Position numbers and translations under genes: made by a program
Shown: positions 1 to 64,000 of the stretch, one piece after another
Numbering within the stretch: position 1 is the first letter of the stretch
Layout of the letters: every line of letters starts with the position of its first letter
The notes under the pieces: generated by a model
Databases searched by the model: none
What the model saw: the letters and a program-made list of their open reading frames with translations, nothing else
Told to the model about the DNA's origin: nothing
From: a virus
Reading direction: 5' to 3' (one strand)
UHGV virus genome: UHGV-0072281
DNA: 64,000 nt

Positions 1-1
1 A

Positions 2-217
2 CGGGTAGAAGAACAAGGTAAGAATTGGGACGATGAGGTTCTTACCGTTAAGTATTTAAAAGACAACCAAAGCTGGGAAGCGTTACGTGATCACTACCGT
101 TTCGCCCACCACATTCTCACTGAAGGCGGTTGTCTGCACCATTTATTACTCGTGAAGCAAGACGACGATTACCGTTTAAAAGCGGCTGAAATCGTTGCTT
201 GTATTTTAGAGAATTAA
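2..217 (+). CDS. 3' end of an upstream CDS (5'-truncated by window edge), hypothetical protein
   Basis: Frame 2 is open from the window start to TAA at 215-217 and is followed by a hairpin terminator; no start codon in window. Confidence 0.4.
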   Translation, partial: RVEEQGKNWDDEVLTVKYLKDNQSWEALRDHYRFAHHILTEGGCLHHLLLVKQDDDYRLKAAEIVACILEN

Positions 218-224
218 TCACATA

Positions 225-259
225 CCCCTACCTTCGGGTAGGGGGTTATTTAATTTTTT
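225..259 (+). terminator. Rho-independent terminator
   Basis: Hairpin ccccTACC-ttcg-GGTAgggg followed by T-rich run. Confidence 0.6.
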
Positions 260-260
260 C

Positions 261-300
261 TCAGATATATATTACCTTAGTGAGATTACACAGTAATCTC
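261..300 (+). promoter_or_regulatory. Promoter-like motif TCAGATATATATTACC plus downstream inverted repeat (gagattac/gtaatctc)
   Basis: Same 15-16 nt motif recurs at 20149, 24537, 62581 (variants at 5299, 58236), each followed by a different short hairpin and then an RBS and gene. Confidence 0.5.
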
Positions 301-334
301 TTACGACTTGTTCTACAGATTAGGATTAATTATC

Positions 335-694
335 ATGGCTTACAATCACAACTCTATTGTTTTAGCAAAACGTAAATTCGGTCTTCATCTTTCTTACGTG
401 ATTCGTCATTTGACAGCGAAAGACATTACACAGCGTGAACTTGCCCAGCTTGCGAAAGTTTCACAACCGGTTATTTCATCTATTAAGAACGAACGCAGCG
501 AATGCCTGAGTCTCCCAATAATGATGAAGGTTGCTGATGCGATTCGTCTGAAATATCAGATTACGTTTAATTCTGTTAAAGGGAGTTGCTCAGTAACGGT
601 TCACGTAGAGTCTGCGTTGGACTACGTTGCAAATACGTCCCTTAAACGTACAGCGAAGAATATTCGTTTTGTTACTAACGGCGCAACACACTAA
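335..694 (+). CDS. Helix-turn-helix (XRE-like) DNA-binding protein
   Basis: HTH-like segment ITQRELAQLAKVSQPVISSIKN; AGGA RBS 10 nt upstream of ATG 335 (track ORF begins at in-frame TTG 308). Confidence 0.5.
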   Translation: MAYNHNSIVLAKRKFGLHLSYVIRHLTAKDITQRELAQLAKVSQPVISSIKNERSECLSLPIMMKVADAIRLKYQITFNSVKGSCSVTVHVESALDYVANTSLKRTAKNIRFVTNGATH

Positions 695-715
695 CCAACC
701 TAAAGGAGTATTATC

Positions 716-1402
716 ATGGCACCGAAAACTAAGAAAACTGAAGTTAAAGAAACTGAAGAAAAACCGGTTAACTTCTATAATGACGAACAGGTTAAGCAGA
801 CTGAGCCTAGCAAGAAGCTTGCGCTTATGCCGCCTACCACAGAAATACACGGGGATAAAATCTTAAGTTACACTCCGCGCATGAGTTTAGCGATCGATAT
901 TTACCATTACCCGGTATTCGACCTGTACACGCTTGTCTGTCGACTCGACGATGAGATACTGGCAGTCGTTCCAGGTATCCACAAAGAAAAACTGCTTACG
1001 GGTTCAGTCATTAGCGAGATTTTCCTGCGCCTGATGTTTAAATCAGACGATAAGAGAATCAGCCAGATTGCTGGTAAAATGACTGACTTCTTTGTTGAGG
1101 CTTCAACGTGGTTAGGCTTTCACCCAACGGCTTATTTCATTTTCGACACCAAAATGTTGTATGCTGAAATGGGCGACAGCGTTAAGTATCCTATCTTACT
1201 TAATGAAGAAGTCGTTCCGTTTTCCCTTTCCAGTCCTAACAAACATCTTCGCTTTCATCCGGCGTTAGAAAGCCTGATCGAACACCAACGGTTGGAAAAA
1301 TATTACGCTTATCATCGCATGTTCTTTGAGCTTCTGCGTGATAAATTAAGAGGCAAAGTTCCAGATTCTAGTGTATCGTTCACTAGTTCTAAGCTTTGGT
1401 AG
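716..1402 (+). CDS. Hypothetical protein
   Basis: 228-aa ORF with strong RBS AAAGGAG upstream of ATG. Confidence 0.65.
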   Translation: MAPKTKKTEVKETEEKPVNFYNDEQVKQTEPSKKLALMPPTTEIHGDKILSYTPRMSLAIDIYHYPVFDLYTLVCRLDDEILAVVPGIHKEKLLTGSVISEIFLRLMFKSDDKRISQIAGKMTDFFVEASTWLGFHPTAYFIFDTKMLYAEMGDSVKYPILLNEEVVPFSLSSPNKHLRFHPALESLIEHQRLEKYYAYHRMFFELLRDKLRGKVPDSSVSFTSSKLW

Positions 1403-1414
1403 TTTGTAACAAAC

Positions 1415-1443
1415 AGGGAGCTTCGGCTCCCTTTTTCTTTTTA
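1415..1443 (+). terminator. Rho-independent terminator
   Basis: Hairpin gggagc-ttcg-gctccc followed by TTTTTCTTTTT. Confidence 0.7.
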
Positions 1444-1488
1444 CAACTTTTTCTTTTGTTGTGAGGAAAGCCGATAAGGAGTATTAAA

Positions 1489-2475
1489 ATGGTATATCGT
1501 AAAACGATAGAAAGAACCTCTTCTGATTTAACAGTAGGACGCTTAGCCCGTAGAGATATTCGCAATCCTCAACTTCAGGCATGTTTAATGGGTCCTAACG
1601 GTGCGGTGATTCGTGAAGCACTGTGTAATACCGAGCTGAATACGTTCTCTTTACAAAAAGGAAAAACAATCCAAGGGTTTATCATCACAAAACACATTTA
1701 CGGTGATCCAACGTTACACTGCTTGTATATGCACGAAATTGTACCAGGCTGTTTGAACAAACTGAGTCTTCTATTGGTACTTGACTATACGGGTTTTACG
1801 TACCTTAACCGAATTGCCAGAGGCGTGGAAGAAATTGCTGAGCTTAACGATTTAGGGTTTAGACATACCCACACAGCATATCGTTTAGGTACACGTACGC
1901 TATCGGATGTCACTTTACCGACGAACGTGAAGAACGTCTCCGGCGACTTCTATAAAGACTTAACCGGAGCACAACGTGAGCAGCTCATGACATTGTTTGG
2001 CACTAGTGTCGTTGAAAATATCAATGCTGACCCTGTAACGCGTTCTCGACAAATAATGCCGCAAGTTGAAACATTGGTGGAGTTAGTGCGGCACGTCAAT
2101 CACTACACTTACGTTTGGATGGGCGGTAATGACGTTGTGGGTGTGGTGCAAGTTAAATCACGTAATCTTAGTGAGTGCGAACTAAAAGCCATTGCGGTAA
2201 GTGAATCACACCGGGGCCGTGGGATTGGGCGTGCGTTGCTGTATCGTGCTTTACAGATTGCATCGACAACAGCGGCACCATTAGAAATAGGGTGTTACAA
2301 TAACAATTCAGCATTTAGACACCTGGCTGTAGATTTGTTTAAATTCCGTCCCTACGAGTACGAATTTGTTTTAGTGCGCGACGACGATGTCGTCAGTTGG
2401 GAGCGTCGGAAAAACCGCGTCGCGTTAGTGTTAGGCGACGAAATGTCAACGTTACAAGGCGGAATTAATGCATAA
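1489..2475 (+). CDS. Protein with C-terminal GNAT-like acetyltransferase motif
   Basis: 328-aa ORF; segment IAVSESHRGRGIGRALLYRAL resembles the GNAT acetyl-CoA binding motif; RBS AAGGAG. Confidence 0.45.
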   Translation: MVYRKTIERTSSDLTVGRLARRDIRNPQLQACLMGPNGAVIREALCNTELNTFSLQKGKTIQGFIITKHIYGDPTLHCLYMHEIVPGCLNKLSLLLVLDYTGFTYLNRIARGVEEIAELNDLGFRHTHTAYRLGTRTLSDVTLPTNVKNVSGDFYKDLTGAQREQLMTLFGTSVVENINADPVTRSRQIMPQVETLVELVRHVNHYTYVWMGGNDVVGVVQVKSRNLSECELKAIAVSESHRGRGIGRALLYRALQIASTTAAPLEIGCYNNNSAFRHLAVDLFKFRPYEYEFVLVRDDDVVSWERRKNRVALVLGDEMSTLQGGINA

Positions 2476-3283
2476 ACCAATTATAAAGTGGATGGGTGGC
2501 AAATCGCGGATCATCGACACCTTACTACAAGTCTTACCTGAACGTACAACATTCGTTGAACCGTTTGTTGGTGCAGGGTCGGTGTTTTTGAACACACGTT
2601 ATAAACGTTACATTCTTGCTGACTCTAACCCTGACTTAATACAGTTGCTGAACGTGGCGAAAGACCAACCTGAAGAACTTATCTTAAAGTCGAAACCGCT
2701 ATTCGAAGACGGTAACGATTGTATTAAGTATATGGAGAGACGAGAACTGTTTAATCGCGAAACGGATATGGCCCCGTTAGACCGTGCTGCAATGTTTCTG
2801 TACTTAATGCGTCATGGTTTTAACGGGATGTGTCGTTACAACGGCGGCGGAGGTTTTAACGTTCCGTTTGGTCGCTATCCTAACGGTGTGTATTACCCGT
2901 TAGAAGAGATTCGTGGTTGGGCTAAACGTTGTCAAGAACCGGAATACTTAGAAATTGTTTGTGAAGATTTCCGAACAGTTTTAGAGCGTACACCGGAAGA
3001 CAGCGTGATTTACGCAGACCCACCTTATATACCGCTCTCAGAGACCGCTAAACACGCCCAATACCATCGGAAGGAGTTTTCCCAGGCTGACCATCGGGAA
3101 CTCGCCAGAGCGCTGTTTAAGCAGGTTGAGAAGGGGAATAGCGTTGTGTTGTCCAATGCAGATACGTTACTAACGCGTGAGATTTATTACGGGTTCGAAT
3201 GGCGTTCTGTGGAAGTAGGGCGGTATATGGGTGCATCGGGCGCTGCTCGTAAAACGGTAACGGAATTGTTAGGAGTGCTCTAA
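2468..3283 (+). CDS. dam: DNA adenine (N6) methyltransferase, Dam family
   Basis: Close match to E. coli Dam signature blocks: KWMGGK, VEPFVGAGSVFLNT, YILAD, and catalytic DPPY; overlaps upstream gene by 8 nt. Confidence 0.9.
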   Translation: MHKPIIKWMGGKSRIIDTLLQVLPERTTFVEPFVGAGSVFLNTRYKRYILADSNPDLIQLLNVAKDQPEELILKSKPLFEDGNDCIKYMERRELFNRETDMAPLDRAAMFLYLMRHGFNGMCRYNGGGGFNVPFGRYPNGVYYPLEEIRGWAKRCQEPEYLEIVCEDFRTVLERTPEDSVIYADPPYIPLSETAKHAQYHRKEFSQADHRELARALFKQVEKGNSVVLSNADTLLTREIYYGFEWRSVEVGRYMGASGAARKTVTELLGVL

Positions 3284-4056
3284 TGCGTATAGTGGATATC
3301 CACGATTATCGTAATGACCATTTAGCGATTGGTGTAGAAGGTAAAATGGTTTCGTTAACCCGTGTACGTAAAGGGTTAATGGAAAAGGAAATCATTCGGG
3401 AATCTGAAGACCCTACTTTTATCATCCTTTCGAATACTAACCAGTTACAGGGCATCTTTTCAGGGCGTGCAGACGGTAAGATTTTCTATATGTCCGCGAT
3501 CGTTGTGTTTGCGAAGAAGAACATCAACTTCGCCCAACTCAAACGTTTGTTAAACGTGAAGATGTTCGATGTCACGTACCCTGCTAACGACCTAAAACGT
3601 CGTAATCAATTAATGACGTTTTTAGGTATGCAACCAACGTCTATCGATTATGACCTTACGATTACTGAAAAGCCGGAAGTGCGCACTGACTTACCTGACG
3701 TAGACGATGTTGAATCCTTAACGTTAGAAGAGACGTTTACGATTCCTAAGGTTGTTAATGTCAACCTGGACACGCACTGTTTAGGGTTGTTAGCCGTAGG
3801 TGCAGCAGAAGGGTTGTGTTGTCGTAAAGACGGTAAGGTTGAAGGTATCTTAGTCTATTCGAAAATCAACGAAAAGACATTTGCCACCGAAGGCTTTTTC
3901 TATAACGATTGCACTTACGGAAACGCTCTACTAACCACGTATTTCCGTATTGCTTATCTGAAAGGCGCAACTGTACGCCTCACGTTTCCATACACAGCTC
4001 CACCGTCTATGGGTGGAGTTGAGGTAGAAGCATTAACCGGTCACTTTATCTTTTAA
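3283..4056 (+). CDS. Hypothetical protein
   Basis: 257-aa ORF, start overlaps previous stop (ATG/TAA overlap). Confidence 0.6.
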   Translation: MRIVDIHDYRNDHLAIGVEGKMVSLTRVRKGLMEKEIIRESEDPTFIILSNTNQLQGIFSGRADGKIFYMSAIVVFAKKNINFAQLKRLLNVKMFDVTYPANDLKRRNQLMTFLGMQPTSIDYDLTITEKPEVRTDLPDVDDVESLTLEETFTIPKVVNVNLDTHCLGLLAVGAAEGLCCRKDGKVEGILVYSKINEKTFATEGFFYNDCTYGNALLTTYFRIAYLKGATVRLTFPYTAPPSMGGVEVEALTGHFIF

Positions 4057-4065
4057 GGACGATGA

Positions 4066-4293
4066 ATGGAAATCAAACGTATTGTAACCAAAAACAAACA
4101 GATTGTTTACGTCGCAGGTGATAACGAATTCTCGGCGGTAATTAACAGCGAAAATGCGCTCATTATCGGTTATCCGGGTAAAGTTATTACGCGCAGTCAC
4201 CAACGTGCGATTGACAAACTTATCGCGAAAGCGAAAGCGCGCGACGGTGTTGGTTCAGTACAAACCCACACAGGGTTAACGCTGACCCTCTAG
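4066..4293 (+). CDS. Hypothetical protein
   Basis: 75-aa ORF with GGA-rich RBS. Confidence 0.5.
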   Translation: MEIKRIVTKNKQIVYVAGDNEFSAVINSENALIIGYPGKVITRSHQRAIDKLIAKAKARDGVGSVQTHTGLTLTL

Positions 4294-4332
4294 TCAGCAG
4301 GTAATATGACCTCTTAACTGGAGACTTTAATA

Positions 4333-4839
4333 ATGAGTGAGACTCTGGATTTTAATCAGCTCGAACAACACGATTTTGATCTCGGTGTTCGTGATATCGA
4401 TGCTGATCATGAAACACGTTGTAAAGAGCTGTTTAACCGTTACGGTCAGCTCATCACCGGTGCCTCTGATGACACCGAATTCAGTTTAGATGAGTTTGAA
4501 AAAGTTTTGTCGTGTTTTATCACCGATTGCCTGGCGAAGAAAGCGTTACTTGTAGAACTGAACTTAGACTCCGTCGAACCTACCGATGCCCACGCGGTGT
4601 TGAAAGAATCCATTATCCCAACTGATGAGATTATGGACACGGTAGCAGGTATTCGTGGTACGTTTGAAACCGCTGTAGATGAATACACGGAACAGCTTCG
4701 TGAGTCAGGACTGACGTTGTGTGCGCCAGCAGGCGAGCAATTACCGTCCGACGCAGAAACTGAAGAAGCGCGTAGCCGCTTAGCACGTTATGTTATCACG
4801 TCTATCTTGGTAGATGATCGCGAAGAGAATCTGCTGTAA
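4333..4839 (+). CDS. Hypothetical acidic protein
   Basis: 168-aa ORF, very acidic; followed by terminator. Confidence 0.6.
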   Translation: MSETLDFNQLEQHDFDLGVRDIDADHETRCKELFNRYGQLITGASDDTEFSLDEFEKVLSCFITDCLAKKALLVELNLDSVEPTDAHAVLKESIIPTDEIMDTVAGIRGTFETAVDEYTEQLRESGLTLCAPAGEQLPSDAETEEARSRLARYVITSILVDDREENLL

Positions 4840-4845
4840 GCTGCA

Positions 4846-4880
4846 CCCTCTCTCCAGACGGAGAGAGGGTGTATTTTTTT
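4846..4880 (+). terminator. Rho-independent terminator
   Basis: Hairpin ccctctctcc-agac-ggagagaggg followed by T7 run. Confidence 0.75.
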
Positions 4881-4935
4881 ACGCGTATAGCCGTAGTTAT
4901 GCACAAGTAAACAAAATTAATTGAGGAACAATCTG

Positions 4936-5253
4936 ATGTGGTTAAGTGCTATTCATCGCGATTTACCGAAAACGGCAGTGAGTTTTGCTAAGAAAACTCC
5001 TGTTCCTAACGTTGGTGTTGCTAAATTTGAACGAGTGGAAGAGGGGCAATTCGTTGTAACGGATCATAAAGAAAACGAATTTATGTTGTATCATCCAGAA
5101 GTGGATACCTCTGAAATTTGTGAGGGTGTTTTTTTATTGTCCTGGCAAGACCCTGAAACTAAAGAGTGGAAGTGGTGCACCGCTAAACCATTAAAAGAAA
5201 TCGAAAACGGTTATGGGATTGGAGAAATTTATGTCGAACCAGAACCACACTAA
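4936..5253 (+). CDS. Hypothetical protein
   Basis: ORF with GAGGA RBS before ATG 4936 (track begins at in-frame TTG 4921). Confidence 0.5.
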   Translation: MWLSAIHRDLPKTAVSFAKKTPVPNVGVAKFERVEEGQFVVTDHKENEFMLYHPEVDTSEICEGVFLLSWQDPETKEWKWCTAKPLKEIENGYGIGEIYVEPEPH

Positions 5254-5298
5254 TTTCGATATAACATCAGCATTGCGTTGTTAACGGTCTAAAAAATT

Positions 5299-5331
5299 TA
5301 AGATATATTTCATCTATGTGAGAATTCTCAC
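5299..5331 (+). promoter_or_regulatory. Promoter-like motif variant (AGATATATTTCATC) plus palindrome gtgagaattctcac
   Basis: Resembles the TCAGATATATATTAC family; sits 25 nt upstream of RBS of gene at 5355. Confidence 0.35.
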
Positions 5332-5354
5332 TTAACTAAATGGAGTAATCTAAA

Positions 5355-5624
5355 ATGGCTAAGATTTACATTGTTGAAAAACGTTCAGGTAATGTTCTTT
5401 CTTATCACGAAGAAGGCAAACCCGAAAGAGTTAAAACGCTCAAGCTTGAAGGTTTTGATGTGAAAAGCCTGCGTAAAGGCGTGAAGATTACTTTCAAAGG
5501 TTTGATTCGTGCAAGTAACTTACACATCATTAAAACGGACGGAACGATGGTTGCATTAGCACCGGCTACCGCTGCGAAAACGACAGCCGGTCGGGGTTGC
5601 TACGGCAGCAGTCGTAAGATTTAA
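5355..5624 (+). CDS. Hypothetical protein
   Basis: 89-aa ORF with RBS TGGAG. Confidence 0.6.
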   Translation: MAKIYIVEKRSGNVLSYHEEGKPERVKTLKLEGFDVKSLRKGVKITFKGLIRASNLHIIKTDGTMVALAPATAAKTTAGRGCYGSSRKI

Positions 5625-5630
5625 GCAGTG

Positions 5631-5669
5631 CCCCTCTCTCCTAGCGGAGAGAGGGTACTTTTATTTTTC
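5631..5669 (+). terminator. Rho-independent terminator
   Basis: Hairpin cccctctctcc-tagc-ggagagaggg followed by T-run; near-copy of the 4846 terminator stem. Confidence 0.75.
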
Positions 5670-5682
5670 TTCGAGGTGTGTG

Positions 5683-6171
5683 ATGACAACGGTATTAGTA
5701 ACAAAGGATTACATTTTAGCTGATCGTTTAGTGGAATATAGTGGAACAGTTAAAGAATTGCCCAAACTACACAAACACAAAAACAAGTTTGTTTTCTACA
5801 CGGGGGAACGTGTACTGGACACCGAGTTTTGGAAAATGTCGATGACCGTTACTATAGAAAAATATTTAGACGAGGATAAACGCAAGAAAGTTGAGCCGTT
5901 GCTTGTGGAACTTTTCGAAAAAGAGCAATTGTTTGATCAAATCGTCATTTTTACGGTCAGAGAAACCTATTGGCTAGGATTAGTATCAGATAAGTTTAAA
6001 ACGTTTGTAATAAATAAAAATGCGGTCTGGACGACGGGATCTGGTGGCGGCTTTGCGCGGGCAGCTTGGGCAACAGGAATATCAGAAAAGAAAATTATGC
6101 CATTGGTAGGATCAATTGATACAGCATCATCACAAACGTACGACTTGTTTTACAGGAAGCATTTACGATGA
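5683..6171 (+). CDS. Hypothetical protein
   Basis: ORF with GAGG RBS 6 nt before ATG 5683 (GTG at 5680 also possible). Confidence 0.6.
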   Translation: MTTVLVTKDYILADRLVEYSGTVKELPKLHKHKNKFVFYTGERVLDTEFWKMSMTVTIEKYLDEDKRKKVEPLLVELFEKEQLFDQIVIFTVRETYWLGLVSDKFKTFVINKNAVWTTGSGGGFARAAWATGISEKKIMPLVGSIDTASSQTYDLFYRKHLR

Positions 6172-6689
6172 AAATAAATGCGGTTTTAATTGGCGATGAA
6201 ATATTCGTTAATACAAAAACACAATATATGTGTTACGAAGGTATTACTGTAATAGACGATTATTACGGTAAATACGGTTGGTGGGTTCCGTCTCCTAATT
6301 CTTTACGATTAGAAGAGGCATTAACTGCCGAAGAGAACAAACTGGATGACGAATGGACTTATATCAGCTCCGTAATTGACGTCAGTGGACGAATTAAAGA
6401 CGTCTTCTGGGCTAAAGATATAGGGTGGCGTGTTACACTACACCAACCAACCCCGGTAAGATTGCTCTACGACCACGCCGATACTTCAGAGTTAGCGTTT
6501 ACCATTGAGACGCTCTCGGTACGTAAAGATTTAGATAACGTAGGTAAAGGGAAGTGGTCTATTGAACGCGTAGAGGAAATTCTTAGTCACTTTAAAGCCA
6601 ACAACAAATTTAAACGTTGGTGCACGTTACCTGAATTAGTAGAGGAGTTGAAAAAGCGGGATTGCAAGCCGCTACCTTTTAATCCGTAA
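6168..6689 (+). CDS. Hypothetical protein
   Basis: 173-aa ORF, ATGA overlap with upstream gene. Confidence 0.6.
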   Translation: MKINAVLIGDEIFVNTKTQYMCYEGITVIDDYYGKYGWWVPSPNSLRLEEALTAEENKLDDEWTYISSVIDVSGRIKDVFWAKDIGWRVTLHQPTPVRLLYDHADTSELAFTIETLSVRKDLDNVGKGKWSIERVEEILSHFKANNKFKRWCTLPELVEELKKRDCKPLPFNP

Positions 6690-6733
6690 CTTTTTACGAA
6701 TGTAGCTATTTTAATGATTAGGAGAATATAGAG

Positions 6734-7129
6734 ATGACAGCAATACTAGGTGTAATGACAAGAAAAGCCGATGCCATTGAAACGTTTATTGAACAATACA
6801 ACAACTCACCGTATACGCGTTTTAGATTGCATAAACCGAAGAATAGTACAGAATGGGTTCGTTGGTTTAGGATTTGGGATAAAACAATAAGTAAAATTGA
6901 TCCGTTATTTAGAATAACGGTTGAACCTGCTTATTGGATAGTAATGGAAATTTCGCTATTGCGTATTATCGAAAAACGTCCTATTGACACAAAGACGATG
7001 TTTGGGAATGATACGTATAAAATGTTGACTAACGGTTTTGTAGGTAATGGAGAACACACTTTGTATCAGGCGATGCTGGAAATGTGTTTGTTCGATTTAG
7101 TTACATACGAATTGGAGATTTCAAAATGA
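6734..7129 (+). CDS. Hypothetical protein
   Basis: 131-aa ORF with AGGAG RBS. Confidence 0.6.
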   Translation: MTAILGVMTRKADAIETFIEQYNNSPYTRFRLHKPKNSTEWVRWFRIWDKTISKIDPLFRITVEPAYWIVMEISLLRIIEKRPIDTKTMFGNDTYKMLTNGFVGNGEHTLYQAMLEMCLFDLVTYELEISK

Positions 7130-7590
7130 ATTGCTTCGAATCTAAAGAAATTGTTGAGTTGTTTAAACAGCGTGAGAAAACCTCTTTCCGTGACTTGTAC
7201 GATTCTGATTATCGTCCACTATTTGCGGTATTGTTGAAACTGGATAAAGAACCCGAAATCGCGTTAGCAGAAGTCCAACACCATCATGTCAGTTTCGTGT
7301 TAACTGAAAACAAGGAACGTTGGGTAGATGACATACTGAACCGTATCGCGCTTTTGGAAACGCCACATCGCTGGGAAGTGGTTATTCAGAAATCGTTGTT
7401 CCCGCGTGAAGACATTTTCAACAACTATCGTCCGAAACAATATTACAACCACGATGGGTCGCCAAAACGTGCTTTCCTGGCACCCCAGCATTTCGTAACC
7501 TACGTAACGTTGCGTTACAAAGACACCGTGGTGCCGTTTGACACCTATTTGGAAATGCGTGAGATAATTTTAGGGAAGAATCCGATATGA
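7126..7590 (+). CDS. Hypothetical protein
   Basis: ATGA start/stop overlap with upstream gene at 7126-7129; track ORF extends to 7084. Confidence 0.55.
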   Translation: MNCFESKEIVELFKQREKTSFRDLYDSDYRPLFAVLLKLDKEPEIALAEVQHHHVSFVLTENKERWVDDILNRIALLETPHRWEVVIQKSLFPREDIFNNYRPKQYYNHDGSPKRAFLAPQHFVTYVTLRYKDTVVPFDTYLEMREIILGKNPI

Positions 7591-8069
7591 TTCAATTTTG
7601 TGTTGACGCAGAAAGATTGGCGTCATTTAAAGAGCGTGCTCAGTTTGCAGTTAAAAACGGTTACATTGAGAAAGGTGTTCGTGATACTTGTAAACTAATC
7701 AACGACCATCCGCACCTGGCGACAATGTGGAGCTGTGAAGGCCACGGTATGTATTCTAAGTCGCCTGGAATTCTGCACATTGTTTTTGCAACAGATGCTA
7801 TTGGAAGCCAGCTTCCAATGCAGATTACGTCTGAACTTGCAAAATGCGATCTGCCCAATTTCTGGAATCTTAGTTTGCGTCGCCTTTTTTTACCTGACGA
7901 ATTTTCGGATTTGGTATATCTTGAACCCGATTACGGGTTAAACACAGACGACACTTCCTACTGGGCTTGGAGAGTCGGATACATGCGCTTGATTAATCGT
8001 CCTGCGTTAGTTGAAGCACGACAAGCTCTTTATAAAGCATTTCACACAGTATTAGTTGAGAATAAATAA
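7587..8069 (+). CDS. Hypothetical protein
   Basis: 160-aa ORF, ATGA overlap. Confidence 0.6.
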   Translation: MIQFCVDAERLASFKERAQFAVKNGYIEKGVRDTCKLINDHPHLATMWSCEGHGMYSKSPGILHIVFATDAIGSQLPMQITSELAKCDLPNFWNLSLRRLFLPDEFSDLVYLEPDYGLNTDDTSYWAWRVGYMRLINRPALVEARQALYKAFHTVLVENK

Positions 8070-8761
8070 TGGCTACCAAGCAAAAGAAACCTCGTAACAA
8101 AAAGTATAACCCGAAAGCAGCTGCTAACCGTACAGCACACGCCATTGCTGAAAATGCGCTAAACCGCATTACTTTCGTCGGTAGCTCTATTCGCCCCATC
8201 GGCCCGTATGCAGGACGCGGTTTCCAGTTTACAACGTCGCCGCGTATGCGCATGGCAGCCACCGATATGTTAATCGGTGGTTTGTTTGATGAACCGCGTA
8301 ATTGGAAGCTATGGGTTGCGCATTTGTACGAGATGGATAATGGCGTACAAGCAGAAACCATCGTTGCAACACTTGACGATTATACGTTGGGTGATTTCTG
8401 TCAACATGGTGATAAAATCATTAAGTCGCTACGTGAGACAGAAGAAAATTACTTCGGTTATGCTTTTGTTGCTGCACCTAACGAACGTTATGATTTCGAC
8501 CAGGGAGAAGAGCGCTTACTGGAAAACTTCATGCATTCTGGACTGTTAGACAAATCCTTACACTTACCTGAAGAAGAACTGGTGGTTACGCGTAAGGATA
8601 TGGTAACGTTGCTACTAGCCGATCGTGGTCGTTTTGATATTACTGAACCCCATGTACGTAAAGTACAGAAACTCGTGGATAAAGTAGACGAAACTGACCT
8701 GGACACTAACGAAGTCGCAACACGACTTCAGTCTGTGGTAAACCAGATTGAGGATTACTAA
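8069..8761 (+). CDS. Hypothetical protein
   Basis: 230-aa ORF, TAATG overlap with upstream gene. Confidence 0.6.
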   Translation: MATKQKKPRNKKYNPKAAANRTAHAIAENALNRITFVGSSIRPIGPYAGRGFQFTTSPRMRMAATDMLIGGLFDEPRNWKLWVAHLYEMDNGVQAETIVATLDDYTLGDFCQHGDKIIKSLRETEENYFGYAFVAAPNERYDFDQGEERLLENFMHSGLLDKSLHLPEEELVVTRKDMVTLLLADRGRFDITEPHVRKVQKLVDKVDETDLDTNEVATRLQSVVNQIEDY

Positions 8762-8763
8762 AC

Positions 8764-9294
8764 GTGATAGCGAGACTTATGAGTTGGTTTAAGCAATGTC
8801 GGGCAAAGGCGGTCGAATGGCCGCCTATTACGCACGATGAAAAGGTGGTTGCTTTTCTGAATTATAACAAAGACTTGAAGAGATTAGGCGAGTTAATGCG
8901 CTTAACGGAATGTCAGGTTTTTGCTAAGATTTCAAGTAGTGCTTTACGTAAACAGGTAATTCCCTACCTATCCTTTTCAGGGCAGGTTTATGCAATAACA
9001 GCAGAAGAATTTTTATCGATGGTGGGCAATGAAACCCCACGTATACGGTACTCGGTTGCGGGTTCATCTGATGCGGTCGGTACAGTTGATTTCGGACGGT
9101 TGTATCAGAGCATTAAAAGTGTGGGGCATATACATGTTAAGCGATTATCAGAAACTTCTGTAGTGATTTATCATCGCACTGAGCACGATTTGTTAGGGTG
9201 TGTTATAAGGCTAACAAATTTACATAGTTTTTACGTTGATTTACTTACAGAGTTTTATCCAGAATCATGGTGCTATATAGATGAAAATAAATGA
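8764..9294 (+). CDS. Hypothetical protein
   Basis: 176-aa ORF; GTG 8764 or ATG 8779 start, unresolved. Confidence 0.5.
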   Translation: MIARLMSWFKQCRAKAVEWPPITHDEKVVAFLNYNKDLKRLGELMRLTECQVFAKISSSALRKQVIPYLSFSGQVYAITAEEFLSMVGNETPRIRYSVAGSSDAVGTVDFGRLYQSIKSVGHIHVKRLSETSVVIYHRTEHDLLGCVIRLTNLHSFYVDLLTEFYPESWCYIDENK

Positions 9295-9493
9295 CGGATA
9301 TATCATCTCAGCAATTGTTTCAACTGCGTTGATTGTAGCGATGTTGATGTTCTACGTTAAGACGTTCGACGAATCACGTAGAGAGTCCCTTTATCGTGAA
9401 TGTATGTCAGGTACTACTGTAGATAACCCACGTTACGCTGAATTAGTAATGGCGTGTACGGAATACGCTAAACGAATGGGAGGCGGACGATGA
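9281..9493 (+). CDS. Small membrane protein (one predicted TM helix)
   Basis: 70-aa ORF with hydrophobic stretch IISAIVSTALIVAMLMFYV. Confidence 0.5.
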   Translation: MKINDGYIISAIVSTALIVAMLMFYVKTFDESRRESLYRECMSGTTVDNPRYAELVMACTEYAKRMGGGR

Positions 9494-9687
9494 AAATTTG
9501 GTTGCCGATTGTAGTTTTTATCCTTATCGCAGGGGCACTAGCGAACGCCGAGTACGAGAGTCGTGTTTTAGAAACGAAACGCATGTTGTATCTGAATTGT
9601 ATAAAGGATTATACACCAGGCACAGAGCTTCATGCACAGGCTGTAAAAAGCTGTGCATTGATGGCTGAATCACAGACTCGCTCCTAA
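9490..9687 (+). CDS. Small membrane or secreted protein
   Basis: 65-aa ORF; N-terminal hydrophobic segment WLPIVVFILIAGALANA; ATGA overlap. Confidence 0.5.
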   Translation: MKIWLPIVVFILIAGALANAEYESRVLETKRMLYLNCIKDYTPGTELHAQAVKSCALMAESQTRS

Positions 9688-10061
9688 TGCGTATCTGGAC
9701 GCTACAACTTGCTAAGTGGCGGTTAGCTAAGCAGAAAGGATTTCACGCAGTGGATATTACTGTGAAGTCAGGGCGAAAGGAACTCGCCCCCGACTGGGAT
9801 TTCCTAATGGCGTATAAAGTTTCTGCCCAGGACGCTACCGCTGAACGTGAGTACACGATAAAGTATTTGTACAAACTCGAACAACTGTTAGATACTGATG
9901 CCGAAGTTTTAGTGTCGTTACTCAGGCACGATGACTTGGTTTTGATGTGTTATTGTCCCGCAGGTAAGTTTTGTCATCGTTACTTACTGGCGAACAAACT
10001 TCAAGAAGTAGGAATGATATTCGGTATCGACGTTGAGTTATGTGGAGAATTAACCGAATGA
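9687..10061 (+). CDS. Hypothetical protein, possibly DUF488-like
   Basis: 124-aa ORF; motif LMCYCPAGKFCHRYLLA resembles the C-x-C...CHR block I associate with DUF488 (from memory, unverified). Confidence 0.45.
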   Translation: MRIWTLQLAKWRLAKQKGFHAVDITVKSGRKELAPDWDFLMAYKVSAQDATAEREYTIKYLYKLEQLLDTDAEVLVSLLRHDDLVLMCYCPAGKFCHRYLLANKLQEVGMIFGIDVELCGELTE

Positions 10062-10495
10062 AAGTAAAAGCAGCAGTAGAAGTTATTCCCAAAAAAGAAA
10101 TCGTAGTGTGTTCCGGTTTAGTATTCGAGCTGCCGCGCACTGAATGTTATAATAGCACCAATCCTGAAACGATAATTAGACGCCTTTCAAGACATTGCCT
10201 AAACTACTGTCAAGTTGTTACACCGACAAAGGATGGCGATATAGTCCAAGAACATTTGATTATTAATGAACTCGTGGGCGGTGTCCTTAACGGAATGGAG
10301 CTTGAAGAAGTGAATGGTTCGTTAAAGCTTTATGCCAACTTTCGTCCATGTGGACCACTGGGCAATAAAGTAAATGAATTTATTCAGTCACACGGGTATG
10401 TAAAGCTTAAACCACGTTTACACTATATCGATTCTAAAGTAGCTATGATTTCAGCTATCGATATTGACCTATCAAAACCTTCTGAAAATCACTAA
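10058..10495 (+). CDS. Hypothetical protein
   Basis: ATGA overlap with upstream stop at 10058-10061; track ORF begins at 10040. Confidence 0.5.
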   Translation: MKVKAAVEVIPKKEIVVCSGLVFELPRTECYNSTNPETIIRRLSRHCLNYCQVVTPTKDGDIVQEHLIINELVGGVLNGMELEEVNGSLKLYANFRPCGPLGNKVNEFIQSHGYVKLKPRLHYIDSKVAMISAIDIDLSKPSENH

Positions 10496-10526
10496 CCGTC
10501 CTTGATTTTCAGCTACAGATTAGTTT

Positions 10527-10572
10527 CCTACCGCCCGATTCTATGGGCGGTAGGTGTTTTATTTTTTTTTTT
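10527..10572 (+). terminator. Rho-independent terminator
   Basis: Hairpin cctaccgccc-gattctat-gggcggtagg followed by a long T-run. Confidence 0.8.
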
Positions 10573-10588
10573 GATCTTGGAGGGTTAA

Positions 10589-11152
10589 GTGGCCACATCT
10601 TACGTACCTGATTTGAGTCTGACCTCAGCAGAGCTAGTGGTCGCTTTAATCAATCATGATAACGGGTTACAGCTTACGCTAAACGAAATCCGTATTAGCG
10701 GAACCGTAACAAACCCATCACCAACAACTTCGCGTCGTAACACCATCACCGAAATCAGTAAAATCAGAAAACCGGATGGTGCGTCTGTTGTGGTCTACTA
10801 CGACAGACTTGACGCCGATGAGGTATTAACGTCTGAACCTATTTTGATTTCGTTAGACGGTACCGAAGCGAATATCCGTGACGTTCTGAGTGTTGTAAAT
10901 GAACACTGCGGTACGAACTTACAGCCTGAAGACTTACGCGTTTCTGATATTACTTCAGGTAACGATCCTATTGCCGTTAACGTTGCCGACGATTCACCTG
11001 CGTGGATGAATGCGTTTATGGTGACGTTATTTGATAAAACTGAGCGTGCGTTAGCGAACGAAGAAGATGAAATCTTCTGCATCGGTGACGATAGCGTTCT
11101 TACCTTTGAGGTTCCAGATGACGACTCAGCTGAAGAAAACCCGACTACATGA
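10589..11152 (+). CDS. Hypothetical protein, member of fibre-adjacent paralogue family
   Basis: GTG start with GGAGGG RBS; paralogous to 16883-17395 (shared PDLSLTS...NHD...YYDRLxA...GDDSV(V)LTF). Confidence 0.6.
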   Translation: MATSYVPDLSLTSAELVVALINHDNGLQLTLNEIRISGTVTNPSPTTSRRNTITEISKIRKPDGASVVVYYDRLDADEVLTSEPILISLDGTEANIRDVLSVVNEHCGTNLQPEDLRVSDITSGNDPIAVNVADDSPAWMNAFMVTLFDKTERALANEEDEIFCIGDDSVLTFEVPDDDSAEENPTT

Positions 11153-11357
11153 ACTTGATGATTTTTACCGGTAATGGAGGACAAAGCAAACTTTTATCAA
11201 GACTTAGCAAACCAAAATCATGAAAACGCGAAATTGAACATCGCTTTCACGTTAGAAGATGATGTATTAAAACCAGGGCAATAGTAACCCGCTTATAAAA
11301 AATTGGGGGGTAAACTACTCTCCTGATCTTTTAGCTCCCGATAGAGAATTAAATATC

Positions 11358-14300
11358 ATGGCTAAAGCGGTAAAGAAAATTCGTTTACACGATTTACGTC
11401 CATACACCGGTGATATCGGTGAAGGCGTTTTACTTTTCTCCAAGGATGAGAAAGATTATAAGTTACCAGTCCGTGAGGTTATTGCAGATATTGACACCGT
11501 ACGTAATGCGGTGGCTGATGCACAAACAGCAGCAGCACAATCACAAGAAGCTGCAACTCAGGCTACGCAAGCAAAAGTTTTAGCAGAAGCAGCAAAACAA
11601 CAAACTGACACAGTTGCGGCAACGGTTGCACAACAAGCGCAAACCGTAACCGAAAAAGCAACAGAAGTCAGTACAAAACATACCGAAGTGTTAGCCGCGA
11701 AAACGGCGGTAGACGCTCAGGCTGTGTCCATTAATGAGAAAGCACAAGCGGTAGCGACAAGTGAGGCAAACGTCACACAAGCAGAAACTACCGTTACGAA
11801 GAAAGCAGAAACTGTTGCCACACAAGCCGGGCGGGTCGAACAGTCACTTACGGCAGTTAACGAAGCTGTTGCGTCGGTAGAGTCGTCGAAAGCTGCCGTA
11901 GAAGCTAAAGCAACACAAGTTACTTCAGACAAAGAAACCGCAGAGAATGCGGCAACTCGTTCTGAGGCAGCCGCTAAGCGTGCGGAAGAAATCGTTGCTC
12001 AAGGTACTGTTGATGCAACAACGACCAGTAAAGGTGTCGTTAAACTTAATAATACCTTAACCAGTGACTCTGTTACTGAAGCGGCTACACCGTCAACGGT
12101 TAAGCAGTTAAATGATGAATTGCAGTTAAAAGCAAACCGTCACAACCCAACTTTTACCGGTGTGGTAAAAGCACCGACTCCTGCTTCGGATTCTAACGAC
12201 ACGAGCGTCTCAACGACTGCATGGGTACGGCAAGCGATTGCTGAATTAGTGGACTCTTCACCCGAGACGTTAGATACGTTATCAGAAATTGCAGCCGCGT
12301 TAGGAAACGATCCTAACTTTGCGACAACGATAACGAACCAACTAGCGGGTAAACAGCCGTTAAGTCCGTTACTGACAGCGATTGCCGCAGTCACCACCGC
12401 TGCAAACAAACTCCCTTACTTTACCGGTAGTAATCAGGTAGGGTTAGCGGATTTCACCTCGACTGCTCGCGAATTATTAGCGAAAGGGTCGACGGCCGAT
12501 ATCATCAGCTTCCTGGGGTTGAAAACCACCGTTGATAAAGCTGCGGGCGCTATGCAACGTAGTTCTAACGGTGCCGATATTCCCGATAAAGCCACCTTCG
12601 CGAAGAACATCGGGTTGTCAGCAGAGACGTACCTGAAGTTTAATGGGGAGATGCCAGTAGATGCAGACATCAACACCTTCGGCCCGGTTGAAGCGTTTAT
12701 GGGCGTTTGGTCTAAAGCCACGTCTACGAACGCAACAGTTGCAAAGAATTTTCCAGAAGAAAACGCAGTTGGTTGTTTAGAAGTTTTCAAAGCGGGTAAC
12801 TACAGCGGAAGTCAACGTTTTACTGTACGTAACGGTAACATCTATACACGTCATCTTACTGCTGCATGGAATGGGACAAACGGTCCTTGGTCAGAATGGC
12901 GTAATGTTGCTGGTTCCGCCAGAACGTTGAACGAACAAAATAATCTGAATGACTTGGGTGGTGAGGCCGCACTAGGTGTTTGGAGAAACAGTTCGAGTAC
13001 ATTAGCAACAACCGCGCTGAATTATCCTGAAGAAGGCTCTTTTGCCCAGGGCGTATTAGAAGTTCTCAAAGGTGGCAACTATAGTTACACACAACGCTAC
13101 ACTACCCGCAGAGGCAATGTATACGTTCGTTGTCTACAAGCCACGTGGGACGCTTCAAACCCGCAATGGGAAGAATGGCGCTGTGTTGGTCATCAATCTG
13201 TCAGCACATATTTCGAAGGCGATCTCGACACGTTAACTTCGCCTAACCGTTATAGCATTACTGATAAAGCGACAAACGTTCCTTTAATCGACGGTACTAA
13301 AATTATCGGTATCTTGGACGTCAGTCGTCGTTTTGATAACATTAGTGTCGAACAAAAATTCACCTCGTTTGGTTCTGGGAGCAAAACTACAGGGCGTATT
13401 TTCACACGTGTATTCTCCGGTCAATCAAACGGTAAATGGAGTGAGTGGCGAGAGGTTTTCACCTCGTATTCACTTCCGTTAGTTTTAGGTATCGGTGGGG
13501 TTGCAGCTAAGGTTGACCCGTTAGACTGGCAAACCTACGACTTCGTTCCTGGACAGATGTTAACGACGCCGTTGAACACCATGAAAAACATTCCTGCAGG
13601 AATGGATTGGGGTACTATTGACGGTAACTTAGTTAACATCCTTGTAGGGCCGTCTGACGACACCGGTACTGGTCGGAGTATGCTGGTTTGGCGTAGCACA
13701 GTGTCTGTTGCTAACTATCGCTTCTTTGCGGTACGTATCGCTGGTGAGAAGGGTAGTCGTACGATTACGCCGCGTCAGATGCCTGTGTTGAACGCAGCGC
13801 ACACCTGGTCAGAGAAACAAACGTTCTCTAAAGGTTTAGCGGGTGAATTAACCGGTAATGCTTCTTCAGCAACGAAACTTCAAACAGCCCGTTTAATCGG
13901 CGGCGTAAGTTTCGACGGCACCAAGGACATTGCACTCCCTGGCGTTAACGCACAAGGTACGCAGAACACCACTGGGAATGCGGCTACCGCAACCAAATTA
14001 CAAACGGCTAGAAATATCAACGGTGTGAAATTCGATGGCTCTGGAGACATCAATATCAACACCTTAGTAGGTCGTGGACGTGTCACTGCTCTGGCTGGAT
14101 CAAACAAAGGTACACCTGGTATCCAGATGTACGAGGTTTACAATAACGGTTATCCGACCGCGTATGGTAATTTACTGCATTTAGGTGGTGCTACTGCCGT
14201 AGGTGAAGGTGAACTACTGATCGGTTGGTCTGGTACCAGTGGCGCACACGCACCTGTTTATATCCGTAGTCGTCGAGACACTACAGATGCGCCGTGGTCA

Positions 14301-15674
14301 GAATGGGCGCAAGTTTATACTGCACGAGACAGCATTCCGGGTGTCAACACCACAGGTAATCAGGATACGACCGGAAACGCAGCTACCGCTACAAAACTTA
14401 AAACCACACGTAAAATAGGCGGGGTTAATTTTGACGGAACGGGTGATATTAACCTACCAGGTGTAAACCAGCAGGGCAACCAGAACACAACAGGTAACGC
14501 TGCGACAGCGACTAAACTCCAGACTGCCCGAAATATTGGTGGTGTGGCTTTCGATGGTACTAAAGACATCAGTTTACCTGGGGTAAACCAAACAGGGAAT
14601 CAGTCAACTACGGGGAACGCTGCTACTGCAACGAAGTTGCAGACAGCAAGAAGTATCAACAACGTACCATTCGATGGTTCGAAAGATATTACTCTAACGC
14701 CAAGTAATATCGGTGCGGCTGCCTCCTCAATGACTTGGTTAAATACCGGGGATAATGGTGCAGCGCTTAGTACAGATTCTTTTATTACTTTGTTGCAAAA
14801 TAACGGGGCTTTTAATTCCAGAACTTGGATAGCCCGATGCTCTTGGGCGTATGCTCAAAATGGCGTGATTCCAGATAGTGAAACAAAGTGCGGTACTATT
14901 CCACTTGCAGGCTCAGTTATTGAAGTTGTAAGTTTTGGGATGACCAACTACACCATTCGTATCACAACCCCTACGACGACATCGGTTAGCGGAGCAAAAA
15001 CCAACTCTGAGTTTATTTATTGCTATAATGGTAAAGATTATTCTCCAGGTTGGCGACGGCAGTATAACACTGTTAATAAACCGTCTGCTAGTGACGTTGG
15101 CGCTCTACCAACTGGTGGCGGTACTGTCAGTGGCGATTTGACGGTTAATGGTAAACTGGTTACGAAAAATGCCGATTTTCGAATTGCTTACGGTAGTTAC
15201 GGTTTCATTTTACGTAACGATGGCAATAGCACCTATTTCTTAGTAACAGCATCTGGTCAAGCTGCAACGGGTTCCTGGAATAACTTACGACCGATGTATT
15301 TTAGCAACTCTACCGGTCAAGTAACCTTCGGGCACAACGTTACTGGTAACGGGAACGGTTCGTTTAACGACGTACAGATTCGTTCTGACCGTCGTAACAA
15401 ACGTAATCTGGTGAAACTGGATAATGCATTAGACCGTTTAGAACTCCTTACCGGGTATCTGTACGAAGTTCAACATCCTGACGATGGATGGAATACTTCG
15501 GTAGGCTTAATTGCCCAGGATGCATTAGTTGCGTTACCTGAATTGGTTACTGAAGACGATGACGCTATTTCTGGTGAAAAACGTTTACGTTTGAACTATA
15601 ATGGTGTTATTGCGTTGTTGGTAGAGGGCATTAAAGACCTTCGTCGTGAGCTTAAGGAACTCAAGGGGAAATAA
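11358..15674 (+). CDS. Long tail fibre protein with C-terminal intramolecular chaperone (peptidase S74-like) domain
   Basis: 1438 aa; Ala/Thr/Gln-rich coiled-coil-like N-terminal region, about six copies of a ~30-aa repeat (TTGNAATATKLQTAR...FDG..DI.LPGVN), C-terminal block resembling the self-cleaving chaperone of endosialidase-type fibres. Confidence 0.8.
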   Translation: MAKAVKKIRLHDLRPYTGDIGEGVLLFSKDEKDYKLPVREVIADIDTVRNAVADAQTAAAQSQEAATQATQAKVLAEAAKQQTDTVAATVAQQAQTVTEKATEVSTKHTEVLAAKTAVDAQAVSINEKAQAVATSEANVTQAETTVTKKAETVATQAGRVEQSLTAVNEAVASVESSKAAVEAKATQVTSDKETAENAATRSEAAAKRAEEIVAQGTVDATTTSKGVVKLNNTLTSDSVTEAATPSTVKQLNDELQLKANRHNPTFTGVVKAPTPASDSNDTSVSTTAWVRQAIAELVDSSPETLDTLSEIAAALGNDPNFATTITNQLAGKQPLSPLLTAIAAVTTAANKLPYFTGSNQVGLADFTSTARELLAKGSTADIISFLGLKTTVDKAAGAMQRSSNGADIPDKATFAKNIGLSAETYLKFNGEMPVDADINTFGPVEAFMGVWSKATSTNATVAKNFPEENAVGCLEVFKAGNYSGSQRFTVRNGNIYTRHLTAAWNGTNGPWSEWRNVAGSARTLNEQNNLNDLGGEAALGVWRNSSSTLATTALNYPEEGSFAQGVLEVLKGGNYSYTQRYTTRRGNVYVRCLQATWDASNPQWEEWRCVGHQSVSTYFEGDLDTLTSPNRYSITDKATNVPLIDGTKIIGILDVSRRFDNISVEQKFTSFGSGSKTTGRIFTRVFSGQSNGKWSEWREVFTSYSLPLVLGIGGVAAKVDPLDWQTYDFVPGQMLTTPLNTMKNIPAGMDWGTIDGNLVNILVGPSDDTGTGRSMLVWRSTVSVANYRFFAVRIAGEKGSRTITPRQMPVLNAAHTWSEKQTFSKGLAGELTGNASSATKLQTARLIGGVSFDGTKDIALPGVNAQGTQNTTGNAATATKLQTARNINGVKFDGSGDININTLVGRGRVTALAGSNKGTPGIQMYEVYNNGYPTAYGNLLHLGGATAVGEGELLIGWSGTSGAHAPVYIRSRRDTTDAPWSEWAQVYTARDSIPGVNTTGNQDTTGNAATATKLKTTRKIGGVNFDGTGDINLPGVNQQGNQNTTGNAATATKLQTARNIGGVAFDGTKDISLPGVNQTGNQSTTGNAATATKLQTARSINNVPFDGSKDITLTPSNIGAAASSMTWLNTGDNGAALSTDSFITLLQNNGAFNSRTWIARCSWAYAQNGVIPDSETKCGTIPLAGSVIEVVSFGMTNYTIRITTPTTTSVSGAKTNSEFIYCYNGKDYSPGWRRQYNTVNKPSASDVGALPTGGGTVSGDLTVNGKLVTKNADFRIAYGSYGFILRNDGNSTYFLVTASGQAATGSWNNLRPMYFSNSTGQVTFGHNVTGNGNGSFNDVQIRSDRRNKRNLVKLDNALDRLELLTGYLYEVQHPDDGWNTSVGLIAQDALVALPELVTEDDDAISGEKRLRLNYNGVIALLVEGIKDLRRELKELKGK
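13850..14700 (+). repeat. In-frame tandem repeats inside the tail-fibre gene (coordinates approximate)
   Basis: Recurring nucleotide/peptide unit encoding NTTGNAATATKLQTAR-IGGV-FDG; repetition gives spurious antisense ORFs at 13880-14107 and 14360-14569. Confidence 0.7.
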
Positions 15675-15677
15675 AGG

Positions 15678-16220
15678 ATGGCAGTTGTTGAAGTTCCAGG
15701 TTATATCGGTTCTTCTGCAAAGGAAGTTACTGGCGAAGAGATGATGTCTGAAGCGATGACCGAACTCGGCGTTGTCGTACCAGGGATGATGTCTGAAATG
15801 GCAGGTCTGTCAATGGGTTGCTATGTAACGTTTGAGGAGTGGACTACCGTTGAAGATGGCCTTGATGTTCGATGGATCGGTGCGTCTACTTCCGAGTGGA
15901 CAGACGGCTACGGCAAACCGGTCGTTAAAGGAAAAATATCCGGGGCGAAGATGTTTGGTTTGAATGTCGAAGCGGAGCTGATCGGAATGCACTATAAAAA
16001 GCATCCGCGATTCCCTTGGTCAGTCGAACTAAAATGTCGCTGCGAAAAAGGTAGCAATTTCAGTTATACGTTAGACGGTGTAAGCGGTTCTGTATCGAGT
16101 GATGGTACCGGTACAACCGGAATGCAAATTCGTACATTCAAATTTAACAATTTCAGTGCAGCATTTAAGGAAAAGATAGAGCAAGTTGGTGTCAAGATGC
16201 CAACATCACGTAAATATTAA
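15678..16220 (+). CDS. Small Gly-rich protein immediately after the tail fibre gene (possible adhesin or assembly factor)
   Basis: 180 aa; paralogous to 16277-16780 (shared N-terminus MAV...G.SAK..TGE..MS.A...LG...P.MMS.M.G.SMGC). Confidence 0.6.
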   Translation: MAVVEVPGYIGSSAKEVTGEEMMSEAMTELGVVVPGMMSEMAGLSMGCYVTFEEWTTVEDGLDVRWIGASTSEWTDGYGKPVVKGKISGAKMFGLNVEAELIGMHYKKHPRFPWSVELKCRCEKGSNFSYTLDGVSGSVSSDGTGTTGMQIRTFKFNNFSAAFKEKIEQVGVKMPTSRKY

Positions 16221-16227
16221 AAGAGTA

Positions 16228-16253
16228 GCGTAGGGGTGACCTCCCCCCTACGC
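16228..16253 (+). other. Stem-loop (gcgtagggg...cccctacgc) in intergenic region
   Basis: Inverted repeat with 8-nt loop; no clear T-run. Confidence 0.3.
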
Positions 16254-16264
16254 GAATCTTAACA

Positions 16265-16274
16265 GGGGGGGGGG
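16265..16274 (+). repeat. Homopolymeric G10 tract 2 nt upstream of ATG 16277
   Basis: Direct count of 10 consecutive G; occupies the RBS position. Confidence 0.9.
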
Positions 16275-16276
16275 TA

Positions 16277-16780
16277 ATGGCGGTTAACTCGGGTTGGGTC
16301 GGTTCTTCGGCTAAGAGCGAAACGGGCGAACAGTGGATGAGCGCTGCGGGTGCCAAATTGGGATTGGGTAAACCTTTTATGATGAGTCAAATGGTGGGAC
16401 GATCTATGGGCTGTAAAATTTCAACTGCTGCATATAGTGATTCTTTAGGTAAGAAATGGGGTGCTGTGGGATCAAGTTGGCCATTAACTCAGAAAAATCA
16501 GGGAACCATTCAAAACGCGGGTAACTGCGGGGTGGGAACTTTAGTAGGTATAGAGTTACAATTAACGACGGTAGTTGCCAACGCAACGCCTACTCTAGCG
16601 GTCTATTTACAAGGCGGCAGGGCCTCTAACATCACTGCAAATCTAGGCGGTAACACTTGTGCGCTGACCTATCAGCAGGTTATTAATGGCCAACATTATT
16701 ACTGGACCAATAACATTAGTGCCGCGTTCCAAAACGTGATGAAATCGACCGGTACACTAAGAGATTTCAAAATTAGTTAA
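16277..16780 (+). CDS. Small Gly-rich protein, paralogue of 15678-16220
   Basis: 167-aa ORF; N-terminal similarity to upstream gene; poly-G immediately upstream. Confidence 0.6.
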   Translation: MAVNSGWVGSSAKSETGEQWMSAAGAKLGLGKPFMMSQMVGRSMGCKISTAAYSDSLGKKWGAVGSSWPLTQKNQGTIQNAGNCGVGTLVGIELQLTTVVANATPTLAVYLQGGRASNITANLGGNTCALTYQQVINGQHYYWTNNISAAFQNVMKSTGTLRDFKIS

Positions 16781-16817
16781 TTATTTTTCAAACGAATGTG
16801 TTTGAAAACGTAATCGA

Positions 16818-16827
16818 GGGGGGGGGG
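16818..16827 (+). repeat. Homopolymeric G10 tract in intergenic region
   Basis: Direct count of 10 consecutive G between genes 16277-16780 and 16883-17395. Confidence 0.9.
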
Positions 16828-16882
16828 TGAAGTGTTTTTAGCCAACATTTTATGTCTCCCCAACCGTAGGAGGTAAATATAC

Positions 16883-17395
16883 GTGGAACAATTCACGCCA
16901 GATTTGTCGTTAACTTCACTTAACATGGTTATTTCACTGGTTAACCATGACCTCCAACTTGACTTGCAAGAGAATGAGGTCGAAGTCAGTGACGTAAAGA
17001 CCAGTGACGAAATGGAACGTGACACCACTGCTGTTGTAAAGATAAAACGTTCTGGTAACAGAACGTTACAAATCTACTACAACCGTTTAACTGCAGAGCG
17101 GTGGTTAAACCGACAACCTGTACTTGTAAAAGTAACAGGCGAAGGGTTTAATGCGCACGATCTAATCGAATCCATCAACACCGTTTGTGGTGCTAACTTA
17201 CAAACCGACGATTTAACCGACCAGTCGTTCACGGTGGGTAAAGACGCGGTAATATTTAGCATCGCTCCGAGTTCCCTCGGCTACAAAGGTCAGTTCTCCG
17301 TGGTGGTTTTCGGTCCAGATGAAACACCGTGTGGTATCGGTGACGATTCTGTCGTGCTAACGTTTGACAATAAAATCTTAACCTTTGGAGAGTAA
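16883..17395 (+). CDS. Hypothetical protein, paralogue of 10589-11152
   Basis: GTG start with AGGAGG RBS; shared motifs with 10589 gene; precedes second fibre gene. Confidence 0.6.
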   Translation: MEQFTPDLSLTSLNMVISLVNHDLQLDLQENEVEVSDVKTSDEMERDTTAVVKIKRSGNRTLQIYYNRLTAERWLNRQPVLVKVTGEGFNAHDLIESINTVCGANLQTDDLTDQSFTVGKDAVIFSIAPSSLGYKGQFSVVVFGPDETPCGIGDDSVVLTFDNKILTFGE

Positions 17396-17398
17396 TAG

Positions 17399-19531
17399 AT
17401 GAGTCAGCCAATTGGAAAGAAGCGTATTCATGAGCTGGAAACATTTGAAGGTGAATTAGCAGGAGTCGTTCTGCTGATGTCCAAAGACGACAAAGAATAT
17501 AAACTTGACGCATCTCGTTTACAAAACGATAAGCTGTATCTAGCTTGCGGTACACCTTTTCCTAAACTAGTATTCCAAAACGATAAAACACTTTACAATA
17601 TTAATCCGTACAGTGACTACGACACTTATGAAGTTTCTGCAAATAAAGGTCGGGTATCTAAAGTTACTCGTGCCACATTTAGCGTGATGGCTGGGTCTTT
17701 ATCGGTTGGCGAGAAAATACAACTTACAGTTACGCGCAATGGCGTACCATTTCAATTTGAAGTTACCGTATCGGGACCGCGTATCACTACTCCCACTTGG
17801 ACACTTCCAGTTAATGGCGGTAAATTGAGCGTAACGCCAACCTTTGAAGTAACTGACTATCAAGCCTATCCATATACCAACACCGGTAATCAACAGACCG
17901 CTGCCAGTTGGGAAATTTCCACTAGTGAAGATTTCTCAACTACAGTTTTCCAATCACTGAACGACACCGTCAACAAAACAACCATCAGTATCCCAGAAGG
18001 TAAGTTAGAACCAGGTCAAACTTACTACGCACGTGTTCGCTTCCATAACGCAGTAACCGAAAGTGATTGGTCCGTTGTTCAATTCTCAGTCGGCGAAGCA
18101 TTTATTCAGCGTCCTGCACTGATCGAACCCACCGTAGACATGGTGTTAAGCGCATCGAATATTACACTTAAAACTGATGTTTTTAAATGGGTCGGTGACG
18201 AACCTGCGGAGACCCACGTATCGACTGACTGGCAGGTTACTTACGGTAGCAACGATTTTGACGAAATGAATAATCTCGTTAACCAATTAGAAGATGCGAT
18301 TAACCTGACGTCGCTTAAATTACCGTCTGATCGGGTTTACGTTAATAACAGTTATCGTGCACGCGTGCGTTTTCGTGGTGAGAGAAGCGTCAGTGATTGG
18401 TCTGAACCTTTAACGTTCCGTGTAAGTCGCGGGAACGTACCAACAAGTGAATTCCAGTCAATTTCTGCTTCTGGATTTACAGGTAATTCAATCGGTGCTG
18501 AGTTGGCATGTACTGACGACGGTTTGCTGTTTGCTGCTACTGGCGTTGCACAGAAAGCGAAATTCTTACATATCTTTAAGAAAGACTTCCCGTCTTACAA
18601 CAAAGTTGCCTCTTTAACAGCTGCTACTGAGGTTGACGCAGACAGAGATGGTCGCTGTCCGGTCAGTATGTCAGCCGACGGTAAGATTATTGTTGTCGGT
18701 GTTAGCGCATCTAAAGCTAACGAAGACCACGGCGAAGTTATCGTTTACCGTAACCCAGATAACGCTGAGTGGAGTACAATCAACGGAATAACTTTAGCGG
18801 GATTACCCACAGAAGGGTTCCATGGCCTTGCAGTAAAACTGTCAAAAGACGGCAATCGTTTGATTGTGGGTAACGGTACGAAAGTGCTGTCTATGTATTC
18901 CAATACCGATCAATTTGCTACACGTACGGCTGTGTCGCCGACACTAAGTGCCGAAGACGCCACTTGTGGTGGTATTGGTAGCATTGCAATGTCTGAAGAC
19001 GGTAACGGTTTAGTGCTTGGCGAAACTAACGGAACGAAATTCCACGTACTGGCTTGGGAATCGGATAGTTGGGTGACTAAGGCATCTATTACACCAAAAG
19101 ACTTGACTGAGAAAGCAACGATTAAAGTCGCTGCTTCTTCTGACTTGTCTACGATTCTTGTTTCTGTAGTTGAGACACACAAATACTACGTTTACAAGAA
19201 AACCGGTGATAGTTGGTCTCTGTTCCAAACCTTGGATTATACCGAACTGGATTACTCCATTACTTCTACCCGTTACCCGACGGGAGACATTAATGTTGCG
19301 CCTTCCGGAAGCTGGTTAATTTTCGGTATGGTGGGTTCGTTGGGTTCTATTTTCGAATTTCGTAATAGTACCTACCAACGACAAAATAGCATTTACGGCA
19401 GTAGTCTTAGCGATCCTGAGAATTACCACTTCTATACGTCACAAGCCATCAGTGCACAAAACGATTTGTTCGTCGGTGCTGATGTTAAAGAAAGTGCTTC
19501 GTACTTCCCACAAATCAAAGTTTACATGTAA
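17399..19531 (+). CDS. Tail fibre / tail spike-like protein with probable fibronectin type III-like repeats
   Basis: 710 aa; N-terminus (KKRIHELETFEGELAGVVLLMSKDDKEYKL) parallels N-terminus of 11358 fibre (KKIRLHDLRPYTGDIGEGVLLFSKDEKDYKL); repeated ~90-aa beta-rich units ending ..YYARVRFHN.., ..YRARVRFRG.. Confidence 0.65.
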   Translation: MSQPIGKKRIHELETFEGELAGVVLLMSKDDKEYKLDASRLQNDKLYLACGTPFPKLVFQNDKTLYNINPYSDYDTYEVSANKGRVSKVTRATFSVMAGSLSVGEKIQLTVTRNGVPFQFEVTVSGPRITTPTWTLPVNGGKLSVTPTFEVTDYQAYPYTNTGNQQTAASWEISTSEDFSTTVFQSLNDTVNKTTISIPEGKLEPGQTYYARVRFHNAVTESDWSVVQFSVGEAFIQRPALIEPTVDMVLSASNITLKTDVFKWVGDEPAETHVSTDWQVTYGSNDFDEMNNLVNQLEDAINLTSLKLPSDRVYVNNSYRARVRFRGERSVSDWSEPLTFRVSRGNVPTSEFQSISASGFTGNSIGAELACTDDGLLFAATGVAQKAKFLHIFKKDFPSYNKVASLTAATEVDADRDGRCPVSMSADGKIIVVGVSASKANEDHGEVIVYRNPDNAEWSTINGITLAGLPTEGFHGLAVKLSKDGNRLIVGNGTKVLSMYSNTDQFATRTAVSPTLSAEDATCGGIGSIAMSEDGNGLVLGETNGTKFHVLAWESDSWVTKASITPKDLTEKATIKVAASSDLSTILVSVVETHKYYVYKKTGDSWSLFQTLDYTELDYSITSTRYPTGDINVAPSGSWLIFGMVGSLGSIFEFRNSTYQRQNSIYGSSLSDPENYHFYTSQAISAQNDLFVGADVKESASYFPQIKVYM

Positions 19532-19540
19532 GGAAACGCG

Positions 19541-20101
19541 ATGAAATATGCTTATTTAAAAGACGGTAATGTGATCGACTGGAATGTTACCGAAGACATG
19601 ATTGCTTTGCGTGGCCACACTGTAGATATTTATACGCCTGTAGTAGAATCTGCTAAACCGGTTGTTAACCCTGATTGTTATATCGTGTTCGAAACAACAC
19701 CAAAACTGGTAAAAGGCAAGCTGGTTCAACAGTGGGTGACTGAAGTGCTGCCTAAAGAAACGGTAGTACGTAACCAGAAGGCACGTTTAGCGGAAATTCG
19801 TTATGCGAAAGAAACTGCCGGGATTACGTTTAAAGACCAAACTATTCCTACGACACGTGATGTACGTTATCAGTTAATTCAGTCTAAACACGTTGATTCT
19901 ACGCAACCTATTAACTGGAAGCTAGGCGATACGTGGCTAAGTCTTACTCAGGAAGACATTGATGCGCTGCTGGTTGCAATCGCAACTTATGTTGAGAAAT
20001 GCTACGCGGCAGAACGCACAGTCTCCGAGAAAATCACTAAGGTGAAAGCACCTGAAAAACTGGATGTAGAAACCTTATTTAACGACGCTTTCGCAGCGTA
20101 A
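19541..20101 (+). CDS. Hypothetical protein (possible fibre assembly factor by position)
   Basis: 186-aa ORF immediately downstream of fibre gene; function inferred only from position. Confidence 0.5.
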   Translation: MKYAYLKDGNVIDWNVTEDMIALRGHTVDIYTPVVESAKPVVNPDCYIVFETTPKLVKGKLVQQWVTEVLPKETVVRNQKARLAEIRYAKETAGITFKDQTIPTTRDVRYQLIQSKHVDSTQPINWKLGDTWLSLTQEDIDALLVAIATYVEKCYAAERTVSEKITKVKAPEKLDVETLFNDAFAA

Positions 20102-20104
20102 CAC

Positions 20105-20148
20105 GGTAGCAGGGGCTAAGCCCCTGCTACCTTTTTCTTTATTTTTTC
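20105..20148 (+). terminator. Rho-independent terminator
   Basis: Hairpin ggtagcagggg-ctaag-cccctgctacc followed by T-rich run. Confidence 0.8.
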
Positions 20149-20194
20149 TCAGATATATATTACCTAGAGGAGAGTGAAATTTACATTCACTCCA
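20149..20194 (+). promoter_or_regulatory. Promoter-like motif TCAGATATATATTACC plus downstream inverted repeat (gagtgaa/ttcactc)
   Basis: Exact motif copy; precedes gene 20222. Confidence 0.5.
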
Positions 20195-20221
20195 TTAGTT
20201 ATAGCCGAAAAGGAGGATTAG

Positions 20222-21073
20222 ATGTATCACCCGTATTATCTCCCGCACATTCTAGCAAATAGAGACCCTGGTTATTACTACGAACAAACAAAAGGATCTT
20301 TTAATCGGCTCTACATTCGCGAATTTAATACTGATGAAATGACCGATGACCAGTATCTGGAGTATCTAAAAGACCTCTACGGTTTTTCAAAATCGAATAA
20401 AGGTGGCTTTGGACGTTCCGCAGTTATTAGAGTTGGTGAATATCGTCATTTGGCTAAGCCCGTTACGTATCCTATTGTTACACGCGCTTATACATCGGAT
20501 AGGCAATATATTGCTGAACTAAAATTTCCTTTACGGATAGACGGGCCACAAATTAGCGCTATAGAAGTAGAAATTCAACCAATTGCTGAAGACTATATTG
20601 AAGTCTACTTCAAGAAAGCTAAAGAGGTACTCGAGGAGGGTTTAAGCTACTATGAAGAAGGAACGATTTGTCTTCTTTCGTTACTCACGAAGGCTTATGT
20701 CACAGCAAATTTCCGTATCTCCGACTCCAGTGACTATAACACATTTACCCCCTCTAAGGCAAAACCTGTTTATTGGGACGATCAGTTAGTCGACAGACAA
20801 CGCTGGCTTACTATCTTAGATAAAGTAAAATTCGAACCCCCTAAACACACTGAAGACAACTTTATTCTATCCCACAACTTCGAACCGATCTATATTCCGA
20901 CGCATTTTGAGCAAGCCTTACGTCATCGATTGAAGTATGTGTTGGAATTACGGTACGGGAAGATAAATGGGCTAACTTGTTCTGGTGAATTGAGTGAAGA
21001 AGAACGCGAGAAGATAAAAATCGTGTTTGATAAGTTGGTTGAAGATTACATTAAGAAGGAAGGACAGTTATGA
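20222..21073 (+). CDS. Hypothetical protein
   Basis: 283-aa ORF with AAGGAGG RBS. Confidence 0.65.
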   Translation: MYHPYYLPHILANRDPGYYYEQTKGSFNRLYIREFNTDEMTDDQYLEYLKDLYGFSKSNKGGFGRSAVIRVGEYRHLAKPVTYPIVTRAYTSDRQYIAELKFPLRIDGPQISAIEVEIQPIAEDYIEVYFKKAKEVLEEGLSYYEEGTICLLSLLTKAYVTANFRISDSSDYNTFTPSKAKPVYWDDQLVDRQRWLTILDKVKFEPPKHTEDNFILSHNFEPIYIPTHFEQALRHRLKYVLELRYGKINGLTCSGELSEEEREKIKIVFDKLVEDYIKKEGQL

Positions 21074-21513
21074 AACCAAATACTACTAACGGCATTATGT
21101 TACTTTGTGATTCTGAAACGTTAGCAAACCGTATTCGTGGTTTGATGCAAGTACGTTGGCAGCAAAAGGTTCGCGTGGATTATGCTGCTCCGTTTGTTCA
21201 CGTTAGTTGGTTGCCAGAAGCTAACGATTTCAAAGAAAATATCACCACGAAAAGAATTAAAAATTGGTTAATGGCAATCATTAACAAACAGATTACCGTT
21301 ATCAATTTCCAGTTGTTCGGTAGTAAAGAGGAACATGATACCTTAAAACGCTGTTTAAGGGGATTGGATCTTGCCTTTTCTGTTCGTGGAAATTGTTACA
21401 CAGCGTTCTTCATCGGTTCTCTCGAGTTATTTCAGGGAACATTAAACATTCAACTAAAAGAAGATTACGGGATTGTAAATAAGATTGATTTCGAATTCCC
21501 AGCAATGATTTAA
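21070..21513 (+). CDS. Hypothetical protein
   Basis: 147-aa ORF, ATGA overlap. Confidence 0.6.
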   Translation: MKPNTTNGIMLLCDSETLANRIRGLMQVRWQQKVRVDYAAPFVHVSWLPEANDFKENITTKRIKNWLMAIINKQITVINFQLFGSKEEHDTLKRCLRGLDLAFSVRGNCYTAFFIGSLELFQGTLNIQLKEDYGIVNKIDFEFPAMI

Positions 21514-21524
21514 GGAGTAGTAGC

Positions 21525-22352
21525 ATGTTACAGTTCGAACTCACCGAAGAAAGAAAAGTCGTTAACGAGTTTAAAATTTCCCCTATCCCTACCGAAAAAC
21601 AAATTAAAGAAATCGCTGAGTTACAAAATAAGTACAGCTTTTACTATAAAGTTAAATCGGAAACATTTAATATTTTCTGGACCGAAGACGAGGTCAATTT
21701 CCCTAACAAACTCATTAATGCGGCTCTAGATATTTTAGTACGGCCTGTTGAGACGTCTAAAGATCCAGAACAAACCACTTGTAGGTTGAAAGTCGAGCGC
21801 CCAGCGAAGGATGTTGCTTACTTCACAGACGAGATTCTACTTACCTCCAAACAGGCAGGTAAAATTGGATCAATATTATACCTTTTTTACAGCGACAAAT
21901 TCACTTATCTGGTTGAAAACAACGTACTTAAAGTGAACTATGAATATGCTAGTTATCGTGTTCTTTTAAATCAACTATTGGAAGACATAGAGGGAGAAAA
22001 TGTTCTGGTATTTACAGTTGAATATATTAGCAAAGCCGATGCTGGCGAGTTTATCCGCCGCGTGAAAGATGAACTCGAAGACCGTGAATTTATGATTTAT
22101 CAAAGCAAATATCTTGAAGGTAACTTGAATCTCTTGATCAGAAACGAATCATGGATTCTTAAAGTTTTGGAATCCCATGCGCAGAAAATTAAGAGAGGCA
22201 GTGATTGTTTTAAACAAATTTTCGAGAAATACGAAACGGAAATTAGACAACGGCTTGCATCCCACTGGGCCGTAGATCAGGATGTGGAATACGCCCAGCT
22301 ATTTGATAAGTTTTATAACGAGATGAGGAGGGTTTGGGATCTTAAACAATAG
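21525..22352 (+). CDS. Hypothetical protein
   Basis: 275-aa ORF with AAGGAG RBS. Confidence 0.6.
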   Translation: MLQFELTEERKVVNEFKISPIPTEKQIKEIAELQNKYSFYYKVKSETFNIFWTEDEVNFPNKLINAALDILVRPVETSKDPEQTTCRLKVERPAKDVAYFTDEILLTSKQAGKIGSILYLFYSDKFTYLVENNVLKVNYEYASYRVLLNQLLEDIEGENVLVFTVEYISKADAGEFIRRVKDELEDREFMIYQSKYLEGNLNLLIRNESWILKVLESHAQKIKRGSDCFKQIFEKYETEIRQRLASHWAVDQDVEYAQLFDKFYNEMRRVWDLKQ

Positions 22353-22432
22353 GCCGAAGATCATTTCCGTAAGTATTAAACAGGGGGATTTACGTCCCCT
22401 CAACACAGAGCAAACCCCTAAAGGAGCATTAA

Positions 22433-22948
22433 ATGTCAGTAAATATTAACATGAATCTTTATACTAAACGTGAACGTCAGATTCTGGCGAATCAACCCGG
22501 TGTTACGACTATTGACGGTAAACCCATTGACCGTTTAAAAGTTATCGTTGCGCGAAATTGCCATGAACGCGATTGGGACATTACCTACTTCCGTTGTTGT
22601 TCGGTCGCAAACGCGCTTACCCAACTCTCCAACTACCACCCAGGGCCGTTATTAAAAGACTGGGTTTGGTTAGTACCCAAAACACCTTCGGCGATTGAAT
22701 ACCCCTCAGGGTTGGTTTATATCCGTCCTGTTGCTTATCCAGAACGTCTGAAAGAGTATCTTGAAGTTATCTGGAACCGTCCTCGTAAAGAGCTGGTGAC
22801 GATCATTAATTTACTGCAACAGATCGATATCCCCGGAGTTTTGAATTTGAAACTCACGTCTCGCGATATTAACCAGGCTTACTGGGAACTAGAGTGGACA
22901 GAACCGAAATTCGAAAACACTAACCGTATTTTCTTGCACCGGGGGTAA
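22433..22948 (+). CDS. Hypothetical protein
   Basis: 171-aa ORF with AAAGGAG RBS. Confidence 0.6.
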   Translation: MSVNINMNLYTKRERQILANQPGVTTIDGKPIDRLKVIVARNCHERDWDITYFRCCSVANALTQLSNYHPGPLLKDWVWLVPKTPSAIEYPSGLVYIRPVAYPERLKEYLEVIWNRPRKELVTIINLLQQIDIPGVLNLKLTSRDINQAYWELEWTEPKFENTNRIFLHRG

Positions 22949-22950
22949 AA

Positions 22951-23232
22951 ATGTTAAATTGGTTGTTGGGTTTAATTAACTCACGTCAACAGGAGCTTTA
23001 TAAAGAAAACACACGATTACGGCAGGAACTTAATAACAATCGTCAGACCAAACGACAATTAATTCGGATGGTAAAACAACAGGCGCGTTGTATACGGGAT
23101 ATCGATTATCAGTATCACCGTCTGAATACCTTAGACCCAACAACAAAAGCTTTAGGTAGTACGATTGGACACGCACGTAAAGTCAGTCACGATGCGTTAG
23201 TTCGAATCGATACAATAGAAGAGAAACTGTGA
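22951..23232 (+). CDS. Hypothetical coiled-coil protein
   Basis: 93-aa ORF, basic/Gln-rich heptad-like sequence. Confidence 0.5.
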   Translation: MLNWLLGLINSRQQELYKENTRLRQELNNNRQTKRQLIRMVKQQARCIRDIDYQYHRLNTLDPTTKALGSTIGHARKVSHDALVRIDTIEEKL

Positions 23233-23275
23233 TTAGCACTCCCTCGGTTTTCCCGAGGGAGATAAGGTGTTTTGC

Positions 23276-23665
23276 ATGAAGCGTTTATCTTACTTAAAAA
23301 GACGTTTGTTACTAAAGGTCCAATTATTCATCAATGGGAAAGTTAAAAACTGGCTATGTGGTGAAAGGGTACAACGTATCGTCAGTGAGGGCGACTGGTA
23401 TACGGAAATCGTGGTTTCCCCAAATGGCGAGCTTATAAACGTTACCATTCGTGACGTTTTGGTTAAGATTGGCAGGGAAGGTGGTTTGCTGTTTGAATCG
23501 GAAACTACAAAAGTCGTTGCTAAACAATTGAAAGAAGGTCGGATTATATTCAACGTTGCTGCCCAAAAATACTACGACAATTTATTCGAATGTCAACGAG
23601 CAATAGGCAGAATGACTCGTGAGATGCGAAGAATGCACATCACGGAGATCACTATAGGAGTTTAA
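23276..23665 (+). CDS. Hypothetical protein
   Basis: ATG 23276 with TAAGG RBS (track begins at GTG 23267). Confidence 0.5.
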   Translation: MKRLSYLKRRLLLKVQLFINGKVKNWLCGERVQRIVSEGDWYTEIVVSPNGELINVTIRDVLVKIGREGGLLFESETTKVVAKQLKEGRIIFNVAAQKYYDNLFECQRAIGRMTREMRRMHITEITIGV

Positions 23666-23667
23666 CG

Positions 23668-23976
23668 ATGGAAAATAAAATCGCAAACACAACGGCACCT
23701 GAGAACATCGTCAACTATATTCTCAGTGGCGGGTTATTAGAAGACAACAAAGAAACGTGCGATAAACTCGTTTCACAACTACTGCCTATTCGTTCAGAAT
23801 ACTGCGAAATCGTTATCTTAGGTTCTGAGTATTGCGTACGTTCTTACTGTCGTCGTTTCGAAGCCTTACGCGTTCCACGTACGTTAGGTGGCGTGATACT
23901 CTTAGTCTCTAACTTTCACAGTGCACACGTTCGTGTTGCAACCTGGATTGCAAACGGTGGCGATAATGGTTTTTAA
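23668..23976 (+). CDS. Hypothetical protein
   Basis: 102-aa ORF, TAACGATG overlap region. Confidence 0.5.
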   Translation: MENKIANTTAPENIVNYILSGGLLEDNKETCDKLVSQLLPIRSEYCEIVILGSEYCVRSYCRRFEALRVPRTLGGVILLVSNFHSAHVRVATWIANGGDNGF

Positions 23977-24065
23977 TTTATTTAAACGTAAGGAATGTCC
24001 TGTCTGCGAAACCTGCGAAAAAAATTATCTCTACGCAAGATGAGCTAATCAAACAGCAAGATAAG

Positions 24066-24254
24066 TTGCTCACTGAAATGGGCGAACTCTATTTTAAACT
24101 TTGTGCTATTACCGAACTGGTTAGTGAAGGTGTGTTAACGAAAGACGGTGGATTAGAGTTGGTCAAGAAGGCAACGATTCACTGTCGTCCTGAAGTAGAA
24201 AAATATAAACTTGAAGTGAAACGTGAAATGTGGGAGATTATTAATGAAGCGTGA
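24066..24254 (+). CDS. Hypothetical small protein (start uncertain)
   Basis: 62-aa ORF from TTG; weak RBS. Confidence 0.3.
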   Translation: MLTEMGELYFKLCAITELVSEGVLTKDGGLELVKKATIHCRPEVEKYKLEVKREMWEIINEA

Positions 24255-24525
24255 AACAGTTGTATTTCGTAGTAATGGTGATGTGGTTTTGTATCGTGGT
24301 AAGAAACGTATTCGTACGTTAGAATACCGTGAAGCAAAACGTTTTGTTGAAGAGTGTGCATGGTTAATGCATTACGAAGGGAACTATCGTGCTATCTTAG
24401 AAGCTCCGCGTTTAGAACGTGCGGTTGCACAGATGGCAATAGGTAATCCTAAGAACTGTTACCTGGCCCGTAAGCCAAAATACTTACAGCGTCTTTCGTT
24501 AGGCAGCTTTATTGCTGGATTTTAA
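24244..24525 (+). CDS. Hypothetical protein
   Basis: ATG 24244 with GGAG RBS, overlapping upstream stop; track ORF begins 24223. Confidence 0.45.
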   Translation: MKRETVVFRSNGDVVLYRGKKRIRTLEYREAKRFVEECAWLMHYEGNYRAILEAPRLERAVAQMAIGNPKNCYLARKPKYLQRLSLGSFIAGF

Positions 24526-24536
24526 TAAAAATAATT

Positions 24537-24577
24537 TCAGATATATATTACCTAGGTGAGAGTTCAGTTACTCTCAC
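24537..24577 (+). promoter_or_regulatory. Promoter-like motif TCAGATATATATTACC plus downstream inverted repeat (gtgagagt/actctcac)
   Basis: Exact motif copy; precedes gene 24608. Confidence 0.5.
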
Positions 24578-24607
24578 TTAACCAAAACCATTTTAGGAGC
24601 ATATACC

Positions 24608-25102
24608 ATGAACTTCACTAGACTTGACTACACTAACGAATTAGTCGACAAAGAAAAATACAAATTCACCGTTGGCTTGGGTTACGGATTACTGGACGTA
24701 GAAAAAGACGTCCTGCACAAAGAATTCCGTGAACAGTTCGGTGCTCTGTTCTGCGCAGGTTTCCGCAGAAACACTATCGATATCGGTTATAGCGCAACAG
24801 CGTATACCGACGAAGAAATGTTTAAGCTGGTAACACAGATTATCGGTACGCGTGGAGCCAAACGACTCAACTATTCCAACGAACTTGTTTCGAAAGAACA
24901 TTACAAGTTCACCGTTAGACTACCTGTTCCCCTCACAGAAGAGGATAAGAACATCCTCTATAAAGCCCTTCAAACCGAATTCGGTAAAACGCTCAAAGTA
25001 GGGTTCCGTAATCGTAGTATCGATATCGGAATTAGTGTAGACGTATGCAGTGACGATGACCTTTACGAACTAGTTTCGGAAGTTATCGGAAAACATCTTT
25101 AA
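24608..25102 (+). CDS. Hypothetical protein built from two tandem ~80-aa repeats
   Basis: Two internal copies: L(D/N)Y(T/S)NELV(D/S)KE(K/H)YKFTV.L....E.....L...F...FG...(C/K).GFR(R/N)(N/R)(T/S)IDIG(Y/I)S..........(M/L)(F/Y)(K/E)LV(T/S)..IG. Confidence 0.65.
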   Translation: MNFTRLDYTNELVDKEKYKFTVGLGYGLLDVEKDVLHKEFREQFGALFCAGFRRNTIDIGYSATAYTDEEMFKLVTQIIGTRGAKRLNYSNELVSKEHYKFTVRLPVPLTEEDKNILYKALQTEFGKTLKVGFRNRSIDIGISVDVCSDDDLYELVSEVIGKHL

Positions 25103-25145
25103 CGTAAATTAACACTTCGACTTGTAAATCTAAAAGGAAAATAAA

Positions 25146-25937
25146 ATGGCTACTTTAACTATTGCTAATACTCTTACTCCTCGTAAAATGAAACGTCTTA
25201 CGACTTTTATCTCTCGCTGCACACCTAGCGTCAAATTGGAAACGACCTCTGACAAAATCACGTTTTGGACTTATAGTGACGTAGAACTTGAAACTGTGAA
25301 AGGGTTTGTTAATGGGCTAGTTGAAAATACCGCATCATCACTCGTTATTAGCTTCACTAGCGAAAATAGCGAGATGAACGAAGCAACAATTTCGGATGCA
25401 ATCTATTACGCGACTGGCAATAATTTTGATACCGCCGACAGACTTAATCTTTCTAATAACCTTTGTAAAATCGACGACAAGACTTACATCCTGTATTTTA
25501 ATAGTCCGTTCCCACAAATCGGAGGTTTTAAACATTATCTTTCAATGAAACCTATCTTGGGTATAGAAGTTTTCTCTACGGATCTTGAAGACAATGTACA
25601 GCTAAACCGTATTCGTTATCGTGGTAAACGTCCAACCGAAACAGATTCTGAATACGGTGCTTGTGCTGAATGTATTCTGGTTCATAAAGATCGCTTCGCT
25701 TACTACAACCAAGACGATATTGAACGTCTTGTAGAAGCCGTCAATTTATACACTCGCGATTTTGCATTCCGATTGGTTTATAACACTTATCCGAATGGTG
25801 TAACGGCTTTCTATATCCCTCCCTACCTTTTCGACAAGGTTTATTGTATTCTGTCTAAAGAACTGGAAAAAATTAAACCGGTTTTCGTGGGCGAAGACGC
25901 TATGGCTTATATCAGGAGTGGTGCTAATGTCCTCTAA
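25146..25937 (+). CDS. Hypothetical protein
   Basis: 263-aa ORF with AGGAAAA RBS-like region. Confidence 0.6.
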   Translation: MATLTIANTLTPRKMKRLTTFISRCTPSVKLETTSDKITFWTYSDVELETVKGFVNGLVENTASSLVISFTSENSEMNEATISDAIYYATGNNFDTADRLNLSNNLCKIDDKTYILYFNSPFPQIGGFKHYLSMKPILGIEVFSTDLEDNVQLNRIRYRGKRPTETDSEYGACAECILVHKDRFAYYNQDDIERLVEAVNLYTRDFAFRLVYNTYPNGVTAFYIPPYLFDKVYCILSKELEKIKPVFVGEDAMAYIRSGANVL

Positions 25938-26358
25938 ACTTAAAGATGAATTGCGTGATTACATTCGTAAATACCCAGCCAGTATTCCGGTACTGGCTTC
26001 ACTCTCTCTGTCGGGTATGGACCTTAATACCTTAACGGTAGAAAAATTCCACGAAGTGGTAAAATCATCGTACCAAATTGTTACCGATATGTCAGTGCGG
26101 AAACGTGCTGACTACCCAGACGGTGATTTCGGTACGGAGATGTTCACAGACTACGCAGTTGCGTATCTGATGGGACGTCACTTTATCGATAAACTCAATA
26201 CGGCTGTAGAAGGAGAAACAGTTTCGGAAATTGTCAATGCTTGGCAACAACGTACTGTGAGTGATGCTTACTGTCGTCAAGCCTTAAAGAAAATGTCGGC
26301 AGTAGCGCTAACCAATGACCAACGTGCTTTAGAGTTCCTTAAGCACAATTACGAATAA
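25927..26358 (+). CDS. Hypothetical protein, paralogue of 27642-28073
   Basis: ATG 25927 with GGAG RBS; N-terminus LKDELRDYIRKYPASIPVLA parallels LKDDIRNYIRNNPIALGVLA. Confidence 0.55.
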   Translation: MSSKLKDELRDYIRKYPASIPVLASLSLSGMDLNTLTVEKFHEVVKSSYQIVTDMSVRKRADYPDGDFGTEMFTDYAVAYLMGRHFIDKLNTAVEGETVSEIVNAWQQRTVSDAYCRQALKKMSAVALTNDQRALEFLKHNYE

Positions 26359-26379
26359 TTTACCAAAAGGAAAAGTACC

Positions 26380-27564
26380 ATGTTTAATATTGAAATTACC
26401 CCGCTCGTTAAAACTAAAATCCGTCCGGTTCCCGAAGCACAATTACTCGTACAGCTTTATCATGTATTCCTAGATAAAGGTGTGGATTTCCGTGTAGAAC
26501 AGGTCAACGATGAAAGCATCGTATTCTACTGGACTCACAGCAATGATTACCTTTACACTATCGTGAAAGAAATCGGTGAGTTACTCAACCCAGTAGCCAC
26601 GAACGCCTGGGTAGAATCGACCGAGACTGAACAACCGAAAGTCGAAGAACAGCAACAGTCTATAAACAAGAGTCACGACCCGTACGTTTGCCGATATGAT
26701 GTCGAAACGATCGAGAAAATTAAAGAAGTGTTAGAGATCTTCTATCCTGATGACTTATACATCAGTCGGCAATACGACATGTTAGCTGTCAGTATGAAGG
26801 AATTCGATCCTAAGATCATGAAAGATATTCGTAGCATCATTGCTTCGATTGTTTACGACACCGTTCGACTTATTTCGTTTCAAGGTATCGGAAAAGGTGA
26901 AGCGGACGAATTCATGCGTATGGCTGTTCACGAACACAAGGAGAAAATTCGCCAGTCTAATTACGCTAACGATACTTTAACTGTGCTTGTTGATAATGAC
27001 CCTGTTGTTATTAACCAGCTGAACATCCGTATGCGTCAGTTAACAAAGAAAATTTTTCTTAAAGAGGAGCAATCGCTTGAAGAGTCCAAAGTGTCGAAAG
27101 TCTTTACTTACACTGGCCCAGATGCCAAAGCGATTGACGATACTTTGACAGCTTTCTATTCTAGCAAAGTGGAGACTAAACTCGAGGGCGAAGAACTCAC
27201 TATTAAATGGAAATGGTGGGACATTGCTCTTGAAGAAGAAATTCATAGTCTCATTAAAGAGATTGTTGACGACCGTCTACGTCTTCTAACAATCACTACT
27301 ATTGGGAAAGAAGATGCCGATACGTTTATGCGTGGTATCACTCGTTGGTTCCCTGAGAAAGTCCGTCAGTGGACTTACACAAACGATACACTTACCATTC
27401 TGCTCAATTATGAACCCGGTATTATTGGAAAGTTAAAAACTCATCTGCGTGACTTGTGGTCAGTTCGTTTTCTTAATAATAACGAGCACTTACTCGACGC
27501 GTACTTTAGAGAAATATCTTCTGGCGTAGGTTGCAACTGCCCTAACTGTCAAAAACGTCGTTAA
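26380..27564 (+). CDS. Hypothetical protein with internal repeats and C-terminal Cys motif
   Basis: 394 aa; repeated (I/T)GK(G/E)(E/D)AD.FMR.......EK(I/V)RQ..Y.NDTLT(V/I)L(V/L) units; ends GCNCPNCQKRR. Confidence 0.6.
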   Translation: MFNIEITPLVKTKIRPVPEAQLLVQLYHVFLDKGVDFRVEQVNDESIVFYWTHSNDYLYTIVKEIGELLNPVATNAWVESTETEQPKVEEQQQSINKSHDPYVCRYDVETIEKIKEVLEIFYPDDLYISRQYDMLAVSMKEFDPKIMKDIRSIIASIVYDTVRLISFQGIGKGEADEFMRMAVHEHKEKIRQSNYANDTLTVLVDNDPVVINQLNIRMRQLTKKIFLKEEQSLEESKVSKVFTYTGPDAKAIDDTLTAFYSSKVETKLEGEELTIKWKWWDIALEEEIHSLIKEIVDDRLRLLTITTIGKEDADTFMRGITRWFPEKVRQWTYTNDTLTILLNYEPGIIGKLKTHLRDLWSVRFLNNNEHLLDAYFREISSGVGCNCPNCQKRR

Positions 27565-27587
27565 TTAACGACTTTCTAAATTCATCT

Positions 27588-27625
27588 AGAGGGGTGGTTT
27601 ACCACCCCTCTATTATTGTATTTAC
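27588..27625 (+). terminator. Rho-independent terminator (probable)
   Basis: Hairpin agaggggtgg-ttt-accacccctct followed by T-rich sequence. Confidence 0.6.
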
Positions 27626-27641
27626 CTAAAGGAGTATTAAA

Positions 27642-28073
27642 ATGTTTTTCGTATTAAAAGATGATATCCGTAACTACATTCGTAACAACCCTATTGCTCT
27701 GGGCGTTTTAGCAGGTTTCTGTCGTCCAAATACTGATTTCGATTTAGTTAAGTTAGAAGAATATCAGGAAATTGTGAATACTAACTACATGCACATCTGT
27801 AGCTGGGGTAAACGTCCTCGCGAAGAGTACCCTGTAGGTGAGTTAGGTGACACTATGCATCGTGACCAGAATCTGATGCACGAATTCGTTGAATACACAC
27901 TGGAAAATCTTAACTATCCGCTTCTGGTCGACACTGTACCAGAAATGGTTGACGAATGGTTAAGTCGTGTTTACAATGACCCTACTGCCAGCACTCTACT
28001 GAGTCAGATGTCGCAAACTTCTCGTGATATCGACACCCGGACCCTGATGTACCTAGCACACAACGTTCGCTAA
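27642..28073 (+). CDS. Hypothetical protein, paralogue of 25927-26358
   Basis: 143-aa ORF with AAAGGAG RBS. Confidence 0.6.
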   Translation: MFFVLKDDIRNYIRNNPIALGVLAGFCRPNTDFDLVKLEEYQEIVNTNYMHICSWGKRPREEYPVGELGDTMHRDQNLMHEFVEYTLENLNYPLLVDTVPEMVDEWLSRVYNDPTASTLLSQMSQTSRDIDTRTLMYLAHNVR

Positions 28074-28080
28074 CCTTACT

Positions 28081-28140
28081 CCGCTATAGGCTTCGGTCTA
28101 TAGCGGAATTAATTTTCTTTCCCTTTTCTTTTTTGTTATT
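28081..28140 (+). terminator. Rho-independent terminator
   Basis: Hairpin ccgctatagg-cttcgg-tctatagcgg followed by long T-rich tract. Confidence 0.7.
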
Positions 28141-28239
28141 TTGACACCACTTTACTTACACCCTACCCGACTATTCCTATGCTGGCTGAGGGATGTAAAA
28201 CGACCTCTTAAACCTTTTTACTTACTGTGAGTTAACGCG

Positions 28240-29088
28240 ATGTCTCTTACGTCAAAACAGAAACTGCTAAAACTCATCAACACTGAAAACAATATTAGTC
28301 CACCGTTGACTTTCAGTGATGTTGATATCGGAGAACCTACTGGTACTGGGGTTGATACCCAGGTGGTTCTGACCTCTAAACTCAAAGGCGATGAGTCTAC
28401 TACTTTAACAGTGACTTACCACCGTCGTAATTTACCTGACTACTTAACCGGTGAGTTGGTTTTCGGTAACGACAGTGTGGTAACCGCATCAGATTTGCTT
28501 AATGCGATCAACGCAAAATACAACCTAAATATTTTACCCTCGGATATCGTTGACGCAAAAGTTGAAGGTGAAACCCATCAGCTTACCGCTAACGAGAAAT
28601 CTTACGAGTGGTGCGGTGTAGTAACACTTACGCTGCGTGATCCTATTGACCTGACTGAACTGTTACCAGTTACTCAATTAGAGAATCTGGTAGAGTATCC
28701 GTCCACTAAGAAAGGTAACGCTGCGGTTTATTCTCACCCGATCGATTTCACCGCAGAAAAAGATTACCTTGACCCGATTACTATCAACGACACCGTAGAC
28801 TTGGTCGAGTTAGCCGCTAAACTGGATGGCGTCGTTGACGAGAAATGGGTAAGTGTGCCTAAGAACGCGACTAACAACCTGTACGGTGCGAAGGTTATTT
28901 ACGATGGCCCAACCGCAGGTTACGAAGGCGCAAATACGAAGTTCACTCGTGTGTTGGTGCTGACGCTCAGCCCGCTGTGTTCTAACCTGACAGGTAATCT
29001 GTTAATCCACTTTAACGGTACCGATCGTCCGAAGTCGAAGATTGAATTAGCACAGACTAATCCGGTCTTACCGGGATTCTTAGATTAA
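28240..29088 (+). CDS. Hypothetical protein, fibre-adjacent-type paralogue family
   Basis: 282-aa ORF; N-terminal region similar in pattern to 29102 and 32238/32820/33394 family. Confidence 0.55.
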   Translation: MSLTSKQKLLKLINTENNISPPLTFSDVDIGEPTGTGVDTQVVLTSKLKGDESTTLTVTYHRRNLPDYLTGELVFGNDSVVTASDLLNAINAKYNLNILPSDIVDAKVEGETHQLTANEKSYEWCGVVTLTLRDPIDLTELLPVTQLENLVEYPSTKKGNAAVYSHPIDFTAEKDYLDPITINDTVDLVELAAKLDGVVDEKWVSVPKNATNNLYGAKVIYDGPTAGYEGANTKFTRVLVLTLSPLCSNLTGNLLIHFNGTDRPKSKIELAQTNPVLPGFLD

Positions 29089-29101
29089 GAGGATTACAGT
29101 A

Positions 29102-29581
29102 ATGACCAATCAAGAAACTATCTTCGACCTTATTAAAAAGGCTAACCCAGACGCTGAGTTCGACACCACCAAAGTCACACTGGGTGACCCGGTCGTAACC
29201 ACCGGTACGTACAATACCGAAATCACAGTTGCGTCAATTAAGAATCTCGGTTATACTAACGAACAAACGTTCCAGTATAACCGGATCGACGCAGGTTTGT
29301 ATTTCCTGAACGTATTACCGAAACTGTTGGTGGAATCGGCAACAACGACCGCTGACTTACTGCCTGTCATTAACGAGCAGTACAGCCTAACCCTTACAGA
29401 AGACGATGTATGGGTAGAGCAGGTTGGTGAGTTACCGTTAGACGGAAGCGCAATCGAACACGGTATTTTCTTCCGTCCTGAGTGTCTGACCTGGGTTGGC
29501 GGTTTTACAGTGCGAGTTGCGCGTAAACCGGCTGGCGCTACGCCACCCGAGACGGGGGCTCGCGCTAAGAAGAAAAAATAA
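29102..29581 (+). CDS. Hypothetical protein, same family
   Basis: 159-aa ORF, GAGGA RBS; basic C-terminal tail ARAKKKK. Confidence 0.55.
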   Translation: MTNQETIFDLIKKANPDAEFDTTKVTLGDPVVTTGTYNTEITVASIKNLGYTNEQTFQYNRIDAGLYFLNVLPKLLVESATTTADLLPVINEQYSLTLTEDDVWVEQVGELPLDGSAIEHGIFFRPECLTWVGGFTVRVARKPAGATPPETGARAKKKK

Positions 29582-29585
29582 TTAC

Positions 29586-29620
29586 AGGGTGGGGTAATCC
29601 CCACCCTCTTTTCTTTTTTG
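29586..29620 (+). terminator. Rho-independent terminator
   Basis: Hairpin agggtgggg-taat-ccccaccct followed by T-run. Confidence 0.8.
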
Positions 29621-29643
29621 TGTAAAATAGGAGTTAAACGAAA

Positions 29644-30234
29644 ATGGCTGAACGTTGGACTAAAGAAGGTATTATTGAATCCAAAACCGATTTGGAAGGT
29701 GGGTACGTAAACGACCCTGACGACAAAGGTGGAGAAACCTGTCACGGGGTAACCTTAAAAACTGCACGCGAGTACGGATACACAGGGAAAATGAAAGACC
29801 TAACGCGCGCACAAGCGTTTGATATTTACGATCGGGGTTGGTGGAAGAAACTCAAACTCGATGAAATTTTCGCTATCTCACCGTTACTCGCAGACCGGAT
29901 GTTTGATTTTGGTATTAACGCAGGGCGTGCTAACTGTGTGAAATCGTTACAACGTATTCTCAACGTTTTAAACAACGAAGGGAAACTTTACGCAGATATT
30001 GACACCGACGGCGGTATGGGTCCTAAGACACTGGGTGCGTTGAACGCGTACCTGAAATATCGTAAAGATGAAGGATTGAGCATTTTAATCTTTGCGTTAA
30101 TCTCTCACCAAGTAACTTACTACACGGAAATCTCCGAAAAACGTAAGAGAAACGAGAAATACACCTACGGCTGGTACGCACGTGTGTTTAGAGAAATGGC
30201 AGATTATACGGTAAAAGCGGGATTAGTAAAATGA
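29644..30234 (+). CDS. Endolysin, glycoside hydrolase family 108-like with C-terminal peptidoglycan-binding region
   Basis: N-terminal motif EGGYVNDPDDKGGETCHGVT matches GH108 signature (EGGY..DP.D.GG.T..GIT); C-terminal W/G-containing region. Confidence 0.75.
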   Translation: MAERWTKEGIIESKTDLEGGYVNDPDDKGGETCHGVTLKTAREYGYTGKMKDLTRAQAFDIYDRGWWKKLKLDEIFAISPLLADRMFDFGINAGRANCVKSLQRILNVLNNEGKLYADIDTDGGMGPKTLGALNAYLKYRKDEGLSILIFALISHQVTYYTEISEKRKRNEKYTYGWYARVFREMADYTVKAGLVK

Positions 30235-30335
30235 ACTGGTTTGCTAAACTCTTAGCGTTATTGTGGAAAGCGTTAACGTCTGGTCGAAAACGTAAAGACG
30301 AAAAACGTGGGCAAGAGTTCTTCTGGTTTTTGTAA
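30231..30335 (+). CDS. 34-aa amphipathic/basic peptide (MNWFAKLLALLWKALTSGRKRKDEKRGQEFFWFL), candidate lysis accessory
   Basis: ATG overlaps endolysin stop (ATGA); too short for ORF track; hydrophobic N-half and highly basic C-half. Confidence 0.35.
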   Translation: MNWFAKLLALLWKALTSGRKRKDEKRGQEFFWFL

Positions 30336-30350
30336 GGAAAGGTGTGGGTA

Positions 30351-31016
30351 ATGGAGAAGCTTCAATATAAACGTTTAGACAATAAGTGGTTTGTATTAAC
30401 GGAGGATTACCATTATCCGTTTACGTTACGTGAGATTTATCACGACCACGTACACTTAGACCGTGCGGTTTATTTAACGGGTGTATTGCCTGACACGCAA
30501 CTGTGGTTAACAGCACCTAAAGGGTTCGTTACTGATTTAGCGTCAATTCCTGAACACCTCCAGGGAATTTTCCATCCTGACGGACCGTGGGCACCTGCGG
30601 CCTGCATTCACGACTTACTGTATCAAAAATGTAACACGGAGCGTAGCTATCCCATGACACCGGGTGGTAACGTTTCGCGTATTATCGATAAAGAGTTCTC
30701 TGACTTAACATTCCTGCGTATTATGCAGTCGTTGGAAATCTCACCGTATATCTGCCAAACGTTTTATAAAGCCGTGGCGGGGTTCGGTTGGGATGCTTAC
30801 GTAGACCCTAACGCGAAACCGTCTTATACCACTAACGATTACCGTACGTTAGATTACAATCGAAACTATTTGTTCGTTCGTGAGTTTAAGGAGCCTGCTA
30901 TTCCTGACCACGAACGTGTTGATATCACCACAGGTTGTCCCGTTAATGTCAAATACCTGAACATCAAACGGGCTTTTCTGTCTGGGAGGGAAGATGTTTC
31001 ATCCAAATCCGAGTAA
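30351..31016 (+). CDS. DUF1353-like protein
   Basis: Motif FVTDLASIP resembles the TDxASIP block of DUF1353 (from memory); ATG 30351 with AAGGAAAGG RBS (track begins at GTG 30342). Confidence 0.45.
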   Translation: MEKLQYKRLDNKWFVLTEDYHYPFTLREIYHDHVHLDRAVYLTGVLPDTQLWLTAPKGFVTDLASIPEHLQGIFHPDGPWAPAACIHDLLYQKCNTERSYPMTPGGNVSRIIDKEFSDLTFLRIMQSLEISPYICQTFYKAVAGFGWDAYVDPNAKPSYTTNDYRTLDYNRNYLFVREFKEPAIPDHERVDITTGCPVNVKYLNIKRAFLSGREDVSSKSE

Positions 31017-31509
31017 CTTTAAACTCAAAGAGTTAGTACCACAATCGTACATCGCCAAATACGGTGATTCTGCAATTCGGTTTATGAACCCGTTGTTAAT
31101 GATCTCCCTACAACAGATTCGTAACCGTTTCGGCAGAATGGTGATTAACTCGTCTGCTGCGCAACAGCGTGGCCTAAGAACCTTAGACTTTTTCATCAAC
31201 CAAGAAAAGCCTAAGGGTGGTAACTATAAACAACGTGCGTTACAACTCTACTCTGATTCAGGGAGTCAACACAAGTTCGGTAATGCATTTGACGCGACAC
31301 TGTTAGACTCAACGGTAAAACAAGTCCACGACTATATCGCCGCTAATCCTGACGAATTTCCGTTCATTCATTTTATCGAATGCGACATCAGTTGGTTGCA
31401 TATCGACGTTCGTAACCAACCGAATATCACGTTCTGGTCACCGAATCGCGGTACTGTGAAAGTCGTGAAACAAAGCCCTATCGATTGGAGCGCCTTAGTT
31501 AAAATCTAA
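30994..31509 (+). CDS. Peptidase M15-like cell-wall hydrolase (L-Ala-D-Glu endopeptidase / carboxypeptidase fold)
   Basis: Motif SQHKFGNAFD fits the Zn-binding S.H..G.A.D block of M15 peptidases; GGGAGGG RBS. Confidence 0.5.
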   Translation: MFHPNPSNFKLKELVPQSYIAKYGDSAIRFMNPLLMISLQQIRNRFGRMVINSSAAQQRGLRTLDFFINQEKPKGGNYKQRALQLYSDSGSQHKFGNAFDATLLDSTVKQVHDYIAANPDEFPFIHFIECDISWLHIDVRNQPNITFWSPNRGTVKVVKQSPIDWSALVKI

Positions 31510-31579
31510 GCGCATAATCCTTAACTTAGGGTGATTGTACCTTATTTTGTATAAACCGTCTTAGAACGCGTTCTACGGA

Positions 31580-31625
31580 CAAAATAAGCCTACCCTCCTG
31601 CTAAGCAGGAGGGTATTTATTATTC
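31580..31625. terminator. Bidirectional rho-independent terminator between convergent genes
   Basis: Hairpin accctcctgc-taa-gcaggagggt flanked by A-run upstream and T-run downstream. Confidence 0.75.
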
Positions 31626-32099
31626 TACCGGGTGCAGCATAGTGCCGGTATCCGGAATGCTGCCTTCGTGACATCTGAAGAACGTTACACCTTTACCTTC
31701 ACCCGTTTTGTAGCTGATGCTAGAATAGGCAAACGTTGGGGTTTTTGACAGTAACCCGTTTACACGGTAATAGCGCTCACCGGTAACGACGTTTAAGTTA
31801 CTGTCCACCTTACCTAACAAATCTTTATAAAGTTGCGGAGATTCGATTTTACCTTCGTTCCATGTAGCGACCCAATTCGCCCCTGTATCCATGACTAACA
31901 CCGAAAGGGGCATCAGTTTTAGACTAGACGGTACCGGTTTAAAATCCACGAATTCTTGAGAAGCACCTGTACAGGTGTAAATGACCATATCGTGTTGGTC
32001 AACAGGTACGGTGGAGAACTGACCTTCTGCGTTCGGCTGAATAGCACAACTTGCCAATGTCATTACAAAAGCAACGACCACGAGAATGCGTTTTAGCAT
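31620..32099 (-). CDS. Putative lipoprotein
   Basis: N-terminus MLKRILVVVAFVMTLASC has signal peptide plus lipobox-like LASC; lone minus-strand gene among plus-strand genes. Confidence 0.6.
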   Translation of the reverse strand: MLKRILVVVAFVMTLASCAIQPNAEGQFSTVPVDQHDMVIYTCTGASQEFVDFKPVPSSLKLMPLSVLVMDTGANWVATWNEGKIESPQLYKDLLGKVDSNLNVVTGERYYRVNGLLSKTPTFAYSSISYKTGEGKGVTFFRCHEGSIPDTGTMLHPVE

Positions 32100-32237
32100 A
32101 ATCTCACCCTTATTAAAATTAAGAAAAAATATTTTTTCAGGTTAGCGCCTACTGCCAACCGTCATATCTATATTTTACGAAATGTCTAAAATAACATTCT
32201 TATGCAATCCACCCCTACCACTTACGAGGTAAAAACG

Positions 32238-32768
32238 ATGGCTAAAGCCTTCAATCAGCAGCTTATCGAAGCTGTAAAAGCCAAAAACCCTGAAACTTCT
32301 TCTAATCTAACCGTAGAAGACGTTGACTTTGGTGCCGTGGAAGCACATAGCGGAAATGGTGGCCGTAACACCAAAGTTACGCTGACTGCAAAAGAAGAAA
32401 GTGCTAACTTTACTGGCAGCAAAGAATTCCACTACACTCGTCTGGCTTCCCAAGACTTGATCGGTGCCAAAGCTTACGAACAAGCTGGTAATCTCGATCT
32501 GGAAAACTCAGCCATCGTAACCAAACTCAACGAAGAAATGGTTACTAAAGGTTATACCGACGACGCGTTTGTCGAAAATGAACTGACAATTGAGAAAACT
32601 GACGGCGATAGCGGTGCTAAAGTTTACACTATCAAAGTAAAAGATGCCCACATCAAATTCTTGACCGGCACCATTGCCACTTTCACTTATACCAACCCAG
32701 CGCCTGAAAAAGTAGCCCTTAGCGGTCTGGAAGGTGAACTTGATGGCTTCACAGCCCCAAAAGACTAA
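32238..32768 (+). CDS. Hypothetical protein, first of three tandem paralogues
   Basis: ATG 32238 with GAGG RBS (track begins 32202); shared core ..NTKVT(L/M)TA...S.NF.G...(L/F).Y.RL....GELDGF(T/K). Confidence 0.6.
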   Translation: MAKAFNQQLIEAVKAKNPETSSNLTVEDVDFGAVEAHSGNGGRNTKVTLTAKEESANFTGSKEFHYTRLASQDLIGAKAYEQAGNLDLENSAIVTKLNEEMVTKGYTDDAFVENELTIEKTDGDSGAKVYTIKVKDAHIKFLTGTIATFTYTNPAPEKVALSGLEGELDGFTAPKD

Positions 32769-32819
32769 TGCTTTAACAACCAAACTAAGGCGGTAAATCC
32801 GCCTTATTAGGAGAAAAAA

Positions 32820-33359
32820 ATGGATAGTCAAGCTACTAACCAAATGCAGCTAGTCGAGTTATATAACGCTGCCAACACTGGTTTGCCGCACAAATTGGTG
32901 TCGTCTGAAGTAAAATTTGGTCTGCCCTCTGCAAACGACGACGGTGAAAAAAATACCAAAGTTACAATGACCGCTTTACCCGGCTCAGAAAATTTCCGTG
33001 GTCAGATTGAACTTAAGTACGACCGATTAAACCCCTCCATAATTTCTGATTCTCTGGGAGTGGTCAAACTCGAGGGGGAGATAGAAAAATGGCGGGAAGA
33101 TAACTATGTTCGCGCCTATCTGCAACATTATATTAACCAAGTAAAACCCAGAGACACAATAGCCACAGGCGATATTGTTTATAGTTACGAAGAAGTAAAA
33201 GAACAGGATAAACTTGTCGCACTACGAGTTACCTGCACTGTCGCTGAAAGAAACCATAAATATCTGCAAGGCGTAATGCTTGTCTTTGAAGTTAGTCCAG
33301 AAAAGATCGATCTTTCCACCACTAACGGAGAGTTGGACGGCTTTAAACCGACCGAGTAA
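32820..33359 (+). CDS. Hypothetical protein, tandem paralogue
   Basis: 179 aa; strong similarity to 33394 gene (QM.LV.LYNAANTGLPH...KNTKVTMTAL.GSENF.G.IELKYDRL). Confidence 0.65.
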   Translation: MDSQATNQMQLVELYNAANTGLPHKLVSSEVKFGLPSANDDGEKNTKVTMTALPGSENFRGQIELKYDRLNPSIISDSLGVVKLEGEIEKWREDNYVRAYLQHYINQVKPRDTIATGDIVYSYEEVKEQDKLVALRVTCTVAERNHKYLQGVMLVFEVSPEKIDLSTTNGELDGFKPTE

Positions 33360-33393
33360 CCACTAACAACCAACTTTTATAGAGATTAAATTA

Positions 33394-33924
33394 ATGGCAG
33401 CTACTAACCAGATGATGTTGGTCGCGTTGTATAATGCTGCTAATACTGGGCTACCGCATCAGATTACTGATAAAGAAGTGTCCTTTGGTCAACCTGTTGC
33501 GCTGGAAGGCGAAGGTAAAAACACCAAAGTTACCATGACAGCATTGGCGGGTTCCGAAAACTTTAAAGGCTCAATCGAACTGAAATACGATCGACTGGAA
33601 CCGGGTGTTGTAGGGCGTATTGAACTAACTGACGATCTGTCTCGTTGGGTAGAAGAGAACGAACTGCGAGCCTGGTTACAGTATTATATCAACAAAGTAA
33701 AACCTAACGACACGATCGCGCCGGGAGATGTTGTTTATTCTACAGAAGACCAAAAAGACGAGCATGAAAACGTTACTCTGCGAACAGTAACGTGTACCGT
33801 TACCGAAAGAAACCTCCGTTATAAACCAGGTGTAATGGCAACTTTCGTAATTACACCGAAGGTTGTCGATAATCGTATTGACCTGGCCACCACCAACGGT
33901 GAATTGGACGGTTTTACTGCTTAA
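33394..33924 (+). CDS. Hypothetical protein, tandem paralogue
   Basis: 176 aa; see previous. Confidence 0.65.
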   Translation: MAATNQMMLVALYNAANTGLPHQITDKEVSFGQPVALEGEGKNTKVTMTALAGSENFKGSIELKYDRLEPGVVGRIELTDDLSRWVEENELRAWLQYYINKVKPNDTIAPGDVVYSTEDQKDEHENVTLRTVTCTVTERNLRYKPGVMATFVITPKVVDNRIDLATTNGELDGFTA

Positions 33925-33944
33925 TCGCTAAGTCAACTACTATA

Positions 33945-34000
33945 ACAAAAAAAAACAATAAGTTTACCTACCTCCTTTACGGAGGTAGGTATTTTTTATT
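33945..34000. terminator. Bidirectional rho-independent terminator between convergent operons
   Basis: A9 run, hairpin cctacctcc-tttac-ggaggtagg, T-run. Confidence 0.75.
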
Positions 34001-34670
34001 CTAATCCCATTTCCAGTGCAAGTGCACGGATAGTGTCGTAGTCACGCTGTTCAGCTAAGAGGCGAAGCTCTTTTTTCTGTGCGGTCATTTGTCCATGCAA
34101 CTTCTGATCACGTTTTACGATCTCGGACAATAATTCCTTACACTCTTCTAATGTAAAGGGTTCTAAACGTGTATTGGCGGTATCCAACCAATATTCTGGC
34201 GCAGTTTCAGATTGGATGTATTGCCCTAACATTTGTCGGGAGATTGCATCAGCCTGAAAATGACGTTCATTTAGCTGAATTGGTTCGTAACGTTGTGCTT
34301 CGTAACGCTTCTCCAACGCCATCATGATCTTTTGAACATCTAAATAAATATATCGTGCTGTTGAACGAACGTTACTTCGAATCTCATCCAGATCTATCTC
34401 CAATTTATCTGAAATGAACTCTTTTGCTTTTTTCAAGGTGAAATTTGCTTCAATATCTGACATATTGTAACTACGCATTTGATCTAACGCGTCTTCATCG
34501 GACATGCCGTCGAGTAGTTTGTAATGAAGCAGTGTACAAAAACCCGTTCTGCCGCGATCTTCAGTACCTATATGGCCCAAAAAGTTTCCGTGGCGATCAA
34601 TTGGGGAAAGTCGGCTAAAAAATCTGGCGCGAATATCTTCGTTTATTAAGCTTTTGTCAAGAGCAGGCAT
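33996..34670 (-). CDS. Hypothetical protein, last gene of the radical SAM/peptide locus
   Basis: 224-aa ORF, overlaps upstream gene by 25 nt (translational coupling). Confidence 0.55.
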   Translation of the reverse strand: MPALDKSLINEDIRARFFSRLSPIDRHGNFLGHIGTEDRGRTGFCTLLHYKLLDGMSDEDALDQMRSYNMSDIEANFTLKKAKEFISDKLEIDLDEIRSNVRSTARYIYLDVQKIMMALEKRYEAQRYEPIQLNERHFQADAISRQMLGQYIQSETAPEYWLDTANTRLEPFTLEECKELLSEIVKRDQKLHGQMTAQKKELRLLAEQRDYDTIRALALEMGLE

Positions 34671-35218
34671 TCGTCTTCTCCTTTAATTAAACCCAGCTCG
34701 ATCAGAAGATCAAAATCGATTTTACGAAACTTACTATCAAAATTTGAGTCCCAGTCAATATGTAGTCCTTGACGTTCGTCTTCTGTAAACTCGGGATAAA
34801 CTAAACTATGAAAAGTTTCCCTTTCATCGTAAAAACCATCGATGGTGGACTCTGGGTTTCGTGTGACATAAATTGTTACACCGGGAAACGATAAGCCTAG
34901 GGCGGCTACAGATTCAACACTCGGCTCTTGCAAAGCGCGTCGCAAAAGAACGATTTTATGTTTAGGGAATTCCAGCACGCGCTGTTCAAAACCTGGGTTT
35001 CGTTTCTCGATTTCAGCCACAGAAAGATCGGTAAGTTCTGTACAATACATCGGAATAACAACGGTAACTCCGTGACGAATTAATAATCGCTTAACATCGT
35101 CATTGAAATCTTCGCCGTTAATCTGTACATAACAGCCAAACAGTTTCGTAGTTTCTAAAAACTTTTCCAGAAAACGGAATTTACGCTTCGTAATATTGTG
35201 GATCAGAATTGGCTTCAT
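34646..35218 (-). CDS. Hypothetical protein in radical SAM/peptide locus
   Basis: 190-aa ORF overlapping the SPASM rSAM gene end. Confidence 0.5.
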   Translation of the reverse strand: MKPILIHNITKRKFRFLEKFLETTKLFGCYVQINGEDFNDDVKRLLIRHGVTVVIPMYCTELTDLSVAEIEKRNPGFEQRVLEFPKHKIVLLRRALQEPSVESVAALGLSFPGVTIYVTRNPESTIDGFYDERETFHSLVYPEFTEDERQGLHIDWDSNFDSKFRKIDFDLLIELGLIKGEDECLLLTKA

Positions 35219-36503
35219 CTTTGGCTTCTCTCAATTGTTTTTCTTTCTGGGCGCGTTCACGTACACAGCGAGGACAGTAACACATGCTATTATCGTGAAA
35301 ATCCTTCACGGATGTTGTGCCCATTTTCTGCTTCCAATATTCCGCAACCATCAATTTTGCAGTTGTCCAACCACACTGACGACGTTCAGCGTGATATGCT
35401 TTACGGTCTTCTAACGTCCCTTCCCCATTCTCGTAGGAAGCTGCTGCACAGCTACCACAAGCGTGTTTCATTGGACAACCTAAGCACGTCTCAGGATAGT
35501 TGGTGTATTGCGTCTGAATCTCTTCCAGCAGTTTCCCACCGTCTAAACTAACGAATTCGCGACCGACTAACTCAAATACCGCAGAGCGTGACGTTACAGT
35601 CGACATGAAACGGTTACAACCGAAAATCTTCCTGTCAAACCCTAAACAAGTCATGTGCGTTAATGTCCCGCAGAACGGGCGCAAGCGTTCCGGGTTTAAA
35701 CGTACAGTATCGTTGTAAAGTAGCTGATCACGCCAGTTCGGTTCCCAGATAGTGTCGAAATCTAACCCTTCCGGGATGATATGCGAAAGGGTATTACGTG
35801 GGTTGGTGTGTAAACCCTTTTCAACCCAATAATCGACTACATCCATCATTTGTAGCGCTATCGACGTAGCCATACTCCGTGGCATAATGTCTTCGAAGGT
35901 TACGTTACCAGAAATGGTTCCACCTCCCGCCAAATCGATTAGGGATTTCATACCCGCCGCATAATGTGGGAGTGTCTCCAAAGTAAATGTCGCTTTAACC
36001 CCAAGCTCCGCGATACCTACTTCTTTTAGATAATTGTAACCACGTACAGCGGCCTCGTAGGAACCTTCGCGACTCGTTGTAAAAATACGGTACTTATCGT
36101 GCGACTCAGGTAACCCATCAATAGATACCCCGATAGAAAGTCTGTCCTTCCAACGTTCAATAATTTCCCTGTTCAACGGCCTATCTAATAATGTCCCATT
36201 AGTAGAGATACTAAACATAAACGGACGTTTATGTTCTTCACACAACTGCTCGGCTGTTTCGAAAGCAGTCATTAGAAGCTTAGGCTGCATAAACGGTTCA
36301 CCGCCGATAATGTCAATGATGACTTCTACGTTTGGTAAATCTTTATCGCGTTCAAAGCAGGCATGAAGAAAGTCTACAATATCCGCTGCTTTGTTATTGC
36401 GGGGATATTTACGCTCGTAACAATACTCACAGTCCAAATTACACGACAAGTTTGTAACAATCTGGTAAGTCAACTGTTTCGGGTAATTATTTTCTTGGTT
36501 CAT
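35181..36503 (-). CDS. Radical SAM enzyme with C-terminal SPASM-like Cys-rich domain (putative peptide-modifying maturase)
   Basis: N-terminal CNLDCEYC (C-x3-C-x2-C), IIGGEPF glycine-rich SAM motif, C-terminal Cys clusters incl. CLGCPMKHACGSC. Confidence 0.8.
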   Translation of the reverse strand: MNQENNYPKQLTYQIVTNLSCNLDCEYCYERKYPRNNKAADIVDFLHACFERDKDLPNVEVIIDIIGGEPFMQPKLLMTAFETAEQLCEEHKRPFMFSISTNGTLLDRPLNREIIERWKDRLSIGVSIDGLPESHDKYRIFTTSREGSYEAAVRGYNYLKEVGIAELGVKATFTLETLPHYAAGMKSLIDLAGGGTISGNVTFEDIMPRSMATSIALQMMDVVDYWVEKGLHTNPRNTLSHIIPEGLDFDTIWEPNWRDQLLYNDTVRLNPERLRPFCGTLTHMTCLGFDRKIFGCNRFMSTVTSRSAVFELVGREFVSLDGGKLLEEIQTQYTNYPETCLGCPMKHACGSCAAASYENGEGTLEDRKAYHAERRQCGWTTAKLMVAEYWKQKMGTTSVKDFHDNSMCYCPRCVRERAQKEKQLREAKDEANSDPQYYEA

Positions 36504-37410
36504 TTAATACTCCACTATTACGGTTGGCCATAACCACTCGTCGAATATACTCGTAGGCTTCTAACCCGATGGAACAAGCTAATTGGTTACATCCCGATTC
36601 TAATAATCTCGGGGCATTTTGCAACTGATATTCGGTTCCATCTGCTCTTAACCATAAACTATTGCTGCATACGTTACACCCACCATCAAAAACTTTGCTT
36701 ACGACATAGTCACACCTTTTCGAGTTGGAAACATTCAGTCTTTCTATATTTTCCTGAATTCTAAAATACCCGTAAATAAAGTTCATAACGTGATCGGGAG
36801 ATAACGGTTTTGGCATATTTGCGTCTAACAGCAACGTCATGGTACGATAACCGTAGTGATAGATCGCATTATGAAGCTCAATAATGTCTTCATGCCACCG
36901 TTTGTTACCCAACTGTTCTCGAGTTAAAACGGCCCATGTATGAACATTTTCAAGCTCATGCATTACTTCTAAAGCTTCGTAGCAATCATCGCTAATAAAA
37001 CGCTTAAAAGGGCGTTCAGACAACTCAAACCCGTCGATGCTAACATATACGTTATCAAATTGTTTTAACAACGGTAGATGCGTTTTACGCATCTTTAAGC
37101 CATTGGTGTATAACTGATGTTTGAGTTCTGGGCGAACTGCTTTTAACTCGTCAACAAACGCCTCAATTTTACGAGTGGCTAACAAAGGCTCACCACCCGT
37201 CCATTGAATCTCGGTAATTGTTGGGTTAGCTTCTAACGCCTCCATAATTCGGTCACGTTGAAACTCTCGAGAAGAATCTTCACGATTCATGTAATAGGCT
37301 CCGCCGCAGAAACTACAGTCCAGATTACATTTGGATGTAGTAATAACGGCTAATATAGTTGGATTATCAAATAGCTGATCTGATAATTTTGGTTCCGCAT
37401 TGGTCGCCAT
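36487..37410 (-). CDS. Radical SAM enzyme (paralogue B)
   Basis: VITTSKCNLDCSFCGG (C-x3-C-x2-C), WTGGEPLL; C-terminal Cys residues; paralogue of 39018-39929 with blocks of perfect nucleotide identity. Confidence 0.8.
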   Translation of the reverse strand: MATNAEPKLSDQLFDNPTILAVITTSKCNLDCSFCGGAYYMNREDSSREFQRDRIMEALEANPTITEIQWTGGEPLLATRKIEAFVDELKAVRPELKHQLYTNGLKMRKTHLPLLKQFDNVYVSIDGFELSERPFKRFISDDCYEALEVMHELENVHTWAVLTREQLGNKRWHEDIIELHNAIYHYGYRTMTLLLDANMPKPLSPDHVMNFIYGYFRIQENIERLNVSNSKRCDYVVSKVFDGGCNVCSNSLWLRADGTEYQLQNAPRLLESGCNQLACSIGLEAYEYIRRVVMANRNSGVLNEPRK

Positions 37411-37432
37411 TGCAGGTGACTCCGTTAATTAT

Positions 37433-38320
37433 TTAATTATAGTCGATAGCGAACAATGGATCTTCGTCGAAATTGACTCCAGGTTTTAAAACCTTAGTCG
37501 AATTATACGCCTCTAGCAACCGATTAAGATCGTTATAACGACTATTCATTCTTTTGAGGTCTTCTAAGGTCACAATACGATCAAGCATCGGCTTAACGGC
37601 CTCGGCTTCTTCATCAGTCAATTCAACCTTAGACAACAAAAAACTAACAAGTTTAGAAATATCAGCCTCGGTTACTGGACTTTGGCCAAATCGTATTTGA
37701 ACAAGATGTTGCATCCATGGTTTACGAATACGCTTCGTAATAACATGCTCATCAGTAATGGCTTTCCAAACAGAACGTTCACGAATCCATTCGAACTTAT
37801 AGCTATAGGCCATTAAATCAGCTAAATGTGCAATCCCGAGGTCCTGATAACCTTCAATGTTGGTGTATGGTTCACTGTCGGAATACTCTTCAACATCCTT
37901 ACCAACAAGAGTATAGTAATACGGAAAAGCCCCCATGTAATCTGGACTCCACCATCTCCGAACCATAGGCTTAGCGTCAAGCTCAGCAAACGGTGTAAAA
38001 AAAAGTTCTAAATCGCTACCAGCATTTAGAACTCCGTCACTGAAGAAGTATTTACCATCAACAATCATTCCATAAAGTTCATCATCTCCTGTAAAAACTA
38101 TCACACGTTCGACCGGCAGATCACGAATTGTAAAAGTATTTTCTACAGAGATATTATCACGGTTGACGATATCACGACCCCGTAATTTCGGCCATTCGCC
38201 AGGTAGCATGGTAATTAAACGAACGTCGTCACTTAAATGATAACGTACAGAATCTGGAGAAGAGATTTGCAAAGGATGGTTAAATGTAGTGTTATATGCT
38301 AAATGTAAATCGTTTTTCAT
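37433..38320 (-). CDS. Hypothetical protein between precursors and radical SAM gene
   Basis: 295-aa ORF; no recognisable motif. Confidence 0.55.
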   Translation of the reverse strand: MKNDLHLAYNTTFNHPLQISSPDSVRYHLSDDVRLITMLPGEWPKLRGRDIVNRDNISVENTFTIRDLPVERVIVFTGDDELYGMIVDGKYFFSDGVLNAGSDLELFFTPFAELDAKPMVRRWWSPDYMGAFPYYYTLVGKDVEEYSDSEPYTNIEGYQDLGIAHLADLMAYSYKFEWIRERSVWKAITDEHVITKRIRKPWMQHLVQIRFGQSPVTEADISKLVSFLLSKVELTDEEAEAVKPMLDRIVTLEDLKRMNSRYNDLNRLLEAYNSTKVLKPGVNFDEDPLFAIDYN

Positions 38321-38343
38321 TGAATACCTCTGACACGTTTCTA

Positions 38344-38553
38344 CTACTTATTACCGCCAGCACCACGGCTACAACTACCGCTACAGGACCAGCTACACCC
38401 ACCGTTACAGTTATAGTGACTCAACGGTAAACCAGAAAGGTTATTAGTGGACGACACCGTACCCTGGTTTGCAATATAGTTGTTTGCTCCTGCTGTGGTA
38501 ATGTATCCTTCCGCCGTTACTAATCTGTCGCGTATGTTTTTAAGACTTATCAT
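38344..38553 (-). CDS. Cys-rich precursor-like peptide A (leader + short CxxxC core)
   Basis: 69 aa: leader MISLKNIRDRL...HYN then core CNGGCSWSCSGSCS; conserved leader and junction shared with B and C. Confidence 0.65.
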   Translation of the reverse strand: MISLKNIRDRLVTAEGYITTAGANNYIANQGTVSSTNNLSGLPLSHYNCNGGCSWSCSGSCSRGAGGNK

Positions 38554-38556
38554 TTC

Positions 38557-38955
38557 TCATCTTCCCGTACACGATTGCGAACAGCCACCATGACAGGTAC
38601 GACTACATGTACCTGTACATGTAGTCGTACATTGACCTATACATGTCCCCGTGCACCCACCAGAACATGAACTAGTACAACCTGAACATCCAGAACTACA
38701 ACCAGAAACACAGTTTGCTGAACATGAGGAACCACAACCTCCAGAAGCATTACCGGTACAACCACCAGAACAACTGGAGCACGTCCAGCTACAGCTACCA
38801 CCACAGTCGTAATGATTTTTAGGTTGCCCGCCAAATAGGTCGACATTATTCGTAGCCTTTCCACGAATATAGTTCTGTACTGCTCCAGTGTTTTTTAGCG
38901 CGGAAGAATCTATATTATCCAAGCGCGCTTTTAAAGAAGATAAACCAATCGCCAT
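38557..38955 (-). CDS. Cys-rich precursor-like peptide B (leader + long CxxxC-periodic core)
   Basis: 132 aa: ~50-aa leader then ~80-aa core with about 20 Cys at regular 4-residue spacing in G/S/T background, beginning DCGGSCSWTCS. Confidence 0.7.
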   Translation of the reverse strand: MAIGLSSLKARLDNIDSSALKNTGAVQNYIRGKATNNVDLFGGQPKNHYDCGGSCSWTCSSCSGGCTGNASGGCGSSCSANCVSGCSSGCSGCTSSCSGGCTGTCIGQCTTTCTGTCSRTCHGGCSQSCTGR

Positions 38956-39017
38956 TTTAACACCTACTGGTTCAGTGCCAGCTAAGGCACATTATAATTC
39001 ATTCTCTGTAAAAAATA

Positions 39018-39929
39018 TCACAATTTTGCCGGAATCCTATTCTTAGCCCCTACTACTCGTCGTATATAATCGTAAGCATCTAAGCCAACCTTTCTGGCTA
39101 AGTCACTACAGCCATGTTGCGTTACGATTTCAACGTTTTTTACTTGATTCTGGACACCGTCAGACTCGATACGTAAACAACGACTACATGTATTACAGGG
39201 TTCATCAAATAACGCGTTTAGCGTAAACGCGCACTCGCTTCGATTGGACGAATTCAGTCTTTCTATATTTTCCTGAATTCTAAAATACCCGTAAATAAAG
39301 TTCATAACGTGATCGGGAGATAACGGTTTTGGCATGTTTTTGTCCAAAACTAGCGACATCTCGCAAAAACCGTAATGGTAGATGTGATTATGTAGCGCAA
39401 TTATATCCTCATACCAGCGTTTATCACCGATACGTTCTCGTGTCAAGACTGCCCAGGTACGAATATTTTTCAATTCGTAAATTGTCTCCAACACCTCGTA
39501 TTGTTTTTCTTCGATAATCCGCATAAATGGACGCTCTGATTCTTTGAATCCGTCCATGCTAAAAAAGATGCTATCGAAACCCTTTAACAACGGTAGATGC
39601 GTTTTACGCATCTTTAAGCCATTGGTGTACAGGTAATGATCACAGCGAGGATACTTCTCCCTTATCTCTTCTATAAGGGCATCAATTTTACGCGAAGCGA
39701 GTAATGGTTCACCTCCCGACCACTGAATATTTGTGATGGTCGGGTTATTTTCCAGCGCCTCGATAATACTTTTCTTTTGTACTTCTGCGGTTGTATCCTC
39801 TCTATGCATGTAATAGGCTCCGCCGCAGAAACTACAGTCCAGATTACATTTGGATGTAGTAATAACATTTAACGTTCTTGGTTCAGAATACAATTGATCG
39901 GATACTGTCGGTGTGGTTAACTCTATCAT
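39018..39929 (-). CDS. Radical SAM enzyme (paralogue C)
   Basis: VITTSKCNLDCSFCGG, WSGGEPLL; immediately downstream of precursor C. Confidence 0.8.
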   Translation of the reverse strand: MIELTTPTVSDQLYSEPRTLNVITTSKCNLDCSFCGGAYYMHREDTTAEVQKKSIIEALENNPTITNIQWSGGEPLLASRKIDALIEEIREKYPRCDHYLYTNGLKMRKTHLPLLKGFDSIFFSMDGFKESERPFMRIIEEKQYEVLETIYELKNIRTWAVLTRERIGDKRWYEDIIALHNHIYHYGFCEMSLVLDKNMPKPLSPDHVMNFIYGYFRIQENIERLNSSNRSECAFTLNALFDEPCNTCSRCLRIESDGVQNQVKNVEIVTQHGCSDLARKVGLDAYDYIRRVVGAKNRIPAKL

Positions 39930-39953
39930 CAGTAATAGTACCTATCTGTTAAA

Positions 39954-40346
39954 TTAAGTCGGTCCTGAACAAGACGCACATGCGCCACTACATCCCGAGC
40001 TACAACGCCCGGAGCATCTACCACTGCATGTAGCGCTGCAACCAGTGCACCCACCAGAACACGTAGCGCTGCAACCAGTGCATTGATTACCGCAGGCGGA
40101 TGAACAGCTTCCAACACACACTGAGGTGCACGTACCAGAACAACTTGTACAACCATGCGTACAACCGTTCGAGCACGTCCAGCTACAGCTACCACCACAG
40201 TCTAATCGACCCGGTGTCCAGCCTGAAAAAGAATCTGCGGCATTGTGAGCTTTTGATGCAACCTGTGGATCGACGCGGGGTCCTGTCGCCATTTGATTCT
40301 CTACGTTGGTGATTCGATCGCGAACGTTTTTAACACTAATCGCCAT
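39954..40346 (-). CDS. Cys-rich precursor-like peptide C (leader + long CxxxC-periodic core)
   Basis: 130 aa: leader MAISVKNVRDRI...GRLD then core CGGSCSWTCS... with about 21 Cys; AAGGA RBS. Confidence 0.7.
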   Translation of the reverse strand: MAISVKNVRDRITNVENQMATGPRVDPQVASKAHNAADSFSGWTPGRLDCGGSCSWTCSNGCTHGCTSCSGTCTSVCVGSCSSACGNQCTGCSATCSGGCTGCSATCSGRCSGRCSSGCSGACASCSGPT

Positions 40347-40358
40347 TCCGTATCCTTA

Positions 40359-40400
40359 AAATAAAAAAAGAGGAGGACTACGCCCATAAGCATAGTTCCT
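40359..40400 (-). terminator. Rho-independent terminator (minus strand) after gene 40413-41618
   Basis: On minus strand: hairpin aggaggaact...agtcctcct followed by TTTTTTTATTTT. Confidence 0.6.
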
Positions 40401-40412
40401 CCTGTAATAAAG

Positions 40413-41618
40413 TTATTTCGTACCCGCTTCCGCCTGTACGTCATCACGAGACGTCAAGTTAGCGTTAACGTGTACTGGGGCCTGAACCACACCACCGTAT
40501 TTCTTGTGGAGATAACCGGTATGTGGGTTATCTGCCGCAATGTGGTTTTGTAGGTTCTGGTTCGCCTGACTGATTGCGTTCGTGTTGTTAGCAACTTGCT
40601 TTTTGAGCGCATCCAGGTTCTGTTGTAACTGATCGATTTTCTGATCGGTTTCTTGACCCTGTTGCTCTAACGCGTCAACACGCTGAATAACCTGATTCAG
40701 TTTCGTGTTCAAATCGTTAATGCTCTTTTGCAGCTGTAACACTAACGAGTTCAGGTTCGCTAACGCTAAAGCCATTTTCTGGTAGTTTTGAGCAACCACG
40801 TTAAGTTGGTCGTTCCACGCTTCCAGAGAGTTGACAACAGCGTCAATACGCTTACCTAAAGCTTCATCTGCTTTCTTCAGTGCATTGATTTCCGTAATCG
40901 TTGCGTCGATAGCAGACTGGACGTCACGAATAAGCGCACGGATTTCAGTTTCTGTTAACCCGTTAACCTGATGAATATCAAGATGGTGAACGTTACCGGT
41001 TGCGTTAATGTGTGCATTTAAAGCGTCTAAGAAGTCATTTTTCAGGCTTTCTAAAATCGCTTTAATGTTCTCTAACTGTACCGCGTCACCAGAACTGATC
41101 GCATCTTTAATACCCGCCAATACGGTAATGATATATTCAAAACCGTAAATATCACCTACGTCTTTATACGTCGGTGCAGAAGGGAATGTATCTGGTACGT
41201 TACGCAGGTCTTTAAACGCAACCGTACGGTTATCGAGGTTTAATTCAGCAATCGCCTGTTCGATAGCCACGATGTTCGCAGACTGTGGGCCACCAACGAC
41301 CTGCGCAGATACCGTAATATCTGTTGGAATCGCTGTGTTAGTGACCACCACCGCCATAACAATCTCGCGGTTTTTAGTCAGCTTTTCATAAGTCGGGTGT
41401 GCAAAAATCAACTCATAATCGGTACCACGTTCGTAGGTTGCATCCGGTCGGTTAGCAACGCGTAAACGGAACGTGTCCGCAAAGAACGGGCCGTCAGGAA
41501 AAGCAAAAGCACGGTTTACTTTACCTGTACCTAACGTAATCTGACGCTCCACAGCGTTAGACGTTAGCGAGCCCGTTAAATCTAAAGGATATTGATAAAC
41601 AATGGAGGCCATGGCCAC
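40413..41618 (-). CDS. Fibre-like structural protein with N-terminal shared anchor module and coiled coil
   Basis: 401 aa; N-terminal block (FPDGPFFADTFRLRV...GTDYEL) shared with the three giant proteins upstream; long heptad-like segment; C-terminal NPH motif. Confidence 0.6.
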   Translation of the reverse strand: MAMASIVYQYPLDLTGSLTSNAVERQITLGTGKVNRAFAFPDGPFFADTFRLRVANRPDATYERGTDYELIFAHPTYEKLTKNREIVMAVVVTNTAIPTDITVSAQVVGGPQSANIVAIEQAIAELNLDNRTVAFKDLRNVPDTFPSAPTYKDVGDIYGFEYIITVLAGIKDAISSGDAVQLENIKAILESLKNDFLDALNAHINATGNVHHLDIHQVNGLTETEIRALIRDVQSAIDATITEINALKKADEALGKRIDAVVNSLEAWNDQLNVVAQNYQKMALALANLNSLVLQLQKSINDLNTKLNQVIQRVDALEQQGQETDQKIDQLQQNLDALKKQVANNTNAISQANQNLQNHIAADNPHTGYLHKKYGGVVQAPVHVNANLTSRDDVQAEAGTK

Positions 41619-41652
41619 TCTCCTTTATTCGAGACGTCCTTGTCCCGAGTCA

Positions 41653-44600
41653 TTAAGATGTAAACATAAGATTGAACTGGAGTTTGTCGATATCGCGAGT
41701 TTCTGCTGGATTCACGCCGTCGTACGCGGTCGCTACGTAAACCGTTAGCGTACCGTCAGCGTACGAGGATATTACCGGTGGGTTAGTTCCGGTCTGACCA
41801 TCTCGCACAATGAGTGCAGGCTCGCTGGGAAGATTATCAAACTGCCCTTTAACCGCTTTGTATACCAAACCGGACTGTGCAGATAACTCCGTGTCTGTGT
41901 ACACACAGAACGGTGTATCGATGTCAGCTTGTTTGATAGTGGTACCGGATTCGACATCAACCAACTGTACTGCTCCAAACTTCGTGCGATAACTTTCATA
42001 TTCGTTCTTCGGAATAACAAAAGTAACGTGAACACGAACTTCTTCAGCGGGCTTAAAGCCAGTATGTTCTTTTTCCAAATACTGGTTGGCTGATAGTGTC
42101 ACTTTTTGTTCGGCCATCGAACCACCTGCCTGATTTATTCCGTACCGGGCTTCAACAATACCGGTTGGTGCAGCAAGTCGCAATTTCAGAGTCCGATTCG
42201 CCGTTCCTGGATTACCTGGCACTTGAACGCGCAAACTCAATGCTAAGTAAGCATACGTTCCGGTAGTCGGTTTCGTATACGCACCTATCCATTTCATGTT
42301 CGCAGACGCTGCCTGCGTGTTCTCAGAAGCAATGGCTGTCGTAATGTTAGCAGCTACCGCTTTCTGCCAGAATTGGTCGGCGCAGTTCTCATACGCTACT
42401 CTGGCCACGCTCTTATAACCCGAATACGTTTCCTGAATTGGTAACTTAGGACGCGTCGTGATGCCAGACAATGAACCCCATTTTTGACCGTCAACATACC
42501 CTTCGCCCTTCGACGCAGCCGCCGTAGGTGCTTTAACGGGCTTGTTAACCAGGGTTAATAGAGGACCCGTCTTTCTGTCAAACGCTGCTGCTACATCGTG
42601 TTGGTCGATAATTGCTGCGTGGTCTTCCAGCTCTTTCACACGACCCAAGCGTTTTACTTTGTCGATACTGATATCAGTAATACGGCTGGAATCGGTGGTT
42701 ACTGTCCCGACGAACAGTCTCGTTGAAGTATCGGCTAACTGCTCCAAACCGATGCGGTATTGTGCGGTAGAATCCGACACCTCAGCGTGCACGTAGAACG
42801 TCTGGTTAGCGTGATTGGACGGGAACTCGCTGCTTAAATCCACAGACCACGTTGGGAGTGTGTAGCTGCTGCTACCGAAGTCTAATTTGACTTCTTCTGT
42901 CAAATACAGAATCCAACCTTCCGCTGTCTCCACACCAGCAATAATAACCGCCTGACCACCGGTTGAGAACGTCGTGTCGTTAACGAACTCTGCGGCTGTA
43001 TACGCGTTACCTGAACAGAAAACACGGTCAGCTTTAGAGAAAATCAACGCCATCTTGTCCCAATTACCGGCACCCATATAGCATCCAGATTCTGGGTTAT
43101 GCGCAGGAGCCATCTGACGTAACTGCGACTTACCAGGAACGCGAGACCAACCTGAACCTGGGTCGTAGGTATACTTCGCGGCGTAACCTAGTGCGTTTAA
43201 GTCCCCGATATTTCGGATAGTTAACGTATAAGGTAGCCAGATACCGAAGTTAGTTCCATCCGCAGAAGCGAAAATAGGCTGTCCGACGCGACGGGTCTTA
43301 TTACCAGCCTCCTCTCTTAACGACTGATAACTTAAACCGTAGTCTTTATCCAGGAACCAATCCACCAACTTAAAGTTAGCGGAGTTGAACCGTAAGTAAC
43401 CATTCTCTTTAGATGGACTCACCATGAAGTAATAGATGTCAAGAATTCGACGACCGTTACTTAAGGTTTTCATGCACGAAACTTGCAACAAGTCAAATTC
43501 GCACACGGTGTTGATACCCAACATCCAAAGAGCAAACAATGCATTACCGGTTTGATGGGCAGCACTAATACGTTCGTTCGCGTATCCGTTCGCTTGGCCA
43601 GAAGGTGCACCGTCAACGATCATCCGAATCATTTTCTGTCGATCGGCTTCTTCTAGCGTTAAGCGTTCGGAAGACAACGCGAAGTTACCGTAGATGTTAC
43701 GATACGGGAACGTTTCTGCTTTGGTCAAATACCAACCGTTTAACTGTCCGTGACGCTCCTCAGGAGTCATGCACGCAGCCATACAGCTAAGCTGCTCATA
43801 TAGCGTTGGATCGACTTCACGACGGTTGTTGTTCGGACCGTATCCGCTATAACCCGGAACATCGTAAGGTTTGTTCGGATCAACTTCTACTTCGATGGTG
43901 TAACGGTTACGTGGGTTAGACATCCACACTTTGTTCGAACCACCAATCCCAACAGGATGGGAAAGACCAATGGTATAAATAGAACCACGACCTTTATCCC
44001 AGGTAAACGTTCCTTCGCCTGAGGTATTGTTTGGGTTATCGTAACGCAGATAATCGAAAAATTCTTTGCCTTGTGTTCCTTTAATAGAAACGTTAGGCAT
44101 TTGGTCCGCGTCGTTAATCTGCCAGCAGGAAAGCATCATTCCTGTTCCATTAGGCTTAGCGTACGTTGCAAAACAACGATTGTTTGCTTGACCACCGCCC
44201 CACTTACGGCTGGTTTCTACAGTTGAACCATCCGCGAAAGAGAGTGTAGTAGCATCAGCCTTGATGGGAAAGCGTTCGCGGCCTTCTAACGTAACCTTGC
44301 CCGTCGACGTATCGATTGTAAAACTTGTTGCCCACTGACGAAAGTTAATTTGTGAGCTGTCAGCCGCTGCAAACCACACAGTAGGCATATGGTTCACACG
44401 AATCACGCCGTCGCGCACTGCACAAGCATGGTTACATTCTGGACCGTGAACAAAGTTGCAACCAATTGTCCATTTAGCCCGTGCTTCCGGCGTCAAATAC
44501 GTAAAGAACTGACCCGTTTGTGACTCTTCGGTTTTCTGGCCAATGCGTAGGCAGAGGTTATCTCCGAATTGTCCCATCTCCCCGTTTAGTGTTACGCGTT

Positions 44601-46836
44601 CAAACTCCAGCGTGGTGCTAGTAGACAAATCGTCCTTACGTAGACGCCAAGCTGCTACTGCGTAAGCAGAGTTATTTACCGTAGAGCGGAGAAGATAAAC
44701 GTAATCCTCAACCAACACAACATCATCGGCTTCTGGCCACGGATTCCAGGTTTGTTCCACAGTACCGCTGGGGTTGCCGTTACGGTACACGGGCATCGTA
44801 ACGCGACATACCACCGTGTGTTTAGTGTGATCCATCGAACCATTAAACAACACCAAATAACGGTTATTATCAGAACCCAGACAAATAATCGCTTCCTGAC
44901 CACCGATCAATATAGCTTTCAGGGTCACTCCAGGATATTTACTCATCCCGGCAGGGTGATATTTCACTGAGGTCTGCTGCGGATTTACAAACGCGTTTGA
45001 CGTGTTAATGTCAGCATAGCCGTAATAAATGGCTTCTGTACCCGGTACGCCGTTAGAACCGTTACGGAGCGAATAAACCTTACCCTGCTGATACCCAACA
45101 ACCCCTTTTTGATAAGACTGGTTTTTGGTATAACCCGAATAGTTACCTAGCGCTGGGATAGGTAAGAAGTTCTTGTTACCGAACTTCGCACCACCTACCG
45201 TCCACGCCGGTAAGATGGTATTCAGTTTATCAGAGACTTTCTTAATCTCTTTTGCGAACAGCCACCCTTGACGCGACGTGACAGCTTTATCGTTAGTAGT
45301 GTCAATCGCATCCCAGAGCTGCAAGATACCGTCAACCGATGCACTACCAATTGGAATGTTATCCAAGTCAGCAGTGGTGTGTGTATGCGTCTTCAAACTC
45401 TTGTTTTTCAACACGTTCGTTAACGCTTTCGTCACCGGCTTAGCACTTGGCGTGGTGTTATCCATCTTATCGGTACCGAAATCGGTTTTCGTTAAGGTTA
45501 ACACCATACTGTCGCCTACCTTAACAAACCCTTTACCGTTAACGGTATAGTCATCGTCAACGTACAGGTCCAAGCGGTCTTTTAATTCGGTTACGGCTTT
45601 CTGGGAGATAGCAGTACCTAACGCCGCAGACGTGGAGATATTCGTAATCGAGAACAACCCATAAACTGATTCGGTCGCTGTGGGAATATTCGCGTTTAAC
45701 GTAACCGGGTTAGTCTGTTTTGCGGTACCGTACGGTTTTACAGTGTCTGACGCTTTGAAATACGCGTTTGCTTCGAGCAACGTTACTGACGTCAGGTACA
45801 TGTTCACCATTTCTGGCGTAACCAGATACACGGAGTTATAAACCGGCGCTAATACATCCTGTTCTGACCCCGAGTGAACCCAAAGCGTATTCAGACCCGC
45901 ACTGAATTCAACCGCTAAACCTGATTCGTTGTTGTCCTGGTCTGCTTTAATCACCAACGGTTGTGGCGAGGTAATTAACCACTTATCACCGCGAATACTG
46001 ATGATGTGGCCACCTGACGTTTTAAACGTTAATTCAATACCGTTAGTAGTGCCCCATCGACCGTAAACAGTACCGAGGGCTTCACCCATTAACTGGTCAA
46101 CGTCTGATTGCTCAATACCCGCTGAACCCATCAGCGTAGCCAACTCGTCAATCGTCAACCCAAACGCTTTTGTAGCGTCAACAGCGCGGCCTAATACCGG
46201 GAGAGCAGCAATGTCGTCAGTGGTATAATGATGAGCGTTAGGATTCCGGTGGTGTTGGTATAACTCTTCGTCGAAAACCTTTTTACCGTTCTCGTAAATC
46301 AGGTTAGTAACTTCACTAAACGCAGCATCTAACTCTGTAGAACGCTTAATGATTTTCTTACGAATGTCTTCTAACGCCTTAACAACCTCATCTCTCAGAA
46401 TAGCTTCTTCTAAGTTAGCAGGCGGGTCGATTGGTTGAATAACCGGCGCATACGCCATTAGTTCAGACCAGTCCACGTTACGTGGGTCTTTCAGGTCAGT
46501 ACGAACTAAGAACTTCCCGATTTCAGATTGCGGTACACGATATTGACGTGCTACCCCTAAAATCTCATATTCGATTTCTGTTGCAGTAAGCAACATAAAC
46601 CCGCCGTAAATCTGATCTTGTTCAGCTTCTGCGAGTTCTTTAAAGTAATAGCCTAAATAGTAGTCCAACCCCTCAATCAGAGTACGACGTCCGTTAGGCG
46701 CGGTATCGTCGGCTACTGTGAGTTTTAATCCGATACGATAAAAAGGTCCTTCAGGTGGAATGACCACGTTAAATCGGTTAGGGTACGTTGCTGTGCTTAG
46801 CGTACCGTTAAACTGCGCCGCGTCTTCTCTCGGCAT
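41653..46836 (-). CDS. Giant tail fibre / tail spike-like structural protein
   Basis: 1727 aa; N-terminal block PPEGPFYRIGLKL...GLDYYL homologous to neighbours; AGGAG RBS. Confidence 0.65.
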   Translation of the reverse strand: MPREDAAQFNGTLSTATYPNRFNVVIPPEGPFYRIGLKLTVADDTAPNGRRTLIEGLDYYLGYYFKELAEAEQDQIYGGFMLLTATEIEYEILGVARQYRVPQSEIGKFLVRTDLKDPRNVDWSELMAYAPVIQPIDPPANLEEAILRDEVVKALEDIRKKIIKRSTELDAAFSEVTNLIYENGKKVFDEELYQHHRNPNAHHYTTDDIAALPVLGRAVDATKAFGLTIDELATLMGSAGIEQSDVDQLMGEALGTVYGRWGTTNGIELTFKTSGGHIISIRGDKWLITSPQPLVIKADQDNNESGLAVEFSAGLNTLWVHSGSEQDVLAPVYNSVYLVTPEMVNMYLTSVTLLEANAYFKASDTVKPYGTAKQTNPVTLNANIPTATESVYGLFSITNISTSAALGTAISQKAVTELKDRLDLYVDDDYTVNGKGFVKVGDSMVLTLTKTDFGTDKMDNTTPSAKPVTKALTNVLKNKSLKTHTHTTADLDNIPIGSASVDGILQLWDAIDTTNDKAVTSRQGWLFAKEIKKVSDKLNTILPAWTVGGAKFGNKNFLPIPALGNYSGYTKNQSYQKGVVGYQQGKVYSLRNGSNGVPGTEAIYYGYADINTSNAFVNPQQTSVKYHPAGMSKYPGVTLKAILIGGQEAIICLGSDNNRYLVLFNGSMDHTKHTVVCRVTMPVYRNGNPSGTVEQTWNPWPEADDVVLVEDYVYLLRSTVNNSAYAVAAWRLRKDDLSTSTTLEFERVTLNGEMGQFGDNLCLRIGQKTEESQTGQFFTYLTPEARAKWTIGCNFVHGPECNHACAVRDGVIRVNHMPTVWFAAADSSQINFRQWATSFTIDTSTGKVTLEGRERFPIKADATTLSFADGSTVETSRKWGGGQANNRCFATYAKPNGTGMMLSCWQINDADQMPNVSIKGTQGKEFFDYLRYDNPNNTSGEGTFTWDKGRGSIYTIGLSHPVGIGGSNKVWMSNPRNRYTIEVEVDPNKPYDVPGYSGYGPNNNRREVDPTLYEQLSCMAACMTPEERHGQLNGWYLTKAETFPYRNIYGNFALSSERLTLEEADRQKMIRMIVDGAPSGQANGYANERISAAHQTGNALFALWMLGINTVCEFDLLQVSCMKTLSNGRRILDIYYFMVSPSKENGYLRFNSANFKLVDWFLDKDYGLSYQSLREEAGNKTRRVGQPIFASADGTNFGIWLPYTLTIRNIGDLNALGYAAKYTYDPGSGWSRVPGKSQLRQMAPAHNPESGCYMGAGNWDKMALIFSKADRVFCSGNAYTAAEFVNDTTFSTGGQAVIIAGVETAEGWILYLTEEVKLDFGSSSYTLPTWSVDLSSEFPSNHANQTFYVHAEVSDSTAQYRIGLEQLADTSTRLFVGTVTTDSSRITDISIDKVKRLGRVKELEDHAAIIDQHDVAAAFDRKTGPLLTLVNKPVKAPTAAASKGEGYVDGQKWGSLSGITTRPKLPIQETYSGYKSVARVAYENCADQFWQKAVAANITTAIASENTQAASANMKWIGAYTKPTTGTYAYLALSLRVQVPGNPGTANRTLKLRLAAPTGIVEARYGINQAGGSMAEQKVTLSANQYLEKEHTGFKPAEEVRVHVTFVIPKNEYESYRTKFGAVQLVDVESGTTIKQADIDTPFCVYTDTELSAQSGLVYKAVKGQFDNLPSEPALIVRDGQTGTNPPVISSYADGTLTVYVATAYDGVNPAETRDIDKLQFNLMFTS

Positions 46837-46931
46837 CGTAAAGACTCCTACTTTTTAAATAAAATGGATACCCCTCCCCATTACAGGGAGGGGTTACCTA
46901 CGGACACACAACTGCCCGCAGGCAGCCTGTC

Positions 46932-49900
46932 CTAAGTACGATCCCCTAACTGCTTCCCGTTAAGTTCTCGTTTCAGTACAGAAAGTATCCATTTCCACGC
47001 TTTACTCGTGATATGGTACGGATTGCGTTTCTCCATTAAGAACTGCTTTTCACCGCTACGCAGTTCAAAGCTCTGCGCATTAAGGTAGTCCTGACGATAG
47101 ATTTTCTCATCAAAAACTTCCAATGAACAGGTAAAGTTAAGTTCGTACCCTTCAGGATTATTACCCGGCGGGTCTAAGACAATATAGATGTCCTGGCCTA
47201 CACGTAAATCCGTTGGAGTGATGGTAATCGCTTTACCCACATCGGCGTTAGTCGACAGAGCAAACTCCGCACTGTCCGTAGACGCTAAGAATGGGTCTTT
47301 CCCTGCGTCGCCAATAATCACTTTACCTGGCCAGTTACTTTTTATCGTTCCCGTCACTTTTGCAATTCGATATTGCTGTTTATCAACACCTTGTGCAAAA
47401 CGGAGAATGAGTTTGTGACGATAACGACTTGCAGCAACCTTAGTCGTACTCCACACATTGTTCCAGGAAGTGTGCAGTTCATTGTTCTTCGCCATCAACG
47501 CACCACGAGACAGTTTACGGTCAAAGAACTGCGCAGGTAACTGCCCATCGTGAGAAACCGCAACACTTCCCTGACCAGTTGGCAAGGCAATGCTCTCCGT
47601 GGCACGGTATTTTTGACTAATCTCATAAGTCGCAGGGTCAATCACAGACTGACTATAATCAGCGTCTTTGTTATCAGCCAAATACCCAACGGATGAATCC
47701 AGATACGACTCAAACAACGAACGTAAGTAATGATACTTATCAATGTCGATATTGTTCGTAACCGGATCAATCAGTGCGTGGCTAATCGTTACTCGGCATT
47801 TCGCGCTCAGTTCTTTAAACGATAATCCTATTCCGTCACCGGTGAAATAATCCACTAAGTCGAACGGGAATTGAATTTCCAACTGACGTTGTTTAACTGT
47901 CGTCGTCCCAAACTGCGAGAACGACAACGCTAAACGTAACACACGCGTACTTACGTTATAACGGTAACGAATCATCCCACGAGGTGCATGGTTTGCAGAG
48001 ATTTTATCTCGGGCGGCGCCCCAGCCAATCAAATCGAGAATCGCAGCATTCGTTTCTTCACCGTTGAACAACACATCCTTAAACGTTGCATTCACCGCTG
48101 TTTCCCCAGACTCTTCCATTACCAACGGAATGTCAGTAACGGCAGAATCTGAACGGGAACCAATCCCCAGCTTACACGCTTTGGCAGTTAGGTCAATGCG
48201 CAGATAGCGACGTTTAACGCTACTCCCTTGCGTTGACGAGCATAGAACCAAATCCGGCGCAGCAGCAAGGGCTTGCGTCCCACCAACATCGTCAACATCG
48301 AATGCAAACGAGCCTTCGAAAGTCGGTGCGTTGTTTTCTTTCGGGTTAAACGGTGTAAACCAACAATACGGCGTAGCACCTTCAGGTATCACAACGTATT
48401 GAAGACTGGATTTCACGTTTTGGTTGTGTGCGTAAGTATAAAGACCGCGACTGACAAGATGGAAAACATCACCTGTACCGGCTGTTAACGCTTTCCTAAA
48501 GATACACGCTCTCGGTTCGGCAATAGCACGGTTTAATAACGGCAAACGTGGGTTATCCGTTAGCGTCCAGTCCACAGAACTGAGTCCGTGCGCTTTACGA
48601 GTGTCGATGTGTTCACTAACCTCGGCACTTTTCCCGAAATCGAACGTGGTTTCGAACCCAACTGTTTTATTCGCGTAATTCTCACCAGCAACAATATCAA
48701 CGTAACCGATATAACCACGTTCAGGATCAACTGCGATGCTCTGAATAGGTTCAGCACGCGAATATAGAGAGCCTGTGAGCATGTTAACGTACAGATAGTG
48801 ACGAATCCCTACGTGGGTTGTAACAAACTCCTGGAGAAGCTCTACGCGCGTTTCAGGGCCACTGAAGTAAACAGGGTAATCACCGTCGTAAACTTCAAAT
48901 TGCACAGCTGCTGATTTTGCAGTGTCACTGCATTCTGCTTTAACAGCGATTGTGTAATTTTCAACATCTAACGACGTTGTGTAGTTCATTAACAACGGAG
49001 ATTCACCGGTAGCGGCCACAACACCATTTACATAAATGGTTATCCTTCCACCGCCAGCGGCGTAAACAAACAGCCTATTCTGATAAGCTTTGACCCGTAT
49101 TTTAGCCAACACTGATACAACGGACTGTTCACCCATCTGTGTAGCGCTTTTACCTACCGGAACTGACTGAAACCCCATTGTTGGAGGATCAACAATTCCA
49201 TCCCAACTAATCCCAGTACCTCTACTAACTTTCCCCGTAGGCCAAGTCAGCTCAAGCTGGTTGTTCGGTGAGAACCAGTTAAACATCGGGGTGGTTTGTA
49301 AGTCAATCGCACCAGTAACGACACCGTCGGCCTTTCCTCCATTCAGCAAATAGAAGTATTTCAAATCCTGAACGGAGATTGTCGTACCCTGGCTATTAAA
49401 ACGCCAGTCTGCGCCTTTTACAGCAGCGAAATCAGTTACTGTTCCTTCTTTCGCGTTTGCTATCGCAGCGGCCACCACATCTAAACGTGCTGAAAGCTCT
49501 TTTAAGATGTTCGGTACCACTGCTCGGTTTTCAACTAAACCGTTCTGGTTAGTTGCGTAACGGCCAATACCGTAAATAGACTGCGAGGCTTTATAAATGC
49601 CTAACTCTGACCAGCCGTGATGGTGGCCGACATCTGCTAAACCGCTAACCGATGTATTCAATGCGGTAGACAACGGTTTGTCAAGGTCTGCGGTGTTGTC
49701 CGCTTGCCCTAATCCCAGATCGGCTTTCGTGATTGTCCTGGAACCGTCGTCCATCGCTTTACCGTTAATCATGGTCGTTTTAGTCACGTACCCTGATAAG
49801 TCGGTTGAATACGGCGTTAATGACGCAGGGGTTGCAGCAACCCCAACCGTTTCTGTGCCTTTACCGGTTTTAAGTTTAACGACACCTTTTTCAGTGGTTG

Positions 49901-51116
49901 ACGCTTTCGTCGGGTCGATAGCCCCCACGATAGGATCGGCTCGAGAACCTTTACCAGTGAAACTGATCCCATTACGGCCTTCGATATACACTTTGGAGTC
50001 ATCAGGGTCGCTACCGCCACCAGAACCCGCATCAGGGTCTTGTTGGTATTCCATAAGTGCGGTGGTGGTCAGTAACGGGTTACCGTTCAGGGTGAGTTTG
50101 TTCATCCCTAAAACATCGCCCGTTGACTCGATGCGTAACATGTTTTTACCCGCACGCCAGTTAATGTAACGTCCCGCGCTAGTGCCTTCCAAATGACCTA
50201 CCGCCAATACCACAGAACCGTTGGATTTTAACGTAAAGCCGTCATTCGCAAAAATGATTTCTGACTCACCGTTTTTCGAACGGAATTGTGCGCGGTTTCC
50301 TGACACCGTACAGTTAAACACACCCCGTACTTCCGAAGAAATCCAGTGGGAGATATACGTGTCAATAACCGACTGTGGTAAACGAAACGCTTTCAGCTCA
50401 TCCGTCAACGCTTTCAACTTTAACCCGTACGCCATAAAGGTGTCAGGGGTTTTCAGGTTAACGGGATGTGCATTAATTTGTGCACTTGTGGTTTCGTGTG
50501 GGTTCGTCGCGGCAATATGTGCTGGGTAGTTAAACGCTTCGATTTCTTTACCCAACGCGGTCACTAACGCTTTAACTTCAGCTAATTTATCTTTAATTAG
50601 CTGGTTAGCGTCATCGGTTTTCAGCTCGATATCGTGAATCGCCGACGCTAAGTATTTTTTGTTCAGCAAATCCGCCCAGGACGTTGCCGCAGGCGTAGCT
50701 GGGTATAGCGACGGTCTACCGTCTAACAACAACCAGTCTGCACTGACTGGGTTATTCAAATATTTCACCAACTCGTCGAGCATCTCAACGAACGGGTCGT
50801 AGAACGTACCGCCGAGCATTTGTCCTTCAAAGGTTACGATGCCTTTGATGGATGGGTTGATAAGGTGTACCCCACAATACACGTTGGCTGCTACCGAGTC
50901 ATCCAGTTCCGTCAGCTGATATTGTAGTTCGTAGTCCACCCCACGACTCAGTGGGGTGGTTGAACCCGGTTGTCTGACGACTAAGTCTTCAAAGAACGGG
51001 CGATGGTCTAAAATCACCACCCGGTCGTTGTTGTTTTCTGACCCGATGATACGCTCCTCTAAGAAGTGATTCTCGGTTTTCGTCCCCCGAGGATCGTAAG
51101 GATACGCTTTCATCAA
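46932..51116 (-). CDS. Giant tail fibre / tail spike-like structural protein
   Basis: 1394 aa; N-terminal block DHRPFFEDLVVRQ...GVDYEL homologous to neighbours. Confidence 0.65.
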   Translation of the reverse strand: MMKAYPYDPRGTKTENHFLEERIIGSENNNDRVVILDHRPFFEDLVVRQPGSTTPLSRGVDYELQYQLTELDDSVAANVYCGVHLINPSIKGIVTFEGQMLGGTFYDPFVEMLDELVKYLNNPVSADWLLLDGRPSLYPATPAATSWADLLNKKYLASAIHDIELKTDDANQLIKDKLAEVKALVTALGKEIEAFNYPAHIAATNPHETTSAQINAHPVNLKTPDTFMAYGLKLKALTDELKAFRLPQSVIDTYISHWISSEVRGVFNCTVSGNRAQFRSKNGESEIIFANDGFTLKSNGSVVLAVGHLEGTSAGRYINWRAGKNMLRIESTGDVLGMNKLTLNGNPLLTTTALMEYQQDPDAGSGGGSDPDDSKVYIEGRNGISFTGKGSRADPIVGAIDPTKASTTEKGVVKLKTGKGTETVGVAATPASLTPYSTDLSGYVTKTTMINGKAMDDGSRTITKADLGLGQADNTADLDKPLSTALNTSVSGLADVGHHHGWSELGIYKASQSIYGIGRYATNQNGLVENRAVVPNILKELSARLDVVAAAIANAKEGTVTDFAAVKGADWRFNSQGTTISVQDLKYFYLLNGGKADGVVTGAIDLQTTPMFNWFSPNNQLELTWPTGKVSRGTGISWDGIVDPPTMGFQSVPVGKSATQMGEQSVVSVLAKIRVKAYQNRLFVYAAGGGRITIYVNGVVAATGESPLLMNYTTSLDVENYTIAVKAECSDTAKSAAVQFEVYDGDYPVYFSGPETRVELLQEFVTTHVGIRHYLYVNMLTGSLYSRAEPIQSIAVDPERGYIGYVDIVAGENYANKTVGFETTFDFGKSAEVSEHIDTRKAHGLSSVDWTLTDNPRLPLLNRAIAEPRACIFRKALTAGTGDVFHLVSRGLYTYAHNQNVKSSLQYVVIPEGATPYCWFTPFNPKENNAPTFEGSFAFDVDDVGGTQALAAAPDLVLCSSTQGSSVKRRYLRIDLTAKACKLGIGSRSDSAVTDIPLVMEESGETAVNATFKDVLFNGEETNAAILDLIGWGAARDKISANHAPRGMIRYRYNVSTRVLRLALSFSQFGTTTVKQRQLEIQFPFDLVDYFTGDGIGLSFKELSAKCRVTISHALIDPVTNNIDIDKYHYLRSLFESYLDSSVGYLADNKDADYSQSVIDPATYEISQKYRATESIALPTGQGSVAVSHDGQLPAQFFDRKLSRGALMAKNNELHTSWNNVWSTTKVAASRYRHKLILRFAQGVDKQQYRIAKVTGTIKSNWPGKVIIGDAGKDPFLASTDSAEFALSTNADVGKAITITPTDLRVGQDIYIVLDPPGNNPEGYELNFTCSLEVFDEKIYRQDYLNAQSFELRSGEKQFLMEKRNPYHITSKAWKWILSVLKRELNGKQLGDRT

Positions 51117-51126
51117 AAAATTCTCC

Positions 51127-54100
51127 TTAATCGCGAATGATTACCGCCTGCACTAAATTGTTGGTGTCGATAAACGACATTACGCGCTCCTTGTTAAGAT
51201 AAGGAGGTATCGGTAACGCAGCGTAATCCGCCAGGTTGTTATTAAACTCGGTTGCCACTAGCGCATTAAGCGTTTCAGGGTCTGAGCTTGTCCCGGCCAA
51301 TTCCATAACACGTACACGATTTAACGAGGAATAGTTGCTGATATAATCCAACAGCGTACCGTAGAGTTTATTCCCGGTTATGCTGTCCGCCGTAGAGCGG
51401 ATATTGGCACGCACTTCGTCCTCATAAAGTCCCCCTAATCCGTAGTAAATAGGGGTATACGGATCGTTAACGATAGGCGCGAGGTTGAACCCGGTTAAAC
51501 GGTCGGTCAGCGAGATTTTCTGCGTAGTACCACCTACCGCCGTACAGCTTACGTATTTATCTGCGGCAGATAAATACACCACAATAGTGTAAACAGTACC
51601 TGCTAAGGTCAGCGTTGCGTTAAACGTTAATTCGTTATTCGCATCACGCGTATGGCTAAATGACACATCGGGTTGTAACGTACTCCACGGTGCAGGTGTA
51701 ACACGTTTCGTTGGCGTGAAACCTAACACCACAGATTTCCCGTTACCGAAGTTTAAACCAAACCCGGCGTAACAATATTCACCATTACTGTCAGTTAAAC
51801 GATAGCCGCGAGTGATAAGTAACGACAACCGCATAAACTCGCCATCGGTGTTTTTCCAACAACCTAAAATGGTTTCTAACACCGTGCCGGTTTTTGCGTT
51901 GCTTTCGGTTTCCCAACTGACTCGCATCCCCGCATTGCTAAATAGGGGGAACAGGTTGTGGATAAATCCATGAACGTTATCACTTACCCCTTTCGCGTCA
52001 AACATCCACTTCGCCGTAAGCTGATCGTATTTCACACCGTCGAGCGCTTTATAACCGTCTCCAACCACATAACGCCAGTCTGCTTCACCACGCACAACCG
52101 CTTGGAGTCCAGAAGCCCAGCAGGGCGCACCTACTGTTAAATTGCTTAACCCCAACACCGCGCGCGAGGCATAACGTTGAATGTGTGCGTTATCGTTAGC
52201 GACGTGGTCTTTCAGCTCACGGAAATCGCCTAACCGCGTCACGTTACGCAACTCCACTACGTCCACTTCGGAAAGATCATTAACAACGAGCCTTCCCACA
52301 CGCGTCATGGTATCCGTCTCAGCTTGATTATAGCTGTCGTGAATAATGTACTTCGCTTTGTTATCGACAATGTCAACAAAAATCCCTGCGTAAACTTCCT
52401 TATTCAGATTCGGGAAACGTTCGGTGACGTTAACCGACATCAACGGTACGTCGTACGTTTCACCACCAATGAAATACGTGGAAGCAGGAAGTGTCACCAG
52501 GATATTGTCTTTAACCGTAACGTCAATTAAGTCGTTACCAGACTTACCAAAACGAATAATGTCAATGCGAGCGCCTGAGTCAACACCACCGACAGTGTTC
52601 TCCAAATCTTCAATCTGGGAAGTCTGCGCCATCACCACACTACTATCGAGTGCTAAAGTGTCATCATCCACATCCAGACCGAATTTAATCAGACCCCGTT
52701 TCGTGGTGTCTGCGTTAGCAACACCGAATACGGAAGACGGGTGTTGGTGAACCTTCGGTGAGTATTTGTCCAGCTCGGTCTGCTGTGCAACAGAAATCGG
52801 TAAGTCAACGTCCGGGGTATTCGCAACGTTACCTAAACCAAAGGTAATTTTGTCGATAGTAACCGAACTGGTAAGCTGCATGTCGTTGATGTACGACTTG
52901 GCGGCAACTAACTTACCGGTAAACTCTGCGTCCAGTTTTTCAATTAACGCGGGTGTCGCTGCAAGGTTTTCAGCCGTACCGAATTCGTCCGTTAACTGCC
53001 AGCAGGCTAAGGTAGTAACGTCATTGGCAACCGGAAGGATAAACGTTACGACAAAGGGCGATGCTTTAATCCCGCTGCCAGTAAGTTCTACGGTAGACGT
53101 AGACGCACCGTAGAACAGACCTGTACCGCCTGCGGTATTACCCGGCAAATACGGCCCGACTGTAGTGGGGTCTAAGAGCTTCTTACCACGCCACAGTAAT
53201 CCACGGTCATCAGGATATAGCACAAGCTGGTTATCGCCCGCCTGTAACGTTACCGGGTTGTTACCCACGTTAACGTCAGTAGAACCTTGACCGATGAACT
53301 TAATGGATTTCGGATCAACGACAAACTGGGCACCTAAACGTGTCTCGTCAACAACATCAGGTGCTTTCTTAATGGTAACCGTGTTACCTTTGTTTTGCGA
53401 ACTAATGGTGACAGCATCAGCAACGTTGTTAATCCACGTTTTAAAATGATATTGATTTTCCAACGCTTCTAGCGCAGAATCCATGTTATCAAAATTAATT
53501 CTGGCACTGTAAGTTTTACCGTTTACCGTAACGACAGCATCGAACACGTTCCCCGTGCGCTTCAACTGGAAACGTAATGAGAAATCGCTGTTAGGTATTG
53601 CCGGATCAGGAGCTTGAGAAATATACCTTACCTGCGGAACTGTACCAACAGTATTAAGGCTTAGCGAAACTTCAATAGAGATAGTATCGCCCCAGATTCC
53701 GGCTTTTATCTCGACAAACTTGCCAGCGATTGTGCCCGGGTTCTCGTAAAACCGCATAATCGCGGAACCGACCGCCTCATTACCCGACGCAGTTTTTATA
53801 CCAGTGACAATAAAGTCAATATCTTGCAGGTTAGCGGGTACCGCATTAAAAGAAGCACTAAATCCATTCTTCGTTCCTGTGTAACGAAGCGCGCCGTGAT
53901 ACCTGTGACCACTACTAACATAGTTTTCGCTAAAATAAGGGTTCACGTATTTAGACATCGAAACCGGATCAACTTCTGTCGTGAACGAAGTAAAACCGGG
54001 CAGCGTTCCAATGGTTCCGTCGGCCGTTTTCGTAGTTGACGTGCGCAGTAGTTTCTTTTGCGCAATCAATGTTTCTTGCGTTGGATACTTAGCATTAACA

Positions 54101-55452
54101 TAATCTGTTAACTGCGGCTTCGTTTTTCCGTAAGCTAACGCTGTATCCGTCGCAATACCATTCAACTCTAACGCACGGATCGCCCCCCACGTGTCGCTGT
54201 GCGGGTTGTCCTTACGTGTAACGTGTTCGTGTGCGGGTGCGTTACGATACAACTGCTCAACTAACTGATGGTACTTAACGATTAACTGATAAACGTCATT
54301 ACTTACGTCAGCTTCTGGCGAACCAGGTAACGCAAGGAATTGAGCGTAATCGTTTTCAGCCGCCCACCAGTTTAAGTTAACGTTGGTTTTGTATTTCAGC
54401 CACTTCGCAACGTCTGTTTTGCTGTAACCTGCTGAGAATTCGTCTGGCGGTGTGTCAACGTTAAACGTATAGTCCATGGACTGTTTGTTAGTCGTCACCT
54501 CGATAACGTATACACCGTTACCCGGTTGACGGACAACGCTAAACGTTAACTCGCCTTTTAATTCATCGTCGGTCAAACCGTTGATTAACGTATAATCGTA
54601 ATCGGTTGAACCACTGCCTAACGCAACCGTCAGTCGTAGGCCAATTTTACGTTGTTTTAATTGGAGACGAAGGATACTTGCGCCACCGTTCGCGTAGCAC
54701 AACATCCAATCGATTTGTTCATTCGGGTTAATACTCCCCATATTCGGAAAAATAGCCGGAATACGGTATTTCATCGACAGGGAATATTCATTTAACGTGG
54801 TGGTTTTGTACGTAACGGAGAAACGACGTTTGGCGGTGTTGTAGGTATACCCACCTTTGTTATCGTACGTTGCGTACTGTTCAGACGTGATAACCGTACC
54901 ATTAGCACGATGTTCGATATCTAACGTGTTGCGCGCAATCGGGTCTAACCGATTCACCACGTTGCCTAACGAATCACCTAAGCCTGCAATGGCCTGCATT
55001 AATTCCAGTTCACCTTTCCAGTTTTCCCAGTCGAACTGAATGTCAACCGGTGGAAAGTAAACATCACCAATAACGGTATCCCATTGACACGCAGACGGGT
55101 ATTTATCTTTATTGAGTTCGCGTTCTGCGGTAATCTGTTCTTGGGTCGCTTCACCACAACCTACGGCGTGGTAATCTACCGTGAAATTCGATTTGTATTT
55201 GTCGTTAACAATCCAAATCATCCCGTGCACGAGATAGGCTGTGCGCAACATACCGGTCTCGTACGGGTGTGTAATAACGTAATCGTCGCCTAAGGTCAGT
55301 ATTTTGCCGCCGCTCTTGACCACCAGGGATGTGGTGAAAAAAGGGGCGTGGGCAGGTACCAACATTCGGTACTTCGTACCAATGACGGCGACCGCTTCAC
55401 CGGTTATTTTATTCCCCGGTTCTTTGAAGTGTGGGTCTAGGACGACAGCCAT
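51127..55452 (-). CDS. Giant tail fibre / tail spike-like structural protein
   Basis: 1441 aa; N-terminal block AHAPFFTTSLVVK...GDDYVI homologous to neighbours; first gene of minus-strand operon. Confidence 0.65.
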   Translation of the reverse strand: MAVVLDPHFKEPGNKITGEAVAVIGTKYRMLVPAHAPFFTTSLVVKSGGKILTLGDDYVITHPYETGMLRTAYLVHGMIWIVNDKYKSNFTVDYHAVGCGEATQEQITAERELNKDKYPSACQWDTVIGDVYFPPVDIQFDWENWKGELELMQAIAGLGDSLGNVVNRLDPIARNTLDIEHRANGTVITSEQYATYDNKGGYTYNTAKRRFSVTYKTTTLNEYSLSMKYRIPAIFPNMGSINPNEQIDWMLCYANGGASILRLQLKQRKIGLRLTVALGSGSTDYDYTLINGLTDDELKGELTFSVVRQPGNGVYVIEVTTNKQSMDYTFNVDTPPDEFSAGYSKTDVAKWLKYKTNVNLNWWAAENDYAQFLALPGSPEADVSNDVYQLIVKYHQLVEQLYRNAPAHEHVTRKDNPHSDTWGAIRALELNGIATDTALAYGKTKPQLTDYVNAKYPTQETLIAQKKLLRTSTTKTADGTIGTLPGFTSFTTEVDPVSMSKYVNPYFSENYVSSGHRYHGALRYTGTKNGFSASFNAVPANLQDIDFIVTGIKTASGNEAVGSAIMRFYENPGTIAGKFVEIKAGIWGDTISIEVSLSLNTVGTVPQVRYISQAPDPAIPNSDFSLRFQLKRTGNVFDAVVTVNGKTYSARINFDNMDSALEALENQYHFKTWINNVADAVTISSQNKGNTVTIKKAPDVVDETRLGAQFVVDPKSIKFIGQGSTDVNVGNNPVTLQAGDNQLVLYPDDRGLLWRGKKLLDPTTVGPYLPGNTAGGTGLFYGASTSTVELTGSGIKASPFVVTFILPVANDVTTLACWQLTDEFGTAENLAATPALIEKLDAEFTGKLVAAKSYINDMQLTSSVTIDKITFGLGNVANTPDVDLPISVAQQTELDKYSPKVHQHPSSVFGVANADTTKRGLIKFGLDVDDDTLALDSSVVMAQTSQIEDLENTVGGVDSGARIDIIRFGKSGNDLIDVTVKDNILVTLPASTYFIGGETYDVPLMSVNVTERFPNLNKEVYAGIFVDIVDNKAKYIIHDSYNQAETDTMTRVGRLVVNDLSEVDVVELRNVTRLGDFRELKDHVANDNAHIQRYASRAVLGLSNLTVGAPCWASGLQAVVRGEADWRYVVGDGYKALDGVKYDQLTAKWMFDAKGVSDNVHGFIHNLFPLFSNAGMRVSWETESNAKTGTVLETILGCWKNTDGEFMRLSLLITRGYRLTDSNGEYCYAGFGLNFGNGKSVVLGFTPTKRVTPAPWSTLQPDVSFSHTRDANNELTFNATLTLAGTVYTIVVYLSAADKYVSCTAVGGTTQKISLTDRLTGFNLAPIVNDPYTPIYYGLGGLYEDEVRANIRSTADSITGNKLYGTLLDYISNYSSLNRVRVMELAGTSSDPETLNALVATEFNNNLADYAALPIPPYLNKERVMSFIDTNNLVQAVIIRD

Positions 55453-55519
55453 TATCTACTCCTATAGTCCGTGGGCGTCGAGTTCATACTATGACTTGAA
55501 TCTATTGAGGAAAAGAGCT

Positions 55520-56782
55520 GTGACTACTGCTTATCAAGTACGGCCTGACAGCGCTTTTGGCTTCTCTCGAGAGACCCGTACCTGGGGAGCCATCGACGTC
55601 ACGCAACCCTTAGAAACCTTGTGTTCTGATTACCATATTTTCGAAGTCGGTCTGAGTGCGCTTGGTAAAGACTATACGTTAATTAGCCAATATCACCTCG
55701 CTGACTTACAAAACCGTACCGATACTTTACAAGACTGGCTGAATGAAAAAGCCGGTATCGTTATCTCTGAGTTGAATGACGGTTTACCGACGTTAGAGTT
55801 TGATTGGGCACACTACCAATCGATTAATGCCGATGTTCCGGTAGAAACCTACCTGTGTCCTCCCGGTTATCACTACAGTCAAGATTTCAGTATAGACGAT
55901 GCTGACGACGTTGTGATAGTGTGTGAAGATAAATGGAAAGACAAATACCGTAACGGGGTGTTGTACAACATCAACGGACAGTGGGTACCGCATCAATCCG
56001 ATACTGTTGGTGTACGTTTACCAGGTGCGGGTAAGATAGTACGTCGTGCAGGGACACCGGATATCGGGTGCATGGTCTTTAGTAAATTGGGGAATGTTAA
56101 AACGTACCCCATTGCTAACTTGACCTTAAACAAGCTCGACACCACCCGTGACTATTATTCCACGTTAATGATTTCTTTACCGGAATCTATTACGGGTAAA
56201 ACCGTGGGGTTTGTTATCGGGGGACTGATACACTGGTTGCCTGTTACTGGGTACTTCTCCGACAAAGCCATTATGGTGTCGCTACCGAACTTTGACGTTG
56301 CGCGTACTGTGTTAGAAACGCGTCGTTATTACGACTGGGATAGCATAGGCGTTGGCGATTTGTCATCACCGACCAGTGTGCAGCGTATCCGTAACCCAGA
56401 AACGTTAAAGGCGCTTTTAACCCACGAGTCGTCGTTTATCTTTACGGTGGATAATCCGTACCTGGAAGAAGAAGTTGTGGGGGTTTCTCACAACGCTATC
56501 TGGGGACGTTTATACCTTAAAGATCCTAATGACCCTGACGGTGAGAAACAACTGGGGTATCTGTTAAACCGCTTCGGTAAAACTGTTGCTTATTGGCCGA
56601 CGTGGGAAGAAGGGGAATGGGTATTTAACACCACGGAATTCGACAGTCAAAACTACGTGTTCCGTGAGGCCCGTTGGTATAACCAGAATAAAATTAACGA
56701 TGCACAGGCAATCGTAGGGCCTTTCGGTCCCTGGGAAAAAGTCTATTTGGAAATGCATCGTTTCCGTGCAAGAAAAAAATAA
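55520..56782 (+). CDS. Hypothetical protein
   Basis: GTG 55520 with GAGGA RBS; track ORF begins at 55304 but that would overlap the divergent minus-strand gene by ~150 nt. Confidence 0.5.
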   Translation: MTTAYQVRPDSAFGFSRETRTWGAIDVTQPLETLCSDYHIFEVGLSALGKDYTLISQYHLADLQNRTDTLQDWLNEKAGIVISELNDGLPTLEFDWAHYQSINADVPVETYLCPPGYHYSQDFSIDDADDVVIVCEDKWKDKYRNGVLYNINGQWVPHQSDTVGVRLPGAGKIVRRAGTPDIGCMVFSKLGNVKTYPIANLTLNKLDTTRDYYSTLMISLPESITGKTVGFVIGGLIHWLPVTGYFSDKAIMVSLPNFDVARTVLETRRYYDWDSIGVGDLSSPTSVQRIRNPETLKALLTHESSFIFTVDNPYLEEEVVGVSHNAIWGRLYLKDPNDPDGEKQLGYLLNRFGKTVAYWPTWEEGEWVFNTTEFDSQNYVFREARWYNQNKINDAQAIVGPFGPWEKVYLEMHRFRARKK

Positions 56783-56830
56783 GTAACCTCCTACCCTCTA
56801 AGAGGGTAGGAGTAGCACGTTTTTTTTTTC
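56770..56830. terminator. Bidirectional rho-independent terminator
   Basis: A-run, hairpin cctaccctc-taag-agggtagg, then T10 run. Confidence 0.75.
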
Positions 56831-56832
56831 AC

Positions 56833-57042
56833 TTAGTCTTTTTTGTAGACAATCGCGTTACCGTGCAGTTTGTTGTTACCGGAAATACCGATAACTTTAA
56901 ACGCTTCACCGCCGATCTTTTCAGCTTCGACAGCCAGCTTAGCAGTAACGTCGTCTACGGTATCACCGAAAGCGCTTACGTTACCAATTTTCTTGAACTC
57001 TTCAGGAATGTGTTCAGCAGAAGAGAATTCTTTAATAGCCAT
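56833..57042 (-). CDS. Small protein resembling the DUF1471 (YdgH/BhsA/McbA) domain, without signal peptide
   Basis: 69 aa; C-terminal ISGNNKLHGNAIVYKK resembles the conserved G.NnkL.GTA..YK end of that family (from memory); GGAGAG RBS. Confidence 0.45.
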   Translation of the reverse strand: MAIKEFSSAEHIPEEFKKIGNVSAFGDTVDDVTAKLAVEAEKIGGEAFKVIGISGNNKLHGNAIVYKKD

Positions 57043-57103
57043 AGCTACTCTCCAGTTAAAGAAAGGAAGGACTGTATCGTGTTACAACCAAAGCATATGA
57101 TAG

Positions 57104-57124
57104 CTCCTCCCCGAAGGGAGGAGA
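57104..57124. other. Stem-loop ctcctcccc-gaa-gggaggag
   Basis: Perfect 8-9 bp inverted repeat between two minus-strand genes; T-run geometry not canonical for either strand. Confidence 0.3.
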
Positions 57125-57241
57125 GAGTGCGCGAAAAAAGTGGCCTGCTTAACTAAACGATGAGGTTTAAGAAAAGTGTTGATAAGAAGCTTACCAACGT
57201 CAGGTCACAATATATAATACCAACGTAAGAAAAAGGGGAAA

Positions 57242-58207
57242 TCAGCGTGGGCCTGAAGTTGGGCCATGGACGCCGTCATGGATGTGTACGCTGAAGGTAA
57301 TACCGGAAATAACCGCATCCTTAACCGTAAAGATACCCACGCCTTCGCCCGTACCACCGTATTTGAAGTTCTTAGCAACTTCCAAATTACCGGTGAACAT
57401 CGCTTCTTTACCTTCTTGCTTAAAGTTCGGCGTTTTATACGTTGTTGAACCAGAAGCTTCAGTTAGCCAGGTTTCTGTTTTAAAGGTGACCGATTTCGAC
57501 GCTTCGGTATTCCGAACTTCGCATTTCTCATTAATCGTTTTCGTTTCCAGGTTAATCGAACGTTTTGCGTAAATGAATGCATCTTCTTTATTGATGTTCA
57601 CTTTTGAAAGCATCGCGTTCTCAAAACCTAAATCGTCTTCCACCGAGTTAATGTAATACTTATTCCCTTTATGGTCAACGCACTGCCACGACCCGTTAGC
57701 GTTATCGAATTGGAATAACCACGCCGCTTTCTCCCCATTCACCATACTTGTTCTTAGGGTAACGTGTTTGTCAATCGTTGAGACGTTTAACACATACGCG
57801 TTCGACAAGTCATCCGCCATCTGGTTTTCAGGGTCAGCCGACCACGCGTAAACCGCATCTTCTAATCGCTTAACGTTAGCGAAATTCAGATCAATCCAAA
57901 AATAAATATCCGTTTTCCCCAAACGTAACAAGATAACGTAATCTTCTCGTTTAACGTCAGGGGAATTAATTCGGTTGGAGTTAAACTTCCACCACTTTGC
58001 CGTTATCGTGTTACCCGTCTTAATGGTTAGGTTATCTGTTGCACCAGATGTTTCATGCGTCTTTTCAGTTGCTGAAGAAACAGATTGTACCACGGTAGGG
58101 TTAGCAAAGTTAGTTTCAATTGGTATCACTTTTACCCGATCTGTACCACGGGGTTTGTCTTCCGCGACGATACCAATTGAGAAAAAATCAACGCTGGATT
58201 TCTCCAT
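57242..58207 (-). CDS. Hypothetical protein
   Basis: 321-aa ORF on minus strand. Confidence 0.55.
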   Translation of the reverse strand: MEKSSVDFFSIGIVAEDKPRGTDRVKVIPIETNFANPTVVQSVSSATEKTHETSGATDNLTIKTGNTITAKWWKFNSNRINSPDVKREDYVILLRLGKTDIYFWIDLNFANVKRLEDAVYAWSADPENQMADDLSNAYVLNVSTIDKHVTLRTSMVNGEKAAWLFQFDNANGSWQCVDHKGNKYYINSVEDDLGFENAMLSKVNINKEDAFIYAKRSINLETKTINEKCEVRNTEASKSVTFKTETWLTEASGSTTYKTPNFKQEGKEAMFTGNLEVAKNFKYGGTGEGVGIFTVKDAVISGITFSVHIHDGVHGPTSGPR

Positions 58208-58235
58208 TAGGTCGTTCCTTAGATCGGAAATAGAT

Positions 58236-58290
58236 TCAGATATATTTTACTTAAGTGAATAGGAGCTGAAGTGCGAATTCAGCTCCTATA
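58236..58290 (+). promoter_or_regulatory. Promoter-like motif variant (TCAGATATATTTTAC) plus 11-bp-stem hairpin (taggagctgaa/ttcagctccta)
   Basis: Motif family member; sits in divergent intergenic region. Confidence 0.4.
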
Positions 58291-58595
58291 GGCACGTTTC
58301 TTTCGAAACGGAGTTACCACGTGATTAAGAGACAGACCAATGTCTACTGAGAAGAAAAGCGGATTGGACGAAGTCATCGAACTGTTCAAACGCTACAACC
58401 CAGCTATTCCTCGGTAATCATAGTATTACTTAAAATTTACAGATTGTCCCTTTATTCTGCTACTCGGGATACCGGTAGGGGGTAGGGGGCAATATGTATA
58501 CGGATATAAATAGCGGAGGTATACGTAGTATACCGACATACTCTTCCCAGAGGAACGTAGTGACTTCCTTATTCCAGTTTAGGAGAATAAACCCC

Positions 58596-59330
58596 ATGAG
58601 AGAATTATTAGACGATATCTTTACCAACACCAGTTTAGAACTTTCTTCTACGCTGGTTAACGAGCTAATAAAACAATACCAACCTGCTAAGTTAATCTCT
58701 GTCTGGATAGTTAAACCCGAAGAATATCCAGACAGTGACATTATCGACTGTATGATTGACGAATACGCTATAGGCAGTTACGCCAACCAGATCTACTTTA
58801 TTCTTAATACCGAAACCAGCATCATGTTAATCTATAAGTTGATCAGTGACGCCGAACTTGAAGTTGTGGCTGACCACATTCGTCTTCTTGCGAATGCGCC
58901 TACTGGTTACAAAGTTGCGCTTATTGGTGACGGTTGGCCTTTGCCACCGCTATTCACTTACTTCCCTCTGTTTAAACATGGGATAGGGTTACTCCGTCAT
59001 GCAGAAAATCTTCCCGATAACGTAGAGTTATCACTGCTTGGGCCCGGCATCGATCTTTATCCATTAAAAGACGAGGGCACGCTATATGGTTTGCGCATCT
59101 ATGTTTCTGTGTTAAAGGGATACCGCGTTATTGAATTGATTGCATCAGACTTAGCAAAACAGATCCCCGAAGCAGAAACGATTTCTAAAGCCACCCACCT
59201 GGTTGAAATTAACCCGGACGATCCGTTATTACGGTATCACAAAGAAATTGACCTTCGTAAAATCGCCACGATAAGAGGATGGGATTGTGCTGAGATTACG
59301 AATAATAACCTGTTACTAGTACGTAAGTAA
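58596..59330 (+). CDS. Hypothetical protein (possible member of tandem paralogue family)
   Basis: ATG 58596 with AGGAG RBS (track begins 58494); C-terminus GW...NNNLLLV loosely matches family motif. Confidence 0.5.
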   Translation: MRELLDDIFTNTSLELSSTLVNELIKQYQPAKLISVWIVKPEEYPDSDIIDCMIDEYAIGSYANQIYFILNTETSIMLIYKLISDAELEVVADHIRLLANAPTGYKVALIGDGWPLPPLFTYFPLFKHGIGLLRHAENLPDNVELSLLGPGIDLYPLKDEGTLYGLRIYVSVLKGYRVIELIASDLAKQIPEAETISKATHLVEINPDDPLLRYHKEIDLRKIATIRGWDCAEITNNNLLLVRK

Positions 59331-59350
59331 AAAACCTAAAGGAGAATAAA

Positions 59351-59908
59351 ATGTCTACTATTGAACTGAAACAACAAGTTATTGGGTTTATTAAGCTGGG
59401 TACAGGTAAACACCGACTTGATTATCCTTGCGTTATACAGTCTAACATTATCCCGGTCGATACAATGATTACCGGTCTTCAGGTTGAAGAATTTGATGGA
59501 GATGCTGTGGTTTGGGAACGCCATTTCACACGACTTAATTATCGTAAAGTCGGAGATAGTTTTACCGAAATATTCCGTCATCTGTTTTCCGGTACCGGAT
59601 GGAAAGTAACGAGTGCGTTCTACGGTGGCAATGTTGTTACGCTTCTAGACAGAGGAGATGCACGTTATCTCGTGAACTTTACTTTCGCAAGACACTATGC
59701 GTATTTCCCTAACCCTCTTACGTGTACGTTAAGTAACCCAGGAATACTACTAACAGATAAAGAAGCAGACGTTCTACTCGCCGAACTGCGAAAAGACGGT
59801 TGCGACGTTGACGATTGGGAAACATTAATCGCGGTTGCCAAAGCACACGGTTGGTACAGCGTACGTAAAATCGGTCAGCAGTTATTATTCTTAGCTTACC
59901 CTGTTTAA
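59351..59908 (+). CDS. Hypothetical protein, tandem paralogue family
   Basis: 185 aa; C-terminal HGWYSVRKIGQQLLFLA; conserved upstream CCTAAAGGAGAATAAAATG. Confidence 0.6.
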   Translation: MSTIELKQQVIGFIKLGTGKHRLDYPCVIQSNIIPVDTMITGLQVEEFDGDAVVWERHFTRLNYRKVGDSFTEIFRHLFSGTGWKVTSAFYGGNVVTLLDRGDARYLVNFTFARHYAYFPNPLTCTLSNPGILLTDKEADVLLAELRKDGCDVDDWETLIAVAKAHGWYSVRKIGQQLLFLAYPV

Positions 59909-59938
59909 GTAACAAAAAAACCTAAAGGAGAGTAAAAA

Positions 59939-61090
59939 ATGCGAAATATTATTTCTAAACCAGGACATGTCAAGATCCTAAAAGAACTGATGGACAGATG
60001 CTATAATCGGACTTGGCCTCTGCCAAGCTTAACCATCGAGTCTTCATTACAACGCGAGTTGTTTGGTTATAACTTGGGCTGCTGCGTACTGAGTGAATAC
60101 GATGAGATTATCGCGCCTGTCGATGTCTGTACTTACGATGAAGAAATTGAAGGTTACCAGTTCGAGGTTTACACAAATTCTGGACTAAATTACCGTAAAC
60201 TCGTTGTTAGAGAAAAGAGTAGCGGCCGGAAGATTATGTTTAAGGTCTTCCCAAGCGGTAAAGTCAGTAGTTTATGTTTTCAGCTTGAGCAAGTGTCCTT
60301 TCACGGCGCAGCTATTTTAACTAAAGCAGAACGTGCGTTATTAAGCGGGTTAATCGGCTTTGAAGCAAAAACCATCAAAGTAGAACAGGAACTCACACGA
60401 AACGATTTCGGCTCGACCTGGTACGAAAGTTTCTTCCGCTACGAAATTTTAAGTGATAAAGCTATCAAACTCACTTACCGTTCTACCGACGATCTCGTTT
60501 ACCACATTTTAATTAGCGGCGAACCCCATCTGATTATTGAAGACAAAGGAGAAAATCAAATGTCTGGCTTAAGAGACGAATTAGCCCAATTCATTCGTGA
60601 CGTCGAAGAGAAAAGCAAGAGCGATCACATTTTCTCACAACGCTATCCTGAACTTATTGACGAAACCACCGATAGTGTCGTCGATGTTATACGCATTTTC
60701 CCAAGTGGTTTTGCAATCTACCGACTGCCTAGCGTTAATCAGCTTAAAGTCATGGAAATGCTAAAAGACGTTTTAGCAGAAGCGGGTTGGGAATATCGTT
60801 TCGATTGCAATTTCGAAGGGATGGCGTTATTCGTTACAAAGAAAAATTATACGTTGTCAATCGATCTGCCCAAAAGTCAATATTACAGTTTCTTCCCAAA
60901 AGCGTATGACCGCACTGAAAAAGAACCTGCGTTGTTACTCGATGCGGCAGAATCCAATACGCTAATGATGCGTCTGCGGATGGTTGACAAAAAGTTAAAT
61001 ACCGGCCATCTAACGACGATCGGTAAAGATTACGGTTGGAAATCTGTCGAACCGTACGGCAGTCAGCTGCTGTTTGTTGCTGACCTTTAA
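59939..61090 (+). CDS. Hypothetical protein, tandem paralogue family
   Basis: 383 aa; C-terminal YGWKSVEPYGSQLLFVA. Confidence 0.6.
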   Translation: MRNIISKPGHVKILKELMDRCYNRTWPLPSLTIESSLQRELFGYNLGCCVLSEYDEIIAPVDVCTYDEEIEGYQFEVYTNSGLNYRKLVVREKSSGRKIMFKVFPSGKVSSLCFQLEQVSFHGAAILTKAERALLSGLIGFEAKTIKVEQELTRNDFGSTWYESFFRYEILSDKAIKLTYRSTDDLVYHILISGEPHLIIEDKGENQMSGLRDELAQFIRDVEEKSKSDHIFSQRYPELIDETTDSVVDVIRIFPSGFAIYRLPSVNQLKVMEMLKDVLAEAGWEYRFDCNFEGMALFVTKKNYTLSIDLPKSQYYSFFPKAYDRTEKEPALLLDAAESNTLMMRLRMVDKKLNTGHLTTIGKDYGWKSVEPYGSQLLFVADL

Positions 61091-61117
61091 TAAGTAAAAA
61101 TACACTTTCTCTAACTG

Positions 61118-61143
61118 CCGCGCTTTAGTCGCGGCTTTTGTTA
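61118..61143 (+). terminator. Rho-independent terminator (probable)
   Basis: Hairpin gccgcg-ctttagt-cgcggc followed by TTTTGTT. Confidence 0.55.
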
Positions 61144-61157
61144 AGAAGGAAAAAGAA

Positions 61158-61931
61158 ATGAAAATCCATTTAGATCACCTCTTTAAATCTGAACCGTATA
61201 TGGTTAAAGGTTCGCTGGCTTCATTGTTGCTAGACGATAGATTTCATCGAACGCTGCAATTACAATCGGTCGAATCCGCGCCAACAGAAGACGTGGGTCT
61301 TTATCAACGTATCACTTATACACGTGGAGAATATCGGCGATATAAACCTGATACGCTAACCGTTAAGCTCTGGCAAGTGGCCACAGGCAAAGTATTAACT
61401 TATCGCGCTGTTGGTCTGTACTACGTTGAACGTGCCTACGCATGGTTAGAAGAAGTTAAAGAAATGGATTACGACCGTTTAAGCAAAAGACTACGCGATA
61501 ATAACGCCAGTTTACCGCTACGTAATTATTTCTCCACAATTGAAAATAGTCGTTGTTTCGTTTCACGCGAATCCATGATATTGCCTGGGGCTGATGTTCA
61601 GACGACACTAAAAGATGTGGTTGTGAGGAAAATCTTTCATGAATCTGAACACGTTGGATTTCGTATCTATTTAACGCACAAGAGGCCATTTACCGTGATT
61701 CATCTTGTTACCGTACCCGAAGGCTCGGCAGTCGTACGTGAACTTCCTGACGCACGTGACCGTAGCCCTAATGAGCCACTTTACTTAATGTCAGGAACAA
61801 AATCAGAATCTTTGATGTCCCGTTACAGCATGGTTGATGTTGTTGATACTGCTATGAAATTAGGTTGGAAAGAAGTACAGCAACACGGCAAACAATTGCT
61901 GTTTATCGCAGATGTAAATCTCAATAACTAA
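61158..61931 (+). CDS. Hypothetical protein, tandem paralogue family
   Basis: 257 aa; C-terminal LGWKEVQQHGKQLLFIA. Confidence 0.6.
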   Translation: MKIHLDHLFKSEPYMVKGSLASLLLDDRFHRTLQLQSVESAPTEDVGLYQRITYTRGEYRRYKPDTLTVKLWQVATGKVLTYRAVGLYYVERAYAWLEEVKEMDYDRLSKRLRDNNASLPLRNYFSTIENSRCFVSRESMILPGADVQTTLKDVVVRKIFHESEHVGFRIYLTHKRPFTVIHLVTVPEGSAVVRELPDARDRSPNEPLYLMSGTKSESLMSRYSMVDVVDTAMKLGWKEVQQHGKQLLFIADVNLNN

Positions 61932-61943
61932 AGAGGTGGTACC

Positions 61944-62522
61944 GTGTACCGATTAATAGAAATGAGAAAAGACGTTTGGTTGGAAAACCTCGTCGATGGG
62001 GAGCTTGAGGGAATAGAGCTTTCCTTACCAGAGAGAGCGGACACGGTATTGGCCTTTCTGGTAAAACAGGCAGACCGTGAACCGGTAGGAATCTTCACTG
62101 TGGACTATAAAGACCCGCGAGGGATTCATTTACGGAACATTTGCAGTGGTTTGGAAAACTTACCGGCTAATCCGTTCTTAAACTACGCAAAACGTAAACT
62201 CCGACCGGGACAACACCTCTGGGTAACGTTAGCGCCTGACATTAGAATCATGCGTGACGATTACTCGGCGTTTGTACAGGCAACGAAAGTCAGTCTGTAT
62301 AACCCGAACGCAGAGCGTACCGATATGCCGTTTATAATTACCTTAGAAGACGATGGAACGCAAGAAGGTATTGAGGCAATTACGGAATTAGTAAACTCTT
62401 ATCCGGTTGCCACTATCGAGTTAGAAAACCCAGGTCGTTTACAACTGGGTGACCTGCTCGAATGGATTGAACTGAATACAGAATTCTTAATCAATTCTCG
62501 TCAGTATCGATTCGACGTTTAA
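61944..62522 (+). CDS. Hypothetical protein
   Basis: GTG start with AAGAGGTGG RBS. Confidence 0.55.
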   Translation: MYRLIEMRKDVWLENLVDGELEGIELSLPERADTVLAFLVKQADREPVGIFTVDYKDPRGIHLRNICSGLENLPANPFLNYAKRKLRPGQHLWVTLAPDIRIMRDDYSAFVQATKVSLYNPNAERTDMPFIITLEDDGTQEGIEAITELVNSYPVATIELENPGRLQLGDLLEWIELNTEFLINSRQYRFDV

Positions 62523-62526
62523 CAAC

Positions 62527-62560
62527 GGTGGGGTGTAAACCCCACCTTTTATTTTTTGTT
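62527..62560 (+). terminator. Rho-independent terminator
   Basis: Hairpin ggtggggt-gtaa-accccacc followed by T-run. Confidence 0.8.
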
Positions 62561-62580
62561 CTCTAACATTAAAAATAATC

Positions 62581-62620
62581 TCAGATATATATTACTTAGG
62601 TGAGAGTTAAGATTAACTCT
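62581..62620 (+). promoter_or_regulatory. Promoter-like motif TCAGATATATATTAC plus downstream inverted repeat (gagagttaa/ttaactct)
   Basis: Exact motif copy directly after terminator; precedes gene 62652. Confidence 0.5.
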
Positions 62621-62651
62621 TTTACTTGTTAACCCCACGAGGAGAAAAACA

Positions 62652-63113
62652 ATGAAAATTTTCACTTCCTTTTTAATCGTTCTTTTCGCAATCGGATTCA
62701 ATACTGCACACGCTGCAATCAATAGTTGGGAACAACTACAGAACCCAGGTCAGGCTGTTTACGAAATTGAAGACACCGCCGGAAACGGACTGTCTATCAA
62801 CTGTGACACTGAAACTGCGAATCGCAAATTTTACGGTCGCATGGTTTGGTATTACGGGGAACCTGTAGGTGCAACTAACGCTGAAGACAACACGCTGGAT
62901 ATCGTCGTAAATGGCAAAACTTACAACATCCCTACCGTGGATGGTAGTGACAAAGCAGAACACGCTTGGGTGGCTTTCGTTAATGCTATCGGCAATGCCA
63001 AAACTTTCAGTGTGAATATCAACGGAAACGAAGCCGCTAACTTTACCGTAGAAGGTGAACGTCTGTCTGAAACTTTCTTCCAGAACTGTGGACACACCCG
63101 TCCTAACAAATAA
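62652..63113 (+). CDS. Secreted protein (signal peptide)
   Basis: N-terminus MKIFTSFLIVLFAIGFNTAHA-A typical Sec signal with AxA site; GAGGAG RBS. Confidence 0.6.
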   Translation: MKIFTSFLIVLFAIGFNTAHAAINSWEQLQNPGQAVYEIEDTAGNGLSINCDTETANRKFYGRMVWYYGEPVGATNAEDNTLDIVVNGKTYNIPTVDGSDKAEHAWVAFVNAIGNAKTFSVNINGNEAANFTVEGERLSETFFQNCGHTRPNK

Positions 63114-63141
63114 GTATTAATCTTTTTTAGAGTGCGTGAAA

Positions 63142-63528
63142 ATGAATATCAGAACTATACTTTATACCATCATTATTTTCTGTGCAGTCGGTATTACTGC
63201 CACTTATGCTTTCGGTGAATCGGATGTCCGCTATTACGAACCGGCTCCTGACTCACCGATTATCAACCCGGATGAGACGCCTACGTTAATGCGCAGTTTC
63301 GGTAAACTGCAAGTTTATCGTTTAGTGCGTGGTGAAACGTGTACGGGATTGCTCATTGCTGACACTCGTGCACAAGTCTACCAACGTCTGACGGATATCG
63401 CCTGCGAACAACCAAAAGTCATGTCGGTCAGTATTCATCCGTTAGAGGTCGGTAACTATACTGCTGTGGACTTCTTCCATAATGCAGAACTGATTGGTCG
63501 TATTACTTTAAATCGTAGCGCTGAATAA
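63142..63528 (+). CDS. Secreted or membrane-anchored small protein
   Basis: N-terminal hydrophobic segment ILYTIIIFCAVGITATYA; ATG 63142 (track begins GTG 63136). Confidence 0.55.
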   Translation: MNIRTILYTIIIFCAVGITATYAFGESDVRYYEPAPDSPIINPDETPTLMRSFGKLQVYRLVRGETCTGLLIADTRAQVYQRLTDIACEQPKVMSVSIHPLEVGNYTAVDFFHNAELIGRITLNRSAE

Positions 63529-63546
63529 TTTAATGGAGAATTTACA

Positions 63547-64000
63547 ATGAAACGTTTACATACCCTGATGCTCTTCGTGGCTATTCTGTTCACGGGCTTT
63601 AACTTTAACGCAGAAGCGGCTAGTGTAAAACAAGCACTTAGCTGTAACCCGGAAGCCTGGGCTGAACAACCTGGTGCGTGTCCTGATATCAATACGCTCT
63701 ATACCGACGACGCTACTTATAAAGCCGCAATCGATAAAGCGTTGAAACCTGTCGGACTAGACGGGTTATTCGGTAAAGATGGCGTGATGGATGGTCCTGG
63801 CGGCGATGTTTTCCCTGTACAAATCAACGGCAAAGTCTGGCTTGAGTCTACCTCTTGCAAAAGCAATGCTTGTGGTTGGGAATACATCACGACGCTTTAT
63901 AACCCGCAGACCCATGTCGTGGTAGGTTACTATTACAACGTCGACCCAGGTTACCTGGTTTGGTTTGGCGATATCGGCGTTAATGAATTCGCCTATCTGG
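63547..64000 (+). CDS. Secreted protein, 3'-truncated by window edge
   Basis: ATG 63547 with GGAGAA RBS; signal peptide MKRLHTLMLFVAILFTGFNFNAEA; frame open to window end. Confidence 0.55.
   Translation, partial: MKRLHTLMLFVAILFTGFNFNAEAASVKQALSCNPEAWAEQPGACPDINTLYTDDATYKAAIDKALKPVGLDGLFGKDGVMDGPGGDVFPVQINGKVWLESTSCKSNACGWEYITTLYNPQTHVVVGYYYNVDPGYLVWFGDIGVNEFAYL

Follow-up and report, generated by a model that had tools for sequence, protein, structure and literature searches.

A gp131-family tail-fibre gene set next to a gp130-like gene and a radical SAM cassette in an SPN3US-like jumbo phage

Results

Four minus-strand genes and their upstream neighbours

The window, i.e. the whole 64,000-nucleotide stretch of viral DNA analysed (UHGV-0072281), derives from an SPN3US/Erskinevirus-like jumbo myovirus related to phiKZ. 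It carries four paralogous genes in a row on the minus strand, whose open reading frames and coordinates the initial annotation had given correctly; their products are called p1441, p1394, p1727 and p401 here, after their lengths. Comparison with orthologs indicates that the true starts of two of them are likely to lie slightly further in, at ATG 51113 for p1394 (1393 aa) and at ATG 41612 for p401 (399 aa). The four genes, their N-terminal features and their upstream neighbours are as follows.

57242-58207 (-): baseplate assembly protein (phrog_3216), upstream end of the block
55520-56782 (+): divergent gene, GTG start, product of 420 aa; homolog of the outer-baseplate platform for fibre docking, phiKZ gp130 / SPN3US gp171
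51127-55452 (-): p1441, 1441 aa, gp131-family fibre protein; ortholog of SPN3US gp170 / Asesino gp190
55063-55452 (-): p1441 gp131-like N-terminal domain, putative anchor, aa 1-130; leave-one-out E 2e-12, full HMM 1e-45
54178-54300 (-): p1441 helix and N-P-H motif, aa ~385-425
46932-51116 (-): p1394, 1394 aa; ortholog of SPN3US gp169 / Asesino gp189
50727-51116 (-): p1394 gp131-like N-terminal domain, putative anchor, aa 1-130; leave-one-out HMM E = 6e-17
50472-50624 (-): p1394 helix and N-P-H motif, aa ~165-215
41653-46836 (-): p1727, 1727 aa; ortholog of SPN3US gp168 / Asesino gp188
46447-46836 (-): p1727 gp131-like N-terminal domain, putative anchor, aa 1-130; the weakest, leave-one-out 3.6e-4
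46222-46389 (-): p1727 helix and N-P-N-A-H motif, aa ~150-205
44200-45102 (-): p1727 predicted beta-propeller, aa ~579-879, position approximate (model residues ~50-350, pLDDT 80-90)
40413-41618 (-): p401, 401 aa; ortholog of SPN3US gp167
41208-41618 (-): p401 gp131-like N-terminal domain, putative anchor, aa 1-137; leave-one-out E = 6e-14
40980-41138 (-): p401 helix and N-A-H / N-V-H motif, aa 161-213

Elsewhere in the window, a T-even-like fibre with gp38-type adhesins (11358-16780) and DUF7941 proteins are alternative receptor-binding candidates; in tblastn, the N-terminus of the 1438-aa fibre, which is of low complexity, returned no match. An assignment of the four proteins to the DUF7941 'fibre cloud' family (Goslar preprint) was rejected because DUF7941 matches other ORFs of the window and none of these four.

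The four proteins share an N-terminal domain with phiKZ gp131

The initial annotation had proposed an N-terminal block common to all four proteins, and profile comparison demonstrates that this block is homologous throughout. The family phrog_2163 matches each N-terminus (p1441, 6.5e-16; p1394, 7.6e-30; p1727, 2.8e-44; p401, 2.5e-103), as do leave-one-orthogroup-out HMMs, i.e. HMMs of the first 130 aa from which the tested orthogroup had been removed before building (E-values listed above); the orthologs of p1727, the weakest case, gave E = 3e-6 and 1e-5 in the same test. Alignment of the N-termini, with significant similarity in the profile tests for four of four, also showed the invariant P-F and G-x-D-Y positions to be genuine, although the module spans ~125-130 aa instead of the ~70 aa originally assigned. 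Direct BLAST comparisons of the N-termini are weak for some pairs (E = 0.5 for p1441-p1394 and 0.13 for p1727-p401), as would be expected if the similarity were a matter of chance or composition. Against this stand the significance of the profile tests for every one of the four proteins, the confinement of the module within the window to these ORFs (the family HMM, run in six frames over the complete 64 kb, retrieved only the four, the next best E being 0.69) and its recurrence in the corresponding place in ten related phages. The phrog_2163, leave-one-out and six-frame results refute chance or compositional similarity, to which we attach a negligible probability.

By sequence comparison, the common domain is a phiKZ gp131-like N-terminal domain. 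BLASTP against the N-termini of phiKZ gp131/gp135 gave E = 6.7e-8 for p1441, 6.6e-9 for p1394, 1.4e-4 for p1727 and 8.7e-14 for p401, hhalign probabilities against the phiKZ domain were 82-98%, and an HMM built from SPN3US-type sequences alone retrieved phiKZ gp131, gp133, gp134 and gp135 (1.5e-17 to 2.8e-10). In ten phiKZ-like phages the module is present in 2-4 copies per locus, always beside a gp130-like gene; in these loci the divergent ~410–430-aa neighbour was taken from annotation tables, homology to gp130 being computed for the window's gene only (E = 1.3e-11 against phiKZ gp130 over 340 aa).

Helix motif, mosaic segments and distal parts

Beyond the anchor domain the proteins had been thought to diverge completely, which proved incorrect, since they still have a helix/N-P-H motif and mosaic segments in common. 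An N-P-H-type motif follows helix-forming sequence in all four proteins and in phiKZ gp131-135; the initial annotation had noted NPH in several of the proteins, and the motif is indeed there, in fact as a helix with N-P-H or N-A-H in every one. In p1441 one inserted domain separates the helix/NPH motif from the N-domain and shifts the motif to residue 416. This protein has a second, lineage-specific insertion of ~200 aa (aa ~495-705), an orphan that resembles neither the first inserted domain nor any PHROG, and a domain duplication within p1441 was rejected on that ground. The mosaic segments were detected both by BLASTP and by hhalign: p1394 and p1727 can be aligned to about residue 510 (BLASTP E = 1e-18; hhalign 98.9%), p1441 752-924 resembles p1394 341-520, and p1441 968-1140 resembles p1727 1290-1459. 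Alignment of p1394 with p401 extends over ~220 aa (2.5e-8). The mid segment common to the paralogs has fibre-type motifs and PHROG 'tail fiber' matches.

In comparison with their orthologs, the three giant proteins are 72-87% identical in the anchor and 36-51% identical in the distal parts. The idea of a conserved anchor with differing distal parts is supported, the distal parts being the fast-evolving ones. They are obvious targets for host-range engineering. p401, on the other hand, is conserved over its full length, at a uniform 73-88% identity. It consists of the N-domain, the helix/NxH motif, a coiled coil of ~140 residues and a C-terminal NPH. In the AlphaFold2 model the N-domain is a beta-sandwich (pLDDT ~88), followed by helices at 161-205 and 223-361; the model shows the coiled coil only and no distal binding domain. 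A Foldseek search of this model against the PDB gave no significant match and so tied the fold of the N-domain to no solved structure. Distant homologs of p401 have a C-terminal Peptidase_S74 domain, a fibre/spike chaperone domain.

With Pfam the giants gave nothing and p401 no more than coiled-coil noise. Comparison with PDB sequences, using single sequences or ortholog profiles as queries, gave no usable match, and in their distal parts p1394 and p1441 matched neither Pfam nor PDB sequences. The distal part of p1727, the longest of the paralogs, is all-beta, and structure prediction was applied to it. p1727 is predicted to carry a glycosidase/lectin-type beta-propeller, an assignment at the level of fold only (6-9% identity) from a model whose alignment comprised 15 sequences and whose mean pLDDT was 70; the solved phiKZ gp131 propeller was not among the top structural matches. 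The expectation of beta-helix, depolymerase or lectin domains was checked on p1727, whose modelled part matched beta-propeller and beta-sandwich structures only, with no beta-helix or depolymerase-type fold among the matches.

Orthologous sets in SPN3US-type phages and the counterpart in phiKZ

Orthology and synteny with SPN3US gp167-171, Asesino gp187-191, CR5 and pVa-21 indicate that the four proteins are an SPN3US-like gp131-family tail-fibre set; the finding is real, and the family has already been described in phiKZ and SPN3US. One-to-one orthologs of matching length (1727 aa and ~1390 aa) lie in the same order and orientation in SPN3US (family C plus gp167), in three Erwinia phages (Asesino, phiEaH2, Stratton) and in Cronobacter phage CR5, where they likewise adjoin a gp171/gp130-like gene, a baseplate gene and a radical SAM cassette. 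The combination of three giants with a short protein of ~400 aa is found intact in Salmonella and Erwinia phages and also in Vibrio phage pVa-21. The differences from these relatives are that protein identity is only 40-77%, that DNA similarity is restricted to scattered patches of 70-77% covering ≤6% of the locus, and that p1441 is ~200 aa longer than SPN3US gp170 owing to its orphan insertion.

In SPN3US, mass spectrometry finds gp167-170 in the virion, to which gp171 also belongs, and paralog family C (gp168-170) comprises tail proteins missing from tailless particles (PMC5694885); gp168 was likewise identified as a tail protein and gp171 as essential and tail-associated (PMC5105663). These data on the orthologs support the original reading of the four products as tail or baseplate-fibre proteins. 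The published family C contains gp168, gp169 and gp170 and omits the gp167 type despite the common N-domain; placing this 400-aa coiled-coil protein in the same anchor family is a modest addition to the literature. The four 'hypothetical' large proteins of a Salmonella-associated jumbo phage can be named as a gp131-family fibre set with a gp130-like docking neighbour.

The counterpart in phiKZ, gp131-gp135, is alike in its homologous N-domain followed by helix and N-P-H motifs and in having four paralogs in a row adjoining a divergent gp130 homolog. A beta-propeller in the longest member may be a further parallel, at the level of fold (predicted in p1727; C-terminal and seven-bladed in gp131 (PMC13250141)). 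However, phiKZ has one long (771 aa) and three short (~460 aa) members as opposed to three giants and one short protein, can be aligned with the present phage over the first ~130-220 residues only, and lacks a radical SAM cassette within the 16-kb stretch around gp124–gp137.

How the fibres may assemble

Each of the 12 fibre sites in phiKZ has six gp131-like N-domains and a six-helix bundle under gp130 (PMC13250141). The docking sites are of two kinds, unit1 and unit2 (twelve in total), with the same density in both, and the composition of the hexamer comes from AlphaFold models fitted as rigid bodies into low-resolution density (PMC13250141). By analogy with this cryo-EM work, the four proteins are probably gp131-family fibres of an SPN3US-like phage whose N-domains anchor under the gp130-like platform and whose paralogs co-assemble hetero-oligomerically. 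They would then be subunits of one fibre instead of four independent fibres, each fibre base consisting of six N-domains, docked beneath the platform, and six helices drawn from different paralogs. A stoichiometry of three p401 with one each of p1441, p1394 and p1727 would mirror the phiKZ arrangement of three gp131 with one each of gp133, gp134 and gp135; p401 might form a conserved coiled-coil stalk, and the three giants might contribute differing distal carbohydrate-binding or -cleaving domains that set the host range. The mirroring of 'one long plus three short' in phiKZ by 'three giants plus one short' makes the stoichiometry testable in SPN3US, for which amber mutants exist. The available mass spectrometry counts against 3:1:1:1, since gp167 (85 spectra; spectral counts per unit mass, SC/M, of 1.90 compared with 1.00-1.41 for gp168-170 (PMC5694885)) exceeds the giants by a ratio of ~1.4-1.9 and not 3. 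Moreover, as some relatives have only two or three paralogs, any stoichiometry must vary.

The initial annotation had instead pictured several different receptor-binding proteins by analogy with CBA120, phi92 and rV5. In a model of this kind each paralog would form a homotrimeric fibre or spike of its own, and the N-domain would plug interchangeably into baseplate sockets of one kind or of several. The general idea is shared, i.e. several receptor-binding proteins with conserved N-terminal attachment and differing distal parts, and it is consistent with the rapid evolution and dissimilarity of the distal parts, with the two kinds of docking site in phiKZ (PMC13250141), with paralog numbers of 2 to 4 across phages, as swappable modules predict, and with the roughly similar spectral counts of the four SPN3US proteins (PMC5694885). 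The family analogy itself failed: there is no Pfam match and no PDB fold match for the N-domain, neither sequence nor fold reveals a relation to the CBA120/phi92/rV5 proteins, the CBA120/phi92 anchors included, and p1727, the one distal part modelled, matched a propeller and sandwich and no beta-helix depolymerase fold. The phiKZ precedent points to mixed six-chain bundles and not to homotrimers branching off one another, because both types of phiKZ site show six N-domains and a six-helix bundle, not three (PMC13250141). The conservation of three giants with a ~400-aa protein from Salmonella/Erwinia phages to pVa-21, and the lack of a distal binding domain on the coiled coil of p401, also argue against independent fibres, which we consider unlikely. 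Co-assembly is likelier than separate CBA120-type spikes because a phiKZ docking site holds six N-domains from several paralogs.

A further alternative is that the four proteins are mainly structural components of the outer baseplate and that other proteins bind the receptor. The window does encode a classical fibre distinct from these proteins, together with its two Gp38_N adhesins and three DUF7941 proteins, the SPN3US authors used the wording 'baseplate/tail fiber candidate' (PMC5694885), and gp131 was initially placed at the baseplate periphery (PMC5105663). However, a mainly structural role fits poorly with a distal variability gradient typical of host-range proteins, with the lectin/glycosidase-type propeller predicted in p1727 and with the fibre-type motifs and PHROG 'tail fiber' matches of the mid segment, and is very improbable. 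The co-assembled fibre, anchored under the gp130-like platform, is the reading that we favour.

A downstream cassette of CxxxC-repeat proteins and radical SAM genes

Downstream of the fibre genes lies a co-directional cassette containing three radical SAM genes and, interspersed with them, three genes for CxxxC-repeat proteins.

33996-40346 (-): whole cassette
39954-40346 (-): CxxxC protein p130
39018-39929 (-): radical SAM gene
38557-38955 (-): CxxxC protein p132
38344-38553 (-): CxxxC protein p69
37433-38320 (-): p295
36487-37410 (-): radical SAM gene
35181-36503 (-): radical SAM gene
34646-35218 (-): p190
33996-34670 (-): DUF4376 protein
33965-33991: bidirectional terminator-like hairpin, end of the cassette block

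A scan for sigma-70 promoters gave counts equal to those of shuffled sequence and was uninformative because phiKZ-like phages use their own polymerases.

In p130 and p132 every fourth residue is a cysteine, 20-21 times. The Cys-X3 repeats and the adjacent SPASM enzyme resemble the CXXX-repeat radical SAM target/maturase system (TIGR04114, TIGR04117, TIGR04115), although no score comes near the curated cut-offs: the best NCBIfam match of the 440-aa SPASM-type enzyme is TIGR04115 (E = 1.3e-34; 120 bits compared with a cut-off of 350), and the CXXX-repeat target models match only at E ~5e-3. The CxxxC proteins also differ from that system in a conserved N-terminal part of ~50 aa, and the cassette in its location in phage tail-fibre modules and not in bacterial RiPP clusters. 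None of the matches of the 440-aa enzyme in tblastn was to a Pseudomonas phage record.

The initial annotation had suggested that the cassette is functionally tied to the fibres. In unrelated phages, distant relatives of the CxxxC proteins are encoded beside radical SAM genes within tail-fibre modules, and their N-terminal part is extended into tail-fibre-like N-termini. These relatives lend the tie circumstantial support, and a link of this kind may tentatively be proposed. The N-terminal 'leader' of the CxxxC proteins, sought across the window as an anchor common with the fibres, was found in the three CxxxC genes only. It is possible, though we hold it with some reserve, that the cassette is a fibre-maturation module, in which p130, p132 and p69 would be small tail-fibre proteins or fibre-associated virion proteins with Cys segments cross-linked by radical SAM/SPASM enzymes, e.g. 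through thioethers. The SPN3US RefSeq record lacks the CxxxC genes or annotates them in the wrong frame, so their products would have been undetectable in SPN3US proteomics if the deposited annotation was searched. Full-text searches of an open-access library gave no description of radical SAM modification of phage fibres, and the cassette is more novel than the fibre set; if it does modify fibre components, this would be a new virion maturation chemistry, by which enzymes would covalently harden the receptor-binding structure of a phage.

Fibre proteins with a shared N-terminal domain

The window comes from a jumbo phage related to phiKZ and belonging to the SPN3US/Erskinevirus type. Four minus-strand ORFs lie in a row at 40413-55452, with the sizes and order initially annotated (1441, 1394, 1727 and 401 aa; p1441, p1394, p1727 and p401, the first three being the giants), and are orthologs, in order, orientation and size, of SPN3US gp170, gp169, gp168 and gp167 and of Asesino gp190-187. 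p401 shares 77% identity with SPN3US 'virion structural protein 20' and 76% with the corresponding Asesino protein. DNA similarity to phages in the collection is only patchy (70-77%), and the closest relatives, whose p401 is 98% identical, come from Salmonella enterica isolate assemblies, as contigs of ~224 kb. A strong, GC-rich, 11-bp hairpin lies between p1394 and p1727 (46870-46894, minus strand).

SPN3US gp168-170 have been described as 'paralog family C', candidate baseplate or tail-fibre proteins resembling phiKZ gp131, and are missing from tailless SPN3US particles (PMC5694885); gp168 has been placed in the tail, and gp171 has been found essential and tail-associated (PMC5105663). SPN3US gp167 is present in the virion and was not placed in paralog family C. 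Because earlier work on the orthologs and on phiKZ has described this family, where it sits in the virion and what it does structurally, the core observation of the initial annotation is a rediscovery in a new phage; that annotation was right in kind in proposing fibre proteins that share an anchor.

The shared N-terminal block is confirmed: there, all four proteins match phrog_2163 (E = 6.5e-16 to 2.5e-103). Because direct pairwise BLAST between the N-termini was weak for some pairs, we turned to HMMs of residues 1-130, made from orthologs and phiKZ proteins with the orthogroup being tested left out, and these recovered each protein (p1441 2e-12, p1394 6e-17, p1727 3.6e-4, p401 6e-14). In a six-frame scan of the 64 kb, no ORF besides these four carried the module. 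The block is ~125-130 aa long rather than ~70 aa, and the proteins do not diverge completely beyond it as had been claimed: homology between p1394 and p1727 runs to ~residue 510, p1441 contains the same segments, but placed after inserted domains, and a further ~120-150-aa segment is common to p1441 (~970-1140) and p1727 (1290-1459). In all four proteins the N-domain is followed by a helix with a terminal N-P-H/N-A-H motif. Relative to SPN3US gp170 and Asesino gp190, p1441 carries a ~200-aa insertion at aa ~495-705 (53335-53970, minus strand), for which PHROGs gave no homolog and which resembles no other part of p1441.

By sequence, the N-domain is identifiable as the 'gp131-like N-terminal domain' of phiKZ. 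Each protein directly matches the N-terminus of phiKZ gp131 or gp135 (p1441 6.7e-8, p1394 6.6e-9, p1727 1.4e-4, p401 8.7e-14), and an HMM built only from SPN3US-type proteins finds phiKZ gp131, 133, 134 and 135 (1.5e-17 to 2.8e-10). The plus-strand gene divergent from p1441, whose actual start codon is GTG 55520 and whose product has 420 aa, is a homolog of phiKZ gp130 (E = 1.3e-11) and SPN3US gp171, and a baseplate assembly gene lies just past it. In phiKZ, SPN3US, Asesino, CR5, pVa-21, Goslar, RAY, PCH45 and RP12, 2-4 N-module genes likewise adjoin a gp130-like gene, identified outside the window from the annotation tables as a divergent ~410-430-aa neighbour.

Predicted assembly of the fibres

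Against SPN3US and Asesino, identity stands at 72-87% in the conserved anchor but drops to 36-51% in the distal parts of the three giants and to 17-40% at their extreme C-termini; p401 is evenly conserved along its length (73-88%). The p401 model begins with a confidently predicted beta-sandwich N-domain, after which come a disordered linker, a helix at 161-205 and a further helix of ~140 residues, typical of coiled coils.

The 2026 structural atlas of phiKZ describes twelve fibre sites, each with six gp131-like N-domains and a six-helix bundle docked under gp130, which its authors read as three copies of gp131 plus gp133, gp134 and gp135 (PMC13250141). The most likely arrangement here is that the paralogs would likewise bundle together, N-domains and helices, beneath the gp130-like platform. 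In profile comparison p401 resembles the short phiKZ paralogs gp133-135, and p1441 and p1727 resemble gp131; the SPN3US-type set thus appears to mirror that of phiKZ, and three copies of p401 plus a single copy of each giant would make up six chains once more. In SPN3US, spectral counts per unit mass (1.90 for gp167 versus 1.00-1.41 for the giants) lean toward this composition but are not decisive. In a less likely arrangement each paralog would form its own homotrimeric fibre, as in CBA120 or phi92; the fit both to the phiKZ density and to a p401 consisting of coiled coil beyond its anchor is then poorer. The analogy with those tailspike systems, drawn in the initial annotation, was the wrong one; neither the sequence searches nor the fold comparison of the p401 model showed a relation to them.

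A CxxxC/radical SAM cassette

Directly downstream of the fibre genes, on the same strand, lies a cassette (33996-40346) that ends at a bidirectional terminator-like hairpin (33965-33991), and in which CxxxC genes are interleaved with three radical SAM genes.

CxxxC and radical SAM genes of the cassette
39954-40346, minus strand, CxxxC protein p130, 21 Cys at spacing 4
39018-39929, minus strand, radical SAM gene, 303 aa
38557-38955, minus strand, CxxxC protein p132, 20 Cys at spacing 4
38344-38553, minus strand, CxxxC protein p69, 4 Cys at spacing 4
36487-37410, minus strand, radical SAM gene, 307 aa
35181-36503, minus strand, radical SAM gene, 440-aa product

The remaining members are p295, p190 and a DUF4376 protein. 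In p130, p132 and p69 a conserved N-terminal part of ~50 aa precedes a stretch in which every fourth residue is Cys. The C-terminus of the 440-aa enzyme is of SPASM type; in NCBIfam the enzyme matches best the CXXX-repeat maturase family and PapB, both scores lying far below cut-off. The 303-aa and 307-aa radical SAM genes are 63% identical, the former being an additional copy that has been inserted between two CxxxC genes; L005 (a close relative, with a 98%-identical p401), SPN3US, Asesino and CR5 have only two radical SAM genes.

The cassette is kept beside the fibre genes throughout the SPN3US-like clade and is not conserved in other phiKZ-like phages; Vibrio phage pVa-21 has tail-fibre assembly proteins at its position. 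SPN3US and Asesino retain the CxxxC ORFs, but their RefSeq records leave these unannotated or give wrong-frame or wrong-strand ORFs in their place, such as the out-of-frame SPN3US ACQ60_gp100 (18751-19086). If SPN3US proteomics used the deposited annotation, the CxxxC products could not have been identified.

CxxxC ORFs in SPN3US (L002) and Asesino (L001)
SPN3US, 18275-18667
SPN3US, 18678-19082
SPN3US, 19098-19304
Asesino, 7599-7982, minus strand
Asesino, 7189-7590, minus strand

A profile of the CxxxC N-terminal part found only 31 representatives among 1.84 billion proteins. The distant relatives have longer, tail-fibre-like N-termini, have radical SAM genes alongside and are located in tail modules of unrelated phages (L008, L010 and the ERZ22666135 contig). 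One, whose first 40 residues are shared with an adjacent Collar-domain fibre (E ~1e-6), lies at a locus that also encodes an ortholog of the 440-aa enzyme (34% identity, E = 2e-59); a second directly follows a lambda gpJ-like protein and a third follows a collagen-repeat protein. The suspected functional tie between the radical SAM locus and the fibres thereby gains circumstantial support, and these contexts favour fibre association over a free-standing peptide natural product. That the CxxxC proteins are fibre-associated proteins modified by the radical SAM enzymes is a tentative reading, to which we give less than even chances, and the cassette is the part that deserves separate follow-up. 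In a 222-kb relative (L017, 8001-8633) the p69-type protein reaches 210 aa through an extra C-terminal domain of ~140 aa; in L005 (12074-12740) protein and domain are apparently split into two ORFs, and in the window the domain is absent.

Other fibre-related genes

A second, unrelated fibre system lies at 11358-16780 (plus strand), where the gene for a 1438-aa fibre (Phage_fiber_2 repeat, Gp34_trimer and Peptidase_S74 chaperone domains) is followed by two gp38-type adhesins (Gp38_N). Horizontal acquisition is suggested by a ~150-bp stretch at 16277-16429, where DNA identity with the tail-fibre adhesin gene of Stx-type lambdoid phages is 85-89%.

DUF7941 and DUF4376 genes
16883-17395, plus strand, DUF7941 protein
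32820-33359, plus strand, DUF7941 protein
33394-33924, plus strand, DUF7941 protein
19541-20101, plus strand, DUF4376 protein
33996-34670, minus strand, DUF4376 protein

The DUF7941 family has been proposed to form filament 'clouds' anchored at the baseplate (2026 Goslar preprint). Each DUF4376 gene stands where a block of fibre-related genes ends on its downstream side, and these proteins may therefore have a role in fibre assembly.

What the first reader, a model, noticed from the sequence alone, without database searches (positions are those of the whole stretch)
56833..57042. Signal-less DUF1471 (BhsA/YdgH-like) domain protein on an isolated minus-strand transcription unit
Seen in sequence: 69-aa ORF ending ...KVIGISGNNKLHGNAIVYKKD, which resembles the C-terminal signature of enterobacterial DUF1471 stress/biofilm proteins, but with no signal peptide. 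It is flanked by a bidirectional terminator and a separate hairpin. Inference: a host-derived domain repurposed intracellularly, possibly interfering with host envelope stress signalling.
Basis: partly seen in the sequence, partly recalled or inferred. Interest (0 to 1): 0.45.

Follow-up and report, generated by a model that had tools for sequence, protein, structure and literature searches.

The report
Leaderless DUF1471 gene beside phage tail spike
A giant (jumbo) bacteriophage carries a small, well-conserved copy of a bacterial cell-envelope protein domain (DUF1471) that has lost its export signal and sits right after the tail-spike gene; the domain is already annotated in related phages, and its function is still unknown.

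Summary
Window 56833-57042 (-) is a real 69-aa gene. It matches Pfam PF07338 (DUF1471) above threshold (40.3 vs 27 bits), its model has the DUF1471 fold, and it has neither a signal peptide nor room for one. A two-way terminator lies downstream and a GC hairpin upstream.

It is not new as a gene. The window is an SPN3US/Asesino-like jumbo phage, and this is the orthologue of SPN3US gp172 (PHROG 8068), already labelled "DUF1471" or "BhsA" in GenBank.

New context: the leaderless forms make one phage clade, kept under purifying selection (dN/dS 0.05-0.26) at one locus in five genera. That locus is directly downstream of the central tail-spike gene, among genes whose SPN3US products are all tail proteins. 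PhiKZ-like phages have their PAAR spike-tip gene in that slot.

SPN3US gp172 was found once in purified virions (81% coverage). A later, more sensitive study did not detect it.

Best reading (about 0.4): a tail-spike/baseplate accessory made in the cytoplasm and carried to the cell envelope on the virion.

Ordinary to moderately interesting.

The parts
56833..57042 (-). 69-aa leaderless DUF1471 (YdgH/BhsA/McbA-like) protein; orthologue of SPN3US gp172; PHROG 8068
   Evidence: ORF; PF07338 40.3 bits vs cutoff 27; phrog_8068 E 1e-31; AF2 model pLDDT 86.7 whose top PDB matches are DUF1471 structures; dN/dS 0.05-0.26; same gene order in SPN3US
57048..57053 (-). Shine-Dalgarno-like GGAGAG, 5 nt before the ATG
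   Evidence: Read directly from the sequence; GGAG is conserved at this position in relatives
56788..56812 (.). Two-way intrinsic terminator shared with the convergent gp171-like gene. The hairpin is flanked by T10 (56820-56829) on one side and A7 (56773-56779) on the other
   Evidence: stems differ in sequence but stay paired in 15 of 15 relatives. The weak Rfam PyrG-leader hit (31.6 vs 65 bits) is just this hairpin
57104..57123 (-). GC-rich 8-bp hairpin with a UUCG loop, upstream of the gene. A T-run follows it in most relatives (terminator-like) but not in this window or in L011
57094..57097 (-). TATG motif, with its G 52 nt before the start codon. A TATG lies 41-69 nt before the start codon in all 19 relatives, and in 14 of them TTAC-N15/16 precedes it. 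It resembles the phiKZ late/middle promoter core; the promoter role is inferred
   Evidence: phiKZ promoter rules from PMC4666361. Not statistically enriched in the window
57133..57228 (-). Conserved upstream element: TTAC-N16-GTGAC (57228-57204), then about 66 nt of foldable RNA ending in GCCAC-T6 (57144-57133). It is either a candidate short transcript or a first, weak terminator of the spike gene
   Evidence: no consensus structure or covariation could be shown
57242..58207 (-). Central tail spike (cell-puncturing device), immediately upstream on the same strand; homologue of SPN3US gp173
   Evidence: phrog_3216; phiKZ gp164 (PDB 6ORJ/9XPH) E 2e-22 over aa 4-259; Mu gp45 apex over aa 265-320 with the HIHxG motif; SPN3US gp173 labelled 'Tail'
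55520..56782 (+). Convergent downstream neighbour; homologue of SPN3US gp171 (essential tail protein) and of phiKZ gp130 (baseplate outer-region connector)
   Evidence: phrog_3337; PDB 9XQD phiKZ gp130 E 4e-9; PMC5105663; PMC13250141

Best explanation
Shown: this is a genuine, conserved phage gene. It is the orthologue of SPN3US gp172, a 7-kDa DUF1471 domain that corresponds to the mature part of enterobacterial periplasmic proteins such as BhsA, YbiJ and YahO, without their Sec leader.

Inferred from the tree and gene order: an ancestor of the SPN3US-like jumbo phages (Seoulvirus, Erskinevirus, Machinavirus, Wellingtonvirus, Derbicusvirus) acquired it once from an enterobacterial host. It has been kept under purifying selection at one fixed place ever since, directly downstream of the central tail-spike gene and convergent with a baseplate gene. 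PhiKZ-like Pseudomonas phages have their PAAR spike-tip gene in that slot.

Inferred mechanism: the protein is made in the cytoplasm from its own promoter-like signal, as a monocistronic unit closed by a two-way terminator. It works with the tail spike or baseplate as a small, low-copy or loosely bound virion accessory. On this reading the leader was lost because the virion assembles in the cytoplasm. The domain then reaches the compartment where DUF1471 domains normally act (outer membrane and periplasm) on the tail, not through Sec. What it binds there is unknown.
For: Identity and fold: PF07338 above cutoff. The AF2 model has pLDDT 86.7, and its top solved matches are YdgH, SrfN and YahO.

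Leaderless.

Single phage clade: the leaderless set is monophyletic in 152 of 200 bootstraps. The only leaderless sequences among hits from 1.84 billion representatives are phage-like.

Maintained: dN/dS 0.05-0.26, and GC 42.4% against 44.0% for the window.

Fixed locus: spike, then DUF1471, then the convergent gp171-like gene and the giant fibre gene, in 5 genera and 2 metagenome contigs.

Neighbours are tail parts: spike = phiKZ gp164 plus a Mu gp45-type apex; gp171-like = phiKZ gp130; SPN3US gp167-171 and gp173 are all 'Tail' in the wild-type versus tailless comparison; gp171 is an essential tail protein.

Slot analogy: phiKZ gene 163.1 lies 9 nt downstream of spike gene 164 on the same strand. 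It is a PAAR protein and is the monomeric spike tip in the cryo-EM atlas (PMC13250141). PAAR homologues are absent from SPN3US-like phages and from this window.

Virion detection: SPN3US gp172 was found in CsCl-purified virions with 4 unique peptides and 81% coverage. Its spectra per kDa were 0.86, against 0.74 for gp171 and 0.23 for spike gp173.

Cellular DUF1471 proteins act in the envelope, and YdgH without its leader is inactive.
Against: - gp172 is absent from the later, more sensitive SPN3US dataset, which used double-CsCl-purified virions and found 102 proteins. The smallest protein found there was 10.5 kDa, so this could be either a technical loss or a true absence.
- gp172 was also missing from 47(am1) mutant particles.
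- No head or tail assignment exists for it.
- The gene is not co-transcribed with the spike. A 199-bp gap with terminator-like hairpins separates them.
- The TTAC-N15/16-TATG motif in relatives precedes only this gene, not the neighbouring tail genes. That fits separate regulation.
- This clade's spike already has its own HxH apex, so no tip protein is needed.
- Gene position is only circumstantial evidence in jumbo phages.
Confidence: 0.4

Rival explanations
1. A soluble, well-expressed non-virion protein that helps tail, spike or baseplate assembly (chaperone-like) or has some other cytoplasmic phage function. On this reading its single detection in virions was carry-over from the lysate.
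For: It has its own promoter-like motif, a good ribosome-binding site and strong terminators, which suggests independent and possibly high expression. It was detected only in step-gradient virions and not in double-gradient virions analysed on a more sensitive instrument. Small genes next to fibre and spike genes are often assembly factors (general knowledge, not tested here).
Against: 81% coverage, with spectra per kDa above the spike itself, is high for a contaminant. No chaperone-like feature or precedent exists for a DUF1471 domain.
Confidence: 0.25
2. One reading: a host-derived domain kept in the cytoplasm to interfere with host envelope-stress or biofilm signalling, for example as a decoy for a partner of cellular DUF1471 proteins.
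For: Leaderless, so cytoplasmic when made. Host-derived family linked to stress responses. Separate transcription unit with a promoter-like motif that differs from the structural neighbours. Family-wide conserved residues are retained.
Against: No cytoplasmic partner of any DUF1471 protein is known, and high-confidence interactors have not been identified. Cellular members act in the periplasm, and leaderless YdgH is inactive. The fixed position in the tail-spike block across 5 genera, and the one virion detection, are left unexplained. The resemblance to RcsF is a generic property of the fold and lacks RcsF's cysteines.
Confidence: 0.2
3. The protein is released at lysis and acts from outside on neighbouring cells' surfaces, for example by changing aggregation or biofilm or by binding surface polysaccharide, to favour the next round of adsorption.
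For: Cellular relatives affect surface properties and biofilm, and SrfN binds sulfated polysaccharides. A leaderless protein can only leave the cell at lysis or on the virion.
Against: Purely speculative: no data, and it does not explain the fixed spike-adjacent locus.
Confidence: 0.07
4. A decaying remnant of a captured host gene, or a chance ORF.
For: It is short, and several records annotate it only as 'hypothetical'.
Against: dN/dS 0.05-0.26 with saturated synonymous change. Full-length conservation in 60 phage records. Confident fold. Peptides covering 81% of the SPN3US orthologue were observed.
Confidence: 0.01

Closest known systems
SPN3US gp172 (SPN3US_0172 / YP_009153466, 'DUF1471 domain-containing protein') and its orthologues in phiEaH2, Asesino, SPAsTU, Huxley, Wellington and CR5 (PHROG 8068)
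   Same: Same length, same leaderless DUF1471 domain, same locus between the spike and the gp171-like gene. Identity is 43% to SPN3US, 71-78% to Asesino, SPAsTU and Huxley, and 91% to a metagenome contig.
   Different: Sequence divergence only. In this window (and L011) the second promoter-like motif has lost its TTAC and the upstream GC hairpin has lost its T-run.
Cellular single-domain DUF1471 proteins of Enterobacterales (BhsA/YcfR, YbiJ, YahO, McbA, YhcN, SrfN)
   Same: Same Pfam domain and fold. The conserved T, A, G, GNN, G-A and Y positions are retained. The size equals that of the mature cellular protein.
   Different: No Sec signal peptide. It scores below every NCBIfam equivalog cutoff (BhsA 47.4 vs 90), so it is not a BhsA orthologue. 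It is encoded in a phage tail module and forms a separate clade.
phiKZ gp163.1 (PAAR spike-tip protein); by the phiKZ authors' analogy, T4 gp5.4
   Same: Same genomic slot: a small gene immediately downstream of, and co-oriented with, the central spike gene. Small size (88 vs 69 aa). gp163.1 is a single-copy virion protein, and gp172 appears to be low-copy.
   Different: Unrelated sequence and fold: PAAR PF05488 against DUF1471, with no BLASTP alignment. gp163.1 follows its spike gene after 9 nt, whereas here a 199-bp regulatory gap intervenes. This clade's spike carries its own Mu gp45-like HxH apex.
RcsF (outer-membrane lipoprotein sensor of the Rcs envelope-stress pathway)
   Same: Similar fold (Foldseek TM 0.83 to 2Y1B). 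This is a known general property of DUF1471 domains.
   Different: About 10% identity, no RcsF cysteines, no lipobox or leader. There is no evidence of homology or of any role in Rcs signalling.

Membership tests
DUF1471 / YdgH_BhsA-like (Pfam PF07338) | Profile HMM match above Pfam's gathering score | tested here: met
   40.3 bits vs 27, E 3.4e-10, covering profile positions 2-55 of 55
DUF1471 / YdgH_BhsA-like (Pfam PF07338) | Mixed alpha+beta fold of the solved DUF1471 domains (YahO, SrfN, YdgH/SssB) | tested here: met
   AF2 model pLDDT 86.7 with strand-strand-helix-strand-strand order. Top Foldseek PDB matches are 2M2J, 4EVU, 2MA8, 2JNA and 2NOC, with TM 0.64-0.74
DUF1471 / YdgH_BhsA-like (Pfam PF07338) | N-terminal Sec signal sequence and periplasmic location (true of most cellular members) | tested here: not met
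   No hydrophobic leader, no upstream coding room, and Met1 aligns near the cleavage site. Actual localisation is not testable with these tools
DUF1471 / YdgH_BhsA-like (Pfam PF07338) | Restricted to Enterobacteriaceae/Enterobacterales | tested here: met
   All 60 phage records infect Salmonella, Erwinia, Escherichia, Cronobacter or Proteus. Family restriction is from PMC4092069
BhsA (NCBIfam NF047859, equivalog), as annotated in some GenBank phage records | Score at or above the curated equivalog cutoff (90 bits) | tested here: not met
   47.4 bits. YbiJ 36.1 vs 110, YahO 24.8 vs 90, McbA 24.2 vs 110, YhcN 21.4 vs 125
SPN3US gp172 orthologous group (PHROG 8068) | Full-length profile match and the same gene order (spike, small gene, convergent gp171-like gene, giant fibre gene) | tested here: met
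   phrog_8068 E 1.1e-31 over residues 1-69 of 69. Same gene order in SPN3US, Asesino, SPAsTU, CR5, Phobos, Derbicus, Wellington, SNUABM_29, Huxley, L011 and L012
SPN3US gp172 orthologous group (PHROG 8068) | Virion-associated protein | tested here: inconclusive
   Literature only. Detected in 2017 (81% coverage); absent from the 2023 dataset and from 47(am1) particles. Nothing is known for this phage itself
PAAR spike-tip proteins (Pfam PF05488; phiKZ gp163.1, T4 gp5.4) | PAAR-motif domain | tested here: not met
   The only Pfam hit for the 69-aa protein is PF07338. No BLASTP alignment to phiKZ gp163.1. No PAAR-like ORF in the window
PAAR spike-tip proteins (Pfam PF05488; phiKZ gp163.1, T4 gp5.4) | Small gene directly downstream of, and co-oriented with, the central spike gene | tested here: met
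   Window: spike 57242-58207 (-), then 56833-57042 (-). phiKZ: gene 164, then gene 163.1. This is positional analogy only
PAAR spike-tip proteins (Pfam PF05488; phiKZ gp163.1, T4 gp5.4) | Physically caps the spike beta-helix | not testable with these tools
   Needs cryo-EM or multimer modelling. The spike here already has an HxH apex

The most novel reading that the evidence does not exclude
The leaderless DUF1471 domain rides on the cell-puncturing spike or baseplate and is delivered into the outer membrane or periplasm at infection. That would make it a virion-borne 'periplasmic effector': a captured host envelope domain that took over the genomic slot of the PAAR tip gene after the spike gained its own iron-type apex. 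It would reach its native compartment without Sec and act there by binding an envelope component or modulating an envelope response during penetration. Separately, the conserved 65-75-nt element with a phiKZ-type promoter motif just upstream could be a previously undescribed small RNA of this phage clade.
Probability: 0.12. Interest if true: 0.65.

Novelty: new member of a known kind. Interest (0 to 1): 0.3.

Why it matters
DUF1471 is one of the most widespread unexplained protein families of enterobacteria. It is linked to stress tolerance, biofilm, virulence and beta-lactam susceptibility, yet no molecular partner is known. A phage lineage has kept a minimal, leaderless copy for a long time, next to its cell-puncturing spike. 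That gives a simple natural handle on what the domain binds. If it is on the tail, its ligand is probably an envelope component that could be found by pull-down. If it is cytoplasmic, a new partner must exist.

The finding also shows how the spike-tip region of nucleus-forming jumbo phages was remodelled when the lineage moved to enterobacterial hosts: a separate PAAR gene in phiKZ-like phages, against a fused iron-type apex plus a DUF1471 gene here.

As a gene call, however, it is already in the databases, so the immediate novelty is small.

Tried and rejected
1. Sigma-70 promoter scan: 3 sites found against 5.1 expected. The only strong site is on the wrong strand. Rejected; these phages use their own RNA polymerases.

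2. General promoter consensus. None of these motifs is enriched in the window, so I do not claim a window-wide promoter consensus. The case rests only on conserved position and spacing across genomes.
- TTAC-N14-19-TATG: 16 found vs 16.0 expected.
- TTAC-N11-16-TATWRTG: 2 vs 1.26.
- TATGC in intergenic DNA: 6 vs 4.8.

3. Upstream 65-75-nt element as a structured RNA.
- No tRNA and no Rfam family.
- RNAalifold gave zero consensus pairs over 9 sequences and different structures per subgroup.
- Individual folds have z-scores of -1.6 to -3.7.
- My by-eye compensatory stems were not confirmed, so this is left unresolved.

4. Rfam PyrG leader hit (31.6 vs 65 bits): it is just the terminator hairpin.

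5. RcsF mimicry: the high TM-score is a generic fold property already described in the literature.

6. PAAR equivalence: rejected by sequence and fold and by the spike's own apex.

7. Defence or anti-defence: no PADLOC hit.

8. Other copies in the window: none.

9. Literature on phage BhsA/DUF1471 genes: nothing beyond database labels. The SPN3US infection-proteome paper was not available. No virion proteome exists for other members of the clade.

10. The word-indexed homologue search found only 4 close relatives. The exhaustive search was needed to reach cellular homologues.

Full report

Yes. Window 56833-57042 (-) is a 69-aa ATG-initiated ORF ending ...KVIGISGNNKLHGNAIVYKKD. A GGAGAG ribosome-binding site lies 5 nt upstream of the start.

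It matches Pfam PF07338 (YdgH/BhsA/McbA-like, formerly DUF1471) at 40.3 bits against a gathering score of 27 (E 3.4e-10), covering essentially the whole profile.

An AlphaFold2 model built on 28 sequences is confident (mean pLDDT 86.7) and has the strand-strand-helix-strand-strand order. Its best matches among solved structures are all DUF1471 domains: YdgH/SssB domains I and III (2M2J, 4EVU), SrfN (2MA8, 2JNA) and YahO (2NOC). By sequence the closest solved protein is mature YahO (2MA4).

The absence of a signal peptide is also real.
- The ORF cannot be extended. An in-frame stop lies 13 codons upstream with no alternative start.
- Met1 aligns within a few residues of the AxA cleavage site of cellular homologues.
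- NCBIfam's BhsA model aligns only from its position 30.
- The N-terminal hydropathy maximum is 0.40, against at least 2.06 for leader-bearing cellular proteins.

**2. What genome is this, and is the gene known?**

The region is about 75-77% identical in DNA to Erwinia phages Asesino and phiEaH2 and to Salmonella phages SPAsTU and STsAS. These are SPN3US-like jumbo phages of 224-251 kb.

A tblastn search finds the protein in 60 phage records, all from this group and all with hosts in Enterobacterales. The family is PHROG 8068, function unknown.

RefSeq already calls the SPN3US copy a 'DUF1471 domain-containing protein'. Several GenBank records call it 'BhsA'. That label is too specific, because the protein scores 47.4 bits against the BhsA equivalog cutoff of 90 and fails every other paralogue model as well.

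So the gene call itself is not new. I found no paper that discusses these phage genes.

**3. Evolution**

An exhaustive search of 1.84 billion representative proteins returned 16 hits. The four leaderless hits (68-78 aa) are phage-type, and the other twelve are longer sequences (71-103 aa) that extend N-terminally beyond the domain and in nearly every case carry a hydrophobic leader.

In a neighbour-joining tree (65 columns), the leaderless sequences form one clade with 152 of 200 bootstrap replicates, nested among cellular sequences. The alignment is short, so this support is only moderate.

dN/dS against relatives is 0.05-0.26, with synonymous sites near saturation. GC content (42.4%) matches the window (44.0%).

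Together with the reported restriction of DUF1471 to Enterobacteriaceae (PMC4092069), this indicates a single, old capture of the mature domain from a host, followed by vertical inheritance. The domain has also duplicated within phages. Wellington and pEa_SNUABM_11 carry a second leaderless copy, fused to an acidic disordered tail of about 120 aa, right next to the first copy.

**4. Genomic context**

The gene order is identical in five genera and two metagenome contigs: a 308-321-aa protein, then the DUF1471 gene, then a convergent gene of about 420 aa, then a giant fibre-type gene.

- **Upstream gene (57242-58207, -): the central tail spike.** Residues 4-259 match phiKZ gp164 (PDB 6ORJ/9XPH, E 2e-22). 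Residues 265-320 match the needle apex of phage Mu gp45, the 'baseplate puncturing device', including an HIHxG...TxGP motif.
- **Convergent gene (55520-56782, +).** It matches phiKZ gp130 (9XQD), which connects the outer baseplate lobes and sits above the fibre attachment sites (PMC13250141).
- **SPN3US equivalents.** gp167-171 and gp173 are all depleted in tailless particles and labelled Tail, and gp171 is an essential tail protein.

**5. The spike-tip slot**

In phiKZ, spike gene 164 is followed 9 nt downstream on the same strand by gene 163.1 (88 aa). The 2026 cryo-EM atlas identifies gp163.1 as the monomeric spike tip.

gp163.1 is a PAAR-motif protein (PF05488, 28.7 vs 27 bits). It has no detectable similarity to the DUF1471 protein.

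PAAR homologues of gp163.1 occur in 78 phage records, 73 of them Pseudomonas phages, and in no SPN3US-like phage. The window has no PAAR-like ORF.

So the same slot downstream of the spike gene holds a PAAR tip gene in phiKZ-like phages. In SPN3US-like phages it holds a DUF1471 gene, and their spike has its own Mu-type apex. This is positional analogy only, not homology. Because the spike is already tipped, the DUF1471 protein is not simply a replacement cone.

**6. Direct evidence on the orthologue**

Ali et al. [quoted passage not shown] It had 4 unique peptides, 6 spectra and 81% coverage. Its spectra per kDa were 0.86, comparable to gp171 (35/47.6 = 0.74) and higher than spike gp173 (8/34.6 = 0.23). 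It was missing from 47(am1) particles, and the authors themselves flagged its status as unresolved.

In 2023 the same group analysed double-gradient virions in triplicate on a more sensitive instrument and listed 102 phage proteins. gp172 is not among them. The smallest protein found was 10.5 kDa, so a 7-kDa protein may have been lost technically, or it may not be a stable virion component.

No head or tail assignment exists for gp172. I found no proteome for other members of the clade.

**7. Transcription signals**

- **Downstream.** An A-run, a 10-12-bp GC hairpin and a U-run lie between the two convergent genes in 15 of 15 genomes. The stem sequences differ but remain paired. This is a conserved two-way intrinsic terminator.
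- **Upstream.** The 199-bp gap contains TTAC-N16-GTGAC directly after the spike gene, then about 66 nt of foldable sequence ending in a GCCAC-T6 box that occurs only once in the window. After that come the GC hairpin at 57104-57123 and a TATG 52 nt before the start codon.
- **In relatives.** 16 of 19 genomes share the first motif with its exact 16-nt spacing despite unrelated spacer sequences. 14 of 19 have a second TTAC-N15/16-TATG, whose TATG lies 42-69 nt before the start codon.
- **Comparison with phiKZ.** In phiKZ, late promoters are TATG with the G as +1, and middle promoters have AAanTTACc near -24 (PMC4666361). These motifs therefore look like phage-polymerase promoters.
- **Specificity.** In six annotated loci the motif precedes only the DUF1471 gene, not the spike, gp171-like or fibre genes.
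- **Limits.** None of these short motifs is statistically enriched in the window, so the promoter assignment is an inference from conservation. This window and its closest relative L011 have lost the second TTAC and the T-run after the GC hairpin.

The separate regulation mildly weakens the case for a purely structural role.

**8. Interpretation**

What is shown: a conserved, selected, leaderless DUF1471 domain fixed next to the tail spike.

What is inferred: its role.
- **Tail-spike/baseplate accessory carried on the virion (about 0.4).** This explains the loss of the leader (virions assemble in the cytoplasm), the fixed locus, the one good virion detection and the envelope biology of the domain.
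- **Soluble non-virion helper, such as an assembly factor (about 0.25).** This fits the failure to re-detect the protein and its independent expression signals.
Cellular DUF1471 proteins act in the periplasm, leaderless YdgH is inactive, and no partners are known. The resemblance to RcsF is generic to the fold.
- **An extracellular role after lysis (about 0.07).** This is pure speculation.
- **A pseudogene or chance ORF.** Excluded.

**9. Novelty and verdict**

This is a new member of a known, already-annotated phage protein family of unknown function.

The added value here is context: the single leaderless phage clade, the over-specific 'BhsA' annotations, the spike-adjacent slot shared with the phiKZ PAAR gene, and the conserved regulatory architecture.

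Interest is modest (0.3). It would rise if the protein proved to be a virion-delivered envelope-binding domain, or if the upstream element proved to be a small RNA.

Noticed in passing
window 57133-57228 (-): Conserved element between the spike gene and the DUF1471 gene: TTAC-N16-GTGAC (a phiKZ-type promoter-like motif with exact spacing in 16 of 19 relatives), then 55-66 nt of foldable RNA with conserved TCGYTTG and GCCAC-T6 blocks. It is either a candidate small non-coding transcript or the first of two tandem terminators. There is no Rfam or tRNA hit, and no consensus structure or covariation could be demonstrated.
   Followed up: partly
window 57242-58207 (-); phiKZ locus L023:4372-5529: The central spike has a phiKZ gp164-like body plus a C-terminal Mu gp45-type apex (HIHDG...TSGP). 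phiKZ gp164 lacks this apex and uses a separate PAAR protein, gp163.1, encoded just downstream. PAAR genes (Pseudomonas phiKZ-like phages) and DUF1471 genes (enterobacterial SPN3US-like phages) occupy the same slot and never occur in the same genomes.
   Followed up: yes
window 58494-59330 (+): Orphan 278-aa ORF facing away from the spike gene. It has no Pfam, PHROG or PADLOC hit and no tblastn match in 50,697 phage records. The closest relative L011 has only a 383-bp gap here, and SPN3US and Asesino have a 105-aa gene. It looks like a variable slot or an insertion.
   Followed up: partly
L008:3787-4347 (Erwinia phage Wellington gp189); L019:1005-1571 (pEa_SNUABM_11): A second leaderless DUF1471 domain (PF07338, 29.7 bits) fused to an acidic, low-complexity tail of about 120 aa, encoded immediately after the small DUF1471 gene. 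This is a duplication of the domain within phages.
   Followed up: partly
GenBank records MH221129 (SPAsTU), KX397373 (Stratton), KX397369 (Kwan), MH426724 (Wellington): [quoted passage not shown] The protein fails the NCBIfam BhsA equivalog cutoff (47.4 vs 90 bits) and lacks the leader, so the label is over-specific.
   Followed up: yes
L012 (Logan SRR34965338 contig); protein P0003: P0003 is named 'TPA: DUF1471 domain-containing protein [Salmonella enterica]', but it sits on a 23-kb contig with the jumbo-phage tail gene order. It is phage DNA attributed to the host.
   Followed up: partly
window 41653-55452 (-): Three consecutive giant paralogous genes (1727, 1394 and 1441 aa) match the layout of SPN3US gp168-170 (the baseplate/fibre 'paralog family C', related to phiKZ gp131). 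A 401-aa gp167-like gene precedes them.
   Followed up: no
window 55304-56782 (+): The mechanical ORF of 492 aa over-extends into the start of the fibre gene. The real gp171-like start is the ATG at 55520 (420 aa, as in L011 and SPN3US). The PHROG alignment begins at residue 77 of the long ORF.
   Followed up: yes
L016:193-447, L017:192-446, L018:181-447 (Machinavirus pEa_SNUABM_6, _10 and _43); L008:3115-3273 (Wellington gp191): Some genera have an extra small ORF (52-88 aa) between the spike gene and the conserved upstream element. I did not examine it.
   Followed up: no

Follow-up and report, generated by a model that had tools for sequence, protein, structure and literature searches.

The phages SPN3US, Phobos, Stratton and Wellington each carry a single gene of one protein family at a syntenic site beside a baseplate gene. 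Its products are gp175 of SPN3US (SPN3US_0175, YP_009153469.1, 412 aa, phrog_33648), gp176 of Phobos (319 aa), gp194 of Stratton/PhiEaH2 (223 aa) and gp194 of Wellington (218 aa). These genes diverge from the baseplate gene, a homologue of phiKZ gp164, and in SPN3US and Stratton a phrog_20879 gene follows directly downstream. All counterparts are uncharacterised: a literature search returned nothing on the family and no published function for the SPN3US, Phobos, Stratton/PhiEaH2 and Wellington proteins. Lineage-specific expansion of paralogues is known in the same phage group from the 17-member head family of SPN3US (PMC5105663). That family consists of virion proteins, which undergo processing and packaging, whereas the family considered here was not found in virions and seems to be early.

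The window, the whole stretch of 64,000 nucleotides analysed from virus genome UHGV-0072281, comes from a jumbo phage of the nucleus-forming phiKZ/SPN3US type, with SPN3US and Erwinia phage Stratton as relatives. No near-identical DNA was found among 50,697 phage records; INPHARED holds relatives but not the window phage. The clade of this phage has three to four family genes at the syntenic site, and the window itself contains three clear members and a degenerate one, in contrast to the single gene of the SPN3US-type phages. The counterparts share the C-terminal module with the window genes (35–46% identity over ~65 aa), whereas the N-terminal sequences are unrelated.

Judged by synteny, g61158 (61158–61931, + strand, 257 aa) is the positional orthologue of SPN3US gp175, Phobos gp176 and Stratton gp194, as it directly precedes g61944, a phrog_20879 gene, and has the module nearest to the consensus; in the SPN3US-type arrangement the family gene is the first large + strand gene after the divergent baseplate gene. 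The genes g58596 (58596–59330, +, 244 aa), g59351 (59351–59908, +, 185 aa) and g59939 (59939–61090, +, 383 aa) are clade-specific additions. In a 222-kb relative scanned over its whole genome, the family occurs in the array only, and no remnant of SPN3US gp174 was found in the spacer 58208–58595. Our preferred explanation, a tentative one, is that an ancestral, non-structural gp175-type gene was expanded in tandem into early, modular and dispensable accessory proteins with a docking module.

A C-terminal module common to consecutive genes

The C-termini of g59351 (...GWYSVRKIGQQLLFLAYPV), g59939 (...GWKSVEPYGSQLLFVADL) and g61158 (...GWKEVQQHGKQLLFIADVNLNN) all read GWxxVxxxGxQLLFxA, and that of g58596 (...GWDCAEITNNNLLLVRK) has a loose form of it. 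The module extends over approximately 59705–59905 in g59351, 60893–61087 in g59939 and 61743–61928 in g61158, the member nearest to the family consensus. BLASTP aligns g59351 with g59939 over 110 aa (E 3e-8) and g59939 with g61158 over 65 aa (E 6e-9); with the C-terminal half of g59939 alone, the match to g61158 covers 117 aa (E 1.4e-9). The similarity between members thus spans ~110–117 aa, beyond the last 16 residues. An independent HMM was built from distant family members only, leaving out the window genes and their orthologues. Among 596 window ORFs, it retrieved g61158 (E 1.7e-19), g59939 (E 2.9e-10) and g59351 (E 3.7e-10), the best non-member scoring E 2.2. The initial annotation, which had described three consecutive genes with a common C-terminal motif, is therefore borne out by the sequence, BLASTP and the HMM, and the similarity is significant at HMM E-values of 4e-10 to 2e-19.

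The fourth gene is less clear. Its region equivalent to the module lies at ~59142–59327. The independent HMM, which recognised the other three genes, missed it (E 16 among the 596 window ORFs). The last ~105 aa of g58596 nevertheless align with g61158 with a score of 67 (z 7.5) that none of 500 shuffles reached, BLASTP gave an E-value of 0.013, and a profile–profile alignment (hhalign) that covers 80 columns in register up to the C-terminus has P 0.011. The product of g58596 is thus probably homologous to the other three, with a degenerate motif, and the earlier wording that it matches loosely was accurate, since the pairwise and profile–profile signals accompany a miss by the HMM. For this gene the start at 58596 is preferred: an AGGAGA ribosome-binding site precedes it by 9 nt, and the length of 244 aa agrees with the gene calls on public contigs.

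The pairwise and profile comparisons uphold the description of a paralogue family of 185–383 aa with a conserved C-terminal module and divergent N-termini. Internal duplication in g59939 or homology of the N-terminal parts was considered and rejected: there was only a marginal signal between the N-terminal half of g59939 and g59351 (z 2.6, reached by 14 of 500 shuffles), and the remaining N-terminal comparisons within the array were at noise level. Near-identical initiation regions, CCTAAAGGAGA(A/G)TAAAA, had also been reported before 59351 and 59939, and both are present. The ribosome-binding region CCTAAAGGAGA lies at 59335–59345 (+) for g59351 and is repeated identically at 59921–59931 (+) before g59939; the window contains this 11-mer nowhere else in exact form.

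The next gene downstream, g61944 (61944–62522, +, 192 aa), matches phrog_20879 (E 8.6e-32) and lies outside the module family; as a fifth member it was rejected (z −0.6 versus the family). It is 32–37% identical to the downstream neighbours in SPN3US and Stratton, where it is a conserved neighbour of the family gene, and it is co-oriented and apparently co-transcribed with the array.

Distribution and predicted fold of the module

The module consists of ~65 residues with the signature [IL]PDxxDR[ST]xN[DE]PxYLMS...GWxxVxxxGxQLLFI[AS]. An exhaustive HMM search of 1.84 billion proteins retrieved only 28 cluster representatives, 72–412 aa long. In all 28, as in every window member, the module lies at the C-terminus or ends within a few residues of it. 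Many stand-alone versions of 87–152 aa are encoded on contigs of jumbo-phage size, and the module is therefore an autonomous domain. These contigs are related to the Ea35-70/Deimos-Minion group, PhiEaH1 and a Shewanella phage. They have the same domain and the strongest form of the motif (IPDxxDRTxNDPxYLMSSxDVLKLIK...GWxEVKLxGKQLLFI), but little or no N-terminal domain and often an insertion of 20–40 residues between the two helices, and they are encoded at other genomic sites, without tandem arrays.

The domain was previously unannotated, being split over four PHROGs of unknown function (phrog_26772, 33648, 24489 and 18480) and absent from Pfam. The PHROG matches of g61158 fall at the C-termini of the profiles, and its tblastn matches, in 32 phage records, cover the C-terminal region only. 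The module seems confined to jumbo phages of the phiKZ type that infect gamma-proteobacteria. Across several genera of these phages the motif is kept at 25–45% identity, with invariant P, G, W and Q, stand-alone genes included, indicating purifying selection on the protein. This conservation argues against neutral, fast-decaying ORFan duplicates whose C-terminus would persist mainly as a junction for homologous recombination, a reading considered further below.

Structure prediction of the module, proposed with the initial annotation, gave a confident model, but the fold yields no functional assignment. In the AlphaFold2 model of full-length g61158, pLDDT exceeds 90 at residues 190–252 and confidence is low for residues 1–185, which made a fold search with the whole protein uninformative. 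The module-only model used instead (mean pLDDT 82.8) has a predicted β-α-α-β-β topology. Nothing usable came out of scanning the members against Pfam, NCBIfam and PADLOC or of a sequence-profile search of the PDB; the sole match in PADLOC, a library of defence proteins, was spurious (DpdF, E 0.002). Neither these scans nor the literature searched linked a member to a known anti-defence protein. Despite its GW motif, the module does not correspond to the GW module of Listeria-type cell-wall binding (PF13457), which matched one of 16 members, at E 0.19 only.

A divergent or remnant class I SAM-dependent methyltransferase is very improbable, and as an enzyme it is effectively refuted. The resemblance to the C-terminal sub-structure of these enzymes spans only ~60 residues, is at the level expected for a two-layer fold of that size, and is accompanied by no sequence relation. 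The Rossmann-like seven-stranded fold with motif I and acidic loop was not found, nor was there a methyltransferase match in Pfam or NCBIfam for any member, a catalytic motif, or a GxGxG SAM-binding motif in the N-terminal parts, regions that are not predicted, at low confidence, as Rossmann folds. Moreover, the stand-alone proteins of 72–105 aa contain the module and nothing else.

The module could alternatively be a diverged winged-helix, excisionase-like or R3H-like domain, the paralogues being nucleic-acid-binding regulators that tune early-to-middle expression or mRNA fate. This is an unlikely reading. Structural matches of these types rank behind the methyltransferase fragments and, for a domain of 60 residues, amount to noise, and no member has an HTH or R3H match in Pfam. 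Neither a profile or structural match to winged-helix or excisionase-type HTH domains (HTH_17, MerR-like) nor a basic recognition helix was found. The sequence is unrelated to R3H domains and lacks their R-x-x-x-H in the β-α-α-β-β fold: the conserved R has no H at +4. The most conserved residues belong to the loop at the N-terminus (PDxxDRSxNEP) and to the final strand rather than to the second helix. Finally, the module is neutral to acidic, with a median net charge of −2 in a sample consisting mostly of g59351 orthologues, which fits protein binding better than generic binding of nucleic acids.

Signals for a putative early transcription unit

Host-takeover genes usually lie behind early promoters. 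Upstream of the array, at 58236–58250 (+), the sequence TCAGATATATTTTAC has one mismatch to the consensus TCAGATATATATTAC, which was derived from a k-mer survey of intergenic DNA and resembles an early promoter for the virion RNA polymerase. The motif occurs in the window at 261, 20149, 24537, 58236 and 62581, exclusively in intergenic DNA and co-oriented with the downstream genes. The complete 222-kb relative has eight copies, all on one strand. The motif also immediately precedes the family gene in Phobos (L002, position 8141) and in two further relatives (L004 and L006), while SPN3US has no close copy before gp174/gp175. An earlier guess at the promoter, TAKTATTAC, was discarded because it was not enriched (43 matches versus 42 expected). 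AT-rich early motifs of ~10 nt have been described in phiKZ-type phages (PMC7598289; PMC8244752), and from its sequence the motif at 58236 fits these.

The motif is followed by a hairpin at 58261–58287 (+; AGGAGCTGAA-GTGCGAA-TTCAGCTCCT, read from the sequence), presumably in the 5' leader, and comparable hairpins follow other copies of the motif. Between g59939 and g61158, a GC-rich hairpin followed by TTTTGTT (61117–61135, +) may act as a weak internal terminator or attenuator. A hairpin and T-run resembling an intrinsic terminator (62527–62546, +) closes the unit, the next early-promoter motif lying at 62581–62595. With the 58236 motif in front and the 62527 terminator behind, the array looks like an early operon.

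The array directly adjoins baseplate and tail genes, and its mosaic variation between near-identical phages, described below, is typical of host-range cassettes. Both features would suit tail-associated or host-range proteins, such as adaptors, fibre chaperones or receptor-binding accessories docking on the baseplate through the conserved domain and differing from host to host. We consider this quite improbable, as transcription of the array diverges from that of the tail genes, with an early-type motif in front of the array. SPN3US gp175 is absent from the mass-spectrometry list of 83 virion proteins, which runs 171, 173, 193, although its neighbours gp168–171 and gp173 were detected. In other jumbo phages, stand-alone versions of 90–150 aa are surrounded by small genes of early type. 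In phage fibre proteins, moreover, it is usually the N-terminus that is conserved and the C-terminus that varies; the module family does the opposite.

Mosaicism, gene loss and possible roles

The array is much more variable than its surroundings. Between the window and a relative (L006), tail genes are 96–100% identical, whereas the four array genes, in order, are 48, 45, 75 and 82% identical. The breakpoints are sharp in DNA identity plots, and one lies within g59939 near 60550; the N-terminal half of this gene, up to ~60550, and its C-terminal half recombine independently. Two allele classes of g59351 (185 and 184 aa) share ~45% identity over their full length and 67–70% in the module, and in 11 of 12 comparisons between orthologues the module exceeded the N-terminal part in conservation. 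The gene g58596 is missing from the copy of the phage in Enterobacter ludwigii (NZ_CP134650.1), and the homologue of g59939 in another relative (L020), the sole match in a search with the N-terminal half, carries a nonsense codon (Q150*). The earlier claim of a diversifying family is substantiated by this recombination hot spot between phages with 96–100% identical flanks, and further by the gene presence/absence and the nonsense allele among relatives.

Gene absence, the nonsense allele, loss of the motif in g58596 and clustering of breakpoints near the module boundaries would all be compatible with the neutral decay mentioned above, and part of the strong conservation that divergent alleles show at the extreme C-terminus could stem from its use as a recombination junction instead of from functional constraint. 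Neutral duplicates nonetheless seem a poor prospect as the whole explanation: besides the conservation of the motif across genera, the four ORFs are intact in nearly all of the ~225-kb relatives sampled.

The reading we prefer remains that of a tandem expansion. One gp175-family gene of SPN3US-type nucleus-forming jumbo phages would have been amplified in a single lineage, and the injected virion RNA polymerase would transcribe the four genes and g61944 as one early unit, from the 58236 motif to the 62527 terminator. Each protein would be modular, combining a fast-evolving N-terminal part that is exchangeable by recombination with the conserved C-terminal domain of ~65 residues. This domain would most likely serve as a common handle for docking or assembly, connecting varied N-terminal specificity domains to one shared partner of phage or host. 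That the module is an interaction or targeting domain, as the initial annotation proposed, is suggested by this architecture. On this view the genes would be dispensable, with selection on them diversifying or frequency-dependent, and their accessory functions would be such as one expects in host takeover, anti-defence or the exclusion of competitor phages. Because the array is shuffled between otherwise near-identical phages and looks early, its genes are candidates for host interaction or anti-defence; an anti-defence role is plausible as a prediction. JADA, the Avs5 activator of phiKZ-type phages, was examined as a relative and rejected (721 aa, different conserved locus).

A more specific proposal, of low probability, is that the module is an address or docking domain peculiar to phiKZ-type phages, bringing interchangeable N-terminal effectors to one site of the infection machinery. 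Candidate sites would be the early infection vesicle, the nuclear shell with its import apparatus, or a phage RNA polymerase. In that case, tandem arrangement and recombination would make the array a system of cassettes for exchanging host- or defence-specific effectors on a common anchor.

The array offers an entry point to the early genes of nucleus-forming jumbo phages, most of which have no assigned function, and to the questions of protein targeting to the early vesicle and nucleus and of counter-defence. A domain that has been amplified in one clade and shuffled at the domain level between almost identical phages marks a locus probably under strong, variable selection. The natural sets of alleles, namely the two g59351 classes, the swapped halves of g59939 and the presence or absence of g58596, can be used for tests against defence panels and for the identification of partners. 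If the module is a common anchor, it would provide a usable tag for delivering cargo in jumbo-phage infections; if it is not, the array would be an ordinary hypervariable accessory region.

Membership of the tandem family

Five co-oriented genes, named by start coordinate, lie divergently from a baseplate gene: g58596 (58596-59330, 244 aa), g59351 (59351-59908, 185 aa), g59939 (59939-61090, 383 aa), g61158 (61158-61931, 257 aa), and g61944 (61944-62522, 192 aa). The first four form the array. The initial annotation had noted a common GW..V...G.QLLF.A C-terminus in g59351, g59939, and g61158, and this was found exactly as given, as were the two near-identical CCTAAAGGAGA ribosome-binding regions. 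The similarity is significant in BLASTP, between g59351 and g59939 (E 3e-8 over 110 aa) and between g59939 and g61158 (E 6e-9; 1.4e-9 over 117 aa with the C-terminal half of g59939 alone). To avoid circularity, an independent HMM was restricted to 53 distant relatives. Run against the window's full set of 596 stop-to-stop ORFs, this HMM retrieved g61158 (E 1.7e-19), g59939 (2.9e-10), and g59351 (3.7e-10), and no other ORF below E 2.

The fourth, looser match proposed at the same time was also borne out, the C-terminus of g58596 reading GWDCAEITNNNLLLVRK. BLASTP relates it to g61158 with E 0.013 over 112 aa. Although the HMM did not detect g58596, its last 105 residues align to g61158 with a z-score of 7.5 (0/500 shuffles as high), and profile-profile comparison gave P 0.011 in the correct register. 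On this sequence evidence, g58596 is therefore taken as a degenerate fourth member. The following gene, g61944, is unrelated in sequence and was rejected as a member.

The shared C-terminal module

Alignment with relatives defines a module of about 65 residues, consisting of [IL]PDxxDR[ST]xN[DE]PxYLMS[AS], two helices, and GWxxVxxxGxQLLFI[AS], in which two prolines, followed by G, W, V, G, and Q, are invariant; g61158 best keeps the consensus. When 1.84 billion representative proteins were scanned exhaustively with an HMM, only 28 clusters reached E ≤ 0.001, with proteins of 72-412 aa and the module always at the C-terminus or a few residues from it. A word-index search added many proteins of 87-152 aa that comprise little beyond the module, which is thus an autonomous domain; some are encoded on contigs related to Erwinia Ea35-70/Deimos-Minion-type phages. 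On two of these contigs, the stand-alone genes lie amid small genes spaced by 0.3-1 kb of non-coding DNA, an unusually large distance. Further copies were located by tblastn in PhiEaH1 and a Shewanella phage. No sequence match was found in Pfam, NCBIfam, or the PDB; in PHROGs the family is spread over four groups of 'unknown function', each matching at the C-terminus. A literature search on the family found nothing.

Structure prediction, which the initial annotation had proposed as a check, gave a confident AlphaFold2 model (pLDDT >90 within the full-length protein, mean 82.8 when modelled alone). The predicted topology is a conserved loop followed by beta-alpha-alpha-beta-beta. The convincing BFVD matches are all uncharacterised and all from SPN3US/Erwinia-type jumbo phages; three of them apparently belong to Erwinia phage Wellington, judging partly from adjacent accession numbers. 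Resemblance of a modelled two-layer fold of 60 residues does not amount to an assignment, nor does this fold distinguish protein binding from nucleic-acid binding. The module is neutral to acidic, and it is unlikely that the array proteins are nucleic-acid-binding regulators. Features defining class I SAM methyltransferases, winged-helix, and R3H proteins are absent from the family, and the notion of methyltransferase remnants deserves hardly any credence.

Genomic and transcriptional context

The region is part of a phiKZ-type jumbo phage. Its baseplate protein (57242-58207, -; phrog_3216, E 4e-113), a homologue of phiKZ gp164, shares 73.5% identity with its Erwinia phage Stratton counterpart and about 64% with the SPN3US-group proteins (tblastn). 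No near-identical DNA match was found among the phage records searched; the exact sequence is present on 107-226-kb contigs of public assemblies. Two circular 'plasmids' from complete bacterial assemblies, NZ_CP173450.1 of E. coli 98232 (221,873 bp) and NZ_CP134650.1 of Enterobacter ludwigii (222,441 bp), are close relatives, with 93-95% DNA identity over the 7.1 kb compared. Homologues of array genes also occur on ~220-226-kb contigs in assemblies named Salmonella, Shigella, and E. coli. The 'plasmid' deposits and contigs suggest either that a lytic-type jumbo phage persists in a carrier state or by pseudolysogeny, or that contamination has recurred.

Sister phages carry a single family gene at the syntenic position: gp175 in SPN3US (412 aa), gp176 in Phobos (319 aa), and gp194 in both Stratton (223 aa) and Wellington (218 aa). 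In SPN3US and Stratton it is followed by a g61944 homologue, as in the window. In contrast, every sampled member of the window's ~225-kb clade has the tandem set; therefore, g61158 is the ancestral orthologue and the others are clade-specific additions. In a complete 222-kb relative, six-frame scanning found no family copy outside the array. Between the baseplate and family genes, SPN3US and Stratton have a 105-aa gene (gp174/gp193) unrelated to the 25-codon ORF of the window (58341-58418, +; MSTEKKSGLDEVIELFKRYNPAIPR), which lies between a putative promoter motif and g58596 and is related to a called 47-aa ORF in one relative (L020).

That motif, TCAGATATATATTAC, emerged from a k-mer survey of intergenic DNA, with copies on the + strand at 261-275, 20149-20163, 24537-24551, 58236-58250 (one mismatch), and 62581-62595. 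It is exclusively intergenic and always points the same way as the genes that it precedes; an A/T-rich stretch lies ahead of it, and behind it come cTTAgGTGAGA and a hairpin. Phobos and two related loci (L004 and L006) also have the motif ahead of the family gene, and the complete 222-kb relative has eight copies, all on one strand; no close copy was found ahead of SPN3US gp174/175. Published descriptions of early virion-RNA-polymerase promoters of the phiKZ type agree with TCAGATATATATTAC (PMC7598289; PMC8244752), which probably marks the early promoters of this phage. A strong terminator-like hairpin at 62527-62546, just ahead of the next motif copy, would delimit a single early unit of about 58236-62546. 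The mass-spectrometry table of the SPN3US virion lists gp168-171, gp173, and next gp193 (PMC5105663 supplement); the absence of gp175 argues against a structural role, notwithstanding the neighbouring tail genes, and tail or host-range accessories seem an improbable identity for the array proteins.

Elsewhere in the window, g62652 (62652-63113, +; YfjT-like, PF27224 in public gene calls) has a hydrophobic, signal-peptide-like N-terminus and a homologue duplicated in L004-L006, g63136 (63136-63528, +; phrog_9424) starts with a hydrophobic segment, and a 69-aa BhsA/YdgH (DUF1471)-like gene without obvious signal peptide lies between tail genes (56833-57042, -). These three are phage-carried host-envelope-type proteins. 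Two adjacent genes at 35181-37410 (-; 440 and 307 aa), with counterparts annotated 'radical SAM protein' in NZ_CP173450.1, are close to large tail/tail-fibre genes, an unusual cargo for a tail region.

Divergence of the array

The divergence pattern of the array is the most informative result. Compared with L006, flanking tail proteins are 96-100% identical, whereas g58596, g59351, g59939, and g61158 products are 48, 45, 75, and 82% identical, and that of g61944 77%. In a sliding comparison, DNA identity drops from 94-100% to 46-62% at about 58550, inside one 200-nt step. Locus L011 retains g58596 (86-93% DNA identity) but not g59351. In L005 and L011, the N-terminal half of g59939 is unalignable (41-45%) and the C-terminal half 91-97% identical; L012 shows the opposite (91-95% and 49-62%, respectively). 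The gene g58596 is wholly absent from the E. ludwigii copy (locus L019, from NZ_CP134650.1; positions 4209-4594 of the locus), and in L020 (4001-5152) a CAA to TAA nonsense codon, Q150*, splits the g59939 homologue into ORFs of 149 and 214 aa. The swapped halves, the loss of g58596, and the Q150* allele therefore make the locus a domain-level recombination hot spot of dispensable genes. In 11 of 12 comparisons between orthologues, conservation is higher in the module than in the N-terminal part. Near-neutral decay of duplicates is a doubtful account of the array.

Selection appears to differ between hosts or competitors. We lean, tentatively, towards modular and probably early accessory proteins, whose conserved C-terminal domain would serve as a common attachment while the exchangeable N-terminal parts would confer specificity. 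The 'host-takeover or anti-defence array' of the initial annotation is a reasonable fit to the pattern, as a predicted role. A hypervariable, probably early paralogue cluster is a familiar kind of locus in a large phage; the family itself is unannotated, and its module may conceivably, at rather low probability, be an address domain, specific to this phage group, for interchangeable effectors.
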